Positions 1 through 64,000 of a stretch of 64,000 nt of DNA are shown one piece after another. The notes under the pieces were generated by a model that had not been told where the DNA came from, did no database searches, and was given only the letters and a program-made list of their open reading frames with translations. A program made the translations under genes and the position numbers. How positions within the stretch are numbered: position 1 is the stretch's first letter; each line of letters starts with the position of its first letter. Origin of the DNA: a bacterium HR15 (lineage in GTDB: Bacteria > Armatimonadota > Fimbriimonadia > Fimbriimonadales > GBS-DC); contig BEHR01000011.1 of assembly GCA_002898555.1 (NCBI GenBank), forward strand, positions 1,229-65,228. The letters run 5' to 3'.

Positions 1-90
1 ACATAGGTCGCGTTCATCCGAAATCCCTCCTATAACTTTACCCCTTCCGAAAAACCCGCATAAATCGGGGGAATGCCGTGGTATCCTTTG

Positions 91-99
91 TGCTATAAT
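91..99 (+). promoter_or_regulatory. putative extended -10 element (TGcTATAAT) for the 166..1023 gene
   Basis: TGCTATAAT at 91-99. GGAGG SD at 153-157. A 7-bp hairpin (123-129/134-140) lies in the leader. Confidence 0.3.
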
Positions 100-165
100 A
101 GAGCAGAACTTTTGGAGGTGCCCATCGGTCTAAACCGATGACATTTTGCTCCGGAGGTCAACGCA

Positions 166-1023
166 ATGCAGGGAAAGGTATTATGGAGCTTGGGGTTGAT
201 GATGAGCCTCGCCAGTTTGCAGGCACACGATCTTTATCGTGCCGACTTTGAGAACCCACCCTTTTCACCCGGTAACATCACGGGGCAAGATGGATGGGAG
301 GAGTACCATATCAGCACGCCCAATCTGGGTCAAATCAGCACCGAGCGCGCCCTCTCTGGCAGCCAGTCGCTTAAAATCACCCCTGTAAATGGCGGCGCGA
401 ACAGCTGGTGGTGGCGACCAACCCCCCACGATACCAGCACCAGCCCGAACAAGATGATCGACATTCGCTGGGATATGTATCTGACCAGCAGCACACGACA
501 GGGCCATTACGGCATCGATGTCTACTCGGATACCGTCGAGCGGGTTTGCGCCTTCAGAGTGAACGAAAACAGCCAAGTGGAGATTATTCTGTTCGTCAAT
601 GGAGTCACGGAGCAACTGGTTTCGACAGGGGTCTTTGTGCAGCGCGACCGTTGGAACCGCTACCGCCTGCTGATTGACTACAACACAGGCACTTTTGCGG
701 CTTTTGTGAACGGTCAGGCAATCGGTGGGGGGCGGATTAACAGTCTCGCCGGCGCGGTGTTCAGCGACGCCGATATATGGCATTTCAATGTGGCCAGCAA
801 TTCGAACGATGTGGCGTTCTACGATAACTTGCGCATCATGGCGGTGGCACAGGCAGGGCAAGAAGGGGATGTGGACGGCAACGGCTGCGTGGAAGATAGT
901 GACCTGTTGACCGTGTTGTTTGCCTTCGGCAGCAACGACCCCGATGCCGATGTCAATCAAGATGGGATAGTGGACGACGCCGACCTGCTAATGGTGCTGT
1001 TTAATTTCGGCAGCGGCTGCTGA
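166..1023 (+). CDS. exported protein with C-terminal dockerin-like (EF-hand type) repeat pair
   Basis: N-terminal signal-like MQGKVLWSLGLMMSLASLQA. C-terminus GDVDGNGCVEDSDLLTVLFAFG...DVNQDGIVDDADLLMVLFNFGSGC. Confidence 0.75.
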   Translation: MQGKVLWSLGLMMSLASLQAHDLYRADFENPPFSPGNITGQDGWEEYHISTPNLGQISTERALSGSQSLKITPVNGGANSWWWRPTPHDTSTSPNKMIDIRWDMYLTSSTRQGHYGIDVYSDTVERVCAFRVNENSQVEIILFVNGVTEQLVSTGVFVQRDRWNRYRLLIDYNTGTFAAFVNGQAIGGGRINSLAGAVFSDADIWHFNVASNSNDVAFYDNLRIMAVAQAGQEGDVDGNGCVEDSDLLTVLFAFGSNDPDADVNQDGIVDDADLLMVLFNFGSGC

Positions 1024-1039
1024 AGGGTACAATCGAGGC

Positions 1040-1537
1040 GTGATCATCCTGGGTGTGGATCCGGGCACGGCGACGATGGGCTATGGCGTCTTAGAGAAGG
1101 TAGGCAACCGTTACCGCGCGCTGGCATATGGCATTCTGGAAACGCCCAAAACGATGCCCGCCCCAGAGCGGTTGCGCCAGCTCTATGAGGGGCTGAACAC
1201 GCTCATCGAACGGTTCCAGCCCGATGTATTGGTGACGGAGCGACTGCTATTCAGCGCGAATCGACGCACCGCGATTCAGGTGGCACGCGCGATCGGAGTG
1301 GCTCTTCTCGCCGCCGCACACCATCAACTGCCTTGGCACGAATATACCCCGATGCAGGTCAAGCAGGCCGTAACGGGCTATGGGGGCGCAGATAAGAAAC
1401 AGGTGCAGCAGATGGTGCAGCGACTGCTCGCCTTAAGCGAGAGGCCCAAGCCCGACGATGCAGCGGACGCGCTCGCGCTTTGCATCTGCCATGCGCATCA
1501 CGAATCGCTAACACGGCTCGTCAAAAGCGCACCATGA
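1040..1537 (+). CDS. ruvC: crossover junction endodeoxyribonuclease RuvC
   Basis: MIILGVDPGTATMGYGVLE... has the typical RuvC N-terminus and the size fits (165 aa). GTG start. Confidence 0.9.
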   Translation: MIILGVDPGTATMGYGVLEKVGNRYRALAYGILETPKTMPAPERLRQLYEGLNTLIERFQPDVLVTERLLFSANRRTAIQVARAIGVALLAAAHHQLPWHEYTPMQVKQAVTGYGGADKKQVQQMVQRLLALSERPKPDDAADALALCICHAHHESLTRLVKSAP

Positions 1538-1728
1538 ACATTCCCTTTGTGCTGGTCTGCCTTGCGCTGATTGCGCTGCTGGTCTGGATGGCATATCGCA
1601 ACATCCAGCGGCTGAACCGACGCATCGAAGAGTTTGATGCGGAGCGCATGCAACACCCCTTGGACCCGTTCCGCGCGCTTGCTGAACTTTATCAACTGCA
1701 GGAGGACGCGCGGCGACGGCGAAAATAG
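1534..1728 (+). CDS. small single-pass membrane protein, unknown function
   Basis: ATG at 1534 overlaps the ruvC stop. Hydrophobic [21 protein letters not shown] followed by a charged tail. The upstream part of ORF 1480 overlaps ruvC. Confidence 0.5.
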
Positions 1729-1733
1729 TTCCC

Positions 1734-2675
1734 ATGCCACGAGCGGTTGTGACCGGGGGCGCGGGCTTTATTGGTTCGCATCTGGTGGATCGGTTGCTTG
1801 CCGAGGGCTGGCAAGTAGTCGTGATTGATAACCTCATCACAGGCAGCCTGCACAACTTGCGCCATCACGAGGGCAACCCTGCGCTGGAATTCATCTTGCA
1901 CGATGTGCGTCAGCCATTCATGGTGGAAGGCGCGGTCGATTATGTGTTCCATCTGGCAGCGACAGCCAGCCCCGTGGACTTCATCAAGCGTCCCCTGGAG
2001 ACGCTGACCGTCGGTTCCTACGGTACGGAACATGCGCTGGAACTTGCTCTGGCAAAAGGGGCAAAATTTCTGTTCACCTCCACCTCGGAGGTATATGGCG
2101 ATCCACTGGTGCATCCCCAATCGGAGGACTACTGGGGTAATGTGAACCCTATTGGGGTGCGGGGCGTGTATGACGAATCCAAGCGATATGCGGAGTCGCT
2201 GGTGATGGCGTATCACCGCTATAAAGGCGCAGATACCCGCATCGTGCGCGTGTTCAACACCTACGGCGAGCGCATGCGACTGGACGACGGGCGCGTGGTG
2301 CCCAACTTCATTCGGCAGGCATTAACGGGTGAACCCATCACCGTTTATGGCGACGGACGCCAAACGCGCAGTTTCTGCTATGTGTCAGACCTGATCGAGG
2401 GTCTCTGGCGCATGGCACATACCGATTATCACTTGCCCGTGAATCTGGGCAATCCCGATGAGCGCACGATTCTGGAGTTCGCACAACTCATCCAGCAGCT
2501 ATCGGGCAGCACCAGTCCGATTGTATTCCGCGAATTTTTGACCCCTGACGATCCCCACCGGCGTCGCCCCGACATCACGCGGGCAAAAAGCTTGCTGGAT
2601 TGGGAGCCGCAGGTGCCTCTGGAGGAGGGCTTACGACGCACGATCGACGATTTCCGCAGGCGGTTGAATGCATGA
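1734..2675 (+). CDS. NAD-dependent epimerase/dehydratase, UDP-glucuronate decarboxylase (UDP-xylose synthase)-like
   Basis: [12 protein letters not shown] Rossmann motif. YDESKR catalytic YxxxK. Overall collinearity with the UXS family. Confidence 0.8.
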
Positions 2676-3139
2676 GACGCGGTTGGATATGGCTGATGGC
2701 AATCATATGGGTACTGGGGCGTGCGGGGCTGCTTGCCCTCCTATTCTGGGGCGTACATCCGCTGTGGCTCGTTGCATTTTGGGGGTTGCAGGGTTATCCC
2801 GCTAACCTGCATGACCTGCAGCGCTGGTATGCAGTAGGCGTATTTAACGCGGTGCCTGCACTGGCATGGCTAATCTGGGGGGTGGTGTTATTACTCGTGC
2901 TGAGCGGATTTCAGGCGCGTTTGTCGTGTCGCTGGGTCATCCTCCTAAGCGCGTTGGGGGGCGGCCTGGTTGTGCCGCCGCTGGCATACATCCTATTGCT
3001 GATCTATGCGGGTGTCTGGCGCTATCGGGCTTGGGATGTGGTGATGCCCCCATTGATCCGTGCTTATCTCATGCTGGCACCTTCCTGCATGCTGGTAGGG
3101 GCATGCGCCGGGAGGTGGATGGTCAAGCGCACCCAATAA
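2672..3139 (+). CDS. polytopic membrane protein, unknown function
   Basis: ATGA start/stop overlap with the upstream gene. Several hydrophobic helices. The longer ORF from 2600 overlaps the upstream CDS. Confidence 0.55.
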
Positions 3140-3140
3140 A

Positions 3141-3215
3141 TGGAGCGGGAGACGGGATTCGAACCCGCGACCCTCGGCATGGGAGGCCGATGCTCTACCC
3201 CTGAGCTACTCCCGC
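3141..3215 (-). tRNA. tRNA-Gly (anticodon CCC)
   Basis: The reverse complement GCGGGAGTAGCTCAGGGGTAGAGCA...CTCCCAT loop...GGTTCGAATCC...CTCCCGCTCCA folds as a cloverleaf with encoded CCA. Confidence 0.9.
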
Positions 3216-3238
3216 TCGCGCCCTTTATTATACCCGAT

Positions 3239-4429
3239 TCACTCCGTCGTCGATGCAAGGGGGTGCGCCTCATGGCATGCTGCTACCCCTTCGATAAGCT
3301 TGCTTGCCAGCCAGCGCGCGTCTGCCACCCGGATATCTTCGGGCACACGCTGACCTGTGGTGAAATAGGCGATAGGTAACGGATAACGCACGCACAGATT
3401 AATGCAGCCGCCGAAGCGCACCGCCTCGTCCACTTTCGTCAGGATGAGCGCTTCCGGATCAAAGAGGCGGAACTGTTGGAGCGATTCTTCCAGCACGGCG
3501 GCATCGGCGGTCGCACTCAGCACCAAATAGACCTGTGCGTTCAAGGGCGCGAGCGCAGCATAGAGCTCATGCAGATGCGCCTTGTCGCGCTGGCTGCGAC
3601 CAACCGTGTCGATGAGCACCAGGTCGCAGGCGCGATGCTGTGCCAGTCCTTCCTGTGCCTCTTCCGCAGTGGTTGCCACATGCAGCGGTAGGTTCATAAT
3701 CCCCGCATAGGTCCGCAACTGCTCGATGGCGCCGATGCGATAGGTGTCCAGCGAGAGCAACACCACTTCGCGATTGTAGTCCAGCGCGTGAATGGCAGCG
3801 AGTTTAGCGATGGTGGTCGTTTTGCCCACGCCTGTAGGTCCCACTAAGGCGACCACTTGGCGCGTTCGGCTCTCGCGTGGAAGCGCACCTCCCACAGGGA
3901 TATGGGCGATAAGGGTGCGTTGCAAAGCGTCTATGGCGGCGTTGTGAGGCAGACGCGGCACGCGACGCAACAGCTGACGAGCAATCTCCGGCTCCACACC
4001 TGCCTTCAACAGGGGACGCAACAGGGGATGTTCATCGAGAATGTTGGCGACAGCGGTTGGCAAGGCAGGCGCTTCCTCGCCTGTCATGCGGGCATACATC
4101 GCTTGTACCAACATGCGCATCTCCTGCATCTCGCGCTCTAATTGGCGGATACGCCCCTGCACAGGGTCGTATTGCTCCACCCCTTTGGGTTCCACTCCAC
4201 CGCGCGGTGCACCCACATCCTGTCGCTGGTTGCCTCTGTCTGGCGCCGGCAATGCCGTCTCAGTAGCTTCTTCCAACCCTGCCACAATCTCGACCATCGC
4301 TTTGCGACGAAATAGGCCGCCTGTGCGTACTATGCGCTCGCTCAGAATCACCGCGCCGGGTCCCAATTCCTCGCGTACTTTCAGCAGGGCTTCCAACTTC
4401 GTCGGTGCCAGATAGGTTTTGACCTGCAT
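3239..4429 (-). CDS. flhF: flagellar biosynthesis SRP-type GTPase FlhF
   Basis: N-terminus MQVKTYLAPTKLEALLKVREELGPGAVILS matches the FlhF B-domain. NG domain motifs GPTGVGKTTT, DTYRIGA, DTVGRS and LTKVDE are present. Start chosen at the ATG aligned to FlhF; the ORF is open to 4510. Confidence 0.8.
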   Translation of the reverse strand: MQVKTYLAPTKLEALLKVREELGPGAVILSERIVRTGGLFRRKAMVEIVAGLEEATETALPAPDRGNQRQDVGAPRGGVEPKGVEQYDPVQGRIRQLEREMQEMRMLVQAMYARMTGEEAPALPTAVANILDEHPLLRPLLKAGVEPEIARQLLRRVPRLPHNAAIDALQRTLIAHIPVGGALPRESRTRQVVALVGPTGVGKTTTIAKLAAIHALDYNREVVLLSLDTYRIGAIEQLRTYAGIMNLPLHVATTAEEAQEGLAQHRACDLVLIDTVGRSQRDKAHLHELYAALAPLNAQVYLVLSATADAAVLEESLQQFRLFDPEALILTKVDEAVRFGGCINLCVRYPLPIAYFTTGQRVPEDIRVADARWLASKLIEGVAACHEAHPLASTTE

Positions 4430-4602
4430 GTTCACTATCCCCATATAAATATCGGCAATTGTTCGCTTTTTCTGGAGCGGGGCCCGAGACGGAACCTGCC
4501 CCGCGCGCAATTCGTACTACTAAACAGGCAGCCTGCTCATCTCTCAGGTGACTATTCCTCTGACAAAGGGAAGTAGCAGGTTGCCGAAAGGAGGCAGAAA
4601 CG

Positions 4603-5100
4603 ATGCGCAATTGGGCGATTCTGGTGATCAGTGTGCTGGCGATAGGTGTCGCTCTGGCGACCACGCGCGATGTCGAAACGGGTCCAAGCTTTCAGCTCAT
4701 CTTCCGAGACACCTACTCAGGTACAAACGAAACGGTGATTAATGTGGGAGACAGCGTGCGCTGGGTCTGGCGTAGTGGCTATCACACGACCACCTCCTAT
4801 GACAACTTGTGGGATGCGGAAGTCAGCTCGGTACAGCGCACCTTTACCTATACCTTCAATCAGCCCGGAACCTATGAATACTATTGCATCCCGCACGAGT
4901 CCATCGGAATGGTTGGCACGGTGCGGGTGCGTATTCCGGGCGATGTGGACTTTAGCTGCGTGGTAGACGACGCTGACCTGTTGCGCGTGCTGTTCGCTTT
5001 TGGGGCGACAGGCGCGCGTGATGAGGACCTGAACTATGATCGCGTGGTGGATGACGCCGATCTGCTGATCGTGCTGTTCAACTTTGGCAACAGCTGCTAA
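4603..5100 (+). CDS. exported type-1 copper (cupredoxin/plastocyanin-like) protein fused to a C-terminal dockerin-like module
   Basis: Signal/anchor MRNWAILVISVLAIGVALA. Cu ligand motif YYCIPHESIGM (C-x2-H-x4-M) plus an upstream His (GYHTT). C-terminus GDVDFSCVVDDADLLRVLFAFG...DDADLLIVLFNFGNSC. Confidence 0.8.
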   Translation: MRNWAILVISVLAIGVALATTRDVETGPSFQLIFRDTYSGTNETVINVGDSVRWVWRSGYHTTTSYDNLWDAEVSSVQRTFTYTFNQPGTYEYYCIPHESIGMVGTVRVRIPGDVDFSCVVDDADLLRVLFAFGATGARDEDLNYDRVVDDADLLIVLFNFGNSC

Positions 5101-5105
5101 TAGTT

Positions 5106-5147
5106 CTGGAGGGGGCGAATGCCTTTATTCCTAACCCCCTCCTCCAG
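5106..5147. terminator. possible bidirectional hairpin between convergent genes
   Basis: CTGGAGGGGG (5106-5115) pairs with CCCCCTCCTCCAG (5135-5147). There is no clear U-tract. Confidence 0.3.
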
Positions 5148-5183
5148 GTTCTCCACTGTAAGCAGGGCGAATCCTGATGTTGG

Positions 5184-6722
5184 TCAAGATGAATCCATTT
5201 CCAGCTCTTTTTTCAGCAGGCGTTTGAGCACCTTGCCTGTGCCGGAGCGGGGCAGTTCTTGTCGGAAAATGACCTCGCGGGGCACCTTGAAGTTTGCCAG
5301 GCGTTCGCGCAGGAAGCGCAATATCTCGCGCGGGTCAGGCTCGGCGTCGGGTTTTGGTACAATCACCGCGACGGGCACTTCGCCACGCTCCGGGTCGGGC
5401 TTGCCAATCACCGCGCAGTCCAGCACCGCCGGATGCTGCAGCAGCACATTTTCCACCTCACTGGGGTAGACATTGATGCCCCCGACGATAATCATGTCCT
5501 TCTTGCGGTCTACAATATAGAGGTAGCCTTCTTCGTCGAACTTGCCCATATCGCCTGTGTGGAACCAGCCGTTGCGCATCGCCTCCGCGGTCGCTTCGGG
5601 ATTGTTGTAGTAGCCGAGCATCACATTGCGCCCGCGCACCACAATCTCGCCAATCTCGCCAGGAGGCAGCTCGCGGTCGTTCTCGTCGAAGATTTTGATC
5701 TCCACGCCGGGAAGTGGGATGCCGACCGAGCCGACTTTGCGCTTGCCCTTATGCGGAGGTGGGTTCACACTGGTGACGGGCGAGCATTCGGTTGGACCGT
5801 CGCCTTCCAAGATGGCGCAGCCGTACTTGGCTTCAAAGGCGCGTTGCACCGGTTCTGGCATCGGGGCACCACCCGACACGCAATATTTGAGCGAACTCAG
5901 GTCATACTCGCGCTCACCAGCCGCCTGCAAAATAGCAGCATACATCGCCGGTACAGCGGGAAAGAGCGTGACGCGATGCTTCTCGATGGCTTCCATCGTG
6001 CTTTGAGGCATGAATCGCTCCAGTAAGATGGTGGTCGCGCCCAGCCACAGCGGAAAGTTCATGCAAACGGTCTGCCCGAACGAATGGAACAAAGGCAGCA
6101 CAGCAAGGAACCGCTCGTCGGGTTCCAGCTCCAGCATCTGCTGGCACGCCTCGATATCGAACAGGATGTTGTCGCTGCTAAGCATCACGCCTTTGGGGAA
6201 GCCCGTCGTGCCGGAAGTGTAGATAAAGACCACCGGGTCATGCTCGCTGACGGGCGCGCGAGGAAGGGGGTCCCCCGAAGGGCGCAAAACCGCATCAAAC
6301 GGTTGTACCCCTTCAGGCAGCTCGCCCTGCGCACCTACCAGCAGCACCGCCTGCAGGCTGGGGATTTCGGGGCGCGCGGTCAGCACCGTTTCCAGCACCA
6401 TCGGAAAGGTGATGGCGGCTTTGATGCCTGCGTCGCGCCAGATATAGGCGATTTCGGGCGCTTTTAATAGCGGATTGACTGGTACAGCAATCGCGCCCAG
6501 GTGCCCCAAGGCGTGGTAGGCAATCACAAATTGTGGTAAGTTGGGTAGCATCAGCCCCACCCGGTCGCCTGCTTGAATGCCCAGCTCATCGCGCAGTCCC
6601 CGGGCGCATGCCTGCACCAACCCCCACAATTGGGCATAAGGGATGGCTTGATCCCGAAAGATGAGCGCGGGCTTCTGTGGAAATCGCTGCGCCGATCGCT
6701 CCACAATCTCGTATAGCAACAT
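5184..6722 (-). CDS. AMP-dependent acyl-CoA synthetase / long-chain fatty acid-CoA ligase
   Basis: AMP-binding motif YTSGTTGFPKGV. C-terminal GEIGEI...GWFHTGD...GKV motifs. Confidence 0.85.
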   Translation of the reverse strand: MLLYEIVERSAQRFPQKPALIFRDQAIPYAQLWGLVQACARGLRDELGIQAGDRVGLMLPNLPQFVIAYHALGHLGAIAVPVNPLLKAPEIAYIWRDAGIKAAITFPMVLETVLTARPEIPSLQAVLLVGAQGELPEGVQPFDAVLRPSGDPLPRAPVSEHDPVVFIYTSGTTGFPKGVMLSSDNILFDIEACQQMLELEPDERFLAVLPLFHSFGQTVCMNFPLWLGATTILLERFMPQSTMEAIEKHRVTLFPAVPAMYAAILQAAGEREYDLSSLKYCVSGGAPMPEPVQRAFEAKYGCAILEGDGPTECSPVTSVNPPPHKGKRKVGSVGIPLPGVEIKIFDENDRELPPGEIGEIVVRGRNVMLGYYNNPEATAEAMRNGWFHTGDMGKFDEEGYLYIVDRKKDMIIVGGINVYPSEVENVLLQHPAVLDCAVIGKPDPERGEVPVAVIVPKPDAEPDPREILRFLRERLANFKVPREVIFRQELPRSGTGKVLKRLLKKELEMDSS

Positions 6723-6858
6723 CGCTTACAACCTCCTCCGCAACTCAATTCGACGACGCGCCATCCCTTCCTGCTGCATCACCAAACGGAGGCGGGACGC
6801 AGTTCTGCGCATGCAGGCACGCAGGAAATGGTGCTGGCGTGCCGAAAGGCATAAGGAA

Positions 6859-7935
6859 ATGAAACGCACAGCCCTTTATGAAGCGCATCGGCGTTTAGGC
6901 GCCCGCATGGTGGAGTTCGCTGGCTGGGAGATGCCCATTCAGTATGAGAGCATTCTGGCGGAGGCGCGTGCTGTGCGCACGCGCTGGGGCGTCTTCGATG
7001 TGAGCCACATGGGACGCGCCCACTTCCGTGGCGAGACCGCTCTCTCCTTGCTTAGCTGGCTTGTGCCCAGCGACCTGCATAAGGTGGGAGACCATCAAGC
7101 ACTCTATACCGTGCTAACCAACGAGCGGGGCGGTGTGGTGGACGACATCATCCTCTATCGAATCGCCCCGGACCACTGGCTTATGGTGTTCAACGCCGCC
7201 AACCATGACAAAGATCTCGCATGGTTCCATCGCTGGCAAACTCGCTTCAGCCCACCGCCCGCTATCGACGACCAGACCGAACAGACCGTGATGCTCGCGG
7301 TGCAGGGACCGCAAGCGACGGCACACCTCATCGCGTTGCTGACGCCAGACCTTGCCGATGTGCCGCGTTTCGGTGCGTTGGCATTCGAATGGCAGGGTAT
7401 CCCCGTATTTGCGGGACGCACCGGCTATACGGGCGAGGACGGTTTTGAGCTAATCGTGCCTGCGGAGGCAGGCGAAACGCTCTGGAATCGGCTGCTTGAG
7501 GCGGGCGCGACACCGTGTGGACTGGGTGCGCGCGATGTGTTGCGCGTGGAGGCAGGGTTGCACCTGTATGGGCATGAGTTGACCGATGAGACGAACCCCA
7601 TCGAAGCAGGGTTGAACTGGCTCGTAAGCGACCGTACCGACTACATCGGAGCAGAAATTATTCAACGCATCAAAGCGGAGGGCCCCACGCGCAAGTTGAT
7701 GGGGATTGTGTTGCAGGAGCGGGGTGTGCCGCGTGAAGGCTATCCCGTGCTGATTGAGGGGCAAGTGGTCGGACATCTGACCAGTGGAGTCTATTCGCCT
7801 ACTTTGGAGCGAGGCATCGGGATGGCGTACCTGCCGAGTGAATACGCAAAGCCCAATACACCCTGCGCCGTCGAGATACGGGGCAGAGCCATACCCGCCC
7901 TGATTACTACACGGCGGTTTCTCAAGCAAAGCTAA
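6859..7935 (+). CDS. gcvT: glycine cleavage system aminomethyltransferase GcvT
   Basis: MKRTALYEAHRRLGARMVEFAGWEMPIQY is the canonical GcvT N-terminus. The ORF extension from 6661 overlaps the divergent gene. Confidence 0.9.
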   Translation: MKRTALYEAHRRLGARMVEFAGWEMPIQYESILAEARAVRTRWGVFDVSHMGRAHFRGETALSLLSWLVPSDLHKVGDHQALYTVLTNERGGVVDDIILYRIAPDHWLMVFNAANHDKDLAWFHRWQTRFSPPPAIDDQTEQTVMLAVQGPQATAHLIALLTPDLADVPRFGALAFEWQGIPVFAGRTGYTGEDGFELIVPAEAGETLWNRLLEAGATPCGLGARDVLRVEAGLHLYGHELTDETNPIEAGLNWLVSDRTDYIGAEIIQRIKAEGPTRKLMGIVLQERGVPREGYPVLIEGQVVGHLTSGVYSPTLERGIGMAYLPSEYAKPNTPCAVEIRGRAIPALITTRRFLKQS

Positions 7936-9022
7936 TCTGGCACCACTCCCTGAGTACCCACTCGATACCGTGCTGTTGTATCCAAGCACGCAGTTGCACC
8001 GATTCGGGGTCGTTCGGGTCGTGATAATGGAGAGCAGCAAGGATGGCTTGGCGGAACGGCTCGCTGTCCTCGCCCTGCGCTTGAAGCAAACGATATGCAC
8101 CTACCAGCCGGTCTTCTGGACGCAGTTTGCGCAACGGCTCCCGTGCCACGCGCGAGACGGGGTCATCCAGTGCGGGATGCTGAATCCGCGCGACGATTTC
8201 CGCAACCGCCTGATGATGCTCTTCGGCATCGAAGGGGAAGGCTTTCAGCAGGGCGCGCTCAAGCGCGATGGCAGCGCGTTCAAACAGAGCGCGAATTGCT
8301 GGGTCATGAAGTGCCTGCTGAATAGTGGTATAGCCCTTCTGTGCGCCCAGATAAGCTACGAGCGCGTGCAGCCCGTTATGCACATAGAGCTTGCGCAGGA
8401 AGTAGATTTCGAAGGGGCGCACAGGCAGAAGCCCATCGATAGGCGGCAGTTCGCCACGAACGGCGTCTGCGTCGATAAGCAGGCGGTCATAGCGGTCGGC
8501 ACGCACGCCAGGTGGGTCGCCGGGCAACTCCGCCACCACCTGCCGTCCCACCACGCAACGCACCAGCCCCACTGCCCCCAACAGCGCTGCCATCTCAGAT
8601 CCGTCTGACTGGGCAGAAAGCAATGCCTCCCGGAGCACCTGGTCGGCATGCAGGTCGTTCTCGCCCAGCAGAATGTTGAAGGGGAGTTTGTGCTGGTCGG
8701 CGCGTTGGCGCAATCCTTCCGCGAGCAGGGGCGCAACCGAGGGCAGAGCATTCACCCCCACAGCGGTCGCCGCGATGACTGCCTGCACACATGCCTCCGC
8801 CACTGCCGCTTGCTCATCGGTGTGCAGAGCGCGCACAGGGGCAATTATCTCGCGTCCACCATCCACCCACTCAATCCAGCAGGCGCGGTGTTGCTGCAGA
8901 CTACAAACCAGCCCCGGGCGAGCTTCTACGAACACAACCTCCAGCCCGGCACGGGTAAAGAGTTGGGCAAAAAGCCCACGCCCAATCTTGCCCGCGCCGA
9001 ACTGGAGGGCTATGGCTCGCAT
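7922..9022 (-). CDS. mannitol dehydrogenase family protein (mannitol-1-phosphate 5-dehydrogenase-like)
   Basis: FGAGKIGRG N-terminal motif. RKLYVHNGLHALVAYLG and DDPVSRVAREPLRKLRPEDRL are collinear with MtlD. Confidence 0.7.
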   Translation of the reverse strand: MRAIALQFGAGKIGRGLFAQLFTRAGLEVVFVEARPGLVCSLQQHRACWIEWVDGGREIIAPVRALHTDEQAAVAEACVQAVIAATAVGVNALPSVAPLLAEGLRQRADQHKLPFNILLGENDLHADQVLREALLSAQSDGSEMAALLGAVGLVRCVVGRQVVAELPGDPPGVRADRYDRLLIDADAVRGELPPIDGLLPVRPFEIYFLRKLYVHNGLHALVAYLGAQKGYTTIQQALHDPAIRALFERAAIALERALLKAFPFDAEEHHQAVAEIVARIQHPALDDPVSRVAREPLRKLRPEDRLVGAYRLLQAQGEDSEPFRQAILAALHYHDPNDPESVQLRAWIQQHGIEWVLREWCQISFA

Positions 9023-9025
9023 CGA

Positions 9026-10366
9026 TTAGCTATCGCCCACCATGCCGAAGTTGAACAGCACGGTGAGCAGATCCGCATCATCGACAACGCCATCGCCATT
9101 CAAATCTTCAGGCAACCCCGGTCCCGACTGCCCGAAAGCGAACAGCACCTGCAATAGGTCGGCGTCGTCGATGATATTGTCTCCATTAATATCGCCGTTC
9201 ACCAAATCGAACACCAATCCCGATACATCGGCATTGAGCGACACATTGCGTATGACGCGCCAGAGGCTGGTGGGAGCACGACAGGCGATGTGATAAGTGC
9301 CCGACATCAGATAGGTGTAGAAAGTGAAATTGCCGCTGGCGTCGGGATAAATCACGCGCTGCTGCCGCACCCGATTGTCGCTCGGCTCACGAATCTCAAA
9401 AGTGAGCGGCACGGTTTGCAACGATTGCCGATTGAAGTTGACGCGCCCAGACACAAATCGACGCAGGGGGGTATAGTCGGTTAGCAAAATATCATACCAG
9501 CCTCCCGCGGGACCACCTGGGTAATTGTAGCCTTCTACACGCAGGTAGTAGATCCCTGCGGGCAGATTGGAAAGGGCAATGCGCGAAGTGAAAGGATTAA
9601 ACGGGTCGTGAGGGTCGTCGTCGTTGGTGGCAAGTGGATTGAGGCTGGAATCGTAGATGGTCAGCACGGTATCGGTCGCCCCAAAGGTGCGCACGGTCAA
9701 GTTCCCCGCACCAATCTCGATTCGGTAGTAATCGATATCGCTTTGTCGATAAGTCAGGAAGGCGTTGGCGATGAGGGTAAAGTCATCTGCCAGGTTGCCG
9801 ACATCGGTCGCCGTGGCTGCGGTGTTGTTGGTGCCGCTGACTTCGTAAGGGTCATAGTCGGGCGCAGTGCTGCCATCGAACATGCGCAGCGTGTAGCGAA
9901 AACGCGCCAGTTCGCCCGATGCTGCGATGGAGCGTACCTGCACATAATAAGTGCCCGCGGAAAGGTTGATGGTGATGCCAGAGTCGGCATTGGTGAACGA
10001 AGTGTCGCGATTGCCTCGCGTGTTGTCCCCAGGCACATCATCGTCATTTTCAGCGATTAATCCGCCACTGCTGTTATAAAGCGCGAGCACCGAGTCGAAG
10101 GGGGTGTCCACGCGGAAGGTGTAAGTACCCGATTGCAATACACGGAACTGGAAATGGTCCAGATCGCCATCGGGGTTGATTATGCCGCGAATGATCTTCA
10201 TCACGCGCTGATTGGTCGAATCGCGCCCGACGATGCCCACATTATGGGCGGTGCCTATTGTGTCGTTCAGTTCCTGTTCGGTCAGAAACTCGATGCGCGG
10301 CGTTTGCGCGCCTGCAAGCGCAAGCGTGAATGCCAGAACCCCTATCCAACTCGCTTTCCTTCCCAT
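9026..10366 (-). CDS. exported protein with two pre-peptidase C-terminal (PPC)-like domains, a CarboxypepD_reg-like domain and a C-terminal dockerin-like module
   Basis: Signal MGRKASWIGVLAFTLALAGA. DLDHFQFRV...LALYNSSGGLIAENDDD and DIDYYRIEI...LTIYDSSLNPLATNDDD. C-terminus GDINGDNIIDDADLLQVLFAFG...DLNGDGVVDDADLLTVLFNFG. Confidence 0.75.
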   Translation of the reverse strand: MGRKASWIGVLAFTLALAGAQTPRIEFLTEQELNDTIGTAHNVGIVGRDSTNQRVMKIIRGIINPDGDLDHFQFRVLQSGTYTFRVDTPFDSVLALYNSSGGLIAENDDDVPGDNTRGNRDTSFTNADSGITINLSAGTYYVQVRSIAASGELARFRYTLRMFDGSTAPDYDPYEVSGTNNTAATATDVGNLADDFTLIANAFLTYRQSDIDYYRIEIGAGNLTVRTFGATDTVLTIYDSSLNPLATNDDDPHDPFNPFTSRIALSNLPAGIYYLRVEGYNYPGGPAGGWYDILLTDYTPLRRFVSGRVNFNRQSLQTVPLTFEIREPSDNRVRQQRVIYPDASGNFTFYTYLMSGTYHIACRAPTSLWRVIRNVSLNADVSGLVFDLVNGDINGDNIIDDADLLQVLFAFGQSGPGLPEDLNGDGVVDDADLLTVLFNFGMVGDS

Positions 10367-10406
10367 GGCTCCTTTCCCTTGCCTCTATTATAGCACAGAT
10401 TGGGCT

Positions 10407-11099
10407 TCAAAGGAGTCCGCGTTCACGAAAACTGGTATATCTTCCGTCGCCAATGATGATGTGGTCGATGAGTTCGATGCCCAGCAGCGCACCTGCCTCG
10501 CGCAATCGGTGCGTAATGGCGATGTCTTCGGGGCTGGGGGCAGGATCACCACTGGGGTGATTGTGGGCGGCAATCCAGCATGCCGCGCCTTCCCGAATGG
10601 CGACGCGATACACCTCACGCGGGTGTACCAGACTGCTGTCCAGTGTGCCGATGGAGATTGTCTCCGTTCGCAATACGCGATTTTTGATATCCAACAGCAC
10701 CGCGATAAAATGCTCGCGCTTCTCAAAGAGGAGGTTCGCATAGAGCAAGTTATACACATCTTCGGGCGAGCGAATTTGGGGGCGTTCCTGGAAGGTGCTG
10801 ATAGCGACGCGCCGCCCCAGTTCCATCGCGGCGGCGATCTGGGTCGCTTTTGCCAGCCCCATGCCTTTAATGCTTGCCAGCTCATGCACGGTGGCATTCA
10901 GCACGCCACGCAGCCCATTGAATCGCTGCAACAACTCCTGCGCCAGTTGCAGGGCGGAACGCTGGCGTGTGCCCGTGCGTAGTAAGATAGCAAGCAACTC
11001 ATGGTCGCGCAGGCTCGCTGCACCCCAGGCAGCAAGTTTCTCGCGCGGGCGTTCCGACGCAGGCAGCTCGCGAATCGTGGTGTAGACTGTCGGCTCCAT
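10407..11099 (-). CDS. radC: RadC-like JAB domain protein (UPF0758)
   Basis: ERPREKL...LSDHELLAILLRTG N-terminus and the HNHPSGDPAPSPEDI JAMM motif. Confidence 0.9.
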   Translation of the reverse strand: MEPTVYTTIRELPASERPREKLAAWGAASLRDHELLAILLRTGTRQRSALQLAQELLQRFNGLRGVLNATVHELASIKGMGLAKATQIAAAMELGRRVAISTFQERPQIRSPEDVYNLLYANLLFEKREHFIAVLLDIKNRVLRTETISIGTLDSSLVHPREVYRVAIREGAACWIAAHNHPSGDPAPSPEDIAITHRLREAGALLGIELIDHIIIGDGRYTSFRERGLL

Positions 11100-11112
11100 C
11101 GTTTTGCTCCTT

Positions 11113-11622
11113 TTAGAGGGCTTTCTTGAGGCGCGTATGGATGAAATCCATCAGGGAATGCACCGCACCACCTGCCACCAGCCCAATCACCAGCGCCAGC
11201 ACCTCGCGCTGATAGGTTAGCACCCAGTCGGTGGCGTGCAGAAGCCAGCTCCGGGCATCGACCTGTAGCGCAATGCCAATGCGTGTTAGCAGCCAGCCGA
11301 ACAGCCAGATCAGCAAGGCAAGCACGCTGATTAAATAGGCGACGCGCAGCAGCGGTCCGATGCCCAGCCCATGAGAAATCCAGCTGCGGTGGGGCACTAA
11401 CTTCTGATAGGGATACCAGAGGATGCGCAAGGGTCCCCAGCGGTAATAGGCACTGGAGCGGGTATCGAGGTCACTGGAGAGCCAGATGCCGGAGAAGGTA
11501 TAGCTGGCGATGGCGAGCCAGGCGAGCGGGCGCGTCTCCGGCGGCAAATACATCGCGGTAAGCGGTATTGCCCCAAGAGCGGTGCTGACCGTGACCCAAT
11601 CATGCACTTGGCCCGACGGCAT
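11113..11622 (-). CDS. membrane-associated metal-binding protein (DUF2227-like)
   Basis: HRSWISHGLGIGPLLR motif and hydrophobic helices. Start chosen at ATG 11622, adjacent to the rpoD stop; the ORF is open to 11712. Confidence 0.5.
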   Translation of the reverse strand: MPSGQVHDWVTVSTALGAIPLTAMYLPPETRPLAWLAIASYTFSGIWLSSDLDTRSSAYYRWGPLRILWYPYQKLVPHRSWISHGLGIGPLLRVAYLISVLALLIWLFGWLLTRIGIALQVDARSWLLHATDWVLTYQREVLALVIGLVAGGAVHSLMDFIHTRLKKAL

Positions 11623-11623
11623 G

Positions 11624-12667
11624 TCAGCTTCCGATGGCTTTGCGCAGTTTCTCGATGGCGCGCGCTTCCAACTGGCGCACGCGCTCGCGACTGAGGCGCA
11701 TGTGCTGCCCAATCTCTTCTAAAGTGAGCTGGGGGGTATCGCCCAATCCATAGCGCAGGCGGATAACCTCACGCTCCTTGTCATTCAGCACGGTGAGCAA
11801 ACGCTCCAGATCGATTTCCTCCATTAGTTCTTCGGGCGGTTCCTCCATTAGCAGGTCAAGCATCGTGGTCTCCTCGCTTTCCCCGACGGGGGTCTCAAGC
11901 GAGAGGGGACGCGCCACCGCATTCAGCAGATTGCTGACCTGCTCCACAGACATCCCGGTGTGCCGAGCAATCTCATGGAGGGTCGGTTTGCGCCCCAACT
12001 CCTGCTGCAGGATGGCGGCGGTCTGGCGTACGCGGCGCAGCGATTTCATCAGATGGACAGGGAGGCGCAACACAGCAGCCTGCTCCTGCAGCGCGCGCCC
12101 AATCTGATGACGGATCCACCACGAGGCATAGGTGGAGAACCGGGTGCCTTTCTCCGGGCGAAATGTGGACGCTGCTTTGATCAAACCCAGATTGCCCTCT
12201 TGAATCAGGTCCGCCAGAGGGAGTCCACGCCCAGTGTAGTGGCGAGCGATCGCTATCACAAGGCGCAGATTTGCCTGGATCAGCCGCTCCCGTGCCGACT
12301 CATCGCCTGCTCGCACACGCAAGGCCAGCTCCTGCTCCTGTTCAGGGGTCAGGCGCGGAATGCGCGACGCCTGCTGAATCCACCAGCGAACCGCGTCATC
12401 GATGACCTCGCTCTCTATCGCCTCAATCTCCCGGTCGGCTTCCTCTGCCAGTTTGCGCAGCTCCAGATCGGCCACTTCACTGTCCGGCAGCACTTGGATG
12501 CCCTGCGATTCGAGAAAGCTTAGTGCGTTCTCAATCGCTTCTGGTTCCAGTTCCTCCGGCAGGCTCTGCAACAGCTCCTCGATCGTTATGTAGCCTCGCA
12601 GCTGCCCTTTTTCCACAAGCGAGCGCATCTCTTCAGAACCAAACAGTTCGTCCATTAGTCGTTTCAA
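11624..12667 (-). CDS. rpoD: RNA polymerase primary sigma factor (RpoD/SigA)
   Basis: Regions 1.2-4 are recognisable: LIQANLRLVIAIARHY, IQEGNLGLIKA, STYASWWIRHQI, REVIRLRYGL, EIGQHMRLSRERVRQLE. Confidence 0.92.
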   Translation of the reverse strand: MKRLMDELFGSEEMRSLVEKGQLRGYITIEELLQSLPEELEPEAIENALSFLESQGIQVLPDSEVADLELRKLAEEADREIEAIESEVIDDAVRWWIQQASRIPRLTPEQEQELALRVRAGDESARERLIQANLRLVIAIARHYTGRGLPLADLIQEGNLGLIKAASTFRPEKGTRFSTYASWWIRHQIGRALQEQAAVLRLPVHLMKSLRRVRQTAAILQQELGRKPTLHEIARHTGMSVEQVSNLLNAVARPLSLETPVGESEETTMLDLLMEEPPEELMEEIDLERLLTVLNDKEREVIRLRYGLGDTPQLTLEEIGQHMRLSRERVRQLEARAIEKLRKAIGS

Positions 12668-12744
12668 CCTCCTCAGAAAGGGTGCATAATAGGTAGCGAG
12701 TAGTGAGTGTCGAATCTATCCACTCGCCATTCATTACTCGCCCT

Positions 12745-14574
12745 TTAAGATTCGACACGCAGGCGCCAATATTCCTGCCACTTTTGAGGATCAGGGGGCT
12801 GGTCGCCGCGCGTGAGTTCGTTCAAGATTTGCAGACGGCGGGCGCGTTCTTTGCGTTTATGGAGATACGCTAAACACTCCGCTACCACTGTGAGTGAGAG
12901 GGGTGGTTCCGTCTGCAGCATCAGGCTGGTAAGTAATGCCTGCTGGGTTTCGTCCGAAAGAGCGTTCAACAGGTCGCGTTCCGCATATCGATAGGGGGGC
13001 TGTGGCAGCTGCTGAATCGTGTGTGCCAGGGCTCTATGTTCCGGCAGGCTCCATTCGATATGGGGCAGCTGTTCCATCGCAAGCGCTGCCGTTTCAGGAG
13101 ACAAGACTGCTCGCAGGATAGTGCGCTCGGCATCCACCACGGCGCGGGGTAGCTGCACCGAGAAAGAGGCAGGGGGGACATCCTGCTCTGTGGTGGCTTC
13201 GTTTGGGCGATGGGTTTCGGTTTGTCGGGAGGCGCGTGCTCCAAGAGGGCGGCTACCCTCGCGCTGAAGACGACGCACATCACGCAGCAACGCCTCCATC
13301 GCCGCTTGGGGGCTGGTCAGGTAAGCAGGGCTGAGTGGGGCTAATCGCTCCAGACAAGCGGTCTGCTCTACGGGACTGCGCAGCTGGGCGACAAATCGCA
13401 GCGCGTCGTGCAACAGGCGCGTGCGAGCAGGCAGGTCCAGCGATTCCACGCGATCGACACCCGCCTGCATCAGATGTTCTCGTATCATCTGCTCCAGTCC
13501 AAAGAAGGCAGCGGGGCGTGCCGTGTCCAGTGCCTGCTCCAAGGCTTCCACGCCCATTTTTTGCAGCAGGCTATCGGGATCCTCGCCTGCGGGCAGCTCC
13601 ACAATCAGCGCGGGGATGCCCGCTGCACCCAACACCTCGGCGGCACGCAGCGCGGCACGAACACCGGCATTATCCGCGTCGTACAGCAAATAGACGCGCT
13701 CCACGATTCGGCGCAGTCGTGCCGCGTGCTGTTCCGTGAACGCAGTGCCCAGCGTCGCCACCGCATGCTCAAAGCCGAACTGGTGCAACCTAATCAGGTC
13801 CATATAGCCTTCCACCACGATGGCGCTCTGTTGTCGCACGATGGCGCTGCGTGCCAGATGCCAGCCGTAGAGGGTGCTGCGCTTTTCGAACAGGGGTGTC
13901 TCGGGTGTATTGAGATATTTGGGTTCTTCGTTGCCCAAAGTGCGCCCCCCAAATGCAATCACTCGCCCTGATGGGTCGTGGATGGGGAACACGATGCGGT
14001 CACGCAAGTAGTCGTAGTATCCATGTTCGCCCTGCCGAATCAGCCCCGCGTTCAGCGCGTCTTCCGTCGTGATGCGATGCTTTTGCAGGAACCGCAGCAG
14101 GTAGTCCCAACCATCCGGCGCATAACCCAACTGGAACCGTTCGATGATTTCGGGGGTTAGCCCGCGCTGTTGCAGGTACTGACGCGCTCGCGCAGCGCGT
14201 TGTAGGCACTGGCGGTAATAGAAGTGGGCAGCGAACACGGCGCGACGCCATCGATCGCGTTCATCCTGCCCTTCTTGATCGGGCGATGGTTCTCGCAATT
14301 CGACGCCCGCACGCTCCGCCAGGCGGTGCAACGCATCGCGAAAGGAAATCCCTTCGATACGCATCAGGAACGCAAAGGCGTCGCCCGAGGCGCCGCAGCC
14401 AAAGCAGTGGAAACGGTTCAGGCTCGGGCTGACATAGAACGAGGGGGTGCGCTCCGTGTGGAAAGGACATAGCCCTTTGAAGTTGCTGCCCGCTCGTTCC
14501 AGTCGCACATAGCCCGAAACCAGTTCCACCAGATCGATGCGCTCACGGATTTCCTCACGCAGGTTGCGCGTCAC
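12745..14574 (-). CDS. dnaG: DNA primase DnaG
   Basis: Zinc finger CPFHTERTPSFYVSPSLNRFHCFGCGASGD and TOPRIM region IVVEGYMD...YLLYDADNAG. Classic dnaG-rpoD linkage. Confidence 0.92.
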   Translation of the reverse strand: MTRNLREEIRERIDLVELVSGYVRLERAGSNFKGLCPFHTERTPSFYVSPSLNRFHCFGCGASGDAFAFLMRIEGISFRDALHRLAERAGVELREPSPDQEGQDERDRWRRAVFAAHFYYRQCLQRAARARQYLQQRGLTPEIIERFQLGYAPDGWDYLLRFLQKHRITTEDALNAGLIRQGEHGYYDYLRDRIVFPIHDPSGRVIAFGGRTLGNEEPKYLNTPETPLFEKRSTLYGWHLARSAIVRQQSAIVVEGYMDLIRLHQFGFEHAVATLGTAFTEQHAARLRRIVERVYLLYDADNAGVRAALRAAEVLGAAGIPALIVELPAGEDPDSLLQKMGVEALEQALDTARPAAFFGLEQMIREHLMQAGVDRVESLDLPARTRLLHDALRFVAQLRSPVEQTACLERLAPLSPAYLTSPQAAMEALLRDVRRLQREGSRPLGARASRQTETHRPNEATTEQDVPPASFSVQLPRAVVDAERTILRAVLSPETAALAMEQLPHIEWSLPEHRALAHTIQQLPQPPYRYAERDLLNALSDETQQALLTSLMLQTEPPLSLTVVAECLAYLHKRKERARRLQILNELTRGDQPPDPQKWQEYWRLRVES

Positions 14575-14594
14575 ACAGGGTCGCCTCGCTTTGG

Positions 14595-15392
14595 TTAGAT
14601 GGCGGGTGCGCCACTCATGCCGCCCTTACCGCCCACGCCACCTCCAGCTGCTGGAGGTGGCCCACCCGTCGGTCCACCTCCGATGCCAGCAGAGGGACCA
14701 CCCGGCATTCCGCCCGGCTGCTGACCACCACCGAGACCGACAAAACCTGGTCCCAAATTCGGCAGCCCAGCAGCGACAATGATCGCCATCACCTTGTTGG
14801 TCTTGGTATCGATCTGGAAGGCGACGCCCAGCTTATTATAGCGTGCCAGGATCACATCCCCGTAGTACTGGTGCTCTTGCGGATAGCCGTATGCCCTGAC
14901 TACCTTGCTGTAGGGGTCGCCCAGCGTAATACCGCGCGAGGTGCGCACATTCGGGTCAGGTTTGTAGCCATGCGCGCTGATTTGCACCACACGCCCGTCC
15001 TTATTCAGCACGAAGGAGTAGGTGGAACCGCTCTTGCCCCGATAGATATAGACGGTTTCCATCTCGATGCGCTGCTCGGTGGATGTGCCTGCACCGGTGG
15101 GCTGTCCACCCGGTGGTGCGCCAAAACCTGGTGGTCCGCCAGGACCAGGCAGACCGCCTTCACCGCCTTGCTGTCCCTGCGCGCCGCCACGCTGCCCGAA
15201 ACGCTGCACCGTCACCTGCACATAATTAATCTCGCGTGGGTTGCCGAACTTCTCCAGCACACGGGTGGCAGGGCTAAACAGACGGATACCCAGCAGCGCA
15301 GTCTCGGCTCGCTGCTTGCCCTGAGCGGTCAAGCCCAGCAGCAGTGCCGTCGCGCCTATCGCCACAAGCCCATAACGCCAAACGCTTTTCAT
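14595..15392 (-). CDS. exported protein with Gly/Pro-rich low-complexity segments, unknown function
   Basis: ATG 15392 preceded by GGAGG. Signal MKSVWRYGLVAIGATALLLGL. G/P-rich tracts flank a beta-rich core. Confidence 0.6.
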   Translation of the reverse strand: MKSVWRYGLVAIGATALLLGLTAQGKQRAETALLGIRLFSPATRVLEKFGNPREINYVQVTVQRFGQRGGAQGQQGGEGGLPGPGGPPGFGAPPGGQPTGAGTSTEQRIEMETVYIYRGKSGSTYSFVLNKDGRVVQISAHGYKPDPNVRTSRGITLGDPYSKVVRAYGYPQEHQYYGDVILARYNKLGVAFQIDTKTNKVMAIIVAAGLPNLGPGFVGLGGGQQPGGMPGGPSAGIGGGPTGGPPPAAGGGVGGKGGMSGAPAI

Positions 15393-15718
15393 TCCTGTCG
15401 CCTCCATCTATAACTATACCCCATCTTCGGTCAAAAGCGTTCGATTCCTGCGCTTCCCTCATGCGTTCACGCTGCCATCGATGACTCTGTTGCTATTGGA
15501 CGCGAGAACCGCGCGGAAGTTCCTTTGGCAAGGTATCCTTGAAGTGTGATGGGTGTACATCGGCGGAGGGGCAGGCGTTTCGGGCGAGGTGTGCGGATTG
15601 TGCTGCTTTTGCTCGCGCTGGGCGGGCTGATTTACTGGTTTTGGTGGTTGCCTTCACGGGAGCCGGCGACACCGCTGCGCATCGAGTTCCGCTCCCTCGG
15701 CTCCTCGGGACATGCGCC

Positions 15719-16780
15719 ATGAAAATCGGGCTTATCGGTTTCTGGTTAAGCGGGCGCACAACGCTGTTTGATGCGCTCTCGCAGGGTCATGCGCGTGAGG
15801 GCGTCGCGACGGTTCCGCTGCCTGACCCACGCTTGGAGCAGCTCGCTGCGTTGGAACATGCCAAAAAGGTGTCCTATGCCGCATTAGAGTGGCACGACGA
15901 TCTGCCCGACGCGCTGCCCGACAAGCCCGACACGATGCGCGCGGCAATGGCGGCGGCGCGTCCGATGGATGCGCTTGTCATCGTGCTGCGCCTGTTCGAC
16001 AGCCCCTATGCGCCTTATCACGCCCCAATCGACCCTGCACGCGACCTGCGCCGCTGGCTGGACGAGTTCGTGCTGAGCGACCTACAAGCCATCGAGAATC
16101 GGCTGGAGCGATTGGAGCGACTCTTCCAATCGCATAAGGAGAGCGCAGGCGATCGTGCCGAGGCACAAGCTCTGGGTGAGCTGCGTGTCAAGCTCAATCG
16201 GGGTGAGAGCCTGCATGCGTTGGAGCTGGGACACGAGCTGGAAGCCCGTCTGCGCGGATTCGGCTTTCTGACGCGCAAGCCTCTGGTCGCGGTCGCCAAT
16301 CTTGCCGAGCGTGTGCTGGGCAACGAGGCCACCCTGCCCGAATGGCAACCCCTGCAACAACTCTGCCAGCAATGGGGTATCCCGCTCGTCGCCCTCTGCG
16401 CCCCCTTCGAGCGCGACTTGCAGCAGCTGCCTGAGGAAGAGCGTGCGCCTTTCCTGGAGATGATGGGGCTGAGCGAAGCCCGCTTGAACACCCTGCTTCA
16501 TACGGTGTACGAGCAATTGGGCGTGCAGCGGTTCTACACACTACTTGGTGGCGATGTGCGGGCATGGCTGGTGCGTCGCGGTGCCACCGCCTTGGAAGCG
16601 GCGGCAACCATCCATACCGATATGGCAAAAGGCTTCATTCGAGCGGAGGTGTGCCATGCCGATGAAGTGATTGCGGCAGGCGGCTGGCACGCTGCCCATC
16701 GCGCCGGCAAAGTGCATCTGGTCGGACGCGAGCATGGGCTGCGCGATGGCGATGTGGTGCAGATTCGGTTCCATGTCTAA
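15719..16780 (+). CDS. YchF/OLA1-like protein with degenerate NTPase motifs (DUF933/TGS-like C-terminus)
   Basis: Collinear with YchF (VPLPDPRLEQLA; IHTDMAKGFIRAEV...DGDVVQIRFHV). However G1 is GFWLSGRTT instead of GLPNVGKST, and the switch I/G3 regions are not recognisable. Confidence 0.65.
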   Translation: MKIGLIGFWLSGRTTLFDALSQGHAREGVATVPLPDPRLEQLAALEHAKKVSYAALEWHDDLPDALPDKPDTMRAAMAAARPMDALVIVLRLFDSPYAPYHAPIDPARDLRRWLDEFVLSDLQAIENRLERLERLFQSHKESAGDRAEAQALGELRVKLNRGESLHALELGHELEARLRGFGFLTRKPLVAVANLAERVLGNEATLPEWQPLQQLCQQWGIPLVALCAPFERDLQQLPEEERAPFLEMMGLSEARLNTLLHTVYEQLGVQRFYTLLGGDVRAWLVRRGATALEAAATIHTDMAKGFIRAEVCHADEVIAAGGWHAAHRAGKVHLVGREHGLRDGDVVQIRFHV

Positions 16781-16844
16781 CCCCCATCGTGGGGTGTATT
16801 TCCTGCAAGGACAGCCTCCTGCACCGTCGAATCACGGGTTTGCT

Positions 16845-17747
16845 ATGAGCCGAGCACACTTGCTCCAAGAGAGCCAGGCGACTTTCACACCGCGCGTGAA
16901 GGAGCGCTATCTCATCATTCACGCGGACGATCTGGGCATGTGCCACGCCAAGAATCGGGGCACCATCCGCGCGTTAGAAGCAGGTGTCGTTAGCAGCACC
17001 AGCATGATGGTGCCCTGCCCATGGTTCCCCGAAGCAGCCGAATGGGTGCGCAAGAATCCAAAGATCGATGCAGGGCTCCACCTGACCCTCACCAGTGAAT
17101 GGCAATTCTATCGGTGGCGTCCCGTCGCGCATCCCGACAAGGTAAAAGGGCTGGTCGATAAAGATGGTTTTCTGTGGCGTTCGGTGGAGGAGGTCGTGCG
17201 CCATGCCAGCCCGTCAGAGGTAGAATCAGAGATTCGTGCCCAGATCGAACGCGCGCTGCATTTCGGCATTCGCCCTACACACCTCGACTCGCATATGGGC
17301 ACGCTCTATGCTGATCCGCGCTTTTTTGAGGTCTTCTTGAAGGTGGCGATGGAATACAAAATCACACCTATGGTATTCAGCCCCACGCCCGAAATCCTGC
17401 TGATGGCGAAGACACGCGGGCTGGACTATCTGCCTATCTATAAGCGACTCCAACAAGCGCGCATCCCCACCATCGATTACCTGAATCCGCAGTATGCACC
17501 GGACGAAGCGTTCGAGCCACACCGCCAGCGACTGCATCAATTTATCCGCAACCTGAAGCCGGGAGTCACCGAGCTCATCGTGCATTTGGGCGAGGATGAC
17601 CCCGAAGGGCATGCCATCACCAGCAGCTGGCGTTATCGTGTGGACGAACTGCGCATCCTGCTGGAGCCAGCCTTCCAATCGTTGCTGCAACAAGAAGGGA
17701 TCCGCCTGACTACCTACCGCGAACTACCCGAGATTCAGGGGGTATAA
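16845..17747 (+). CDS. YdjC/ChbG-family carbohydrate deacetylase
   Basis: IIHADDLGMCHAKNRG...TSMMVPCPW...THLDSHMG motifs. The start is uncertain (ATG 16845 or 16774). Confidence 0.75.
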   Translation: MSRAHLLQESQATFTPRVKERYLIIHADDLGMCHAKNRGTIRALEAGVVSSTSMMVPCPWFPEAAEWVRKNPKIDAGLHLTLTSEWQFYRWRPVAHPDKVKGLVDKDGFLWRSVEEVVRHASPSEVESEIRAQIERALHFGIRPTHLDSHMGTLYADPRFFEVFLKVAMEYKITPMVFSPTPEILLMAKTRGLDYLPIYKRLQQARIPTIDYLNPQYAPDEAFEPHRQRLHQFIRNLKPGVTELIVHLGEDDPEGHAITSSWRYRVDELRILLEPAFQSLLQQEGIRLTTYRELPEIQGV

Positions 17748-17781
17748 TACCCCTTTGGTGGATAAGGAGGAAAAGTAGCAC

Positions 17782-20277
17782 ATGCAAAAGCACTTTGTGT
17801 ATCTGGGCATGATTATCGTGCTGGCAGCCTTGGCTGTCTGGGGCTTATATAAGCTCCCCACTCGTCAGGGACTCGATGTGAAGGGCGGTATCCGCATGAC
17901 ACTTCGCGCCGAAGTGGAGAAGCTCCCACCCGAGGAGCAGCAGCGATGGGATCCCAGTCGGCTAAACCTTGTCGCCGATATCTTACAGAAGCGCATCGAC
18001 AGCCTGGGCGTAGTGGAGCCGGGCGTGTTCAAGCGGGGCGACCGCGAAATTGTGATTGAGCTACCGGGCTACACGAATGAACAGGAGGCGCGTGAGCTGC
18101 TTTCCGTCACTGCTCGGTTGGAGTTTCGCTATCTTAAGGATGTCAAATCGGAGAAGAACCCGAATGCCCGCTATGAGATCGTGATCGAAAAAGATGAGCG
18201 TGGTGAGGAGATTGTACGCTTCCGCGACATGGGCGACCCGAAGGAGCCTGGCAAGCTAATCAAAGAGGGCACGCCGGAATACCTACAGATTATCCAGAAC
18301 TCGCCTCTCATTATCACCGGCGATGACCTTCGTGGCGCTGAGGTGGTCAGCCAGACCTTTAACCCTGAAGTCGCGCTCTTGCTGAAGCCCGAAGCCGCCG
18401 AGAAGTTTGCTCGCGCCACCTCGCTCTATCTGAAGGAGCATATCGCGATCGTGCTGGATGATCGCATCATCTCCGCCCCTGTCGTAGAATCTGCGAACTT
18501 GCGCGAGCCAGTGATTCGGGGTAATTTCACTCTGAAGGAAGCCACACGCCTGCGCGACCTACTGCGTGCAGGTGCGCTGCCTGTGAGCCTGCGAGTGGAA
18601 ACGGTGAACCGTATCGAGCCGATTCTGGGTGCGCGTGCGTGGGAGCGCATCATTCAAGCGGGCGTCATCGGCACGATTCTGGTCGCAGCGTTTATGATGA
18701 TCTACTATCTGCTGCCCGGTGTGCTGGCGGTGATCGCCCTGGGGCTTTATATCGTGTTCTCTATTACCGCGTTTAAATCGGTGGGCGTTACCTTCTCTCT
18801 CCCTGCCATCGCGGGCTTCATTCTGTCTATCGGCATGGCGGTGGACGCTAACATTTTGATTTTTGAGCGAGTGAAGGAGGAGTTGCGACTTGGCAAGACC
18901 TTGCTGGCGGCGATCGATGCGGGTTTCAAGCGTGCCTTCCCCGCGATTTTCGACTCGAACCTCAGCACCATTATCACCTGCCTTATTCTATATAACTATG
19001 GCACAGGTCCTGTGCAAGGCTTTGCAACCACATTAGCTCTCGGTGTGTTGATTAGCTTCTTCACGGCAATCACCTGTACACGCACCCTGCTTTATACCCT
19101 CGTCGGGCTGGGTGTCCATCCCGATGTGAAGTGGTTTGGGCTGCGTCGGCAGATTGGGGTGACCATCGGTGAAGGGTTGGAGCGGGTAAGCGACCGCTTC
19201 GATTTCGTGGGGCGTCGTCGCCTGTTCTATGGGCTAAGCGGCGCACTGATCGCGATAGGGCTGGTGTTCTGGCTGGGGCTGGGCGGTTTGAAGCCTGGCA
19301 TCGACTTCGCTGGAGGGAGCGAACTGGTGGTCGAATCGCGTCAGCCGATTCGAGCGAGTCTGAATGAGGTCGTCGCGCTGATGCGCAAGGCGGGCTTTGA
19401 GAAGGTGGGTGCACAGTTTGCTGAGGGGAATCGCCAGCTGATTGTGCATGTGGCGGAAGCATCGGATACCGACAAGCCGCGCCTGTTGAGCGCACTGCAG
19501 CCGCTGGGCGAGCTGAAAGAGGTAAGCTTTGCCAGTATCAGCCCGCGCATCCGCGCCGAGATTGTGCAGCGTGCCTACACGGCCGTGTTCCTCTCGCTGA
19601 TTGCCATCATGCTCTATATTGCCATTCGCTTCTCCATAGAGGGTGGCTGGAGCGGGTTCAAGTTCGGCATCGCGGCAATGCTGGCGCTGGCACACGATGT
19701 GCTGATCGTGGTCGGCTCGTCGGCAATGCTCGGCTATCTACTCGGTTGGGAGGTCAACTCGCTCTTTCTGACCGCCTTGCTGACCCTTGTCGGTTTCTCG
19801 GTGCACGATACGATTGTGGTTTACGACCGCATTCGCGAGAACCTGCGCTATCGAGCAAAGGGTGAGACGCTGGAAATAATTGTTAACCGGAGCCTGAACC
19901 AAACGCTGGCACGCTCCATCAACACGAGTTTGACGCTCGTGCTGGTGCTGATCGCGCTCATGCTCTGGGGTGCGGTGACGCATGACCTGCGCCACTTCTA
20001 TGTGGCGATGACCATCGGTGCGATTGTGGGAACCTATTCGTCGATCTATATTGCCAGCCAACTGATTGTGGACTGGGAGGCGTTCCGTGCGCGCACGCGG
20101 GCGCGTCAGGAGAGCGCGCTGCGCGCCACCGCTACCAGCACGAAGCCAGCATCCCAGCCCAAACCGTCGAGCAGTGTCGACCAGCAGCAGCCTGTGGCAG
20201 CAGGCACGGCGCCCACTGAGCCGAAGCCCAAAAAGCCACATCGTTCGAACAAGCCGAAACGCAAGCGGCGATACTAA
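17782..20277 (+). CDS. secDF: protein translocase subunit SecDF fusion
   Basis: 831 aa with two blocks of six TM helices. SecD periplasmic region LGLDLKGG-like (QGLDVKGGIRM) and SecF-like GIDFAGGSE. Confidence 0.9.
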   Translation: MQKHFVYLGMIIVLAALAVWGLYKLPTRQGLDVKGGIRMTLRAEVEKLPPEEQQRWDPSRLNLVADILQKRIDSLGVVEPGVFKRGDREIVIELPGYTNEQEARELLSVTARLEFRYLKDVKSEKNPNARYEIVIEKDERGEEIVRFRDMGDPKEPGKLIKEGTPEYLQIIQNSPLIITGDDLRGAEVVSQTFNPEVALLLKPEAAEKFARATSLYLKEHIAIVLDDRIISAPVVESANLREPVIRGNFTLKEATRLRDLLRAGALPVSLRVETVNRIEPILGARAWERIIQAGVIGTILVAAFMMIYYLLPGVLAVIALGLYIVFSITAFKSVGVTFSLPAIAGFILSIGMAVDANILIFERVKEELRLGKTLLAAIDAGFKRAFPAIFDSNLSTIITCLILYNYGTGPVQGFATTLALGVLISFFTAITCTRTLLYTLVGLGVHPDVKWFGLRRQIGVTIGEGLERVSDRFDFVGRRRLFYGLSGALIAIGLVFWLGLGGLKPGIDFAGGSELVVESRQPIRASLNEVVALMRKAGFEKVGAQFAEGNRQLIVHVAEASDTDKPRLLSALQPLGELKEVSFASISPRIRAEIVQRAYTAVFLSLIAIMLYIAIRFSIEGGWSGFKFGIAAMLALAHDVLIVVGSSAMLGYLLGWEVNSLFLTALLTLVGFSVHDTIVVYDRIRENLRYRAKGETLEIIVNRSLNQTLARSINTSLTLVLVLIALMLWGAVTHDLRHFYVAMTIGAIVGTYSSIYIASQLIVDWEAFRARTRARQESALRATATSTKPASQPKPSSSVDQQQPVAAGTAPTEPKPKKPHRSNKPKRKRRY

Positions 20278-20319
20278 GGTCGTTCGGCGTGTCTGACGAG
20301 TTAGGGTCACTTTCGCGTT

Positions 20320-21513
20320 ATGAGTCGCGTGTTGCGCATCACGCCCGCATCGGAGGCGCATTTAAAGAGACGGGCGCTGCTGGCGGTCTTTCTGACGATC
20401 TGCGTCAGCCTGATTGGGTTTGGGATTGTGATCCCGCTGCTGCCTTTTTACGCGCAGCGGTTTCAGGCATCTGAATGGCAGGTTGGGCTGCTGTTCGCCT
20501 CTTTCTCGCTGGCGCAACTGATTGCCGCGCCGATTTTGGGCGACTGGTCTGACCGTTGGGGTCGCCGCCCCGTGCTGATTCTGAGCCTGCTGGGTTCCGC
20601 CCTGAGTTTTGTGATGCTCGCGCTGGCGGGCAATCTGTTCTGGTTGTTCGCGTCGCGGATTGTCGATGGCTTCACAGGGGGCAACATTACCACGGCACGC
20701 GCCTATATTGCTGACATTAGCGAGCCGCGCGAGCGCGCCCGCAACTACGGGCTGATAGGTGCGGCGTTCGGGCTGGGTTTCATTTTGGGACCCGCGTTGG
20801 GTGGCGGGCTGGCACGGTTCGGGCTGGAGGTACCGGCGTGGACCGCGGCAGGCATCTCGCTGCTGGCTGCCGCGCTGGGCTGGTGGTGGTTGCCTGAAAC
20901 AGTGCATACTACGCCTGCCCGACGCCCCTCGCCCTGGCGTGAGCTGCCCATGTTGATACGACGCCCCCTGCTCGGACGCCTCCTCTGGATGGACCTGATA
21001 CTTTGGAGTGCGTTCTCGGTCTATCAGACCACTTTCCCTCTGTTCACGCATAAACGATTCGGTTTCGGTCCTGTGGAGAATGGTTATGTGCTGGCGATGG
21101 TGGGGCTGATTGGCGTGCTGATGCAGGCGATGGTGGTCGGGCGCGTGGTGCATGTGCTGGGTGAACGCGCGACCATGCGAATGGGGTTGGGGCTAAACAT
21201 CGCGGGGCTGATGGGCGCGGCGTTCGTCCCCAGTGTCACGCTCTTCCTTGTCGCCGTATGTTTCGCGGCGATTGGAGGAGCACTTGCCTTGCCCAGTTTC
21301 ACCAGTCTGCTCAGCCAATCGGCAGGCGCAGATGAGCAAGGGCGCATTCAGGGCGTAGGCGGCGCGCTGGAGAGCCTTGCCCGCATCATCGGCCCCGTCT
21401 GGGGCAACGGGCTGCTCCACTATGGCGATGCCCTGCCTTACGCTTCCGCCGCTATGCTCCTTGTGCTTGCAAGCTTCATCGCACGCGACATCCCGGAAAA
21501 GGAGCGCTATTAA
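20320..21513 (+). CDS. MFS transporter (drug:H+ antiporter/Tet-like)
   Basis: About 12 TM helices. MFS motif A GDWSDRWGRRPVL. Confidence 0.8.
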   Translation: MSRVLRITPASEAHLKRRALLAVFLTICVSLIGFGIVIPLLPFYAQRFQASEWQVGLLFASFSLAQLIAAPILGDWSDRWGRRPVLILSLLGSALSFVMLALAGNLFWLFASRIVDGFTGGNITTARAYIADISEPRERARNYGLIGAAFGLGFILGPALGGGLARFGLEVPAWTAAGISLLAAALGWWWLPETVHTTPARRPSPWRELPMLIRRPLLGRLLWMDLILWSAFSVYQTTFPLFTHKRFGFGPVENGYVLAMVGLIGVLMQAMVVGRVVHVLGERATMRMGLGLNIAGLMGAAFVPSVTLFLVAVCFAAIGGALALPSFTSLLSQSAGADEQGRIQGVGGALESLARIIGPVWGNGLLHYGDALPYASAAMLLVLASFIARDIPEKERY

Positions 21514-21611
21514 GAAGGGCGAGTTTAGGCATGAGTGTTGAAAACAAGCAAGTGGTGAGTAGTGAATCGCGATAGGCGACTTGCCGAATGTCGAACACCC
21601 TCCCGAACCTC

Positions 21612-21641
21612 TTGACTCAGGTGGGGCGATTCGAGTATAAT
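21612..21641 (+). promoter_or_regulatory. sigma-70-type promoter of the tRNA cluster
   Basis: TTGACT (21612-21617), an 18-nt spacer, then TATAAT (21636-21641), 15 nt before tRNA-His. Confidence 0.6.
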
Positions 21642-21655
21642 AGAAGTGCTTATAT

Positions 21656-21733
21656 GGCGACCGTAGCTCAGTCGGTTAGAGCGCCTGACTGTGGCTCAGG
21701 AGGTCGTGGGTTCGAATCCCATCGGTCGCCCCA
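21656..21733 (+). tRNA. tRNA-His (anticodon GTG)
   Basis: Extra G-1 paired with discriminator C. Anticodon loop CTGTGGC. GGTTCGAATCC T-arm and encoded CCA. Confidence 0.9.
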
Positions 21734-21739
21734 AGCCGT

Positions 21740-21815
<76 letters not shown>

Positions 21816-21872
21816 GCGAAAATCCTCTTTGGGATAACTCGAAGAGGACGAAGCAAGAGTCTCGGAGCGTGT

Positions 21873-21947
21873 GCGCGGTTAGCTCAGTGGTAGAGCACTT
21901 CCTTGACGTGGAAGGGGTCGGAGGTTCAAATCCTCCACCGCGCACCA
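21873..21947 (+). tRNA. tRNA-Val (anticodon GAC)
   Basis: GCGCGGTTAGCTCAGTGGTAGAGC..., anticodon loop TTGACGT, encoded CCA. Confidence 0.9.
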
Positions 21948-22228
21948 AGTTCAACATCCACCCCTAAAACGCGCACGCAAAAAAGACCACTTCCATGAAG
22001 GAAACGCACGGACGCACCCACACACTCGCGGTAGTTCTGAATCGTGCGGGGCTTGCCCCTTGCGCTTGCAGTGCTTCAAGCCAGAGTTCTACGCATTCAG
22101 TCAGTTCAGTGTATGACTCCACAACCCTTCAGGCTGGATTTATGCATCCCCTTGCCTCGCAGCGGTAGGGGAGGGAAGACACAGCGCGCAGAGGTATGGC
22201 AAGCATGAAGTGGGGAGCAGGTACAACA

Positions 22229-22302
22229 TGGAGCGGGCAGCGGGAATCGAACCCGCACCGCCAGCTTGGAAGGCTGGTGCTCTGCCATTGAGCTATGCCC
22301 GC
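22229..22302 (-). tRNA. tRNA-Gly (anticodon TCC)
   Basis: Reverse complement GCGGGCATAGCTCAATGGCAGAGC..., anticodon loop CTTCCAA, ...GGTTCGATTCC...CCA. Confidence 0.9.
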
Positions 22303-22527
22303 TCGCCTTTTAATATATACCCGACTCGCCCTTTTCTGTAAAGGGTTATCGAGGCCGTTCGGAAAATAAGTAGGCGATCGCAAAGCCCTGAATGCTGTGT
22401 TGAGGGGTGGGAATTCCTACCGAGCTGACCATACACGCGCCCACAATGCTTTTCACATGACGCTTTTTTGTATCCAGAAGGGAGGAATTCCCCTTGTGCG
22501 AAGATAGTCGGTATAACTTAGGATGGT

Positions 22528-24495
22528 ATGAAAGGGTGGACAGAGTTGCAAGAGGGGCAACTCAGCGCTATGTCGGTGCAGGAGGGGCATAGGCGGCGTG
22601 CTGTTTTCCGTCCGCGTGCCCTGCTGATAGGACTGGGGTTGATGACCCTCAATATCTTCTGGATAACCACCATCGAGGTGCGCTGGTATACGCTCGATGT
22701 CACCAGCTTGCCCATTTTCATTACCCCCGTGTTTACCCTCTTTGTGTTGACGCTGCTTAATCTGGGGCTTGCACGCTGGCGTCCAGTGTGGCGGTTCTCG
22801 GCAGTGGAGTTGCTAACGATTTATATCATTATCGTGACGGGGGCGGTGTTCGCGGGGCACGACATGCTCCAGAATCTGTTTGGTGCAATCGGGCATGCCC
22901 AACGGTACGGCACGCCCGAATCTGGCTGGCGCGAGCGGTTCTTTGCCTACATCCCGCGAGAGCTATTCATATGGGATGAAACGGTATTACGCCCTTACTA
23001 TGATGGTGGCGTGCTGCCCTATCGGCTGGATTGGCTGGTGGTTTGGGCAAAGCCTCTTATGCTCTGGGCAGGGCTGATCCTGACCCTCACCATGATGTGC
23101 CTATGCCTGAACTTTCTGGTGCTGAAGCAGTGGACACAGTGGGAGCGGCTGACCTTCCCGTTGATTCAGTTGCCGCTGGCGATGGTGGAGCCATCAGGTG
23201 CGTTATGGCAGTCGCGGGCGATGTGGATGGGCTTCAGCACTGCGATGGCAATCAGTGGGCTGAACGGGCTGCATGTGCTGTTTCCCTCGCTGCCCCATAT
23301 CGAGTGGATTAAACTCTATGACCTCGGACAATACTTCACGACGCGCCCGTGGAGCGCGGTGGGTTCGTTTCGCATTTCCGCTTATCCCTTTGCCATAGGG
23401 CTTGCCTATCTCATGCCGCCAGATTTGGCGTTCTCGTCCTGGTTCTTTTTCTTTGCCCGTAAAGTGTTTCAAGTGTTCGGTGCGGTGATGGGTTGGGATG
23501 CAGCTGAGAATCGCGGCTTCCCCTTTTTGAATGAGCAAGCGGCAGGTGCATGGTTGATGCTGGGCATCTTATTGCTCTGGAGCGCGCGGGCGACCTTTCG
23601 CGAGGCGTGGCATTTGGCGTGGGGTGCAGCACACCCAGAACGCTTGCTCTATCGGCTGAGCTGGCTGGGATTGGGCGCAGGCGTGGGCGTGCTGGTGCTT
23701 TATAACCTGTTTCTGCTGCAAATGGATGCATGGGTTGCCCTCCTCTTTTTTGGCATCTACTTCTTGCTTGCGTTGACCATCACGCGCGTGCGGGCGGAGC
23801 TGGGTGCGCCCCATGAAATCTATTTCGTGAATCCACAACGCATCCTGTTCGATGTGTTCACCCTACGCGGACTGGGCGTGGAGAATCTGACAGTGCTGCA
23901 ATCACTTTACTGGTTCAATCGGGGCTATCGTTGCCACCCAATGCCCAACCAGCTGGAGGCGTTGCGCATGGGGCAGCAGTACGCGCTCTCACCTCTGCAG
24001 ATGGGTCTGCTGATTCTGGGGGTGTCGGTGCTGGCATTCGTGATTGTGTGCTGGGCAAACTTGCATGTGACCTATCTGTATGGCGCGGAGGCGAAGTGTA
24101 GTGGCTTCAAGAACTGGGTGGGCAGTGAATCGTTCGGGCGGTTGAACACCTGGCTCGTGGAGGAGCCGTTCCGCAATCCGAACCGCTGGTACTATCTGTT
24201 CGGGGGCGCGCTGATGGTGCTGGGTTTACGCACATTGCGCAACGCTTTTGCCGGTTTCCCCTTCCACCCAACGGGCTACGCGCTGGGGGTCAGCTACGCC
24301 GTGGATTATTTCTGGTTCGCCTTCTTCCTGGGCTGGTGCTTGAAAGTGATCTTGATGCGGCTGGGTGGGCTGCGCGCGCACCGATTCGGACTGCCCTTCG
24401 CGCTGGGGCTTATTCTGGGCGACTTCACGATGGGGTCTCTCTGGTCGCTTATCACGCTGCTCTTTCAAGTGCCTACCTATCGAATCTACATCTAA
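22528..24495 (+). CDS. large polytopic integral membrane protein, unknown function
   Basis: 655 aa with more than 12 hydrophobic helices throughout. I can name no catalytic motif. Confidence 0.6.
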   Translation: MKGWTELQEGQLSAMSVQEGHRRRAVFRPRALLIGLGLMTLNIFWITTIEVRWYTLDVTSLPIFITPVFTLFVLTLLNLGLARWRPVWRFSAVELLTIYIIIVTGAVFAGHDMLQNLFGAIGHAQRYGTPESGWRERFFAYIPRELFIWDETVLRPYYDGGVLPYRLDWLVVWAKPLMLWAGLILTLTMMCLCLNFLVLKQWTQWERLTFPLIQLPLAMVEPSGALWQSRAMWMGFSTAMAISGLNGLHVLFPSLPHIEWIKLYDLGQYFTTRPWSAVGSFRISAYPFAIGLAYLMPPDLAFSSWFFFFARKVFQVFGAVMGWDAAENRGFPFLNEQAAGAWLMLGILLLWSARATFREAWHLAWGAAHPERLLYRLSWLGLGAGVGVLVLYNLFLLQMDAWVALLFFGIYFLLALTITRVRAELGAPHEIYFVNPQRILFDVFTLRGLGVENLTVLQSLYWFNRGYRCHPMPNQLEALRMGQQYALSPLQMGLLILGVSVLAFVIVCWANLHVTYLYGAEAKCSGFKNWVGSESFGRLNTWLVEEPFRNPNRWYYLFGGALMVLGLRTLRNAFAGFPFHPTGYALGVSYAVDYFWFAFFLGWCLKVILMRLGGLRAHRFGLPFALGLILGDFTMGSLWSLITLLFQVPTYRIYI

Positions 24496-24533
24496 GTCAC
24501 CAGGTATAATCCCTGGAGGCGAGGGAGCCAGCG

Positions 24534-25913
24534 ATGCCTTTTCGCACGATTATCGAACCGTTTCGAATCAAGGTGGTGGAACCTATCCGAATGACCACCC
24601 CAGAGGAACGCGAGCGGATTCTGCAACGCGCTCACTATAACCTCTTTCTGGTGCGTTCCGATGATGTGCTGATCGATCTCTTGACCGATTCGGGGACGGC
24701 GGCGATGAGTGCCGCTCAGTGGGCGGGCGTGATGCATGGCGACGAGTCGTATGCGGGCAGCCGCAGCTTCTATTTCTTTGAGTCGGTCGTGCGCGAGATT
24801 TTCGGCTTCAAGCATGTGATTCCTGTGCATCAGGGGCGTGCCGCGGAGCGCATCCTGTTTTCGTTGGTGTGCAAGCCGGGCAGCATCATCCCCAACAACA
24901 CCCATTTCGATACCACCCGCGCGAATATTGAGTATCTGGGTGGTCAGGCAATTGATCTCCCATGCACCGAGTCGCAGGACACCCAAACTCCCCATCCCTT
25001 CAAGGGCAATATGGATGTGGATGCGTTGGAACGGCTCATTCGCGAGGTGGGTGCAACCCGCATTCCGCTGGTCATGCTCACCGTCACGAACAACTCTGGG
25101 GGCGGGCAACCCGTCTCGATGGCGAACATTCGGGCGGTGAGCCAGATCTGTCGGCAGCACAATATCCCACTTTACCTCGATACCTGTCGCTTTGCCGAGA
25201 ACGCTTATCTGATTAAGATGCGTGAGCCGGGCTATCAGCACAAAAGTGTGCGCGAGATTGTGCGTGAGATGTTCTCCTATGCCGATGGTTGCACTATGTC
25301 TGCCAAGAAGGATGGATTGGCGAATATCGGCGGCTTTCTCTGCACGAATGACGACCAGTTGGCACAGCAGGAGAAGGAGCTGCTGATCTTGACGGAGGGT
25401 TTCCCGACCTATGGGGGGCTGGCAGGACGCGACTTGGAGGCGATGGCGATTGGCTTGCAGGAGGTGCTGGACGAGCATTATCTGGAGTATCGGCTGGCGT
25501 CGGTACGCTATTTGGGTGAGCATATCGCGCGTGAAGGCGTACCCATCGTACAGCCACCAGGTGGGCATGCAATCTATATTGACGCGGGGCTGATGCTGCC
25601 CCAGATTCCCCCGCTGCAATATCCCGGCCAGGCACTGGTGGTGGAACTGTATCGGGAGGGGGGTATCCGCTCCACGGAGATTGGCTCCGTGATGTTCGGC
25701 AAGTTTGACCCTGATACGGGGCAAGAAATCCCGGCTCGTAAGGAGCTGGTTCGCCTCGCCATTCCGCGTCGTGTCTACACCCAGAGCCATGTGGATTATG
25801 TGGTGGAGGCGATCTTGAATGTGCATTCTCGGCGGGAGCAGCTGCGCGGCTACCGCATCGTGTGGCAGACACCGTTTCTGCGCCATTTTAGCTGCCATTT
25901 TGAGCCGATATAG
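24534..25913 (+). CDS. beta-eliminating lyase: tryptophanase / tyrosine phenol-lyase family (PLP-dependent)
   Basis: EPFRIKVVEP..., DLLTDSGT, HQGRAAE and the PLP-lysine region SAKKDGLANIGGFL are all collinear with TnaA/TPL. Substrate is not assignable by eye. Confidence 0.85.
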   Translation: MPFRTIIEPFRIKVVEPIRMTTPEERERILQRAHYNLFLVRSDDVLIDLLTDSGTAAMSAAQWAGVMHGDESYAGSRSFYFFESVVREIFGFKHVIPVHQGRAAERILFSLVCKPGSIIPNNTHFDTTRANIEYLGGQAIDLPCTESQDTQTPHPFKGNMDVDALERLIREVGATRIPLVMLTVTNNSGGGQPVSMANIRAVSQICRQHNIPLYLDTCRFAENAYLIKMREPGYQHKSVREIVREMFSYADGCTMSAKKDGLANIGGFLCTNDDQLAQQEKELLILTEGFPTYGGLAGRDLEAMAIGLQEVLDEHYLEYRLASVRYLGEHIAREGVPIVQPPGGHAIYIDAGLMLPQIPPLQYPGQALVVELYREGGIRSTEIGSVMFGKFDPDTGQEIPARKELVRLAIPRRVYTQSHVDYVVEAILNVHSRREQLRGYRIVWQTPFLRHFSCHFEPI

Positions 25914-26193
25914 CACGCACCCCGCTACATCTACTGAAAGAGTCGGGAACGAGTTGGATGGAGGCATATCTATTTTCGGGCAACGCGCTGGGATATAGTC
26001 TGAATTGGCAGGATCGGGCACACAGGCGGTAAGCTGCTGATAGTGTGAGAGCCACCTCCTTACAAGGCAGAAAACCAAATCTTGTAGTCATGCCCTTCTG
26101 GCTCCACAACAAGTAGGAAATAGCGAGCAATCAGTTGAAAAAGCGTGAAATTCGCTGCAAAAGCAGGGAAAAGCTTCCCGAAAGCCATCCAGT

Positions 26194-26202
26194 TGGTATA
26201 AT
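26194..26202 (+). promoter_or_regulatory. putative extended -10 (TGgTATAAT) upstream of dnaA
   Basis: TGGTATAAT at 26194-26202, about 90-140 nt upstream of the candidate dnaA starts. Confidence 0.35.
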
Positions 26203-26292
26203 CTGGTGTATAAGGCCCTACAGAGGGTTTGATCAGAGCAGGATTCGAGCAGGAGGAGGGTTATTATTGGGGTGCGTGGCGAATAGCGAGCG

Positions 26293-27759
26293 GTGAGTCG
26301 CTGCGGGTTGCTCACCACTCGCTTGCAGGCGAGCAGGGATGCGATGGAGATGATGCGTCGCAGGGAAGAGGTACCGGCGGAACAGCTCCGTTTCGGGGAG
26401 AGCGAGGCACAGGTCCAGTTGCGTCGGGCGTGGCGCAATGTGTTGCAAGCGTTGCTGCCACAGATTGCCATTAGCAGCCGGCGCTATCTGGAATCTGTCG
26501 AGCCGTTGGAGCTCGAGGGTGACCTGGTGCGTCTGCGGTTGGACAGCGCGTTTGGACGCCAGTGGATCGCTCATCGCCTGCGCCACGAGATCGAGAACCT
26601 GCTCGCTCAGCAACTGGGGTTCTCGGTGTGCATCGAGCTGGTAGGCGAGGAGGACACGCCCCCTACTGAATCGCAAACGCAGACAGAGGTGCCACTTATC
26701 GAGCCGATTGCTGCCGCGCCACCGCTGCCACCCTCTCATTTCAATCGCGGCTATACTTTCGAGACCTTTATCGTGGGCAGGAGCAATCGGCTGGCGTATG
26801 GTGCCGCACAAGCGGTGGTCGATGCACCCGGTAAACGGTACAACCCCCTGTTTATTTACAGCCTGCCCGGACTGGGCAAGACCCACCTGTTGCATGCGAT
26901 TGGGCAGGCTTTCCTTGCCCGATTCCCACGGGCGCGCGTGCTGTATCTTAGCGGGGAAGAGTTTCTGCGGAGCTATGTGCAGGCGGTGCGGCATGGGCAA
27001 GCGGACGAGTTCCGCGAGCGGCACCGCAGCGTGCATCTGTGGTTGGTGGATGATGTGCAGTTCATCGCGGGACGCGAGCGCACGCAGGAAGAGTTTTTCC
27101 ATATCTTCAACGCCCTGTTTGCCACCTCACGCCCGATTGTATTGACCAGTGACAAGCCGCCACGCGAGCTGCTGGGGCTGGAGGAACGGCTACGCTCCCG
27201 CTTCGAACAGGGGTTGTGCGCCGACATCGCACCTCCCGATTTCGAGTTGCGCGTCGCTATCCTCTTGGCGAAAGCGGAACGCGAGGGCATCGAGTTGCCA
27301 ATAGAGGTCGCCGAATTTATTGCGGATAAAGTGCAGTCGAATGTGCGTGCCTTAGAAGGCGCCCTCACGCGCCTTATTGCTCACAGTTCGCTCCATCGGG
27401 AACCAATAAGCCTCGAAACCGCAGCCGCGGTCCTGCGTACCTTCTTTGTGGATGCAAAGGCACAACCTGTCACGGTGCAGCGCGTGCTGGAGGTGGTCTG
27501 TCACGAGTTTGGCGTCGATCCACAGGAACTGACCGGCAGAAGCCGTCGGGGAGATATAGTGCCGATTCGGCAAATCGCGATGTATGCCGCACGCGACCTC
27601 ACAGGCGAGCCATGGGCGCGTATCGCGCAAGTGTTTGGACGCAACGATCACACGACCATCCTGCATGCTTATCAGCAGATTAGCCAGCGATTGCCACGCG
27701 ACCCACATTTGCGGGCCCGAATCGAGGCGATTCGGCGACGCCTCGGCTGTGCCGAGTAG
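26293..27759 (+). CDS. dnaA: chromosomal replication initiator protein DnaA
   Basis: YTFETFIVGRSNRLAY, Walker A LPGLGKTHLL, box VII/sensor motifs, and a C-terminal DNA-binding domain (IAMYAARDLTGEPWARIAQVFGRNDHTTILHAYQQI). The start is uncertain (GTG 26293, ATG 26344 or later). Confidence 0.92.
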   Translation: MSRCGLLTTRLQASRDAMEMMRRREEVPAEQLRFGESEAQVQLRRAWRNVLQALLPQIAISSRRYLESVEPLELEGDLVRLRLDSAFGRQWIAHRLRHEIENLLAQQLGFSVCIELVGEEDTPPTESQTQTEVPLIEPIAAAPPLPPSHFNRGYTFETFIVGRSNRLAYGAAQAVVDAPGKRYNPLFIYSLPGLGKTHLLHAIGQAFLARFPRARVLYLSGEEFLRSYVQAVRHGQADEFRERHRSVHLWLVDDVQFIAGRERTQEEFFHIFNALFATSRPIVLTSDKPPRELLGLEERLRSRFEQGLCADIAPPDFELRVAILLAKAEREGIELPIEVAEFIADKVQSNVRALEGALTRLIAHSSLHREPISLETAAAVLRTFFVDAKAQPVTVQRVLEVVCHEFGVDPQELTGRSRRGDIVPIRQIAMYAARDLTGEPWARIAQVFGRNDHTTILHAYQQISQRLPRDPHLRARIEAIRRRLGCAE

Positions 27760-27765
27760 ACTCCT

Positions 27766-28515
27766 ATGTACGCTGCTACCTTGAGCGCGATTTACGACTG
27801 GCTCGTTGCGCTGGAGCTGCCCGCGGTGCTGCTTCAGCCGCGCGGGGTAGATGCGCACGAGGTCTTGTTGAATGTGCGCATGGTGCAACGGGCAGCACAG
27901 GCACGGCGCGTGATTGCCGTTGGAGGCGGGTTGGAAAGCTACTTGCCCATATTGGAGCGGGCGTTGGGCAGCCGTTGCCCACCCATCATGCGCTTGACAG
28001 TGCATCTGCAACCGCCGCCCCATGATCTCCATATCTGGCTCGATTTGGCGTATGCCCGTCAGAGCTGCACATGGCTCATGCGTTGGGCACAAATGGACGG
28101 TCTGGCCACGCGCGCGGTGCGTCCGGCGTGGCGGCGGGTGCAGCTGCTATTCCGTCATCTGGAGGTTCGGCGCGATGTGTTGCGTTCGCATCTGCAGGGC
28201 AAATATTATCTGGCACAGCACGATGCCTATCGCCCCTTGACTCGCTCGCTGGGGATGCAGTCGCTGGGCAGTCTGCAGCCTGATGAAGAGCAGTCACCCA
28301 GCCTGCCGCGTTTGAAACATTTGCTGGAGCAGGCGCGTCGTGTGCCACTCGTTGGCGTGTTGAGCGCGGCACCAGGCGGCATCGCGGCGACCGTTGCCCG
28401 ACACTTAGGCGTGCCCATGATTATTGCCGACACGCTGGAGCAGCCCGTTCCGGAGCGCGACTATTTTCAGCGCTATGCCGCTTTGCTCACAGCGCTGCAA
28501 CGGCTCGCACGATAG
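27766..28515 (+). CDS. ZnuA/TroA-like metal-binding solute-binding-protein homologue lacking a signal peptide
   Basis: GVDAHE, HDLHIWLD and AQHDAY are collinear with cluster-9 SBP metal-ligand motifs. There is no N-terminal hydrophobic signal. Confidence 0.55.
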   Translation: MYAATLSAIYDWLVALELPAVLLQPRGVDAHEVLLNVRMVQRAAQARRVIAVGGGLESYLPILERALGSRCPPIMRLTVHLQPPPHDLHIWLDLAYARQSCTWLMRWAQMDGLATRAVRPAWRRVQLLFRHLEVRRDVLRSHLQGKYYLAQHDAYRPLTRSLGMQSLGSLQPDEEQSPSLPRLKHLLEQARRVPLVGVLSAAPGGIAATVARHLGVPMIIADTLEQPVPERDYFQRYAALLTALQRLAR

Positions 28516-29383
28516 CGCCATGATCGCGCGTGAGGAAATGCACTTCACGGACACCATTCTGCAGGAGATGCTCCCGTGCAGCGTCCAGTCCAAAGCCGAC
28601 CTGGGAGGGGCGGTGGCTGTCGTCGCTGATGCAGAAGGGGATGCCCATCTGGGCTGCTGCTTGCACAATCCATGCGGCGGGATAGGGCGTGCCCAATCCC
28701 TTGCGAATGCCCGCCGTATTGACTTCCAACAGCGAGCCCGCCTCGCGCACTGCTTCGAGCGCGTGAAGGGCGGCGGTGGACACGCGCGGCGTCTCGCAAA
28801 GATGCGCCTCGCCCAGACGATGCGCCAGCAGGCGCACCAGATCGAAATGCGCCACCACTTCCGGGCGCACAGCGCGCACCATCTCCGCAACGGCTTGATA
28901 ATACTCCAGAGCCAGGTTCTCGATGCCTCCACATTCCCGCAGGGCGCGGCGCGTGTCGGGGTCGTCTACACTGCTGTCGATGCCCCCGTCGCGCACGAAA
29001 TGCACGGAACCGACGATGTAGTCGAAGCCGTAATCGCGGCGGTATCGCTCCACGAGCTGCACCCACCGATCGGGCGGCACCACCTCGATTTCGAAGCCGC
29101 ACAGCACGGTCAGCCGACCCTCGAACTCCTTCGCCAGTTGACGCACGGCAAGCGCATACTGCTCGAAAAGCTGCTCTAAGGTGTGCACGGTCCAACCTTT
29201 TTGGCGTTCGGTCGCATACAGATAACGCGGCTCCACGCGGGGCATATGCTCGCTGACGCCGAACACGGCGTAGTTCGCGCGGCATGCCGCTTCCAGAATC
29301 GAGCGCAGGGAGCCTTCTGCATGTTCGCAGAACTCCCCGCTATGCCCGCCATGCAACGAGATTCGCCATCCGCTACTCGCCAT
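28487..29383 (-). CDS. histidinol-phosphatase, PHP family (HisJ/HisK type)
   Basis: SLHGGHSGEFCEHA, GVSEHMP and ISDDSH are PHP-domain metal motifs. The start may be slightly downstream (TTG 29356), because the first codons lie in a dispersed motif. Confidence 0.8.
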   Translation of the reverse strand: MASSGWRISLHGGHSGEFCEHAEGSLRSILEAACRANYAVFGVSEHMPRVEPRYLYATERQKGWTVHTLEQLFEQYALAVRQLAKEFEGRLTVLCGFEIEVVPPDRWVQLVERYRRDYGFDYIVGSVHFVRDGGIDSSVDDPDTRRALRECGGIENLALEYYQAVAEMVRAVRPEVVAHFDLVRLLAHRLGEAHLCETPRVSTAALHALEAVREAGSLLEVNTAGIRKGLGTPYPAAWIVQAAAQMGIPFCISDDSHRPSQVGFGLDAAREHLLQNGVREVHFLTRDHGAIVRAVAAL

Positions 29384-29482
29384 TCGCTACTCACCACCCA
29401 AATTGTGCGTTTGGGTCGGAGGAAAAGATTTTGCTCGCTACTCACCCTATAATACCCTACGGGCGGGTACAATAAGGGTGCT

Positions 29483-30895
29483 GTGGGCGAGGCGCGTGAG
29501 GAGTGTGGTCTGTTCGGTATCTATGCCCCCGGCGAGGACGCAGCGCGGCTAACCTACTTCGGACTGTTCGCGCTTCAACATCGTGGGCAAGAGAGCGCGG
29601 GCATTGCCGTCTCTAACGGCAAAACGGTGCGCATGTACAAAGACTTGGGGCTGGTCACGCGCGTGTTTACCGAACCCATCTTGCAGAGCCTGCGCGGGCA
29701 TATTGCCGTTGGGCACACCCGCTACTCAACCACCGGCTCCTCCACGATGCGCAATGTGCAGCCCTTGGCATGCCCCACATTGGATGGCAATATTGCCATC
29801 GCTCATAATGGTAATCTGGTGAACGCGCACCATCTGCGTGCCGCGTTGGAGGCGGAGGGAGAGGTTTTTGAGACAACCAACGACTCCGAAGTGATTCTGC
29901 GCCTGATTGCCCGCCATTATCGAGGCGACATCGTGGCAGCGATCCGGGCGATGATGCATCAGGTGCGAGGCGCGTATTCCTTGGCGATTCTGACCTCCAC
30001 GCAGCTGATTGGCGTGCGTGACCCGTTTGGCGTGCGTCCGCTGTGCCTGGGGCGTCTGGGTGAGGCGTGGGTGCTGGCGTCCGAGACCTGCGCCCTACCG
30101 CCTATCGGGGCGCAATTCATTCGGGAGGTGGAGCCGGGCGAGATCGTGCTGATTGACGAGGAGGGGCTTCACTCCTTTACAGGGTTGCCCCGCCAGCGCG
30201 AATCGCTCTGCATGTTTGAGCTCATCTACTTCGCGCGTCCCGACAGCCATCTTTATGGTCAACTGATTTACGAGGTGCGTCGTCGGATGGGTATGGAACT
30301 GGCGCGTGAGCATCCCGCAGATGCCGATCTGGTCATCCCTATTCCCGATTCGGGCGTGCCTGCTGCCGTGGGCTATGCCCAGCAATCGGGCATTCCGTAT
30401 GGCGAGGGGCTGATTAAAAATCGCTATGCACCGCGCACCTTCATTCAACCTGACCAGCGCATGCGCGAGCTAAGTGTGCGCCTGAAACTCACCCCCCTGC
30501 GCGAGATTATCGAGGGCAAGCGATTAGTGGTGGTGGATGATTCCATCGTGCGGGGCACGACCACGCGCCAAATTGTGAAGCTGCTCTTCGATGCGGGGGT
30601 GAAAGAGGTGCATATGCGCATCACCGCGCCGCCCATCCGATTCCCATGCCACTACGGAATCGATATGGCCACTCAGCGCGAACTGGTCGCCGCGCACCAC
30701 ACGGTGGAAGATGTGCGCCGGCAGATTGGGGCGACCACACTGGGCTATCTCAGCATCGAAGGGCTGCTGCGCGCCTGTGATCAGCCACGCGAGCGATTCT
30801 GCCTTGCCTGCTTCAACGGTGACTACCCCATCGCTATCCCCGACGATGTGGAACTGGACAAGTACCTGTTTGAAGAGAAGGTGACCGTGCCGTAG
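29483..30895 (+). CDS. purF: amidophosphoribosyltransferase PurF
   Basis: ECGLFGIY...LQHRGQESAGIA Ntn-amidotransferase N-terminus. PRTase motif VVVDDSIVRGTT. C-terminal Fe-S cysteines (CHYGID, CLACFNG). GTG start. Confidence 0.92.
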   Translation: MGEAREECGLFGIYAPGEDAARLTYFGLFALQHRGQESAGIAVSNGKTVRMYKDLGLVTRVFTEPILQSLRGHIAVGHTRYSTTGSSTMRNVQPLACPTLDGNIAIAHNGNLVNAHHLRAALEAEGEVFETTNDSEVILRLIARHYRGDIVAAIRAMMHQVRGAYSLAILTSTQLIGVRDPFGVRPLCLGRLGEAWVLASETCALPPIGAQFIREVEPGEIVLIDEEGLHSFTGLPRQRESLCMFELIYFARPDSHLYGQLIYEVRRRMGMELAREHPADADLVIPIPDSGVPAAVGYAQQSGIPYGEGLIKNRYAPRTFIQPDQRMRELSVRLKLTPLREIIEGKRLVVVDDSIVRGTTTRQIVKLLFDAGVKEVHMRITAPPIRFPCHYGIDMATQRELVAAHHTVEDVRRQIGATTLGYLSIEGLLRACDQPRERFCLACFNGDYPIAIPDDVELDKYLFEEKVTVP

Positions 30896-30900
30896 CCCTG

Positions 30901-33900
30901 CTACTCGCTCGGCTCGGCAGGAGCCTCGCCCTCCAAGGATTTCGGCTCGGCAGGAGCCTCGCCCTCCAAGGATTTCGGCTCGGCAGGAGCCTCGCCCTCC
31001 AAGTTCGGCTTGGCAGGAGCCTCGCCCTCCAACTTGCCACTCACCTCGACTTGGAACGGCGCGGCAGGCTGTACGATGCGCACAATCAGCCCCCGCTCGT
31101 GGCGCGTCCAGCCACTGGTTAGATTCGGCTGTTGCCAGATGAGTGCGTCCATATCGCTGACCTGCGACAGTGGCTGCCCGTCGAGCAGCACCTGTTCCAC
31201 ATCCTTCAAATCGCTGATCAAGACGAACAGGGCAGGCAACGGGGCGAACGGTTCAATTTGAATCTGGAGTCTATCCCCCTCCAACTTAATGCTTTTCAAG
31301 CCGGGCGCGGTAATGGCTATAGCGCGTCCGTTGACATGCACCACGCGCGTAATGGGTTCGAGCGCGGAACCGCTCTTGCGGACGAGACAGGGCGGAATCA
31401 GCCGTGGGTTTATGTCCCAGTGATACTCCTCGGTGCCGCGCGTGATGCTGAACGCATCGGGGTAGAAGCCTTCGTCGCTCGGATAACGCTCCGTGACCCA
31501 TTCCTGCTGCTGAACAGCGCACAGCGTGAGGGTATCGGCAAGCCGTCGCCATTCGATAGAAGTGTCATACTCAGCAAGGCGATAGAGCGCGTGCGCATAG
31601 ACCAGTCCGTTCCATTGCACCGCGACGCCAAACCATGGCTGCTGCGAGAGCCATGTGACGCCGAACACAGGAATGCTTGCGCCCAACATAATGGGGCGAT
31701 CGGGCGCACGCCAGAGATAGATAAAAGGAACACCGCGCAGTGCCCAAAGCCGCGCTTGCTTCAAGTACCGCGCCTCGCCCGTCGCCTCATAGGCGTTCAG
31801 AAAAGCGTTGATGCAGTGCGGCGCAGCCAACACATCGGGCACATGCAGCGGCAGCTCCCAGGTCTGTGCGCCTTCAGGACGACGCTGCTTTTCGAGGAAC
31901 TGCAGGGCACGCTGCAGGCTTTTCAGCGCATCAGGGTCCAGCGTGCCGAGGGCGTAGCTTCCCACACGCGCGGCATGCTCACCGGTGTGCCCACTGGAGG
32001 TGTCGCCCTGCTTGCCAAAAATCTTATGGCGTTCACTCGCAGGTTGCCATGCCCAGCTACCATCTGAACGCTGGGCGCGTAGAAGCGCTTCGGTCGCTTG
32101 CTTCCAGTGGTTCAGCAGGCGCGGGAGCCTGCCAAGATAGAACGCCATCTCCCAACCCATCGATTCGGGGGCAATCGCTTCCACCGCTTCACGCACTTGC
32201 TGCACAGCACGAGCGCGCTCTCTGTCATCCGGCGGAAGCCGATGCGCCAGCACCCACAGCCCCAGCGCAACAAGCGGGTCATAGAAAACGGGACCTGTGT
32301 TCGTGTGGCGCCATGCACGCTGATTCGAATCCCAGCTATTGAGCAGACCTCGCAGGCTGAGGGTCAGCGCCGCCGCGTCGTTGCGCTGGGGAGCGGGTGG
32401 AAAGGGCATCCCATAGTGCTGTAGATAGACTTCAATCGCCTCGCTGATGTCGCGGGCATCGGAGCGAATAAACAGCGTTGCGCTGAGTTGCACCGACTCG
32501 CTTTTGAGCAGGCGGAACGGTTCACGCGCCTGCAAGGTGTTCTCGTCTGCCCAGCGTGGGATGGTGGGCACCCAGAGCGCAAAGCGGTGGTGTGCCCCAT
32601 GCTCTAACCAATTCGGTGAAAGAAACAAAGCGTTCGGCGCCTGCAACACACCGGACCAGCTTTGCTGCGCATTCCAATGCATGCCGATCAGCCAATTGCG
32701 CCAGCGTACTGCCATCATCGGTATCGTGATTTTGTACGGATGGGGCGCGAAGCGCAGATGATGTGGTGGTGCAGCGTTCTCTTCACCCGATGAGCGTTCC
32801 TCGCCAAGCAAGTACTCCAGCCCGGGGAAAAGTGCTTCGTCCTTACGCTCGCCAAAGGAACCGTCGCCGATGCGCCAGTCAGGGAAGCGAAATTGATATA
32901 GGTGTGCGTTCACCGTGCTGCTCAGACGAGCCGTGCATTCCAGCTGATTCTCCGCGAGTCGAAACTCGATGCTGACGCGCCCGACCCGTCCCATCCGCCC
33001 CTGCAATGTAAGGCGCAGGTTCGTCTCGTCGAAGCTCGTACTCTCCAGCGCAAACGGCGCAGGTTTGGGGGGCGCGTTCTCCGCGTTCAGCACGGCATCT
33101 ATAACGGATGGCATGTTGGCTAACGGCACCCATGCATTGCCCTGCTTACCGAACAATCGACCGCTTAGCCCCGCACCCCATGCAGGTGACAGCACAAAGC
33201 GTAATCGCTCATTCTGAAGCACCAGATGCTCGCCGATTCGGCGCGCGATGCGTCCCGTGTCGGGGATGCCTTCGGGCAAACGGGCAACCACGGGCGTTAG
33301 GATAAAAGCATCGTTGCCCGCGCCGGAACGCAGCATCAAGGCGAGCCGCGGACGCGCCCCCACCCGTATCCTGAAGCGCAGCGGGTGGCTCTCATCCGGG
33401 GCAAGCAGGGTCAAATCGGTTTGTGGCTTCTCCAACACTTGCACATCCTGCAAAGGGTTTACTTCGAGTCGCAGGGTATCGTTGCGCCATGTGCCTTGCC
33501 CGCGATTATGCACGATAGCCGTCACTTCCACCCCATCGCCCGGACGCAGGAGCGCTTGGCGCGTATAGACCCCTTTGAACTGCAAACGCGGAAGGTACTT
33601 ATAGATACGGGCATCCACATTCGCCCCCTCCACCTCCAAGGTTGCCTCATGCGCGCCCCGAAAGCCATATTCGAGCCAGACCCTTTGATTCGCAGGCAAG
33701 GCAACCTGAATTGGCTGCAAGGCACTCCCCTTATGGGGTACAGGTTTTAGGCTCAAAGTTATACTTTTATCGCTGCGGAGTTCCAACACACCCTCAGGCG
33801 GTAGAAGGCGTGCTACTTTATGGGCGAACCGCTCGCGCAGGCGCACGATGCGCGGCTCGGCAATATATGCCCAGTCGTAGATTGTGTTCGCCTTGCCATC

Positions 33901-34389
33901 GATAACAAACTCCAACCGTACCACTTGCCCGCTGAAGGGTGAAAGGTCGGCAGAAAGCGGTTTCCATCCAGCATCGATGCAGTCAACTTCTGCCAATGTT
34001 TGGTCGTTCACACGGATTTGTGCCTTAACGCCATCATATAGATGCGCAGGATCGTCGCGCTGAATGTGGTCGTCTACACCTGCCCAGGCAAGCAGCACCA
34101 ATTTCTCGCCTGCCCCGATGGTGGGCAGGCTCAGCGTAAATCGGATACGAGCGGGGCGTTGTGTTGGGTGCAGAAAGCCGCTTCGCTTCCGAACCCCACC
34201 CGAAGCGATAATGCGGATGGTCGTCGGTACGAGCAATCCCTCGGTCTGACCCGTTTGCCATTGTGCCAGTAAGTCAATCAAGGTATGCACGCCATCGGCA
34301 GCCGGCTGCGCCGCCATGCCAAGAAGCCCCATCAGCAGCAGGGGTAGACCGATGCGCCTGCCCATCCATGTCAAAAGCATCATTATCAC
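30901..34389 (-). CDS. large exported protein (1162 aa), unknown function, with a C-terminal EGEAPAEPKSL repeat tail
   Basis: Hydrophobic N-terminus MIMMLLTWMGRRIGLPLLLMGLLGMAA. The central region looks alpha/alpha-toroid-like (SDGSWAW...), which is a weak impression only. Confidence 0.6.
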   Translation of the reverse strand: MIMMLLTWMGRRIGLPLLLMGLLGMAAQPAADGVHTLIDLLAQWQTGQTEGLLVPTTIRIIASGGVRKRSGFLHPTQRPARIRFTLSLPTIGAGEKLVLLAWAGVDDHIQRDDPAHLYDGVKAQIRVNDQTLAEVDCIDAGWKPLSADLSPFSGQVVRLEFVIDGKANTIYDWAYIAEPRIVRLRERFAHKVARLLPPEGVLELRSDKSITLSLKPVPHKGSALQPIQVALPANQRVWLEYGFRGAHEATLEVEGANVDARIYKYLPRLQFKGVYTRQALLRPGDGVEVTAIVHNRGQGTWRNDTLRLEVNPLQDVQVLEKPQTDLTLLAPDESHPLRFRIRVGARPRLALMLRSGAGNDAFILTPVVARLPEGIPDTGRIARRIGEHLVLQNERLRFVLSPAWGAGLSGRLFGKQGNAWVPLANMPSVIDAVLNAENAPPKPAPFALESTSFDETNLRLTLQGRMGRVGRVSIEFRLAENQLECTARLSSTVNAHLYQFRFPDWRIGDGSFGERKDEALFPGLEYLLGEERSSGEENAAPPHHLRFAPHPYKITIPMMAVRWRNWLIGMHWNAQQSWSGVLQAPNALFLSPNWLEHGAHHRFALWVPTIPRWADENTLQAREPFRLLKSESVQLSATLFIRSDARDISEAIEVYLQHYGMPFPPAPQRNDAAALTLSLRGLLNSWDSNQRAWRHTNTGPVFYDPLVALGLWVLAHRLPPDDRERARAVQQVREAVEAIAPESMGWEMAFYLGRLPRLLNHWKQATEALLRAQRSDGSWAWQPASERHKIFGKQGDTSSGHTGEHAARVGSYALGTLDPDALKSLQRALQFLEKQRRPEGAQTWELPLHVPDVLAAPHCINAFLNAYEATGEARYLKQARLWALRGVPFIYLWRAPDRPIMLGASIPVFGVTWLSQQPWFGVAVQWNGLVYAHALYRLAEYDTSIEWRRLADTLTLCAVQQQEWVTERYPSDEGFYPDAFSITRGTEEYHWDINPRLIPPCLVRKSGSALEPITRVVHVNGRAIAITAPGLKSIKLEGDRLQIQIEPFAPLPALFVLISDLKDVEQVLLDGQPLSQVSDMDALIWQQPNLTSGWTRHERGLIVRIVQPAAPFQVEVSGKLEGEAPAKPNLEGEAPAEPKSLEGEAPAEPKSLEGEAPAEPSE
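30904..31036 (-). repeat. four tandem copies of a 30-33-nt coding repeat (EGEAPAEPKSL)
   Basis: ggctcggcaggagcctcgccctccaaggatttc is repeated nearly perfectly at 30911, 30944, 30977 and 31007. Confidence 0.85.
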
Positions 34390-34392
34390 TCC

Positions 34393-35385
34393 TCATCCCA
34401 TTCCCATGTTGCCTTCGGCATCGCCCATCATGCGCGGAGGGGGCGTGCCTGGCGGTGCATGTTCAGGCTGGTAGAGATCGACATGTGTGCCAAACGGCGG
34501 GCTGGCGTAGGGTAAGTGCGTGCTACCCCGTGCCAAAATGTGCAGATAGTTCGCACTGTCGCCTTCGAACGGCTCACCATGGTTCCACGGCACCCACGAA
34601 CGCGCGTTGCAATAGTGGCACACGAAGGAGCGACGCCAGCGGTCGCGCGTGCGGTTCGGGTAGGAGCGATGGAGCAGATGCCCGTCGAAAAACAGCACAT
34701 CGCCCGGCCCCATCGGCACTGGGATGGGCGGCGGATATTTGCGCACGATGCGCGTTAGCGTGTTGACCTCGTCGTCCAAGTGGCTCACATTCTCCACGGC
34801 GTGTAAATCCTCAAAGGCGTTCGCGGCGTGGACCTGCCCGAAAGGCGTGGAATGGGGTGGATAGATGGGTTCGCAATGCGAACCGGGCACCACCCATAGG
34901 CAGCCGTTTGACTCATCCGCTGGTTCCAGCGCGAGCCATGCACCAATCAGCGTGTCGGGGTAAGTCGTGATATAGTAGGCATCCTGATGCCAGCCCTGCC
35001 CGCCTGTGCCCGGTGGGTTATAAAAGAGCATGGTTTGGAGCGCCAGCACATCGGGACCGATGAGTGCCTCCAACACATCCAGCACGCGCGGGTGGAGCAG
35101 ACCCCATTCCGCGACGGGATCGATGCGATGGAGTTGATGCACGCGTGTGCCTTTGGCAATTTCGTGAAGGGCGGCTTTTTCAGGTTGAGCGAGCGTGTCT
35201 GACGCTTGCCAGCGCGAGTTCGCCCATTCAAGCAGCCGCGCCACATCTTCTGGCGGTACCAACTGCCTCACCAACAGGTAGCCCTCGCGCCGATAATGCA
35301 CATACTGCTCTACCTTGACCCGATAGCGATCGGGTCGCTCGACGGCATATGGCAAGTAAGGCATAGCAATCAGAAAGATTCGCAT
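34393..35385 (-). CDS. phytanoyl-CoA dioxygenase (PhyH) family Fe(II)/2-OG oxygenase
   Basis: GWHQDAYY (HxD), LWVVPGSH and HRSYPNRT motifs. Confidence 0.75.
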   Translation of the reverse strand: MRIFLIAMPYLPYAVERPDRYRVKVEQYVHYRREGYLLVRQLVPPEDVARLLEWANSRWQASDTLAQPEKAALHEIAKGTRVHQLHRIDPVAEWGLLHPRVLDVLEALIGPDVLALQTMLFYNPPGTGGQGWHQDAYYITTYPDTLIGAWLALEPADESNGCLWVVPGSHCEPIYPPHSTPFGQVHAANAFEDLHAVENVSHLDDEVNTLTRIVRKYPPPIPVPMGPGDVLFFDGHLLHRSYPNRTRDRWRRSFVCHYCNARSWVPWNHGEPFEGDSANYLHILARGSTHLPYASPPFGTHVDLYQPEHAPPGTPPPRMMGDAEGNMGMG

Positions 35386-35404
35386 AGGGAGCAGTTGAAT
35401 CCTG

Positions 35405-36553
35405 CTATCGGACGGCGAGCCGAGCTGTAATAGTTAACGCCTCTGCCGGTGGGAGATTGGGAGCCACCTTTTGCGTTGAAAGGAGCTGTACGCCAGGGAG
35501 TTGCTCCAGCTGCTCCCAGCCTGCGCCCAGCCTGCCTGCAAGGATGCACACAGGTTTGCCCAGCGCAGCTGCTTGTCCCACCAGTTCGCCCACACCTTTG
35601 CCCATAAGGGTTTGCGCATCGACCTGACCTTCGCCCGTGATGAGCAGGTCAGCATTTCGCAGCCGTTCACGCCAACCGATGTGCTGCAACAACCATTCGA
35701 TACCTGAGACAATGGGCGTGTTCCAAAACGCGACAAAGCCTGCGGGTAGCCCGCCCGCCGCGCCTGTGCCGGGCATCGTGGCGACATCGATACCTGTTTG
35801 ACGCTGAAGCACTCCCGCCAGGCGGTACAGCCCGGTGTCCAGCAGTGCCACCTGTTGCGGGTTAGCACCCTTCTGCGGGGCGAACACGCGCGCCGCGCCT
35901 TCCGCACCACAGAGCGGGTTGCGCACATCGGCGCAGAGAATGAGCGTTTTGCCCTGCAGAGGAAGTGGGGTGGGCGGTTCGATGTGTTCGAGTACGGTTA
36001 AGCCGCGACCGCCAGTAGGAATGGTCGAGCCGTCCGCTTGCAAAAATCGGAAGCCCAGCGCACGCAGCGCGCCCGTCCCACCGTCGGTGGTCGCGCTCCC
36101 GCCGAGTCCCAACCAGATTACCTCAATTTCAGGGCGATCAACCGCTCGCAGCAGATCGCCCACTCCTTCTGTGCTGGCGTCCAGCGGGCGCCGCTCATCT
36201 GGTGCCAGCAGATGCAGTCCACATGCCTGTGCCGATTCGAGAATGGCGACCCCATTCCCCACAAGATACTCCGCTTCGATAGGTCTGCCCAGCGGGTCGC
36301 GTACGGATGTTCGCTTTAAGGCAACACCTCCCGCCTGCAAGTTCCCCCGATGCTGGGAGGGGAGCCAAGTCTGGTCCGGGGCACTCAGATGGAACCTCCA
36401 CGCTTCCAGCCAGCCTGTGCCGCCATCCGAAATGGGACACATGTCCAGCACCGCATCGGGAAGCACCTGCCGGATACCCGCTGCAATTGCCTCGCAGGCT
36501 TGCAACGGGCTGAGCGTGCCCTTGTAGGCGGTGGGTGCAATTAGGATGCGCAT
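35405..36553 (-). CDS. glycerate kinase
   Basis: MRILIAPTAYKGTLS..., DGGTG and LLITGEGQVDAQTLMGK are typical of the GlxK/GarK family. Confidence 0.85.
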   Translation of the reverse strand: MRILIAPTAYKGTLSPLQACEAIAAGIRQVLPDAVLDMCPISDGGTGWLEAWRFHLSAPDQTWLPSQHRGNLQAGGVALKRTSVRDPLGRPIEAEYLVGNGVAILESAQACGLHLLAPDERRPLDASTEGVGDLLRAVDRPEIEVIWLGLGGSATTDGGTGALRALGFRFLQADGSTIPTGGRGLTVLEHIEPPTPLPLQGKTLILCADVRNPLCGAEGAARVFAPQKGANPQQVALLDTGLYRLAGVLQRQTGIDVATMPGTGAAGGLPAGFVAFWNTPIVSGIEWLLQHIGWRERLRNADLLITGEGQVDAQTLMGKGVGELVGQAAALGKPVCILAGRLGAGWEQLEQLPGVQLLSTQKVAPNLPPAEALTITARLAVR

Positions 36554-36556
36554 GGG

Positions 36557-37351
36557 CTACTCCAGCCGACCGCGCTCACGAGCATAGCGCGTGGCTATCG
36601 CCTCCAGAATGCCTTCACGCGGCACATCGGGAGGCACATAGAGACCCAGTCGCTGAATCAGGTGCTGATACAACTCGTTCGCCAGCCGTTCGCGCACATC
36701 TGCGGGGAACTGCTCGCGCCGCTCCAGAAACGCCCGCAGCGCACGATACTCGCTTGCGCTCAACGCGAACACGGTCGGCACATAGATTTCCAGTGGATGC
36801 TCCTCTGTCTGCATAGCAGAGAGCGACTGGAGGGTGGGCAAAGCGACGCGACGCTCCTTGATCACAAAAGTACCTGCCAACATATCCCCCAACCGCTGAC
36901 CATACGGGTTGAAAAAGGCGACCAGCCCCGCCACATTATAACCAAAGATGCAGATAGGAAAGGCGTCTACCAAACGCACCAGTTCACGAATGAGTATAGC
37001 ACCGGGGGGAGCAGGCGTACCATCGAGCCGAATCACACGCAAGCCGAACGCCCGCTTGGCGGGCGTCTGACCGTTCCACCAGATCTCAAACAGTATATAG
37101 TAGGCGAACCAAGAGATAAAGGCGAAGAACGCCAGTCCTGCCAGCGCCCAACCCTCGCCGATGCGCCCAATGATGGTCGTAATCAGGCGCATCGTGTCCT
37201 CCAGCACGGTCAGAATCAGCAGCACAATCGCATTGAGCAGCAGCACCAGCAGGTCGTCCAGCACCGCTGCCAGCGCACGGGAACCCAACCCGGCGATATC
37301 GTAGCGGATTTCCACCTTTTCGGGGCTTAGCAATACATACTCATATGGCAT
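36557..37351 (-). CDS. RDD-family membrane protein
   Basis: RALAAVLDDLLV...TPAKRAFGLRV is an RDD-domain pattern with 3 TM helices. The soluble C-terminal extension has no recognisable family. Confidence 0.6.
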   Translation of the reverse strand: MPYEYVLLSPEKVEIRYDIAGLGSRALAAVLDDLLVLLLNAIVLLILTVLEDTMRLITTIIGRIGEGWALAGLAFFAFISWFAYYILFEIWWNGQTPAKRAFGLRVIRLDGTPAPPGAILIRELVRLVDAFPICIFGYNVAGLVAFFNPYGQRLGDMLAGTFVIKERRVALPTLQSLSAMQTEEHPLEIYVPTVFALSASEYRALRAFLERREQFPADVRERLANELYQHLIQRLGLYVPPDVPREGILEAIATRYARERGRLE

Positions 37352-37360
37352 GGTGCCCTC

Positions 37361-38581
37361 CTACGGAGCCTGTTGCAGCCACTCGTCCCAGCGTGTGGCG
37401 CGTGCCAGAGCCAGATTGCTATAGCGTCCCAGGTAGTCGCCTGCACTGGGATAATAGATTGACAATCCATGCGAGTTGCGCACCCGATTGCTATCTGCAT
37501 GCGCCTCATACAGCACCGCCTCACGCAACGCGGTCTGCAGCGCGTCCACCCGTGTCGCGATAAGCCCATCCCCTGTGTACTCCTTGATTAATTGCGCCGC
37601 GTGCCACAGATCTTTGTATTCGGGGTAAGAGGCATAGCTCTGGGCGTTCTCCCGCGCGTTGCGCAGCGCGTTCACATAAAGTGTTCGCCGCTCCAGTAAA
37701 ACTCCTGCCAGGTTGTCCAGCGCGAGGGCGACATTTTCCAGCTTGGAGGCGTCCACCACCGACTGGGTGATGTTATAGTAGCTGGGGAAGTTCTGCTGAT
37801 AGAAGTTCACGAACTGGCGCACCACATCCTTCGCCCATTCGACAGGCGGTATATCGGAGTTGTCCATCAGCGCGAGCAGGATGCGATGATACGGGTAGCC
37901 TTCGCCAGGCGGGCTTTCCTCCGAACCCACAATATAACGCGCCACATTGCGGCACTCATAGGCGACCTCCAGCATCTGCATCAGCGAAGCATCGAACAGC
38001 AGCACATCCATCACAGGGTCCGCAGAGGTGGGGCGGATAGCGGTGGGCAGCTCCCAGGTTTTGATACTGGAACCGAATTCATCGTCGAAGGAAACGGCGC
38101 GGGTAGTGCGCGTGCGCCAGCCCGAACCGTGGTTCCAAATAATCAGTGCGTAGCGGTCGGCAGGGTAGCGGGACCGTGCCCAGCGAATAAACTCGCGCAA
38201 GGTTTCGGCATGACCCATATCCACGCTCTGCCCCAAATCCTCCAGCAACTGCGATTTAATCTCCCGCGCATCTGTATCATAGCGCACCAGATAGCGGCGT
38301 GTGCCTGTCCAACTGCCATCCGGGGCAAATGTCGCAATACGCTTCCACTGCACCACGATCCGCACATTCGGGTTGGTCATCACCGATTCCATCTGGTTCA
38401 TGTTCAGGTCGCTGAACTCGTCCAGATCGTTCGCGGCATTTAGATAGACCATCACGGTCCAGGTAAGCGTGCCGCGCCCGCCGGGCGGTATCACGCGGCT
38501 CACACGATGGCAGCACCCTGTGAAGAGCGCGATGGTCAGCAGCAATCCTATCCATGTGCCTGTTCGAATCGACCGTCTCAT
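37361..38581 (-). CDS. clostripain-family (C11) cysteine peptidase lipoprotein
   Basis: Lipobox LFTGC. VMVYLNAANDL and LIIWNHGSGW are motifs characteristic of peptidase C11. Confidence 0.75.
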   Translation of the reverse strand: MRRSIRTGTWIGLLLTIALFTGCCHRVSRVIPPGGRGTLTWTVMVYLNAANDLDEFSDLNMNQMESVMTNPNVRIVVQWKRIATFAPDGSWTGTRRYLVRYDTDAREIKSQLLEDLGQSVDMGHAETLREFIRWARSRYPADRYALIIWNHGSGWRTRTTRAVSFDDEFGSSIKTWELPTAIRPTSADPVMDVLLFDASLMQMLEVAYECRNVARYIVGSEESPPGEGYPYHRILLALMDNSDIPPVEWAKDVVRQFVNFYQQNFPSYYNITQSVVDASKLENVALALDNLAGVLLERRTLYVNALRNARENAQSYASYPEYKDLWHAAQLIKEYTGDGLIATRVDALQTALREAVLYEAHADSNRVRNSHGLSIYYPSAGDYLGRYSNLALARATRWDEWLQQAP

Positions 38582-38608
38582 CGCTATCGCTCCAGTTTAC
38601 CCATTTTG

Positions 38609-38657
38609 CAGAATTTTTTCTCTGGTGTACCCATGCGGGTTGGAGAAGAAAATTCTG
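38609..38657. repeat. degenerate copy (copy 1) of the nested palindromic intergenic repeat family
   Basis: cagaattttttctctggtgtaccc...gggttggagaagaaaattctg; the arms are imperfectly complementary. Confidence 0.6.
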
Positions 38658-38794
38658 GGGTAAGGAATGCTCTCTATCATCCCCCGCAGGGTGGGGAATT
38701 TTGCTCCTGCAAAGATAGACGCTCGACGCTTTTGCGGTGCTTCATAGGACTAAAGTCCCTTGCATGCCGCCTATTTTGCGAGATACCATGCCAC

Positions 38795-41521
38795 ATGGAG
38801 ATGCTTGCGCGTGTCGAATGTGCTACAATAGAGCGTGGTACCAAAGAGGGTCGCGGCGTGGATGTAAGCGGTGCGTGGACAGGGGAAGCCCCTCGTGGGG
38901 TCATCACACTGGTGTTTACCGACATCCAGAGCTACTCCGAGATGTCGGAGCGTTATCGGGGCGCGTTCCGTTCCCTGCTGGAACAGCACAACGCGCTGCT
39001 GCGTGCGCTCTGCCGTCAATATGGGGGCTACGAGGTGAAGGCATGGGGCGATGCCTTCTTTTTCGCGTTTGGCAGCGCGGAAGAGGCAGCACGATTCGCC
39101 TTGCACGCGCAGCACGCCATCCTCAACACTTCTTGGCAGCTCACCTTAACGGATGGCTCCATCGAGCAAGTGCCCCTGCGGATTCGAATCGGCATGCACA
39201 CAGGCGAGCCGGAACCGATTCTTCATCCTGATGGCACAGTGGACTATGTGGGTCCCGATGTGAATCGCGCGTCGCGCGTCTGCGCAGCTGCCCATGGGGG
39301 GCAGATTCTGCTCTCCTCTGCCACGCATGCGCTGGTGATGAACGCGCTGGGCAACACGGTGCAGTTTCGCAATCTCGGTCAATACTGGTTGAAGGGGGTG
39401 GGGCGCGAACGGCTTTGGCAGATGTGGCAGCAGGAGCTGCCCGCAACCTTCCCACCGCCGAATGCGCCCCGTGCCGAGCTGCATAATCTCACGGTGGCAG
39501 AGACACCCCTCGTGGGACGCGAGCGTGAGGTGGAGGAACTCGCAGCGCTGGTATTACGCCCCAACCATATGCTGATTACGCTGGTGGGCCCCAGCGGAGT
39601 GGGCAAGACACGGCTGGCGCAGGCAGTCGCGGAAGCGCTGTTAGAACATTTCGCCGACGGCGTATGGTTCGTGCCATTGGATGGCTTAACTACTCCGGAA
39701 GCGGTTGCCCAACGCATTATTCAGGAGCTACCGATGCAGCTCCGCGCGGACACCGACCCTCTCCAGCAGCTCGTGGAATATGCGCATGGGCGCACCATGT
39801 TGCTCGTGTTGGACGGCATCGAGTCGACCGCCGCGGTCACTGAGGTGGTGCGTGCTCTTATTCAAGGGGCGGTGGGGCTGCGCTTACTTGTAGCCAGTCT
39901 GAATCCGTTGCACCTGCGTGTGGAACATCTGTACGAGGTGAAACCGCTCAATGTGCCGCCTCCATCCGCGGACCGCGACCCGATGCTGCTGGAGCGTTAC
40001 GGCGCAGTGCAGTTGCTGCTAATAGGGGCGCGTCGCCATGCGCCCGATTTTGAAATCACGCCGACGAACGCCTCCGCTATTGCCGAGCTGTGCCGCCAGC
40101 TGGACGGGTTGCCCCTCGCGCTGGAGTTGACCGCTGCCCGCCTTGCCTTGCTTTCACCGACGGAGCTGCTCAAACGCCTCGATGAGCGTTTCCAGATTTT
40201 GCAGACACGCAATCCCGACATGCCACCGCGCCAGCGCGCGCTCCAAAGCGCGATTGAATGGTCCTATGGTCAGTTAGACGCCCCCATACGTGCCTTCTTT
40301 GAGCAACTCAGTGTGTTCAGCGGCAGCTTTTCGGTGGAGGATGTGGAGGCGATTTGTGAATCGGCAAGTCCCATCGATGATCTGCTGGAGCTGCACCAGC
40401 GTGCCATGCTTATCGAGATCCATCACAAGGATGAGCGTCGCTTCCGCCTGTTGAACCCGATGCGTCTTTTCGCGCTCGGCATGCTGCGTGAGAAACCTGA
40501 GATGGATGCCAAGATTCGCCAGCGCCATGCGGAATATTTCCTGCAGGTGGCAAGGGCTTGCCTCGCGCAAGTGCGCACACCCTTCGAGAACGAGGCGATG
40601 CGCCTGGCAGAGCTGCAGATGGACAATATGCGCGCCGCGATGGAGTGGTTCACCCGGCAGGGCGATTGGGCACGACGAGCGGAGATTGCGCTCCGGCTCT
40701 CCCAGCTGTGTGATCGGCTCGGCTGGCTGCTGAAGGCAACCACCTACCTACAAGACGCGCTCGATTCCGCGCTCTTTCTGGACGAGGCACAAATGGAACT
40801 GTTGACCGAACTGACCTTACAACGCGCCGCGCTTCAGTATGAACAGCACCACTGGGAGGATGCCCTGCAAACCGCGCAGGACGCGCTCGCTCGCTACGAA
40901 TCGCTCGGCTCCTTACCGGGGCAGGCGCGGTCGCATAACCTCATCGGGCTGATCCTGCTTCGGGTGTCGCGCTTCGATGAAGCCTATACGCATTTCCAGC
41001 GTGCCTTGCAGGGATTCATGCAGGCAAACGAGCCAGTATGGGTTGCTCTGGCACTAAATAACTTGGGATTATTGGAATATGAACGCGGCAGGTTCGACGA
41101 AGCGACGCGCTTTCTGCAGCAGGCGGCGCAAAGACAACGCACCTTAGGCGACATGCGCGGACTCTCTGAAACTTTGAACAACCTGGGCGCGGTTCACCAA
41201 CTCCAAGGAAACACTGCCGCCGCGCTGCGATACTTTTCCGAATCGCTGGAGTATGAGGCCCAAATCGGCAACCGATTGGGTATCGCGCGTGGACTGTGCA
41301 ATCTGGGGGAAGTGCTGATGCTGCAGGGGGAAACGCTTCCTGCAGCGCGCCATCTGCTTGCCGCGATGCAGCTGTTTCAGCAGTACGGTTCACCAGACTA
41401 CGACTACGCGCTCGCGCTCTACCAACGGCTGATGTTAGATGAGGACACAGACGCTCGGCTCCAAACCGAATGCCAGAACCGCGCGTTGGAGGATTTGCTG
41501 CAATGGGCGCGAATCTTATAA
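38795..41521 (+). CDS. class III adenylate/guanylate cyclase fused to a STAND/AAA NTPase and C-terminal TPR array
   Basis: Cyclase motifs VFTDI, KAWGDAFFFAF, IGMHTGE and GPDVNRASRV. Walker A GPSGVGKTRLA. Multiple TPRs (NNLGLLEY..., NNLGAVHQ...). Start taken at ATG 38795; the ORF is open from 38507. Confidence 0.85.
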   Translation: MEMLARVECATIERGTKEGRGVDVSGAWTGEAPRGVITLVFTDIQSYSEMSERYRGAFRSLLEQHNALLRALCRQYGGYEVKAWGDAFFFAFGSAEEAARFALHAQHAILNTSWQLTLTDGSIEQVPLRIRIGMHTGEPEPILHPDGTVDYVGPDVNRASRVCAAAHGGQILLSSATHALVMNALGNTVQFRNLGQYWLKGVGRERLWQMWQQELPATFPPPNAPRAELHNLTVAETPLVGREREVEELAALVLRPNHMLITLVGPSGVGKTRLAQAVAEALLEHFADGVWFVPLDGLTTPEAVAQRIIQELPMQLRADTDPLQQLVEYAHGRTMLLVLDGIESTAAVTEVVRALIQGAVGLRLLVASLNPLHLRVEHLYEVKPLNVPPPSADRDPMLLERYGAVQLLLIGARRHAPDFEITPTNASAIAELCRQLDGLPLALELTAARLALLSPTELLKRLDERFQILQTRNPDMPPRQRALQSAIEWSYGQLDAPIRAFFEQLSVFSGSFSVEDVEAICESASPIDDLLELHQRAMLIEIHHKDERRFRLLNPMRLFALGMLREKPEMDAKIRQRHAEYFLQVARACLAQVRTPFENEAMRLAELQMDNMRAAMEWFTRQGDWARRAEIALRLSQLCDRLGWLLKATTYLQDALDSALFLDEAQMELLTELTLQRAALQYEQHHWEDALQTAQDALARYESLGSLPGQARSHNLIGLILLRVSRFDEAYTHFQRALQGFMQANEPVWVALALNNLGLLEYERGRFDEATRFLQQAAQRQRTLGDMRGLSETLNNLGAVHQLQGNTAAALRYFSESLEYEAQIGNRLGIARGLCNLGEVLMLQGETLPAARHLLAAMQLFQQYGSPDYDYALALYQRLMLDEDTDARLQTECQNRALEDLLQWARIL

Positions 41522-41533
41522 CAAGGCGGACAC

Positions 41534-41584
41534 CTCGGAGAAGAAAAATTTTGAGCGAAGCAGGGTCAGAGAAAAAATTTCAGT
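41534..41584. repeat. half copy (right arms only, copy 2) of the palindromic repeat family
   Basis: tcggagaagaaaaattttgagcgaagcagggtcagagaaaaaatttcag, starting 13 nt after the stop of the cyclase gene. Confidence 0.75.
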
Positions 41585-41614
41585 GGCTGCCATTAGTCGC
41601 TGGAGGAGTTCAGA

Positions 41615-44600
41615 ATGAGGAAATACTTGGTGATCGGGTTCCTGTTGATGGTGTCCATGCGGATAACGGGGCAGGCGCAGACTCGTGCCCACCCCGAGGT
41701 GGATGCCTTGATTCGCAAAGCGCTTGAAGCACGCCAGCAAGACCGCTGGCAGGATGCGCTGAGCTACTATCAGCAAGCCGTTGAGCGCGCGCGCACTCTG
41801 AATGACCGTGCTGGCGAAGCCAGCGCGTGGCATAACCTTGGGGTCGCGCAGATTCTCATGTCGCGTCCGCAGGATGCCCTCAACAGCCTGGAAAGGGCAC
41901 TCCCTATCTGGCGCGAAATCGGCAACCGCATGGGGGAAGCGAACACGCTGCACAATCTGGGCACTGCCTACGCCAATCTCGGCAGGGCACGCGAAGCACT
42001 TAACACCTATCAGCAAGCGCTGCAACTGCGCCAGCAATTAGGTCATCAAGCAGGTGTTGCGCTCACCTTGCAGGGCATCGGCTCCGTCTACTACGCCTTG
42101 CGCGAGTTGCCAACTGCCCAGCGCTACTTCGAACAGGCACTCGCCCTCTATCGCGAGCTGGGGAACAAGCAAGGTGAAGCCGAAACGCTGCGCTATCTCG
42201 GCAATATTCTGTATGTGAGTGGGCAGTGGCAGAAGGCGCTCGCGGTTTACGAAAACGCGCTCGCCCTGTTCCGCGAGACGAATGACTCCGAAGGGGAAGC
42301 GACCACTTTGGCGGGCATGGGCGCGCTCTTCCTGGACATGGGTCAGCCCGAACTGGCGTTAGGCTACTACCAGCAGACGCTCGAACTACATCAGAAGGGG
42401 GGCAAGCGACGCGAGGTCATCGCCGCCCAGTTAGGCATCGGGCACATCTATGCGACTATGGGTGAGATGGAGCAGGCGAAAAAAGCGTATGAGCAGGCGC
42501 TTGCCCTCAGCCGTGAAGCGAATGATAAACGCGCGGAAGCCGCTGCCCTGATCGCGCTCGCCACCGTCGAAACACGACTCCAGACCAGCCGTCCTGCTCA
42601 AGCCAGCGAGGGAACCGTTGAAGGAGTCAGCCGCGCTGAATCGCTCTATCGGCAGGCGATTCTCGTCACGCAGGCGACAGGCGATCAACTGGGTCAAGCC
42701 AATGCCTTGCAACAGTTGGGCACGCACTATGCGATTCTCAACCGCGCGGAGGAGGCGATCCGCTGCTTCGAGAAGTCCCTCGCGCTGTATCGCGAGGCAG
42801 GCGATCGGCGCGGCGAGATGATCGCGCTTTCCAATCTGGGCGCGGTCTATGCCGCTCGTGGCGAAAAGACAAAAGCGGCTGACTACTATCAGCAGGCGGT
42901 CAACCTCGCCGAAGCGATGCGCGAAGCGCTGGGCAGCCTCGCAGAAGGGAAGCTGGCATTTCAAGAGAATCGCCACGCGCTCTACGCCCGCTATATCAGC
43001 CTGCTATTGAGCTTGAACCGTCTCGAGGAAGCCTTTGCCGTCGCGCAGAAAGCGAAGGCGCGTGCTTTGACCGATCTGATGAGCGAAGGGCGAGTCAACC
43101 TCGCCTCGCACCTGCCCCCAGAGGAGCGTGAACAGGAGCGGCTGCTGCGCTATCGGCTCGATCGTGCCACCCAGAGCTTCCTTGCTGTCCGCGCAGACCC
43201 AGATGCCGACCCCGCTCTCGTTGCCCAATGGCGTGAAACCGTGCAGCAAGCCGAACGGGAATGGCAGGCGTTTATGGATAGCCTCTCTGCACGCTACCCT
43301 GCGCTGACGCGCCAGCAAGGAATACGCCCCGTGACGCTGGAACAGATCGCGCAAAGCCTACCCTCGGATGCTGCCCTGCTGGAATACCTGCTGCTTCAAC
43401 CCTCTGCACAAGCAGAGAAGAGCTATCTCCTTCTGTTCTGCTTGACGAACGAGGGAGGCAAGCCGCGCCTCAGTGCGCATTTGACCCCCCTGGGCGACAA
43501 ACCCCTTGCGGAGCGCACCGAATCGTTCGTGCTGACCTGTGCCGTGCCGAACGCACCGTATAAAGAGGAGGCACGCGCTATGTACCGCCTGCTTATCGGT
43601 CCCGTCGAAGCACGCATTGCTGGCAAGAAACGACTGATTATCTGCCCCGACAGCACCCTCTGGGATGTCCCCTTCCAGGCATTATGGAGCGATAAGGGCT
43701 TTCTGCTGGAGCAATACGAACTGACCTACGCGCCCAGCGCCACGGTTGCCATGCTACTGCGCGAATTGCGGTCCGTGCCGAATCGCCCTCGCCCAACACG
43801 CGAGCTACTGTTGGTGGCGAACCCACAGTTTGGCATGTTGACGCTGGCATCCGCGAACGAAAATCGTCCGCTGACAGCAGGCTCCCGTCCCTTGACCACA
43901 GGCGCACGCCCATTAACGACAGGCTCTCGCCCCCTAACGACAGGGGCGCGCCCGCTAACCACAGGCGCACGCCCACTGACGACGGGGGCACGCCCGCTGA
44001 CCACAGGCGCACGCCCACTGACCACAGGTGCACGCGACATTACGGGCGAATATCTGGCGGAAGTGGGTATTCGTGTCACCCCCTTGCCCGGCACGGAGCG
44101 TGAAGCCCAACAGATTGCTGCACTGTTCCCCGAAGCCACTTTGCTGACCAAAGCCGAAGCCCAGGAGGCAACCCTGAAGTCGATCATGGGGCAATATCGC
44201 TATCTGCACCTTGCCACGCATGGCTACTTCAGTGATGTGGCGCCTCTGCAAAGCGGGGTGCTGCTGGCGGAGCCACCTGCCGATGCCAGCGAGGATGGCA
44301 TTCTGACTGCACGCGAGTTGATGGAATTACCCCTGAGCGCGGAGATGGTGGTGCTATCCGCTTGTGAAAGCGCACGAGGGCGGGCGCGACCTGGTGAAGG
44401 CGCGATAGGGATGGTCTGGGCGCTGACGGTGAGCGGCATCCCCACGCAGGTGTTGAGCCAGTGGAAGGTGAGCGATGAAAGCACAGCGCTGCTGATGACC
44501 CGCTACTATCAAGAATTGAAAGCGGGCCGGTCGCCTGCAAGCGCCCTGCGCGAAGCTGCGCTCGCCGTGAAACAAGATACCCGCTTCCAACACCCCTACT

Positions 44601-44635
44601 ACTGGTCTCCCTTCATCTGCATTAGCAGCTGGTGA
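41615..44635 (+). CDS. exported TPR-repeat protein with C-terminal CHAT (caspase-like) protease domain
   Basis: Signal MRKYLVIGFLLMVSMRITGQA. About 12 TPRs (WHNLGVA, LHNLGTAY...). CHAT catalytic dyad context LHLATHGYF and VVLSACESARG. Confidence 0.85.
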   Translation: MRKYLVIGFLLMVSMRITGQAQTRAHPEVDALIRKALEARQQDRWQDALSYYQQAVERARTLNDRAGEASAWHNLGVAQILMSRPQDALNSLERALPIWREIGNRMGEANTLHNLGTAYANLGRAREALNTYQQALQLRQQLGHQAGVALTLQGIGSVYYALRELPTAQRYFEQALALYRELGNKQGEAETLRYLGNILYVSGQWQKALAVYENALALFRETNDSEGEATTLAGMGALFLDMGQPELALGYYQQTLELHQKGGKRREVIAAQLGIGHIYATMGEMEQAKKAYEQALALSREANDKRAEAAALIALATVETRLQTSRPAQASEGTVEGVSRAESLYRQAILVTQATGDQLGQANALQQLGTHYAILNRAEEAIRCFEKSLALYREAGDRRGEMIALSNLGAVYAARGEKTKAADYYQQAVNLAEAMREALGSLAEGKLAFQENRHALYARYISLLLSLNRLEEAFAVAQKAKARALTDLMSEGRVNLASHLPPEEREQERLLRYRLDRATQSFLAVRADPDADPALVAQWRETVQQAEREWQAFMDSLSARYPALTRQQGIRPVTLEQIAQSLPSDAALLEYLLLQPSAQAEKSYLLLFCLTNEGGKPRLSAHLTPLGDKPLAERTESFVLTCAVPNAPYKEEARAMYRLLIGPVEARIAGKKRLIICPDSTLWDVPFQALWSDKGFLLEQYELTYAPSATVAMLLRELRSVPNRPRPTRELLLVANPQFGMLTLASANENRPLTAGSRPLTTGARPLTTGSRPLTTGARPLTTGARPLTTGARPLTTGARPLTTGARDITGEYLAEVGIRVTPLPGTEREAQQIAALFPEATLLTKAEAQEATLKSIMGQYRYLHLATHGYFSDVAPLQSGVLLAEPPADASEDGILTARELMELPLSAEMVVLSACESARGRARPGEGAIGMVWALTVSGIPTQVLSQWKVSDESTALLMTRYYQELKAGRSPASALREAALAVKQDTRFQHPYYWSPFICISSW
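43865..44032 (+). repeat. eight tandem 21-nt coding repeats (RPLTTGA heptads) inside the CHAT protein
   Basis: Units start at 43865, 43886, 43907, 43928, 43949, 43970, 43991 and 44012. The peptide is conserved while third codon positions vary. Confidence 0.9.
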
Positions 44636-44789
44636 AATTTTTTCTCTGGGGTACTCAGCGAAGTGGGTCAGAGAAAAAATTTCAGGGGAAATTTTTTCTC
44701 TGGGGTACTCCAAAATTTTCTTCTCCGGGGTACCCAGATGGGTCGGAAAAGAAAATTTTGCTCGAAGCGGGTCAGAGAAAACATTTCAG
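44634..44789. repeat. compound copy (copy 3) of the nested palindromic repeat family
   Basis: A short hairpin (aaattttttctctggggtactc / gggtcagagaaaaaattt) is followed by a full two-level nested unit. The element overlaps the CHAT gene stop codon. Confidence 0.85.
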
Positions 44790-44802
44790 ATGAGGAAGTG
44801 CA

Positions 44803-46689
44803 ATGCGAGGACTGCTCTTTTGGCTGGTAAGTGCGCTGCTGGCGCCTGCGTTTCTGAACGCCCCGACGGGCGATCTCAACGCCTTTTTGCAGGAGGCGCG
44901 ACGCATCGTTAAAGCGGGTGATGTGCGTGCCCTGCGCGAACTGGGCGAAAACAATGACACTATTCACTGGTATATCTGGCTACGCGAGCAGGATCGCCTG
45001 CCCAACTGGGCGGTGGATTTGTTTCCCGCCCCCAAAGGCTATGGCAAGCCCGGCGAACAGTGGCTTATTTTCCACAAGTTCCAGCTGGTGGAAGAGCTGT
45101 GCGATCGGGTGCATCCCGTCGTGCAAACGCCCAACGGCTGGCGTCTGGGCGCGGAAGTGCCGGAAGGCGTCGAGACGCCTTTCCGCATCGAGAGACACGA
45201 GATAGAGATCTGGTTTGAGCCAAAGGCACGTGCAGCACGGTTCCGAGACGCTTTTGTCGTACGCCGTGTTTCGCCCGATGACCGCGCCCTACTGATGCGC
45301 CTGAATGCACCCTACAAGGTCAAAAGTGCGAAACTGAGCGGTGAGGGCATTCCATTGCTTATCTTTGAGGGCGAGAGCCGTCCTCAGCCACCTGTGCAAG
45401 GCACATGGATGGGGCGTGCAGGCGGACTGCTCTGGCTACAATCGGACAAGCCTCTGCCCGACCAGATACAAATCGAAATCGAGTATGAGGGTACGGTCTG
45501 GTTCCCCCCAAACGACCGCATCAGCGAAAAGTACGCGCTGCTTTGTTCCTACTGGTATCCGCATATTGGACGGTTGCCCGCACGCCATCGCGTCACGATG
45601 CATGTCCCACCTGACTGGATTGCCATCGGGCAGGGCGAATTACAAGAGGAGGCGCGCACTGAACACGAATACCGTGCCATCTGGCAGAACGATTTGCCGG
45701 TGTGCTTTTTCTCGGTAGTGGCAGGCCCATTCCAGATTGGCGCAGAGATTCGCTCCCAACACAGCCGCCGCCTGATACGGGTCTATCAGCTGCGCATCGA
45801 GAAGGGCCGCGCGGAGCAGCTTGCCCGCAAAGTGGCGCAGGGAATGGACTTCTTCGAGCAACATTTCATTCCATTCCCCTACTCCCACTATGATGTGGTG
45901 GAGACGCCCGATTTCGGCTTTTCGGGGCTGGAGGCGTACTCGTTCACCTTCCTGGACCCCGCTATTAGCCTCTGGGCATGCACCCATGAGTTGGCGCATA
46001 GCTGGTGGGGCGGCATCGTGCCTAACACCTACCTGCACTCCATCTGGAACGAATCGATGACCCAATATAGCGATTCGGTGCTGTTTCAGAACGATGCTGA
46101 TCAGACGCTGGCGATGGGCGCCGCCTCCATTCGAATGGGGCGCACCGTGCCCATCGGCAAAGCGAATGTGCCACGCGATACCATAATGGCGTTAGCAGGT
46201 TATCTGCGCGGCGCGTATGTGCTGCGCATGCTGGAGTACGAGATTGGGCGTGACAAAATGCTGGAGGCGATGCGCCAGTTCGCCCGAAAACGCGCGGGGC
46301 AAGCCTCCGAGTGGAGCCACTTTCTGGAAGCAGTGAACGAGGTGATGGGCAGCGACTATCGCTGGTTCTTCCGCCAGTGGATCGAAAGCGCGGATGTGCC
46401 GACCCTGAAAATACAGCCCTTACCCCCGCGTAAGCACGGCGACCGCTGGCAGCTCACGGTGCGGCTTACCCAATCAGGCACGCCACAGCCCTATCGGTTG
46501 CGCATTCCCATCCAGCTGAAAAGTGCAGAGGGCGAGAGCCGACTGGAGATTGTGCAGATGCACAGTGCATCGGCAGAGTTTCAATTTACCACGCCCTTCC
46601 GAGTGAAGCGGGTCGTCATCCCGGAAGCCACAGGACATACCTTGCTACGCCCTCCTCCTGCTGGTAGCCTCAGCGTGGAGGTGGAGTAA
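44803..46689 (+). CDS. exported M1-family zinc metallopeptidase (aminopeptidase N-like)
   Basis: HELAHSWWG(X18)E: THELAHSWWGGIVPNTYLHSIWNESMTQY. N-terminal signal MRGLLFWLVSALLAPAFL. Confidence 0.8.
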   Translation: MRGLLFWLVSALLAPAFLNAPTGDLNAFLQEARRIVKAGDVRALRELGENNDTIHWYIWLREQDRLPNWAVDLFPAPKGYGKPGEQWLIFHKFQLVEELCDRVHPVVQTPNGWRLGAEVPEGVETPFRIERHEIEIWFEPKARAARFRDAFVVRRVSPDDRALLMRLNAPYKVKSAKLSGEGIPLLIFEGESRPQPPVQGTWMGRAGGLLWLQSDKPLPDQIQIEIEYEGTVWFPPNDRISEKYALLCSYWYPHIGRLPARHRVTMHVPPDWIAIGQGELQEEARTEHEYRAIWQNDLPVCFFSVVAGPFQIGAEIRSQHSRRLIRVYQLRIEKGRAEQLARKVAQGMDFFEQHFIPFPYSHYDVVETPDFGFSGLEAYSFTFLDPAISLWACTHELAHSWWGGIVPNTYLHSIWNESMTQYSDSVLFQNDADQTLAMGAASIRMGRTVPIGKANVPRDTIMALAGYLRGAYVLRMLEYEIGRDKMLEAMRQFARKRAGQASEWSHFLEAVNEVMGSDYRWFFRQWIESADVPTLKIQPLPPRKHGDRWQLTVRLTQSGTPQPYRLRIPIQLKSAEGESRLEIVQMHSASAEFQFTTPFRVKRVVIPEATGHTLLRPPPAGSLSVEVE

Positions 46690-46752
46690 AACTTTGGCTT
46701 GCAGCAGGAACTGTCGCTGCGCTGTTGAACTCTTCCTGTGGAGGCAAACGGC

Positions 46753-47583
46753 ATGCATATCGGGATTTTAACGGCTCCCTTTGGACGAGAGCCACTGGAA
46801 TATCTCTTCGAGTTTGCGGCAAAGCACGGCTTCAAGACGCTGGAGCTGGCATGTGGCTATGGGCATCCGCACCTGGATCTGGATAGCCCTGATGTGGACA
46901 CGCTCAAGCGGCTGATGGATCGCTACGGAGTGGGGTTATCCGCCATCGCCTTCTACACGAACAACACCCATCCCGACCCCCAGGAGCGTCAGCGCAATAA
47001 TGAGGGTGTACGCCGTGCGATCGATATCGCTCGCGCGCTCGGCGTCGGCGTTGTCTGTACCTTAGCGGGACACCCTGTGCCCGGCAAAAGCAAGATGCAG
47101 ACCATCGAGGAGGATTGCGCCCAAGTGTTCAACCCACTGGCAGAATATGCGGGCGAACGCGAGATACAGATCGCCCTTGAAAACTGGTTTGCGACCAACA
47201 TTCAGGCATTAGACCACTGGCAACGGCTGTTCGAGGTCGTGCCCCATCCCAACTTCGGGCTGAACTTCGACCCGTCGCACCTGCTTTGGCAGCAGATCGA
47301 CTATATTAATGCCGTCTTTCTCTTTGGTTCGCGTATCTTTCACACGCACGCCAAAGACACCGAGATTATGCGTCAGCGGCTGGAATATGTGGGCAATCAG
47401 GGCAGTGGCTGGTGGCGCTATGTGATTCCGGGGCTGGGCGCGGTGCGCTGGGGCGAATATATCGGCGCGTTGCGCCGAGTTGGCTATAATGGGGTGCTGT
47501 CTATTGAGCATGAGGATAGCGCACTGGGACGCGAAGAGGGCTTCCTGATCGGCAAACGCTATCTGGAGCAGTATGTGCTTTAA
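46753..47583 (+). CDS. sugar phosphate isomerase/epimerase (xylose isomerase-like TIM barrel)
   Basis: The pattern IALENW, FDPSHL, HAKD and SIEHED is typical of the AP endonuclease 2/xylose isomerase-like fold. Confidence 0.75.
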   Translation: MHIGILTAPFGREPLEYLFEFAAKHGFKTLELACGYGHPHLDLDSPDVDTLKRLMDRYGVGLSAIAFYTNNTHPDPQERQRNNEGVRRAIDIARALGVGVVCTLAGHPVPGKSKMQTIEEDCAQVFNPLAEYAGEREIQIALENWFATNIQALDHWQRLFEVVPHPNFGLNFDPSHLLWQQIDYINAVFLFGSRIFHTHAKDTEIMRQRLEYVGNQGSGWWRYVIPGLGAVRWGEYIGALRRVGYNGVLSIEHEDSALGREEGFLIGKRYLEQYVL

Positions 47584-47653
47584 GCGAGTATAACACGCAT
47601 TCTCGCCTCAAAAGCCCCTTGCCCGTGGCAACTCTCCACGCCCTCGCGGTGGT

Positions 47654-50053
47654 TTATTGACCCCCGCCCGAAGCGCCGTTAATTGCCCATTGCCCCCCTG
47701 AAGGTATGCTGGCTATCCACTTTAGCGAGTCCTCAACAAGGGCATACTCACTCCATATCCCCCCTTTTTGTTCCTTCCGCCTCTCAACGGAAGGTGGTAA
47801 TTGTGTCATGGCAATTGCCACAAACTCGAGCCCTTCGGATTCCAGCATAAGATGCATTTGCGAACTTCTCCTTCCATCCAGCCGTTCCAGAGCCTCGTGC
47901 AACGGGGGAGAGCGGCGTTTTGGATAGAGCATGGATTTCCCACGCAGATCATCCCATCCGAGCAGAGGCTCACGCTTGCCATTTGCTGTATCACACTGGT
48001 ATACCTGCACCCAACAAGGTTGGTTTGCAAATACGGTAAGGATGATATTTTTATCTCTTAAAGGAACAATTTTTACATAAACCTTAAGTTTCCCACCTTG
48101 CTCGAAAAGCGGAAGTGCATTTAAGCTATTCAACAAAGCAAGCCAGTGTCTAATTCGCTCGCTCCGGTCGTCGGATTGGTTATCAGGAGGGTGAGGAGTG
48201 GGCGTGGGAGGAGGGCTGGAGGAGCTTGTCTTAAGGGGTTTCAGCAGCGCATCTATTCTGAGTTGTCCTCCTGCTCGAACTGACCGGTGTGTCTCATAGT
48301 TTTCATAACCATCCAATTTGAGTAAAATGGCGACCTCTTTCTTTCCGGAGGGCAACTCATGGAAGCCCTCATAGGGTGTCACGCCCACTGCCTGACCATC
48401 CAAGTAAACAGTAGCTCCAGGGGGCTTGCTGGATACTGATAGGCTGTATTCAGGTCGATATGGTACTGGTCTCCCCAGTTTCACTGGTGGTGGAGGTAGA
48501 CCCGATCTCACCTTGGCACGCCCGGAACTCTGATGACCACGAATATCGGAGCGTGCAATAATTTCTAAGGTTGCCTCACTGCCCTTTTCCACTTGTCCCG
48601 TCAAGTCAAAGGATACTATAGGCTGTGTTGGATGTCCTCCCGAAAGGGAAACCTTTTTAGGTCCCTCCTTACAGGGCGCTCCATTGATTCTGGCTTCAAC
48701 CGTAACCTCGGTATCTTCTTTTGGCCATCCTGCAGGTAAATGCACAGGAACCTCAAGCCTTTCTCTGCGTGGAATCGTGACAATGACCAGCGGAGGAACC
48801 ACTCCTGGTTCCGCTGGGTCTACCATCCAGTTGGGGTCTACCTGAAGCTGCTCTAAGTCATAGGGCTTTAATTTTGCGGACACATGCCCCGTTTGATCTC
48901 GTTTTGGGTCGGGTTCTATCTTAAGACTGAGGGGCAGGGCGGTCCACAAAAATCGTAAACCCCTTTTTTCCCACGGCCATCGCTTGTAGAATTCTACGCC
49001 CGTGCGTGTCCCATCAGTGTAGAGGCGATACAAACATGGATATGGGCGCTTAATACCTTTGGTATCGGTTATCTCTACTGTAACCTTTAAATCACGCGGC
49101 ATCAGTCCAGGAGGCAATTGTCCCTCCGGTAAGCCTTCGAAATGCAGGCGTATACGTGCCTCAGGGCGATAAATAGGGGGGAAACCAAATAGAATCCCTA
49201 TAAGTAGCATTAGAACCACACCCGCAATTATCCAATCTGGCCACCAAGTTTTTAGAAAAGGCATAGGCACTATATGAATATGTCGCTCCATTTGACGCCG
49301 AATGCGCTCGCCATTGGCACGCACGGTTGCCTCCACTACGGGCAGCACACGCAAAGGCTCTTGCAAGCGTTGCTCCAGTGGCATTCGGCATACAACGCTC
49401 TGCCGCTGCCATCCATCTAGCCTCCCCATGTCCAGCACTTGCTCCCCACCGTCATCTAAGGGGAGCGGCTTGCCTTTATTATCTAGAATGTTCAGTCGAA
49501 GTTGAGCGTCGACAGGCAAATAGCTGTGATTTGTAACAGAAACCTCTATTCGCACTGTTCGATGCCATGGACGAGCTAATACAATTTTCGGATGGACATC
49601 TATCTTAATCGATTGAGCATTGACCGGTGGCACGAGCTGATACTCTTTGAGGAAATAAATCTCTCCTTGCCCTGTAGTATCGGGGATCCAATATTCCGTT
49701 ACAACGATCTCGAAGGGGCAAGGGGTAGTGCGTGGATGTTCGGGATCACTTACCAAGAGAAGAGTGAAACCACGACTCTCGTTGCTGCCCAACTCGATCA
49801 ATTCATCAGTGCTTACTACTTCGAGGTTGGAGTAAAGTGAGTATTCAGTAGGGTATAGATTCGTAACAACGACTTGATACCATCGTGGATAGTTTGTGCT
49901 ATTGGAAATAGAAAACTCGATACACTGCCCTGGCAGAACTATATACTCGCTTGACTCCTCCACAGCAAGCGAGCCATGCCGCGCCTCACCTTCTGGTGAT
50001 GGTGGTCTTAGAGTTTGATGTTCCCGAACAACCCACTGCGCTTTCCCGAACAT
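47654..50053 (-). CDS. single-pass membrane protein (799 aa): beta-rich cytoplasmic N-domain, one TM, PEGA domain, P/S/T linker, DUF4384-like C-terminus
   Basis: TM WWPDWIIAGVVLMLLIGILFGF. PEGA-like SSKPPGATVYLDGQAVGVTPYEG...LKLDGYENYE. Linker SSSSPPPTPTPHPP. Last gene of the low-GC operon. Confidence 0.7.
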   Translation of the reverse strand: MFGKAQWVVREHQTLRPPSPEGEARHGSLAVEESSEYIVLPGQCIEFSISNSTNYPRWYQVVVTNLYPTEYSLYSNLEVVSTDELIELGSNESRGFTLLLVSDPEHPRTTPCPFEIVVTEYWIPDTTGQGEIYFLKEYQLVPPVNAQSIKIDVHPKIVLARPWHRTVRIEVSVTNHSYLPVDAQLRLNILDNKGKPLPLDDGGEQVLDMGRLDGWQRQSVVCRMPLEQRLQEPLRVLPVVEATVRANGERIRRQMERHIHIVPMPFLKTWWPDWIIAGVVLMLLIGILFGFPPIYRPEARIRLHFEGLPEGQLPPGLMPRDLKVTVEITDTKGIKRPYPCLYRLYTDGTRTGVEFYKRWPWEKRGLRFLWTALPLSLKIEPDPKRDQTGHVSAKLKPYDLEQLQVDPNWMVDPAEPGVVPPLVIVTIPRRERLEVPVHLPAGWPKEDTEVTVEARINGAPCKEGPKKVSLSGGHPTQPIVSFDLTGQVEKGSEATLEIIARSDIRGHQSSGRAKVRSGLPPPPVKLGRPVPYRPEYSLSVSSKPPGATVYLDGQAVGVTPYEGFHELPSGKKEVAILLKLDGYENYETHRSVRAGGQLRIDALLKPLKTSSSSPPPTPTPHPPDNQSDDRSERIRHWLALLNSLNALPLFEQGGKLKVYVKIVPLRDKNIILTVFANQPCWVQVYQCDTANGKREPLLGWDDLRGKSMLYPKRRSPPLHEALERLDGRRSSQMHLMLESEGLEFVAIAMTQLPPSVERRKEQKGGIWSEYALVEDSLKWIASIPSGGQWAINGASGGGQ

Positions 50054-50111
50054 GGCTTATCCCCAAAGATATAGGTTATCATACCCTAAAGATATCTTCC
50101 ACCAATTGCGC

Positions 50112-50591
50112 TCAGGGCTGCAACACAACGGGATAGTATTGTTTATTCCCACGCGTCCCTCTCAACATTTGCTCGATAATTATCTTGCTGGCTGACGGTG
50201 TGAGATTGTTTTCGGCGGGAAATCTTTCTTTCAGCCATTGCATAAATTGTTTCGTCTCCATCCAAGTGACCCGTATCTGCGTATCATTACCGGATAGTCG
50301 ACGATCACGGCTAAAAGTCAGTTCCATAGTCGTACCCACGGGGCGTGTGAGTTGACAGCCAGTGCCGGTTGCCACAGGTTCCCACGGCTGAGAGCCAACT
50401 TGAACAAGATAGGCTTTTATAGGAGCGCCTTCTGGCGTGAATGTATGAAAGATTAAAGTAATATCTGCTGGATGGGGGGAAGGGGATTTTGGTACTTGCA
50501 AGCCCAGCCAAAGCGCAACGCCGAATACAAACAGCCAAACCACCAAAAACCACCATGAAAAGCAGCGTAGGGGGGCAGGCAAACGGTTCAT
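50112..50591 (-). CDS. N-terminally anchored small membrane protein (159 aa), unknown function
   Basis: ATG preceded by GGAGGG. TM FSWWFLVVWLFVFGVALWLGL. Lies 15 nt downstream of the preceding gene. Confidence 0.65.
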   Translation of the reverse strand: MNRLPAPLRCFSWWFLVVWLFVFGVALWLGLQVPKSPSPHPADITLIFHTFTPEGAPIKAYLVQVGSQPWEPVATGTGCQLTRPVGTTMELTFSRDRRLSGNDTQIRVTWMETKQFMQWLKERFPAENNLTPSASKIIIEQMLRGTRGNKQYYPVVLQP

Positions 50592-50606
50592 CCAAACCCT
50601 CCTTTT

Positions 50607-51710
50607 CTACTTAGCTTTGCCCACACAGTTCGGACACCGACCAGGGTCAACCTGACCTGGGCGAACTGTGTAGTACGCATTGCAGGAACATTTCCGAATT
50701 ATCAAAGAACCCTGAGAGGAGACCGGCGTCACGGGTATGAACCCAGGACTGGGTTCAGGTCTTTCGTAAGGCTGTTCTGGTTCACGCAACTCTCCATAGA
50801 GAGGAATAAGAGCTTCCATGGCTTTTTGTACGTGGTCGAGTGCGTCCCATATTTGCAACTGGGCTTCGGCACGATGCTTAATGTAGCTAATAGCGTTTTC
50901 GATTTGATCCTTTGCAGGTACCCAGCTGGCGAGCGGTGGTTGTAGGTTGGCTAATGGTAAAATCAGTTGAAAGAGAGAGACCAGCATCTCGGTCAGGCGA
51001 TTAAGCCAATCCCGTAGGTAGATCTGCCAGTCACTTATTATTGAAGCAGGGGCAAGCGCGGCAGCCATGTTCGCTGCGATTAGATGAGAAAAACCGCACC
51101 CAGACCTCGCATATTGCCCCAAAATTTGCTGTGAAGCTTGGGCAGTTTGTAGAATGGTCTTCACCTTATTGACCAGAAGCGGATGGCTATTCAAATAGAC
51201 CGACTCCGGGATATACTGATTGTCCACAACAAATCGCGCTCCCTCCTTGCGCATCTGCCCAATCTGGAGCCTGTCGTAAGCGTTCGCACTGGGTTCTGTT
51301 GTCAAGGCATAGGCCCAGCGAAGGGAACGAGCTTCCAGCAAGACAGTACTCTGAGCAGTTGTGGTTGGTACCGATTCCTTACCCCGAACCTCCAGGTAAA
51401 TCGGTACAATCGACTCTCGGTGCTGATCATTACTTCCCCTCAAGGGAGCCGGGCGGTTTGACTCGTTTACCTCTATTAGGTAACCTTGAGGACTTATTGC
51501 CCGGCATGCTTGCAGTACAATCTCATAATCGGAAGGCGACCCAGAAACGATTAGATCACCCTCTCGCATTGCGAGGACTCCCCGAGGATATGTGCTGGAA
51601 AGAACCCAGCGTATTAGCTCCTCCATATAGGCTGTCTCGCCAAATAGATGGTCAGCGTGCAGAAGCTGCACGCTGCTCCAGTCGACCGATGTAAGCTTGA
51701 ACCATGTCAA
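50607..51710 (-). CDS. TssK-like (baseplate shoulder-domain-like) protein with C-terminal CxC...CxxC zinc ribbon
   Basis: TTG start preceded by AGGAGGTG. The N-terminus VDWSSVQLLHADHLFGETAY...YPRGVLAM...LQACRAISPQGYLIEV parallels the TssK pattern W.EG.FL.PQHFQ...WGV...RFPDGTLID. C-terminus KCSCNAYYTVRPGQVDPGRCPNC. Family call is a by-eye inference. Confidence 0.5.
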   Translation of the reverse strand: MTWFKLTSVDWSSVQLLHADHLFGETAYMEELIRWVLSSTYPRGVLAMREGDLIVSGSPSDYEIVLQACRAISPQGYLIEVNESNRPAPLRGSNDQHRESIVPIYLEVRGKESVPTTTAQSTVLLEARSLRWAYALTTEPSANAYDRLQIGQMRKEGARFVVDNQYIPESVYLNSHPLLVNKVKTILQTAQASQQILGQYARSGCGFSHLIAANMAAALAPASIISDWQIYLRDWLNRLTEMLVSLFQLILPLANLQPPLASWVPAKDQIENAISYIKHRAEAQLQIWDALDHVQKAMEALIPLYGELREPEQPYERPEPSPGFIPVTPVSSQGSLIIRKCSCNAYYTVRPGQVDPGRCPNCVGKAK

Positions 51711-51774
51711 AGCATGTCACCTCCTGCATTCCACACTGCTGTGTTCTCTTTATCAGGCGTATCCCGATCATCGG

Positions 51775-53442
51775 TTATTGTACCCCCTCCAATATATCGC
51801 CCATTATGGGCGAACCACCGGCCAAGCGTGCCAAAGGCGTTTCAGCCCACTCTGCTCCATAACCCTGCGCCTCTTGGGCAAGATAGGCGGTTTCGCCAAG
51901 GATCGCCCAGTCCACTAACCATCTATAGCATATCGGCAAATGCACAGGAACAAAAAGACATGCCAAAACTTCGAGTTTCTTTTCAATCACCTCGATCCAC
52001 TCTGACGGCTGAGTGCGATCCATCGGGATATAAACTACCACTTGCGGTGAATGCAGCAGAGGGATCATGCTAACAAAAAGTGTCTGCCCGACTTGGGCAA
52101 GCGTTGTACCTAACCTACTGGGAGCAGGAGCCAGAGGTTCAATACGCACCTGGATATCGCGATGCACCAGCAGGCGTAATGCAGTCTGAAAAAGAGCGAA
52201 CCAGTCTATCAGGTGTCGCCGAAGAAGAATAAGCATTTCCAACACCACTTTTTCTTCAGGTAGAAAAAAGTTCATCGATTCCTGCTTGATACCCAAAAAA
52301 GCGTCATTATGCCACCAACTTCGCATCAGGTGTATTAAAGCGCCGCTCAGATTAAGCCCTTCGAAGATGCTACATTGTGAGGGATAAAAAGGGATATATT
52401 CTGGCAGGTAGCGGCGTACAAGTGCAAGTACCTCGTCGGGCGTCAGGTCCTCAGTACGCCCTGCCTCATACTGTTGACGAATAGCTTTGTAGACCTCCTG
52501 GACAGCTGGGTCTTGTGCTGTCCATAAAGTTTGCTCTGCTTGAGTCGGATCTCCTTGTTCATTATCTCTCGTGATGCTATCCCCCTGGCGTGGTATCCCT
52601 CTGCTTCCTTTGCCGTAGTTGAGAAATGATAATGGACGATGTGGGTAGAGATGAAGCCATTGCACCACATCCTCAACGCGGGATTGAGCACCCAAAGTCA
52701 CCGGGATGTGTCTTCCTTCGGGTTCAAAGGGAAAGAAGAATTCACAGCCCCCAAGCAGATCGGTCATGGCAACGAATAAAAAAGCGTTGGTAAAGATAAG
52801 CTCGGCAAATTCCTGTGCTAAGCGCGAATATAGAGATTCTTCTGTAAGATCTTCAGTTTCATAAAAATAAATATCTTCTTTGGATAGTTCCATAACATGT
52901 CCGTGTCGAATGAAAAGCAAGCGATCATGTGGTCGCTCGTTAGGAGGCGATGATTCGCCAAGATCGGGATACTGCTCATAGAGCTGTCGCATAAGGCACT
53001 CGACGGGAGTCTCCGCTGTGGAGAAATCCGCATGTCCTGTATGGCGATGTATATACTGCTCCCGATACCAACTTAGCATGGAAACACCAAAAGGCTTGTC
53101 TCCTTTAAGCCGTGCCAACGCTACTTCTGTGGGAGGCATGCCAAGCATGACAAGAGAGATAAAAGGAGCTAAGCGATTGTCCACCCGAACATTGACCCCT
53201 AAACGAATACGTAGATCTTTTAAACTCTGCTCAACTAAACTCTGCTTAACAAAATTGTCCACGCTCTCGCACAAGAGGTCACGATAGGGCAGGATTTCAC
53301 GGTGTGCTGGATGTCCGATAACAGGCAGGAGACGCACACCCGTCGCAGGTACCCCCATATCTGTAAGCACCTGCACCACATGCGCAAGCGAGGCGGGACC
53401 ATTCCACGAGGAGAAAGACGGTATGCGAAAGACTTTAATCAT
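51775..53442 (-). CDS. hypothetical cytoplasmic protein (555 aa), no family recognised
   Basis: ATG preceded by AAGGTGA. No TM or signal. Sits between the TssF-like and TssK-like genes. Confidence 0.6.
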   Translation of the reverse strand: MIKVFRIPSFSSWNGPASLAHVVQVLTDMGVPATGVRLLPVIGHPAHREILPYRDLLCESVDNFVKQSLVEQSLKDLRIRLGVNVRVDNRLAPFISLVMLGMPPTEVALARLKGDKPFGVSMLSWYREQYIHRHTGHADFSTAETPVECLMRQLYEQYPDLGESSPPNERPHDRLLFIRHGHVMELSKEDIYFYETEDLTEESLYSRLAQEFAELIFTNAFLFVAMTDLLGGCEFFFPFEPEGRHIPVTLGAQSRVEDVVQWLHLYPHRPLSFLNYGKGSRGIPRQGDSITRDNEQGDPTQAEQTLWTAQDPAVQEVYKAIRQQYEAGRTEDLTPDEVLALVRRYLPEYIPFYPSQCSIFEGLNLSGALIHLMRSWWHNDAFLGIKQESMNFFLPEEKVVLEMLILLRRHLIDWFALFQTALRLLVHRDIQVRIEPLAPAPSRLGTTLAQVGQTLFVSMIPLLHSPQVVVYIPMDRTQPSEWIEVIEKKLEVLACLFVPVHLPICYRWLVDWAILGETAYLAQEAQGYGAEWAETPLARLAGGSPIMGDILEGVQ

Positions 53443-53464
53443 TTTTTCACCTTCTTATAAATGA

Positions 53465-55090
53465 TCAAATCCTGGTCAGGCATCCCTCCACTTGATACCA
53501 CCCAATCATGAAATATTGGGCAATGATCGAGGCGGCATAACGCGTTGCGTCCTCCAGTAAGAAACGAGGTACATCCATGCGTCTGGGGTAAAAAACAAGG
53601 CGCATCTTGGGCATAATGGCACACCGCGAACGGGCCAGATAACCCGCACGCATCTCTAATAAGATCGTGTCACCAATCAAAGATGGATAGAGATAAGTCT
53701 CCCACACAGTTCGCTCTTCCCATGGAGCAGCTGCCACATCCAGTTGGATTGCAGTTTGATCAATATCAAACCACAATCGGCATGAAGATAAATGAGACAA
53801 TATTTCTTTTATATCACCCTCTGTCAGTAATGTAGGGCGAAAAATAGTGTGATACCAATAGTAGCGTGCGGCGTTATTATCAGGCTGACTCATTAGCAAA
53901 CTCATGCCACCTACTGCAGGCAAAGGTGTGCGGAAACGCTGCCCACCAGGACGAATGAGGTATTCAGGATGCAAGCGTCCAGGAACAGGATTTTCACCTA
54001 AGCAGGCATAATAGACCTTGATCTCGGAAACCGTTTGATCGCATATTATATCAACATCATATGGACAGCTCTCAGGCGATGATGTTCCCTCAAAGGTAGT
54101 TGCATGGGTACGAACGAAGCGTACGCGATGAATAACATCACCTGTGCGAGCAATAGCGGCAAAAAAGTTGGTTATCCCCGCAAAGCTAACTTTGTATGCA
54201 TCCCCCACGGCATGGAGGGTTGCTACCACGGGGTGATGGAGCACTCCCATCTGTGCCACAGGAATCGCGTTAATCACAAGTGGAGGCTGCACACTGTTAG
54301 AGGCCACGCGATCAGCGAGGGTTTGATCAATCAGTGCCGCAAGACGAATGAATTCATCGCTAATCCCGAGCCATTCCCACTCAGCGGAATCCGTTATGGA
54401 TGAGGAAGGAGACGGTTGATAAAAACGAAGAAACTTTCGAGAATAGGGATGGAAAGGGGGTAGCCAAGCCGCCAGATGCCATTGGGAAAGGCGGGCTACC
54501 CCCATCTCACGCTCAAATTCCAGATACCCCGTATAACGTTCCACCTTAACTACCTCAAACGATCGCCCAGGATACTGAATCGCCCACCTCGCATTCGCTA
54601 ATAAAGCGACGAGTGGCTCATCTCCCCAGACAAAGGCGAGTAATCCATTCTCCGAGAAGAGCGTTGCAATGTCCGATTCGCGGCTCTCGCACCGGAGGAT
54701 TAACACTAAAGCAACTTGCCCCTCCGTTGACCGCGTGAGTGTCCACTCGACAAGTTCTAAAGGCAGTGTCCAGCCATATCCACAGGGTGTCCAAAAAGTT
54801 CCTGTAAACGGATCCGTAAAGGTTGTTCCCATCGTAATCTCGCGATAGCGTGGTTCCTGGGGCACAGCAATTGTTTGCGCGGGAAAATGCCACTCCCCTG
54901 AAGGGAAAAACTGTTCCATAAAGCGAAGCAGCGTTCTTTGCTCTGCCTCAGCAATCTGTTCAGCAATCGCTGTCTTCCAAGCAGCGAGCATTCCTAAAAA
55001 AGGAGCATATTTGCTTATTTCTGACTCCACTCGCTGACGCACTGTTGGATCCATCTGATCCAATATCTCTTTCTCGTCGTATCTGTTCAC
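53465..55090 (-). CDS. TssF-like (gp6-like baseplate wedge) protein
   Basis: GTG start preceded by GGAGG. DPTVRQRVES resembles TssF DPHVERLIES, and RTLLRFMEQFFPSGEWHFPAQTIAVPQEP resembles TssF LLGQLFPDYHAPIPSMSIVQFE. The size is compatible (541 aa). By-eye inference. Confidence 0.45.
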   Translation of the reverse strand: MNRYDEKEILDQMDPTVRQRVESEISKYAPFLGMLAAWKTAIAEQIAEAEQRTLLRFMEQFFPSGEWHFPAQTIAVPQEPRYREITMGTTFTDPFTGTFWTPCGYGWTLPLELVEWTLTRSTEGQVALVLILRCESRESDIATLFSENGLLAFVWGDEPLVALLANARWAIQYPGRSFEVVKVERYTGYLEFEREMGVARLSQWHLAAWLPPFHPYSRKFLRFYQPSPSSSITDSAEWEWLGISDEFIRLAALIDQTLADRVASNSVQPPLVINAIPVAQMGVLHHPVVATLHAVGDAYKVSFAGITNFFAAIARTGDVIHRVRFVRTHATTFEGTSSPESCPYDVDIICDQTVSEIKVYYACLGENPVPGRLHPEYLIRPGGQRFRTPLPAVGGMSLLMSQPDNNAARYYWYHTIFRPTLLTEGDIKEILSHLSSCRLWFDIDQTAIQLDVAAAPWEERTVWETYLYPSLIGDTILLEMRAGYLARSRCAIMPKMRLVFYPRRMDVPRFLLEDATRYAASIIAQYFMIGWYQVEGCLTRI

Positions 55091-55192
55091 CGTCTGCCTC
55101 CGTTAGCGAATAATCTTTAGAAGCTTTGCCCACCAGATTCCGACTTTGAGTCGCCTATTTCCCATTATACCTGCGAATACTCTATTCCCAGT

Positions 55193-55650
55193 CTAAGTGG
55201 GGGTGAGTAGGGTCTGCAGCCAATCACGGAGTTGTCTCGCTTGTGTTCCTATGCCACCTGCTGTGCATCCAAGGGTTGTGCCTGGGGGAACCCAAAGGGT
55301 TGTCGGTTGGAGCACCTCCCGATAGAGTCGTCCCATTGCGAGAAAGATTTCACCATAGGGTATGGTTTCCATACGCCTTTGGAGGGCTGCTATCACCCGA
55401 GGCGACAGCTGTTGCGCACGCGCTCGATCCATCTTGCGGTTATAGTACGGGATGGGTGTGGCAGCTTCTATTAGACCAAATTCTGACGAGAGCAGAAGAA
55501 TGTCCACGGACCGAACTTGCGCTGGCGATGCTTGCTGCAACCATCGACGCACGATGCGATAGAATACCCATCACAGCGCTCTATCGCGGGTAGCAGACCC
55601 GCGTCCACGCGCTTCTGTGCGGAGCATGCCAGTATCAGCAGATGCTTCAT
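55193..55650 (-). pseudogene. DUF6884-like gene interrupted by a frameshift near 55567-55569
   Basis: ATG 55650 preceded by GGAGG. MKHLLILACSAQKR...LPAIERCDG (frame A) continues sensibly only in another frame as (V)FYRIVRRWLQQ...DILLLSSEFGLIEAATPIPYYNRKM. A G3 run lies at the junction. Confidence 0.55.
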
Positions 55651-55728
55651 TGCAATACCTCCTCGAGCGCAACACGAGCAGTTATTTCGGGAGCGAATGG
55701 TCCGCCACCGAGTAGACTTTGACAATGG

Positions 55729-56613
55729 CTAACGAACAATCTCACAGGACCATGGGACGGTGATTTCCGTACGACCTGCCTTTAATATAAGCCTGCCCTG
55801 AAACTTACCAGTTGCTTTGGGGGCAGGAATGAACTCAACACCCAGGATAAGGGTATTTTGCTGTCGATCAATGGAGCGTACCAGAAACTGTCCAGCCATC
55901 GTATGAGGATTGACCAGCTGCACTTTCGTATATTGATCGGCAATATAATTAGAGTCAAAAATAATTTTTAGATATCTAATAACCCGTTTTTCTTTTGAAA
56001 TGATTCCCAACCCCAGTGATGAAGGCAAGGTTTGTACAGGGCTGCATGGCTCTATATTGACATTGATTGTTTTTATTATACTATCTTTAAGTTTTACTAT
56101 AATTTTTCCATATCTAAAAGTTTTATATTTAATTACTTTGATTTTCAAAGCTCTCGATTTTCGATCGATACTCAAAATTATTCCTGGTATATTCGATAAA
56201 ATTCTTATATCGTTCAAATCAATTGAATTGCAGAAATTAAAAAAGAGTATATTTTTATGATCACATTTTATGTGAAGATAATTGGGCGCATTGAGCAAGC
56301 AATTTATCTGTTTACCGGAAAGTTTAGCAACCAAGATAGCTTTCTTTTGATTATCAGTTTCAACTTCGACCCAGAAGGTGTCCTGAATGGGCTTTTCCTG
56401 TATTCCCTCCCAATGTGGTGGTAAATCGAGGCGCGCTTTTACATGGAGCGTTCCACCAGGAGGTACGATTCGAGGAGCATAGCTATAAGTTGCCTGCGTA
56501 TTTGGTAAAGGTGCCACATGGCCTGGGTTCATAGTCACATACAGAGCCAGGGGCTGGACGGCATCGTGGATACCGGACACGGTTCGACACAAACTCCTCA
56601 CAAATCGTGCCAC
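55729..56613 (-). CDS. beta-rich (Ig-like/DUF1573-like?) protein with an extremely AT-rich central coding segment
   Basis: ORF of 294 aa. An alternative start at ATG 56532 is possible. It overlaps the upstream Cys-rich ORF by 50-131 nt. C-terminus GKFQGRLILKAGRTEITVPWSCEIV. Confidence 0.5.
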   Translation of the reverse strand: MARFVRSLCRTVSGIHDAVQPLALYVTMNPGHVAPLPNTQATYSYAPRIVPPGGTLHVKARLDLPPHWEGIQEKPIQDTFWVEVETDNQKKAILVAKLSGKQINCLLNAPNYLHIKCDHKNILFFNFCNSIDLNDIRILSNIPGIILSIDRKSRALKIKVIKYKTFRYGKIIVKLKDSIIKTINVNIEPCSPVQTLPSSLGLGIISKEKRVIRYLKIIFDSNYIADQYTKVQLVNPHTMAGQFLVRSIDRQQNTLILGVEFIPAPKATGKFQGRLILKAGRTEITVPWSCEIVR

Positions 56614-56899
56614 AGAAAGTAACTCTACCTATTCTAATACATCCAGAAAAGCACCGGCAAGGGATATCTTGGCAGCTCGCTATAAGCCAAGGCGTGCATT
56701 TCTGATCGTTGACTCGGATAGGATTTGGCTTAGTGGCACATGGTTTGACAGACGCAACAACTACTTCATCGGGCGCTGTTGCCAGGCCACAAGCGTCTTT
56801 CTCAGAGGATATACCTACGCCAATTGGCACCCAACTGAGCAGGATGCCGACTACAACCCTCAAGCCAATGCTCCAGCACGACAAACCGATTTTGCGCAT
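56483..56899 (-). CDS. small exported/anchored Cys-rich protein (139 aa)
   Basis: ATG 56899 preceded by GGAGGTGG. Hydrophobic N-terminus LSCWSIGLRVVVGILLSWVPIGVG. At least 14 Cys residues. Confidence 0.55.
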   Translation of the reverse strand: MRKIGLSCWSIGLRVVVGILLSWVPIGVGISSEKDACGLATAPDEVVVASVKPCATKPNPIRVNDQKCTPWLIASCQDIPCRCFSGCIRIGRVTFCGTICEEFVSNRVRYPRCRPAPGSVCDYEPRPCGTFTKYAGNL

Positions 56900-57007
56900 C
56901 TTTTGTCCACCTCCATTTAAAAATAACGCTCCCATCGTTCCTTTGGGGACATCATAGTACCATCTCCGAGTGGATGCTTACTTTTTTCTGCCAATGCTCC
57001 CGCATAA

Positions 57008-57544
57008 CTACGAGCAACTCTCTGTCTGTAGAGGATAGACCACCGCCGAAATTACCCCCCCACTTTGTACCCAGTTCTGGAGTTTCTTGATGGCTCGCTG
57101 ACAAGTCTTCTTGACATTCTCTTTAGAGTGGCCATCGCCTATCTGTCGCGCGATGACGGAAAACGATAGGCCTTCCAAGTAATGAAGTATCACAATCAAT
57201 CGCTCTCGCTCCGAAAGCCGAGCAAGTGCTTGCTCCAGCATCAAACGCTGCTCTACCTGCTCATAGCCCATCTCGTCCATGGCGTATTCTGTACCCAGCT
57301 CCTCCAGCGACACCGTGGCAGGTTTGCGTTTGCGACGGCGCAGATAGTCGTTTTTTACACTTTGACAGACACGGTGAAGGTAGGCACGTGTAACTGCTTG
57401 CTGGCGTTGCTGACAGCGCAATAGGCGCAGCAGGACATCTTGGATCATGTCCTCTATGCAGTTAGCATCCCGTTCATGTTGCAGGAACCAACGCCGTGCT
57501 TCATTATACCATTCGCTTTCTTTAAGCAAGTCACGCTCCTCCAT
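57008..57544 (-). CDS. ECF-type sigma-70 family RNA polymerase sigma factor
   Basis: Region 2 (IQDVLLRLLRC...YLHRVCQSVKNDYLRRR) and region 4 (LSERERLIVILHYLEGLSFSVIARQIG...VKKTCQRAIKKL). The ORF extension to 57820 is just translation of the palindromic repeat. Confidence 0.8.
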   Translation of the reverse strand: MEERDLLKESEWYNEARRWFLQHERDANCIEDMIQDVLLRLLRCQQRQQAVTRAYLHRVCQSVKNDYLRRRKRKPATVSLEELGTEYAMDEMGYEQVEQRLMLEQALARLSERERLIVILHYLEGLSFSVIARQIGDGHSKENVKKTCQRAIKKLQNWVQSGGVISAVVYPLQTESCS

Positions 57545-57671
57545 GGCGCGCTCCTCCTCAAAAAGAGGATTCGCCTTGCTCGAGGCGATTCCTGCATGGT
57601 GTGTGGTTGCTTCATGCCATAATAAAAGGGGCGTGATGGGATGAGACTGCCCGCAACGCCGCCCGATGCTG

Positions 57672-57826
57672 CAGAATTTGCTTCTTCGGGGTAGCCCAAA
57701 ATTTTTTCTCTGGGGTACTCCAAAATTTTCTTCTCCGGGGTACCCATCTGGGTCGGAGAAGAAAATTTTGAGCGCAGCGGGGTCAGAGAAAAAATTTTGC
57801 CGTCTGACTCGGAGAAGCAAATTCTG
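57672..57826. repeat. full three-level nested palindromic repeat (copy 4) between the ECF sigma gene and ppdK
   Basis: Perfect stems 57672-57685/57813-57826 (14 bp), 57697-57712/57784-57799 (16 bp) and 57721-57737/57754-57770 (17 bp). A GGGTACCC palindrome sits at the apex. Confidence 0.9.
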
Positions 57827-57841
57827 GAGGAGGTTGGAAGA

Positions 57842-60514
57842 ATGAAGCGAGTCTATCTGTTTGAGGAAGGGCGCGCGGATATGCGCGACCTCTTAGGCGG
57901 GAAGGGCGCGAATCTGGCGGAGATGACCCATATCGGTCTGCCCGTGCCGCCGGGCTTTACGATCACGACCGATGTGTGCCGCGACTATATGCGGCGCGGG
58001 CGGCTGCCAGACGACCTGATGGACGAAGTGCGCGAAAAGCTCCAGGTCGTGGAGCAGCGCGTGGGCAAACGCTTCGGCGACCCCGAGAACCCGCTGCTTG
58101 TCTCCGTGCGCTCCGGCGCCAAGTTCTCTATGCCGGGCATGATGGATACTATCCTCAATCTCGGGTTGAACGATCGCACCGCCCAGGCGATGATCCGCCT
58201 GACCCAGAACCCGCGCTTCGTCTACGATGCCTACCGCCGATTTATCATGATGTTCAGCGATGTCGTCATGGACATCCCCAAGAAACTGTTCGAAGAACGG
58301 TTCGCTGAGCTCAAAGCGCGACTCGGTGTCACGCAGGATACCGAAGTGCCTGCCGACGCGCTCAAAACGCTCGTGGAAGAGTTCAAACAGATCGTGCATG
58401 AGCATGGCAAGGAGTTCCCCCAGGACCCATCTCTACAATTAGAGATGGCGATCGAGGCGGTATTCCGTTCTTGGAATAATGAGCGTGCAGTCATCTATCG
58501 CGAGCGGGAAAAAATCCCCCATGACCTGGGCACGGCGTGCAATGTGCAAGCGATGGTGTTCGGCAACATGGGCGACGACTCGGGCACTGGCGTCGCCTTC
58601 ACGCGTAACCCCGCTACCGGCGAGAAGGTGCTGTATGGCGAGTTCCTGCCGAATGCACAGGGTGAGGATGTGGTCGCGGGCATCCGAACGCCACTGCCGT
58701 TGGACGCCTTGCGCGACATGATGCCCGAAGTCTATCGGCAATTTTTGGAGATTGCAGACCGACTGGAGCGACACTATCGCGACATGATGGATCTGGAGTT
58801 CACCATCGAGCGAGGCACCCTCTGGATGCTGCAATGTCGCGTGGGCAAGCGCACCGGGCGTGCCGCCGTCAAAATCGCTGTCGATATGGTGCATGAAGGG
58901 CTCATTGGGCGCGACGAGGCAGTCCTACGCGTCCAGCCCAGCCATCTGGACCAAGTGCTGCATCCCCACCTGGACGAACGCGCATTGGCAACGGGCGAGT
59001 ACCCACTCATTGCGCAGGGACTAAGTGCCTCGCCAGGCGCCGCCAGCGGACGCGCTGTTTTTGACGCTAAACGCGCCATCGAAAGAGGCAAAGCGGAACC
59101 TGTGATCCTCGTGCGCCCTGAAACAAATCCCGACGATGTAGGCGGGATGCTCGCCTCAAAAGGCATCCTGACCGAGCGAGGCGGAATGACCAGCCACGCC
59201 GCCGTCGTTGCGCGCGGCTTTGGCATCCCATGTGTGGCTGGCTGTGAAGCTATCCATGTAGACGAGGAGAACGCTCTCTTCACAGTGGAGGTGAACGGGG
59301 AAACCCTCACCGTGCGCGAGGGCGATTATATCAGCATCGACGGCAGCACAGGCAATGTCTACTTAGGGGCAGTGCCCACACAAGAGCCTGAAATCAGCCC
59401 CGAAATGATGACCCTACTCCACTGGGCAGACCAGTTCCGTCGCCTGCGCGTACGCGCCAACGCCGACACCCCCAAAGACGCTGCGAAAGCACTCGCATTT
59501 GGCGCAGAAGGGATCGGACTGGCACGCACCGAGCATATGTTCTTTGGGGCGGAGCGGCTGCCCATCGTGCAGGAGATGATCCTCGCCAAGACCGCCAAAG
59601 AGCGGCGGGAGGCGCTCTCACGCCTGCTTCCCTTCCAGCGCGAGGACTTCCTCGGTCTCTTTGAGGTGATGCGCGGGCTGCCTGTCACCATCCGCCTGAT
59701 TGACCCCCCTCTGCATGAGTTCCTGCCCCGTTATGAGGACCTCCTGCGCGAAGTGCTCCTCTTGGAGTTGACCGCGCCCGATTCACCCCAATTAGCCGAG
59801 AAACGGCGTCTATTGCAGCGCGTGGAGGAGCTGCGCGAGGCGAACCCGATGCTGGGGCTGCGTGGCGTGCGCCTCTCCATCCTCTACCCGGAGATTGTGG
59901 AGATGCAAGTCACGGCGATTATGGAAGCCGCTGCGGAAGCCCAGCGCCGCGGCTATGACCCCCATGTGGAGATAATGATCCCTCTCGTGGGGCATGTGAA
60001 CGAGCTCAAGGTGGTGCGCGAGAATTTGGAGCGCGTCGCCAAGGAGGTCATGGCACACGAGGGCGTGCAAATCGATTACAAATTCGGCACGATGATCGAG
60101 ATTCCGCGCGCCGCGCTCACAGCAGGCGAAATCGCGCAAGAGGCCCAATTCTTCTCCTTCGGCACGAACGACTTGACGCAGACCGTGTTCGGCTTTAGCC
60201 GCGATGACGCCGAGGGGAAGTTCCTCGCCTACTATGTGGAGCAGAAAATCTTGCCCGAAAATCCCTTTGTCACCCTGGATCGGGCAGGGGTTGGCAGATT
60301 GATTGAGATGGCAGTGCGAGCAGGACGCGCTGCACGACGCGAGTTGAAAATCGGCATCTGTGGTGAGCATGGCGGAGACCCTGCCTCCATCGAATTCTGC
60401 CATGAGTTGGAGCTGGACTATGTGAGCTGTTCTCCCTATCGCGTGCCGATTGCCCGTTTGGCAGCCGCGCAAGCCGCCCTGCGCCACCGCGTCGCCGTGA
60501 CGGTCGATAAATAA
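57842..60514 (+). CDS. ppdK: pyruvate, phosphate dikinase
   Basis: MKRVYLFEEG...LGGKGANLAEM N-terminus. Phosphohistidine region GGMTSHAAVVARG. C-terminal PEP-utilising motif SFGTNDLTQ...CGEHGGDP. ATG 57842 preceded by GGAGGAGG. Confidence 0.93.
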   Translation: MKRVYLFEEGRADMRDLLGGKGANLAEMTHIGLPVPPGFTITTDVCRDYMRRGRLPDDLMDEVREKLQVVEQRVGKRFGDPENPLLVSVRSGAKFSMPGMMDTILNLGLNDRTAQAMIRLTQNPRFVYDAYRRFIMMFSDVVMDIPKKLFEERFAELKARLGVTQDTEVPADALKTLVEEFKQIVHEHGKEFPQDPSLQLEMAIEAVFRSWNNERAVIYREREKIPHDLGTACNVQAMVFGNMGDDSGTGVAFTRNPATGEKVLYGEFLPNAQGEDVVAGIRTPLPLDALRDMMPEVYRQFLEIADRLERHYRDMMDLEFTIERGTLWMLQCRVGKRTGRAAVKIAVDMVHEGLIGRDEAVLRVQPSHLDQVLHPHLDERALATGEYPLIAQGLSASPGAASGRAVFDAKRAIERGKAEPVILVRPETNPDDVGGMLASKGILTERGGMTSHAAVVARGFGIPCVAGCEAIHVDEENALFTVEVNGETLTVREGDYISIDGSTGNVYLGAVPTQEPEISPEMMTLLHWADQFRRLRVRANADTPKDAAKALAFGAEGIGLARTEHMFFGAERLPIVQEMILAKTAKERREALSRLLPFQREDFLGLFEVMRGLPVTIRLIDPPLHEFLPRYEDLLREVLLLELTAPDSPQLAEKRRLLQRVEELREANPMLGLRGVRLSILYPEIVEMQVTAIMEAAAEAQRRGYDPHVEIMIPLVGHVNELKVVRENLERVAKEVMAHEGVQIDYKFGTMIEIPRAALTAGEIAQEAQFFSFGTNDLTQTVFGFSRDDAEGKFLAYYVEQKILPENPFVTLDRAGVGRLIEMAVRAGRAARRELKIGICGEHGGDPASIEFCHELELDYVSCSPYRVPIARLAAAQAALRHRVAVTVDK

Positions 60515-60520
60515 CACCCA

Positions 60521-60647
60521 TGAAATTTTTTCTTCGGGGTAGCCCAAAATTTTTTCTCTGGGGTACCCAAAATTTTCTTTTCCGGGGTACCCTGTTGGGT
60601 CGGAGAAGAAGATTTTGAGCGCGGCGAGGTCAGAGAAAAAATTTCAG
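60521..60647. repeat. nested palindromic repeat (copy 5), 7 nt after the ppdK stop
   Basis: Three tandem left units (…TTTTTTCTTCGGGGTAGCC, CAAAATTTTTTCTCTGGGGTACC, CAAAATTTTCTTTTCCGGGGTACCC) and two right units (GGGTCGGAGAAGAAGATTTTG, GGTCAGAGAAAAAATTTCAG). Confidence 0.9.
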
Positions 60648-60668
60648 GTCAGATAGGTCAATAAAACC

Positions 60669-61517
60669 ATGAACGAGGAAATTACCGCTGAGCTGAGTGT
60701 GGAGCAGCTGCAGCCCGTGCCTGCCGAGCCGTTGCGTGTGTTACCTATCGTGAAGTTCGTCGCCCGCAGCGAAATCGGCAAGGTGCGCGAGAACAACGAG
60801 GACAAGTTCGACTTCTACGAGCCAGACGAACCTGAGCGACTGGCTGCACGCGGCAGCGTCTACCTGGTGTGCGATGGCATGGGCGGACACGAGGCAGGGC
60901 AAATCGCCAGCGAACTGGCGTCGAAGCTGTTTTTGCACCACTATTATCACAGTGACGGCACGCCCCAAGAGGCGGCGGAGCGTGCCGTGCTGCACGCCCA
61001 CAGCTACATCCAGCGGATGGGACAAACCATCCCTTCCCGCCGCGATATGGGCACGACGCTCACCGCCCTCATCCTGCGTCAGGAGGAAGGGATTTTGGTG
61101 CATGTGGGCGATAGCCGATGCTACCGTATGCGCAACGGCGAACTTCAGCAACTCACACGCGACCATACGCTCGTGCAGGAGTGGGTGAGGCAGGGTCTGC
61201 TGACGCCCGAAGCCGCCCGTTATCATCCCTACAGCAGCGTCATTACGCAGGCGATTGGCGTGGAGGGCGAGCAGGGGCCGCTCAAACCCGATATCGAAAC
61301 TTTCGCCCTGCAGGAGGGCGACCTCTTCCTGCTCTGTTCCGACGGCTTGACCGACATGCTGGAGGACACCGAAATCGCCGAAATTCTGCGTACCCACTCG
61401 CCCACGCACGCCGCGTGGACACTGGTCGACCGCGCCTTAGCCGAAGGTGGGCGGGACAACATCACCGTGGTGCTGGTGCAGATTCGCGAACTCAGGCGTG
61501 TGGCGAGCAGTGAGTAG
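60669..61517 (+). CDS. PP2C-family serine/threonine protein phosphatase
   Basis: RENNEDKF, VCDGMGGHEAG, GTTLTAL, SDGLTD and DNITVV motifs. Confidence 0.88.
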   Translation: MNEEITAELSVEQLQPVPAEPLRVLPIVKFVARSEIGKVRENNEDKFDFYEPDEPERLAARGSVYLVCDGMGGHEAGQIASELASKLFLHHYYHSDGTPQEAAERAVLHAHSYIQRMGQTIPSRRDMGTTLTALILRQEEGILVHVGDSRCYRMRNGELQQLTRDHTLVQEWVRQGLLTPEAARYHPYSSVITQAIGVEGEQGPLKPDIETFALQEGDLFLLCSDGLTDMLEDTEIAEILRTHSPTHAAWTLVDRALAEGGRDNITVVLVQIRELRRVASSE

Positions 61518-61533
61518 TGAGCGGCGACAGGAA

Positions 61534-62478
61534 GTGGGCATTAGGCAACTCTATGTGATCTTGGGGCCGACGGCGGTGGGGAAAACGGCGGTCGGACTGC
61601 GTGTGGCGGAGCGAATCGGTGCCGAAATCATCTCTGCCGATTCGGCGGCTGTTTATCGCGGGATGGACATCGGCACGGCGAAGCCCACACCCGAAGAACG
61701 CGCTCGCGTGCCTGTTCACCTGATTGATGTGGCGGAGCCGGACGAGCCGTTCACCGCGGCGAAGTTCCGTGAACTGGCGCTGCAAGCCATCCATGACATT
61801 CAAGCGCGTGGCAAGCCTGTGCTGATTGTTGGGGGCACCGGGCTGTACCTGCGCGTGTTGCTGCACGGATTCCGTCTGGCGCCACCCAGCGACCCCGAAC
61901 TGCGCCGATACCTCCAACAGCAAGCGCAGCAGCAGGGATTACACACCCTCTATGAACGGCTCAAGCAGATCGATCCGCAAGCGGCAGCGCGTATCCATCC
62001 CAACGACGCCATGCGCATCCTCCGAGCGCTGGAGGTGTACGGAATGACGGGCAAGCCGATTAGTGAATGGCAGTCGCGTGCCGAATCGGAGCTGCCTGCG
62101 CTGAAGTTTGGGCTGACCATGCCTCGCCCGCTGCTCTATCGTCGGATTAATGAGCGGGTGGATCAGATGATGGCGCAAGGGTTTTTGCAAGAGGTGCAGA
62201 ATCTGCTCTCGAAAGGGTACAATAGGGAACTACCCGCCCTTAAAGGGTTGGGCTATCGACATCTCATCGCCTATCTCATGGGCGAGGTGGAGCTGGACGA
62301 GGCGGTTCGGCTGTGGAAACGCGACACGCGCCGCTTCGCAAAGCGTCAGATGACTTGGTTTCGTCGCGAGCCAGGCGTGATCTGGCTTGATGCCAGTGCG
62401 GGCGCGGAAGCGACCGCCCAGACCATCGTGCAGATGATTATGGAGCAGGGAGGGCAACACAATGGCAAAGGCGATTAA
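61534..62478 (+). CDS. miaA: tRNA dimethylallyltransferase MiaA
   Basis: [18 protein letters not shown]...[22 protein letters not shown]. The start is uncertain (GTG 61534 or GTG 61510; the ORF is open from 61447, overlapping the PP2C gene). Confidence 0.88.
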
Positions 62479-62725
62479 CTTGCAGGACATGTTTTTGAAT
62501 CAGGTGCGTAAGGAAGGCATCGGCGTTACCGTCTACCTCAGCGGTGGCATCCAGCTGCGGGGGGTTGTGCGCGGATTCGATGCGTTTACCATCCTCCTCG
62601 AAAGCCCGGGCAAGCCGGTTCAACTGGTCTATAAGCATGCCATTACCACGATTGTGCCGTCACGCCCAGTGACAGGCTATGGTCCCAGCCGCCCCCAACC
62701 CGAGCCCAGCGAGTTTGAAGAGTGA
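62462..62725 (+). CDS. hfq: RNA chaperone Hfq
   Basis: [42 protein letters not shown]...[10 protein letters not shown] contains the Sm1/Sm2 motifs. Conserved miaA-hfq linkage. Confidence 0.92.
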
Positions 62726-63588
62726 GTGCGCACCGGTTTTATAAGTTGCAGGGCAACGGCAACGACTTTGTGTTGCTCGATGCGCTGACCCAGGGCGGGC
62801 AGGTCGGACATGGGGCGTCCCTGCCTGACTGGAAGGCATGGGCAATCCGTTTGTGCGATCGCCGTTTTGGGGTCGGTGCGGACGGCTTGTTGGTCGTGGA
62901 ACGGGGCGAGCGCGCACCTTACCGCATGCGTATTTTCAACCCCGACGGCAGCGAGGCGGAGATGTGTGGCAACGGTATTCGCTGCTTCGCCCGCTACTTG
63001 AGGCTTCGCCATGAACCCCACGCCGAACGGCTGACCATCGAGACGGGGGCCGGTGTGCGCATCGTGCACCGCGCTGACGCGGAGGGGCGCATCTGGACCG
63101 TGGAGATGGGTGTGCCCCGTCTGGCACGCCAAGCAGTACCCGCGTTGGGCAGTCCGCCAGACCAACCCATGCTGCAGGAACCTCTGCAGGTGGCAGGACA
63201 TACTTTGCCACTCAGCGCAGTCAACACGGGCACACCACACGCTGTGCTGTTCGTGGACGATGTGCAGCAGTTCCCGCTGGAAACGCTCGGGCCCGCCATC
63301 GAACATCATCCCCTCTTCCCCGAACGCGCCAATGTACAGGTGGCACAGGTGATGCGTCCCGATTATGTCATGGTGCGCACATGGGAGCGGAGCGCGGGAG
63401 CAACGCTTGCCTGCGGCACAGGCGCATGTGCTGTGCTGGTGATCGGACACCTGCTTGGCTGGCTCGACCGTCAGGCAACCGTCCGCATGCCCGGCGGTGA
63501 GCTGCGCATCGAATGGCGCGAGGACAATCAGCTGCTCATGACAGGACCAGCTGTGGAGGTGTTTGAAGGGGTATGGCTAAGAGAGTGA
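62722..63588 (+). CDS. dapF: diaminopimelate epimerase DapF
   Basis: [15 protein letters not shown], catalytic MCGNGIRC and ACGTGACA motifs. GTGA overlap with the hfq stop. Confidence 0.9.
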
Positions 63589-63592
63589 GCTT

Positions 63593-64000
63593 TTATTCCG
63601 ATGGGTCAAACGGCTCCGACCTGCCTAACGATTCGGGCGCCATGCTCCACAACACACCGTAGCGCAAGCCGTAGGTGCTGATGCGTACACTGGACTGGTT
63701 CACTGCGGAGAGTGCGCGTGCCAGAATCAGCGCACCCAGATGGAGTATGGGGGCCCGTGCGGGTTCAACGCCCGGTAGCCGTGCCCGCTCCGAATCGCTC
63801 AGGCTCAGCAACAGCCTTAGCATTTTGTGCAGCATGAGCTGGGTTAATCGGGAGCCGTGAACCCGTTCCAAGGAAAGCGCTTCTGGGGCGTGCAGTCCGC
63901 GCCAGAGCAATGCCAGATTGACCCCTGTGCCGCCAACCGTCACGACCTGTTCGGGTGGAGGTAATAAGCTTAGGAACCGAAATTGTCGGTCCAGCCACTG
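63593..64000 (-). CDS. Ppx/GppA-family phosphatase-like protein, 5'-truncated by the window edge
   Basis: The frame stays open to position 64000 (…LSLLPPPEQVVTVGGTGVNLA…). LPGVEPARAPILHLGALIL...VRISTYGLRYGVL resembles the Ppx/GppA domain II end. Confidence 0.45.
   Translation of the reverse strand, partial: QWLDRQFRFLSLLPPPEQVVTVGGTGVNLALLWRGLHAPEALSLERVHGSRLTQLMLHKMLRLLLSLSDSERARLPGVEPARAPILHLGALILARALSAVNQSSVRISTYGLRYGVLWSMAPESLGRSEPFDPSE

What the first reader, a model, noticed from the sequence alone, without database searches (positions are those of the whole stretch)
53465..55090. TssF-like (gp6-like) wedge protein encoded upstream of the TssK-like gene, separated by the 555-aa gene
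Seen: DPTVRQRVES at aa 24-33 and RTLLRFMEQFFPSGEWHFPAQTIAVPQEP at aa 52-80. These resemble the two most conserved N-terminal TssF blocks as I recall them from Vibrio VasA (DPHVERLIES; LLGQLFPDYHAPIPSMSIVQFE). The length (541 aa) is in the TssF range. The first ~25 residues of canonical TssF (LL-YY-EL-LR) are missing. Inference only, from memory of family consensus.
Basis: inference. Interest (0 to 1): 0.6.

Follow-up and report, generated by a model that had tools for sequence, protein, structure and literature searches.

The report
Divergent TssF-like baseplate wedge protein
This gene encodes a protein whose predicted 3D shape, but not its sequence, matches TssF, the wedge subunit of the type VI secretion "baseplate". 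It belongs to a gene set apparently confined to the little-studied phylum Armatimonadota that looks like an undescribed, very divergent version of that toxin-injecting machine.

Summary
The ORF is real: 53465-55090 on the minus strand, 541 aa, GTG start with a GGAGG ribosome-binding site. It is HRbin15_01128 of "bacterium HR15".

Every sequence-level test for TssF failed. These were Pfam and NCBIfam on all 23 family members, PDB profile searches, hhalign against nine TssFs, and a profile search of 1.84 billion proteins.

A confident AlphaFold2 model (pLDDT 83.7, pTM 0.83) does match TssF in the TssK-TssF-TssG cryo-EM structure (6N38 H/I, Foldseek E 2.8e-13, probability 1.0). Phage, eCIS and AFP gp6/J-type wedge proteins match far more weakly.

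The gene opens a tight five-gene operon inside a 10-kb low-GC island. The other genes are a 555-aa protein in the TssG position (unproven), a 367-aa protein that matches TssK HMMs, and two single-pass membrane proteins.

In about 25 related loci, nearly all labelled Armatimonadota, the block sits beside VgrG, and several loci also carry PAAR, DUF4123, toxin or immunity genes. Most also have a ~147-aa protein with weak tube-family hits and an unassigned ~845-aa protein. HR15 encodes the ~845-aa protein on another contig.

This is a new, sequence-undetectable variant of T6SS baseplate proteins.

The parts
53465..55090 (-). 541-aa protein with a TssF/gp6-class fold (HRbin15_01128). It is the first gene of the operon.
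   Evidence: ORF and start. 100% identical to the NCBI protein. AF2 model pLDDT 83.7. Foldseek top hits are TssF 6N38_H/I at E 2.8e-13. No Pfam, NCBIfam, PDB-sequence or hhalign match.
51775..53442 (-). 555-aa protein in the TssG/gp7 position, between the TssF-like and TssK-like genes. Its identity is unproven.
   Evidence: It follows the 541-like gene in 21 loci. The AF2 model is poor (pLDDT 48.6). Only weak hints exist. hhalign against TssG pairs the conserved PAPSRLGTxLAQxG motif with the TssG C-terminal region (E 0.015 and 0.13). Foldseek gave a Streptomyces CIS baseplate chain at E 0.55 and TssG 6GIY_C at E 1.6.
50607..51710 (-). 367-aa TssK-like protein. The N-terminal region (aa 9-255) matches TssK models. 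The C-terminus is not TssK-like and ends in a CxC...CxxC zinc-ribbon-like motif.
   Evidence: PF05936 E 1.2e-5, 24.8 bits against a cutoff of 23.4. TIGR03353 E 2.7e-12 over aa 9-255, below its cutoff. Six of 14 family members hit PF05936 (best 1.6e-9), and it is the only family hit. The Cys motif occurs only in the window and L007.
50112..50591 (-). 159-aa protein with one N-terminal transmembrane helix (aa 15-33). Putative membrane-anchor subunit.
   Evidence: Hydropathy scan. L007 has a homologue, and other loci have a ~160-aa N-terminal-TM protein (c9) in the same position.
47654..50053 (-). 799-aa single-pass membrane protein. It has a conserved N-terminal ~270-aa domain, a TM helix at 274-292, and a variable C-terminal region with a PEGA domain. 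Putative membrane anchor.
   Evidence: PEGA PF08308 E 4e-12. TM helix. The N-terminal ~320 aa are conserved in related loci.
55193..55552 (-). 119-aa ORF with weak DUF6884 / phrog_5935 matches. It is inside the island and on the same strand. Whether it belongs to the system is uncertain.
   Evidence: PF21818 E 5.5e-6, below cutoff. phrog_5935 E 4.2e-6. It is not conserved in related loci.
55729..56613 (-). 294-aa ORF of unknown function that contains a 29.5% GC patch. It is inside the island. Whether it belongs to the system is uncertain.
   Evidence: No family hits. Composition. Not conserved in related loci.
57008..57820 (-). ECF-type sigma-70 factor at the upstream edge of the island. It is a possible regulator of the operon, by inference only. 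The true start is probably downstream of the listed TTG.
   Evidence: TIGR02937 E 1.4e-19; Sigma70_r2 and r4. The sigma domain begins near aa 100.
47600..57850 (.). About 10-kb low-GC island (~0.50 against ~0.59-0.60 in the flanks) that holds the whole gene set.
   Evidence: Composition profiles. No tRNA lies next to it.

Best explanation
The 541-aa ORF encodes a very divergent member of the TssF/gp6 structural class, the main wedge subunit of contractile-tail-like baseplates. It is the first gene of a five-gene operon: 541, 555, 367, 159 and 799 aa.

By analogy with the solved (TssK3)2-(TssF)2-TssG wedge, I infer the following. Two copies of the 541-aa protein and one copy of the 555-aa protein form the wedge core. 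The TssK-like 367-aa protein docks on that core. The two single-pass membrane proteins (159 aa, and 799 aa with a PEGA domain) tether the assembly to the cytoplasmic membrane, replacing TssJ/L/M.

The wedge would polymerise around a VgrG spike. A second module supplies the spike: c4 (~850 aa, function unknown, a candidate sheath), c5 (~147 aa, probable tube protein) and VgrG. In most related genomes, nearly all of them Armatimonadota, this module is adjacent to the wedge genes. In HR15 it is on another contig. The spike carries PAAR and polymorphic toxins.

Shown here: the TssF fold, the TssK HMM matches, the conserved synteny, and the association with VgrG, PAAR and effector genes. Inferred: the stoichiometry, the TssG role of the 555-aa protein, the membrane anchoring, and firing by contraction.
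For: - Fold: the AF2 model has pLDDT 83.7 and pTM 0.83. Foldseek against the PDB gives TssF 6N38_H/I at E 2.8e-13 and 1.6e-12, probability 1.0, over ~600 aligned columns. Chain identity was verified. The next hits are gp6/J-class wedge proteins (P1, AlgoCIS, AFP, Mu). Viral baseplate wedge/J proteins are much weaker, best 6e-6.
- Partner: the TssK-like protein is supported by Pfam above its gathering score and by TIGR03353 at E 2.7e-12, which is below that model's own cutoff. Six of 14 family members hit it.
- Synteny: the 541, 555, 367 and 799 families co-occur in order in ~20 loci.
- T6SS cargo context in relatives: VgrG, PAAR and DUF4123, and Tsi6, DcrB and toxin-deaminase/WHH.
- Tube candidate: c5 gives convergent weak hits to three tube families. 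These are gp19 (8 of 15 members), TssD/Hcp (6 of 15, spanning most of the model) and TIGR02241.
- HR15 itself encodes a c4 homologue, HRbin15_02381. In another split genome, c4-c5-VgrG form a separate locus.
- Operon spacing is 15-64 nt.
Against: - There is no sequence-level link to TssF. Pfam and NCBIfam gave nothing at E <= 10 for any member. The PDB profile search gave nothing. hhalign gave probability 0.3%. A profile search of 1.84 billion representatives returned only 40 proteins, of which the nine checked have no TssF domain.
- TM-score is only 0.42 and rmsd 11 A, so the domain arrangement differs from TssF or is mis-modelled.
- The 555-aa protein could not be modelled (pLDDT 48.6) and has no significant match to TssG.
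- No sheath, TssE, ClpV, TssA, TssM or TssL was recognised in the window or in any related locus.
- c4 has no detectable relative in Pfam, NCBIfam or PDB sequences.
- The window itself contains no VgrG, c4 or c5.
Confidence: 0.75

Rival explanations
1. The operon is a remnant or variant of a phage tail, tailocin or extracellular contractile injection system baseplate (gp6/gpJ class), not a cell-anchored T6SS-like machine.
For: The fold class is shared with phage and eCIS wedge proteins: P1, AlgoCIS, AFP and Mu, and BFVD baseplate wedge/J proteins. The genes lie in a low-GC island that looks horizontally acquired. The neighbouring 119-aa ORF hits a PHROG family. There is no ClpV or TssM.
Against: TssF matches 9-10 orders of magnitude better than the best solved phage or eCIS wedge protein, and about 7 orders better than the best predicted viral structure. 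The partner matches TssK HMMs, and on my own knowledge TssK is a T6SS-type baseplate component that eCIS and myophage baseplates lack. Two conserved membrane proteins are part of the block. tblastn found no match in 50,697 phage records. None of the ~27 loci shows capsid, terminase, tail-fibre or tape-measure genes. The cargo context is of T6SS type: DUF4123, PAAR and Tsi6.
Confidence: 0.1
2. The proteins form a baseplate-and-spike platform that works without a contractile sheath. For example, it could be a membrane-anchored VgrG/PAAR-toxin display or export device driven by some other mechanism.
For: No sheath family was detected in the 64-kb window or in about 27 related loci with up to +/-10 kb of flank. 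c4, the only sizeable unassigned conserved protein, has no Pfam hit and no sequence match to any solved sheath in the PDB.
Against: TssF itself was invisible to the same sequence methods, so failure to recognise a sheath says little. The order c4 then c5 matches the usual sheath-then-tube order, and c5 weakly resembles tube proteins. On my own knowledge, no system with TssF/TssK/VgrG-type parts is known to lack a sheath.
Confidence: 0.1
3. The resemblance to TssF is an artefact of modelling, or a convergent beta-rich multidomain architecture, and the protein does something unrelated.
For: All sequence tests were negative. TM-score is only 0.42 with rmsd 11 A. The model rests on a 23-sequence alignment.
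Against: The Foldseek probability is 1.0 over ~600 columns with both TssF chains, and every other match with probability >= 0.4 is a baseplate or tail-assembly entry, most of them from gp6/J-type baseplates. An independent library gave the same class. The gene neighbourhood supplies TssK-like, VgrG, PAAR and DUF4123 genes independently of the model.
Confidence: 0.05

Closest known systems
TssF (ImpG/VasA; PF05947/TIGR03359), T6SS baseplate wedge subunit, solved in EAEC TssK-TssF-TssG (PDB 6N38, 6GIY)
   Same: It is the best structural match, aligned over essentially the whole length (E 2.8e-13, probability 1.0). The size is similar (541 aa against ~590-620 aa). The secondary-structure layout of the model (a long N-terminal helix, then beta-rich regions, then an alpha/beta C-terminal region) resembles the TssF architecture of an N-terminal helix and a C-terminal domain described in PMC6300606. 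It is encoded with a TssK-like gene, and with VgrG in related loci.
   Different: No detectable sequence similarity by HMM, profile-profile or PDB searches. The ~25 N-terminal residues of canonical TssF may be missing. There is no tssE upstream. The downstream gene is 555 aa and is not recognisable as TssG. The family is tiny (40 representatives among 1.84 billion), and its genome-resolved members are nearly all labelled Armatimonadota.
Phage and eCIS gp6/gpJ-class wedge proteins (T4 gp6, P2 gpJ, Mu gp47, P1 baseplate, Afp11, AlgoCIS)
   Same: They share the fold class. Hits were P1 9AY5_0 at 5e-4, 9VZK_T at 9e-4, 7AEB_G, 6RAO_I and 9KI1_O, and BFVD 'baseplate wedge / J-like' proteins.
   Different: The scores are much weaker than for TssF. 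There was no Pfam match of any kind at E <= 10, so none to a phage baseplate family. No phage genes lie nearby, and there was no tblastn match in the phage collection. The partner protein is of TssK type.
Divergent T6SS subtypes ii (Francisella), iii (Bacteroidota) and iv (Amoebophilus)
   Same: These are lineage-restricted T6SS variants that lack canonical membrane-complex genes or have baseplate roles that were established structurally (abstracts of PMC9600919 and PMC10781749). On my own knowledge, some of their core parts are unrecognisable by sequence. They are a precedent for what is proposed here.
   Different: On my own knowledge, those subtypes all have recognisable sheath and tube genes. 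Here only TssK and VgrG are recognisable, and weakly. The membrane proteins (159 aa and 799 aa with PEGA; c7, c9) matched none of the Pfam or NCBIfam models searched, other than the PEGA domain.

Membership tests
TssF (PF05947 / TIGR03359) | A significant match to the family's sequence models | tested here: not met
   No Pfam or NCBIfam hit at E <= 1 for the window protein, and none at E <= 10 for any of the 23 family members. hhalign against nine TssFs gave probability 0.3%. The PDB profile search found nothing.
TssF (PF05947 / TIGR03359) | The TssF three-dimensional fold (N-terminal helix, central beta domains, C-terminal alpha/beta 'triangle' domain) | tested here: met
   AF2 model with pLDDT 83.7 and pTM 0.83. 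Foldseek: 6N38_H/I at E 2.8e-13 and 1.6e-12, probability 1.0, TM 0.42; 6GIY_A at E 0.017. Chains verified as TssF.
TssF (PF05947 / TIGR03359) | Encoded next to tssG (downstream) and tssE (upstream) | tested here: inconclusive
   A conserved 555-aa gene always follows, but only weak, non-significant links to TssG were found. No TssE-like gene was recognised. The c5-versus-TssE comparison was negative.
TssF (PF05947 / TIGR03359) | Co-occurrence with TssK and VgrG | tested here: met
   The TssK-like gene is two genes downstream in the window. VgrG is adjacent in 13 related loci, or lies in a second locus of the same assembly. The window itself has no VgrG.
TssF (PF05947 / TIGR03359) | Forms a (TssF)2-(TssG)1 heterotrimer that binds two TssK trimers | not testable with these tools
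   No multimer prediction or experiment was available. The stoichiometry is taken from PMC6300606.
Canonical T6SS (13 core genes) | Recognisable sheath TssB/C, tube Hcp, TssE, ClpV, TssA and TssJ/L/M | tested here: not met
   None was found in the window (phmmer with --max using E. coli core proteins) or among the precomputed Pfam calls for related loci. Only c5 gives sub-threshold tube hits.
Phage Baseplate_J / gp6 family | A match to phage baseplate J/gp6 models, or a phage genomic context | tested here: not met
   No Pfam or PHROG match. No tblastn match in phage or plasmid records. The structural matches are much weaker than those to TssF.
TssK (PF05936 / TIGR03353), for the 367-aa neighbour | A match of the N-terminal shoulder/neck region to the family model | tested here: met
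   PF05936 at 24.8 bits against a gathering score of 23.4. TIGR03353 at E 2.7e-12 over aa 9-255, though below its 100-bit equivalog cutoff. Six of 14 relatives hit PF05936, best 1.6e-9. The region after aa ~255 is not covered by either TssK model.

The most novel reading that the evidence does not exclude
The gene set is a fifth, undescribed class of T6SS-like machine, seen so far almost only in Armatimonadota, in which the conserved ~850-aa protein c4 is not a contractile sheath. In that case a TssF/TssG/TssK-type baseplate with a VgrG-PAAR spike and a tube-like protein would be anchored by novel single-pass membrane proteins and would deliver toxins without sheath contraction.
Probability: 0.12. 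Interest if true: 0.9.

Novelty: new variant of a known kind. Interest (0 to 1): 0.62.

Why it matters
T6SS biology rests largely on Proteobacteria and Bacteroidota. The three recognised non-canonical subtypes each revealed new ways to anchor or assemble the machine.

Here a phylum with almost no cultured members carries a compact gene set of about nine genes. In HR15 it is split into a five-gene baseplate-and-membrane module plus a c4-c5-VgrG module. Only TssK and VgrG are detectable by sequence. TssF is detectable only by fold. The sheath, TssE, TssA, ClpV and the membrane complex are either missing or replaced.

If this reading is confirmed, it would:
- extend the known phylogenetic and structural range of T6SS-like weapons;
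- provide a minimal system for asking which parts are truly essential;
- supply new protein families (the 541, 555, c4, c7, c9 and 799 families) for annotation pipelines, which currently label all of them 'hypothetical'.

Tried and rejected
- Pfam, NCBIfam and PHROGs scans of the 541-aa protein and all 23 relatives gave no TssF or baseplate J match.
- PDB sequence-profile searches found nothing useful with A1 (541 family), A2 and A11 (555 family), A5 (c5), A6 (c4) or A10 (TssK-like).
- hhalign against reference alignments that I built from E. coli Sakai and eight plasmid T6SS clusters gave nothing significant. The pairs were 541 family vs TssF, 541 vs TssG, 555 family vs TssG, 555 vs TssF, c5 vs Hcp, c5 vs TssE, c4 vs TssC, and 541 vs 555.
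- The exhaustive profile search of 1.84 billion representatives recovered only the family itself (40 proteins). Nine of its more distant members have no Pfam domain.
- The AF2 model of the 555-aa protein was poor (pLDDT 48.6), and its Foldseek search gave no significant hit.
- The contig carrying the HR15 c4 homologue could not be retrieved.
- tblastn of the 541-aa protein against phage and plasmid collections gave no match.
- Promoter and terminator scans were at chance level.
- Literature searches for an Armatimonadota T6SS or CIS, a sheathless T6SS, or 'bacterium HR15' found nothing relevant.
- I rejected the prophage or tailocin reading for lack of any phage genes, and because of the TssK, membrane-protein and effector context.
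Full report
**1. The observation**

The reported coordinates hold an ORF of 541 codons on the minus strand, 53465-55090. It starts at GTG, and a GGAGG lies 6 nt upstream. It is 100% identical to 'hypothetical protein HRbin15_01128 [bacterium HR15]'. NCBI lists that organism only as an unclassified bacterium.

The first, DPTVRQRVES, is at aa 14-23, not 24-33. The gene order is as described: the 555-aa gene follows (51775-53442), then the TssK-like 367-aa gene (50607-51710).

**2. Is it TssF by sequence? No.**

- Pfam and NCBIfam gave no family at E <= 1.
- The protein has only a small family: 23 clusters at 30-62% identity, all ~530-620 aa, none carrying a TssF domain.
- Scanning every member against Pfam at E <= 10 again gave no TssF or baseplate family.
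- A profile of the family found nothing among PDB sequences.
- An exhaustive HMM search of 1.84 billion representatives returned only 40 proteins. Nine of the more distant ones were scanned against Pfam, and none has a TssF or other significant domain.
- I built a reference alignment of nine diverse TssFs from the E. coli Sakai T6SS cluster and eight plasmid clusters. hhalign of family against TssF gave probability 0.3%.
- Restricting the comparison to the N-termini gave P = 0.028.
- A similar pseudo-match to the same TssF block appears in the middle of the 555-aa neighbour.

The motif evidence is therefore no better than chance.

**3. Is it TssF by structure? Yes.**

AlphaFold2 on the 23-sequence alignment gave a confident model (mean pLDDT 83.7, pTM 0.83). 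It has a long N-terminal helix (aa 25-61), then beta-rich domains, then an alpha/beta C-terminal domain.

Foldseek against the PDB gave these hits:

| Target | E-value | Notes |
|---|---|---|
| 6N38_H, 6N38_I | 2.8e-13, 1.6e-12 | probability 1.00, ~600 aligned columns, TM 0.42 |
| Phage P1 baseplate chains 9AY5_0, 9VZK_T | 5e-4, 9e-4 | |
| AlgoCIS chain 7AEB_G | 5.8e-3 | |
| EAEC TssF 6GIY_A | 0.017 | |
| AFP chain 6RAO_I | 0.051 | |
| Phage Mu chain 9KI1_O | 0.27 | |

The 6N38 chains are TssF. The paper reports TssF residues 45-587 as modelled, and E. coli TssF matches the 6GIY/6GJ1/6N38 'TssF' sequence.

Against predicted viral structures the best hits are 'baseplate wedge / J-like' proteins, at far weaker scores (best 6e-6). 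The protein therefore belongs to the gp6/TssF structural class and is closest to TssF. The modest TM-score means the domain orientations differ or are uncertain.

**4. The surroundings**

The gene lies in a ~10-kb island of ~50% GC (about 47.6-57.85 kb) within ~59-60% GC DNA. On the minus strand the island holds, in order:

- an ECF sigma factor;
- a 294-aa ORF;
- a 119-aa ORF with a weak DUF6884 match;
- the tight operon 541-555-367-159-799, with gaps of 15-64 nt.

The 367-aa protein matches TssK models over its N-terminal ~255 residues. PF05936 scored 24.8 bits against a gathering score of 23.4, and TIGR03353 gave E 2.7e-12. Six of 14 relatives also hit PF05936, and no other family was hit. 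Its C-terminus is different and ends in a CxC...CxxC motif found only in the closest lineage.

The 159-aa protein has one N-terminal TM helix. The 799-aa protein has a TM helix at aa 274-292 and a PEGA domain.

The 555-aa protein could not be modelled (pLDDT 48.6). Its assignment as the TssG/gp7 equivalent rests on its position and on weak hints:

- hhalign pairs its conserved PAPSRLGTxLAQxG motif with the C-terminal region of TssG (E 0.015 and 0.13).
- Foldseek listed a Streptomyces CIS baseplate chain (E 0.55) and TssG 6GIY_C (E 1.6).

None of these is significant.

**5. Related loci**

I examined 27 loci from metagenomes and from species-representative genomes. Most of the 19 genome-derived loci are labelled Armatimonadota (Chthonomonadaceae, Armatimonadales, Capsulimonadaceae, Abditibacteriales). 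One is an unclassified MAG, and one is a MAG labelled Janthinobacterium that is probably misbinned.

The 541, 555, 367 and 799 families co-occur in that order in about 20 loci. The commonest arrangement is:

c7 (~215 aa, C-terminal TM) - c4 (~845 aa) - c5 (~147 aa) - 541 - 555 - 367 - c9 (~160 aa, N-terminal TM) - 799-like - VgrG

Effector and accessory genes often follow: DcrB, Tsi6, and toxin-deaminase/WHH. PAAR, DUF4123, PLD and caspase-like proteins occur in other loci.

The window and its closest relative L007 carry only the five-gene block. tblastn and phmmer found no c4, c5, c7, VgrG or canonical T6SS core gene in the 64-kb window.

HR15 does, however, encode a c4 homologue elsewhere (HRbin15_02381, 40% identity, on a 29.9-kb contig). 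In another genome with a split arrangement, c4-c5-VgrG form a separate locus (L038, from the same assembly as L017; also L036 and L037).

c5 gives convergent sub-threshold hits to three tube families:

- T4 gp19, in 8 of 15 members (best E 0.0087);
- TssD/Hcp, in 6 of 15 (E 0.022, covering aa 4-103);
- TIGR02241 (E 0.033).

c4 has no detectable relative.

**6. Interpretation**

The best-supported reading is a lineage-specific, very divergent T6SS-like apparatus. The window encodes its baseplate-wedge and membrane-anchor module: TssF-fold protein, putative TssG equivalent, TssK-like protein, and two single-pass membrane proteins. A second module, c4-c5-VgrG, supplies the spike, a probable tube and perhaps a sheath. 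I put this at 0.75.

Rival readings are:

- a phage or eCIS-derived baseplate (0.1);
- a baseplate and spike working without a sheath (0.1);
- a spurious fold match (0.05).

**7. Novelty**

No paper in the searched library describes a T6SS or CIS in Armatimonadota, or these families. None of the proteins other than the TssK-like one and VgrG is covered by the Pfam, NCBIfam, PHROGs or PDB-sequence searches run here.

Precedents exist in the divergent T6SS subtypes ii to iv. I therefore classify this as a new variant of a known kind, not as categorically new. Interest is moderate to high (0.62). The main open question is whether c4 is a sheath.

Noticed in passing
window 44642-44735, 57675-57745, 60523-60592 and 38618-38632: A 24-nt unit (about AAATTTTCTTCTCCGGGGTACCC) occurs as tandem triplets in several intergenic spots, always in the same orientation. 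There are 10 matches against 0.1 expected by chance. One array sits at the right edge of the low-GC island, between the ECF sigma gene and the pyruvate phosphate dikinase gene. It may be a REP-like dispersed element.
   Followed up: partly
window 55900-56299, inside ORF 55729-56613 (-): This patch is only 29.5% GC, within an island that is already low in GC. The 294-aa ORF is Lys/Ile/Asn-rich there and has no family match.
   Followed up: no
window 41615-44635 (+), repeat at 43893-44035: A 1006-aa ORF with repetitive, TPR-like sequence carries a 21-nt tandem repeat of about 7 copies that encodes RPLTTGA units. Caspase-like (Peptidase_C14) genes flank the homologous clusters in L001, L007 and L018, which may or may not be a coincidence.
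   Followed up: no
window 30901-34389 (-), repeat at 30909-31032: The 1162-aa ORF ends in a 33-nt tandem repeat of 3.8 copies that encodes LEGEAPAEPKS units.
   Followed up: no
related loci, e.g. L024:4099-4755 (c7) and L024:4874-7402 (c4): c7 is ~215 aa with a single C-terminal TM helix at about aa 184-206. As I recall, that is the size and tail-anchored topology of TssL, but no HMM supports the link. c4 (~845 aa) is highly conserved (68% mean column identity), soluble, and has no relative in Pfam, NCBIfam or PDB sequences.
   Followed up: partly
window 50607-51710 (-), C-terminal 30 aa: The TssK-like protein ends in a CSC...CPNC zinc-ribbon-like motif. The motif is shared only with the closest relative (L007). 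All other family members instead end in a basic tail.
   Followed up: partly
window 57008-57820 (-): The ECF sigma ORF as listed has a ~95-aa N-terminal extension before the sigma domain, and it overlaps the start of the divergent pyruvate phosphate dikinase gene (57797). The real start is probably an internal ATG.
   Followed up: no
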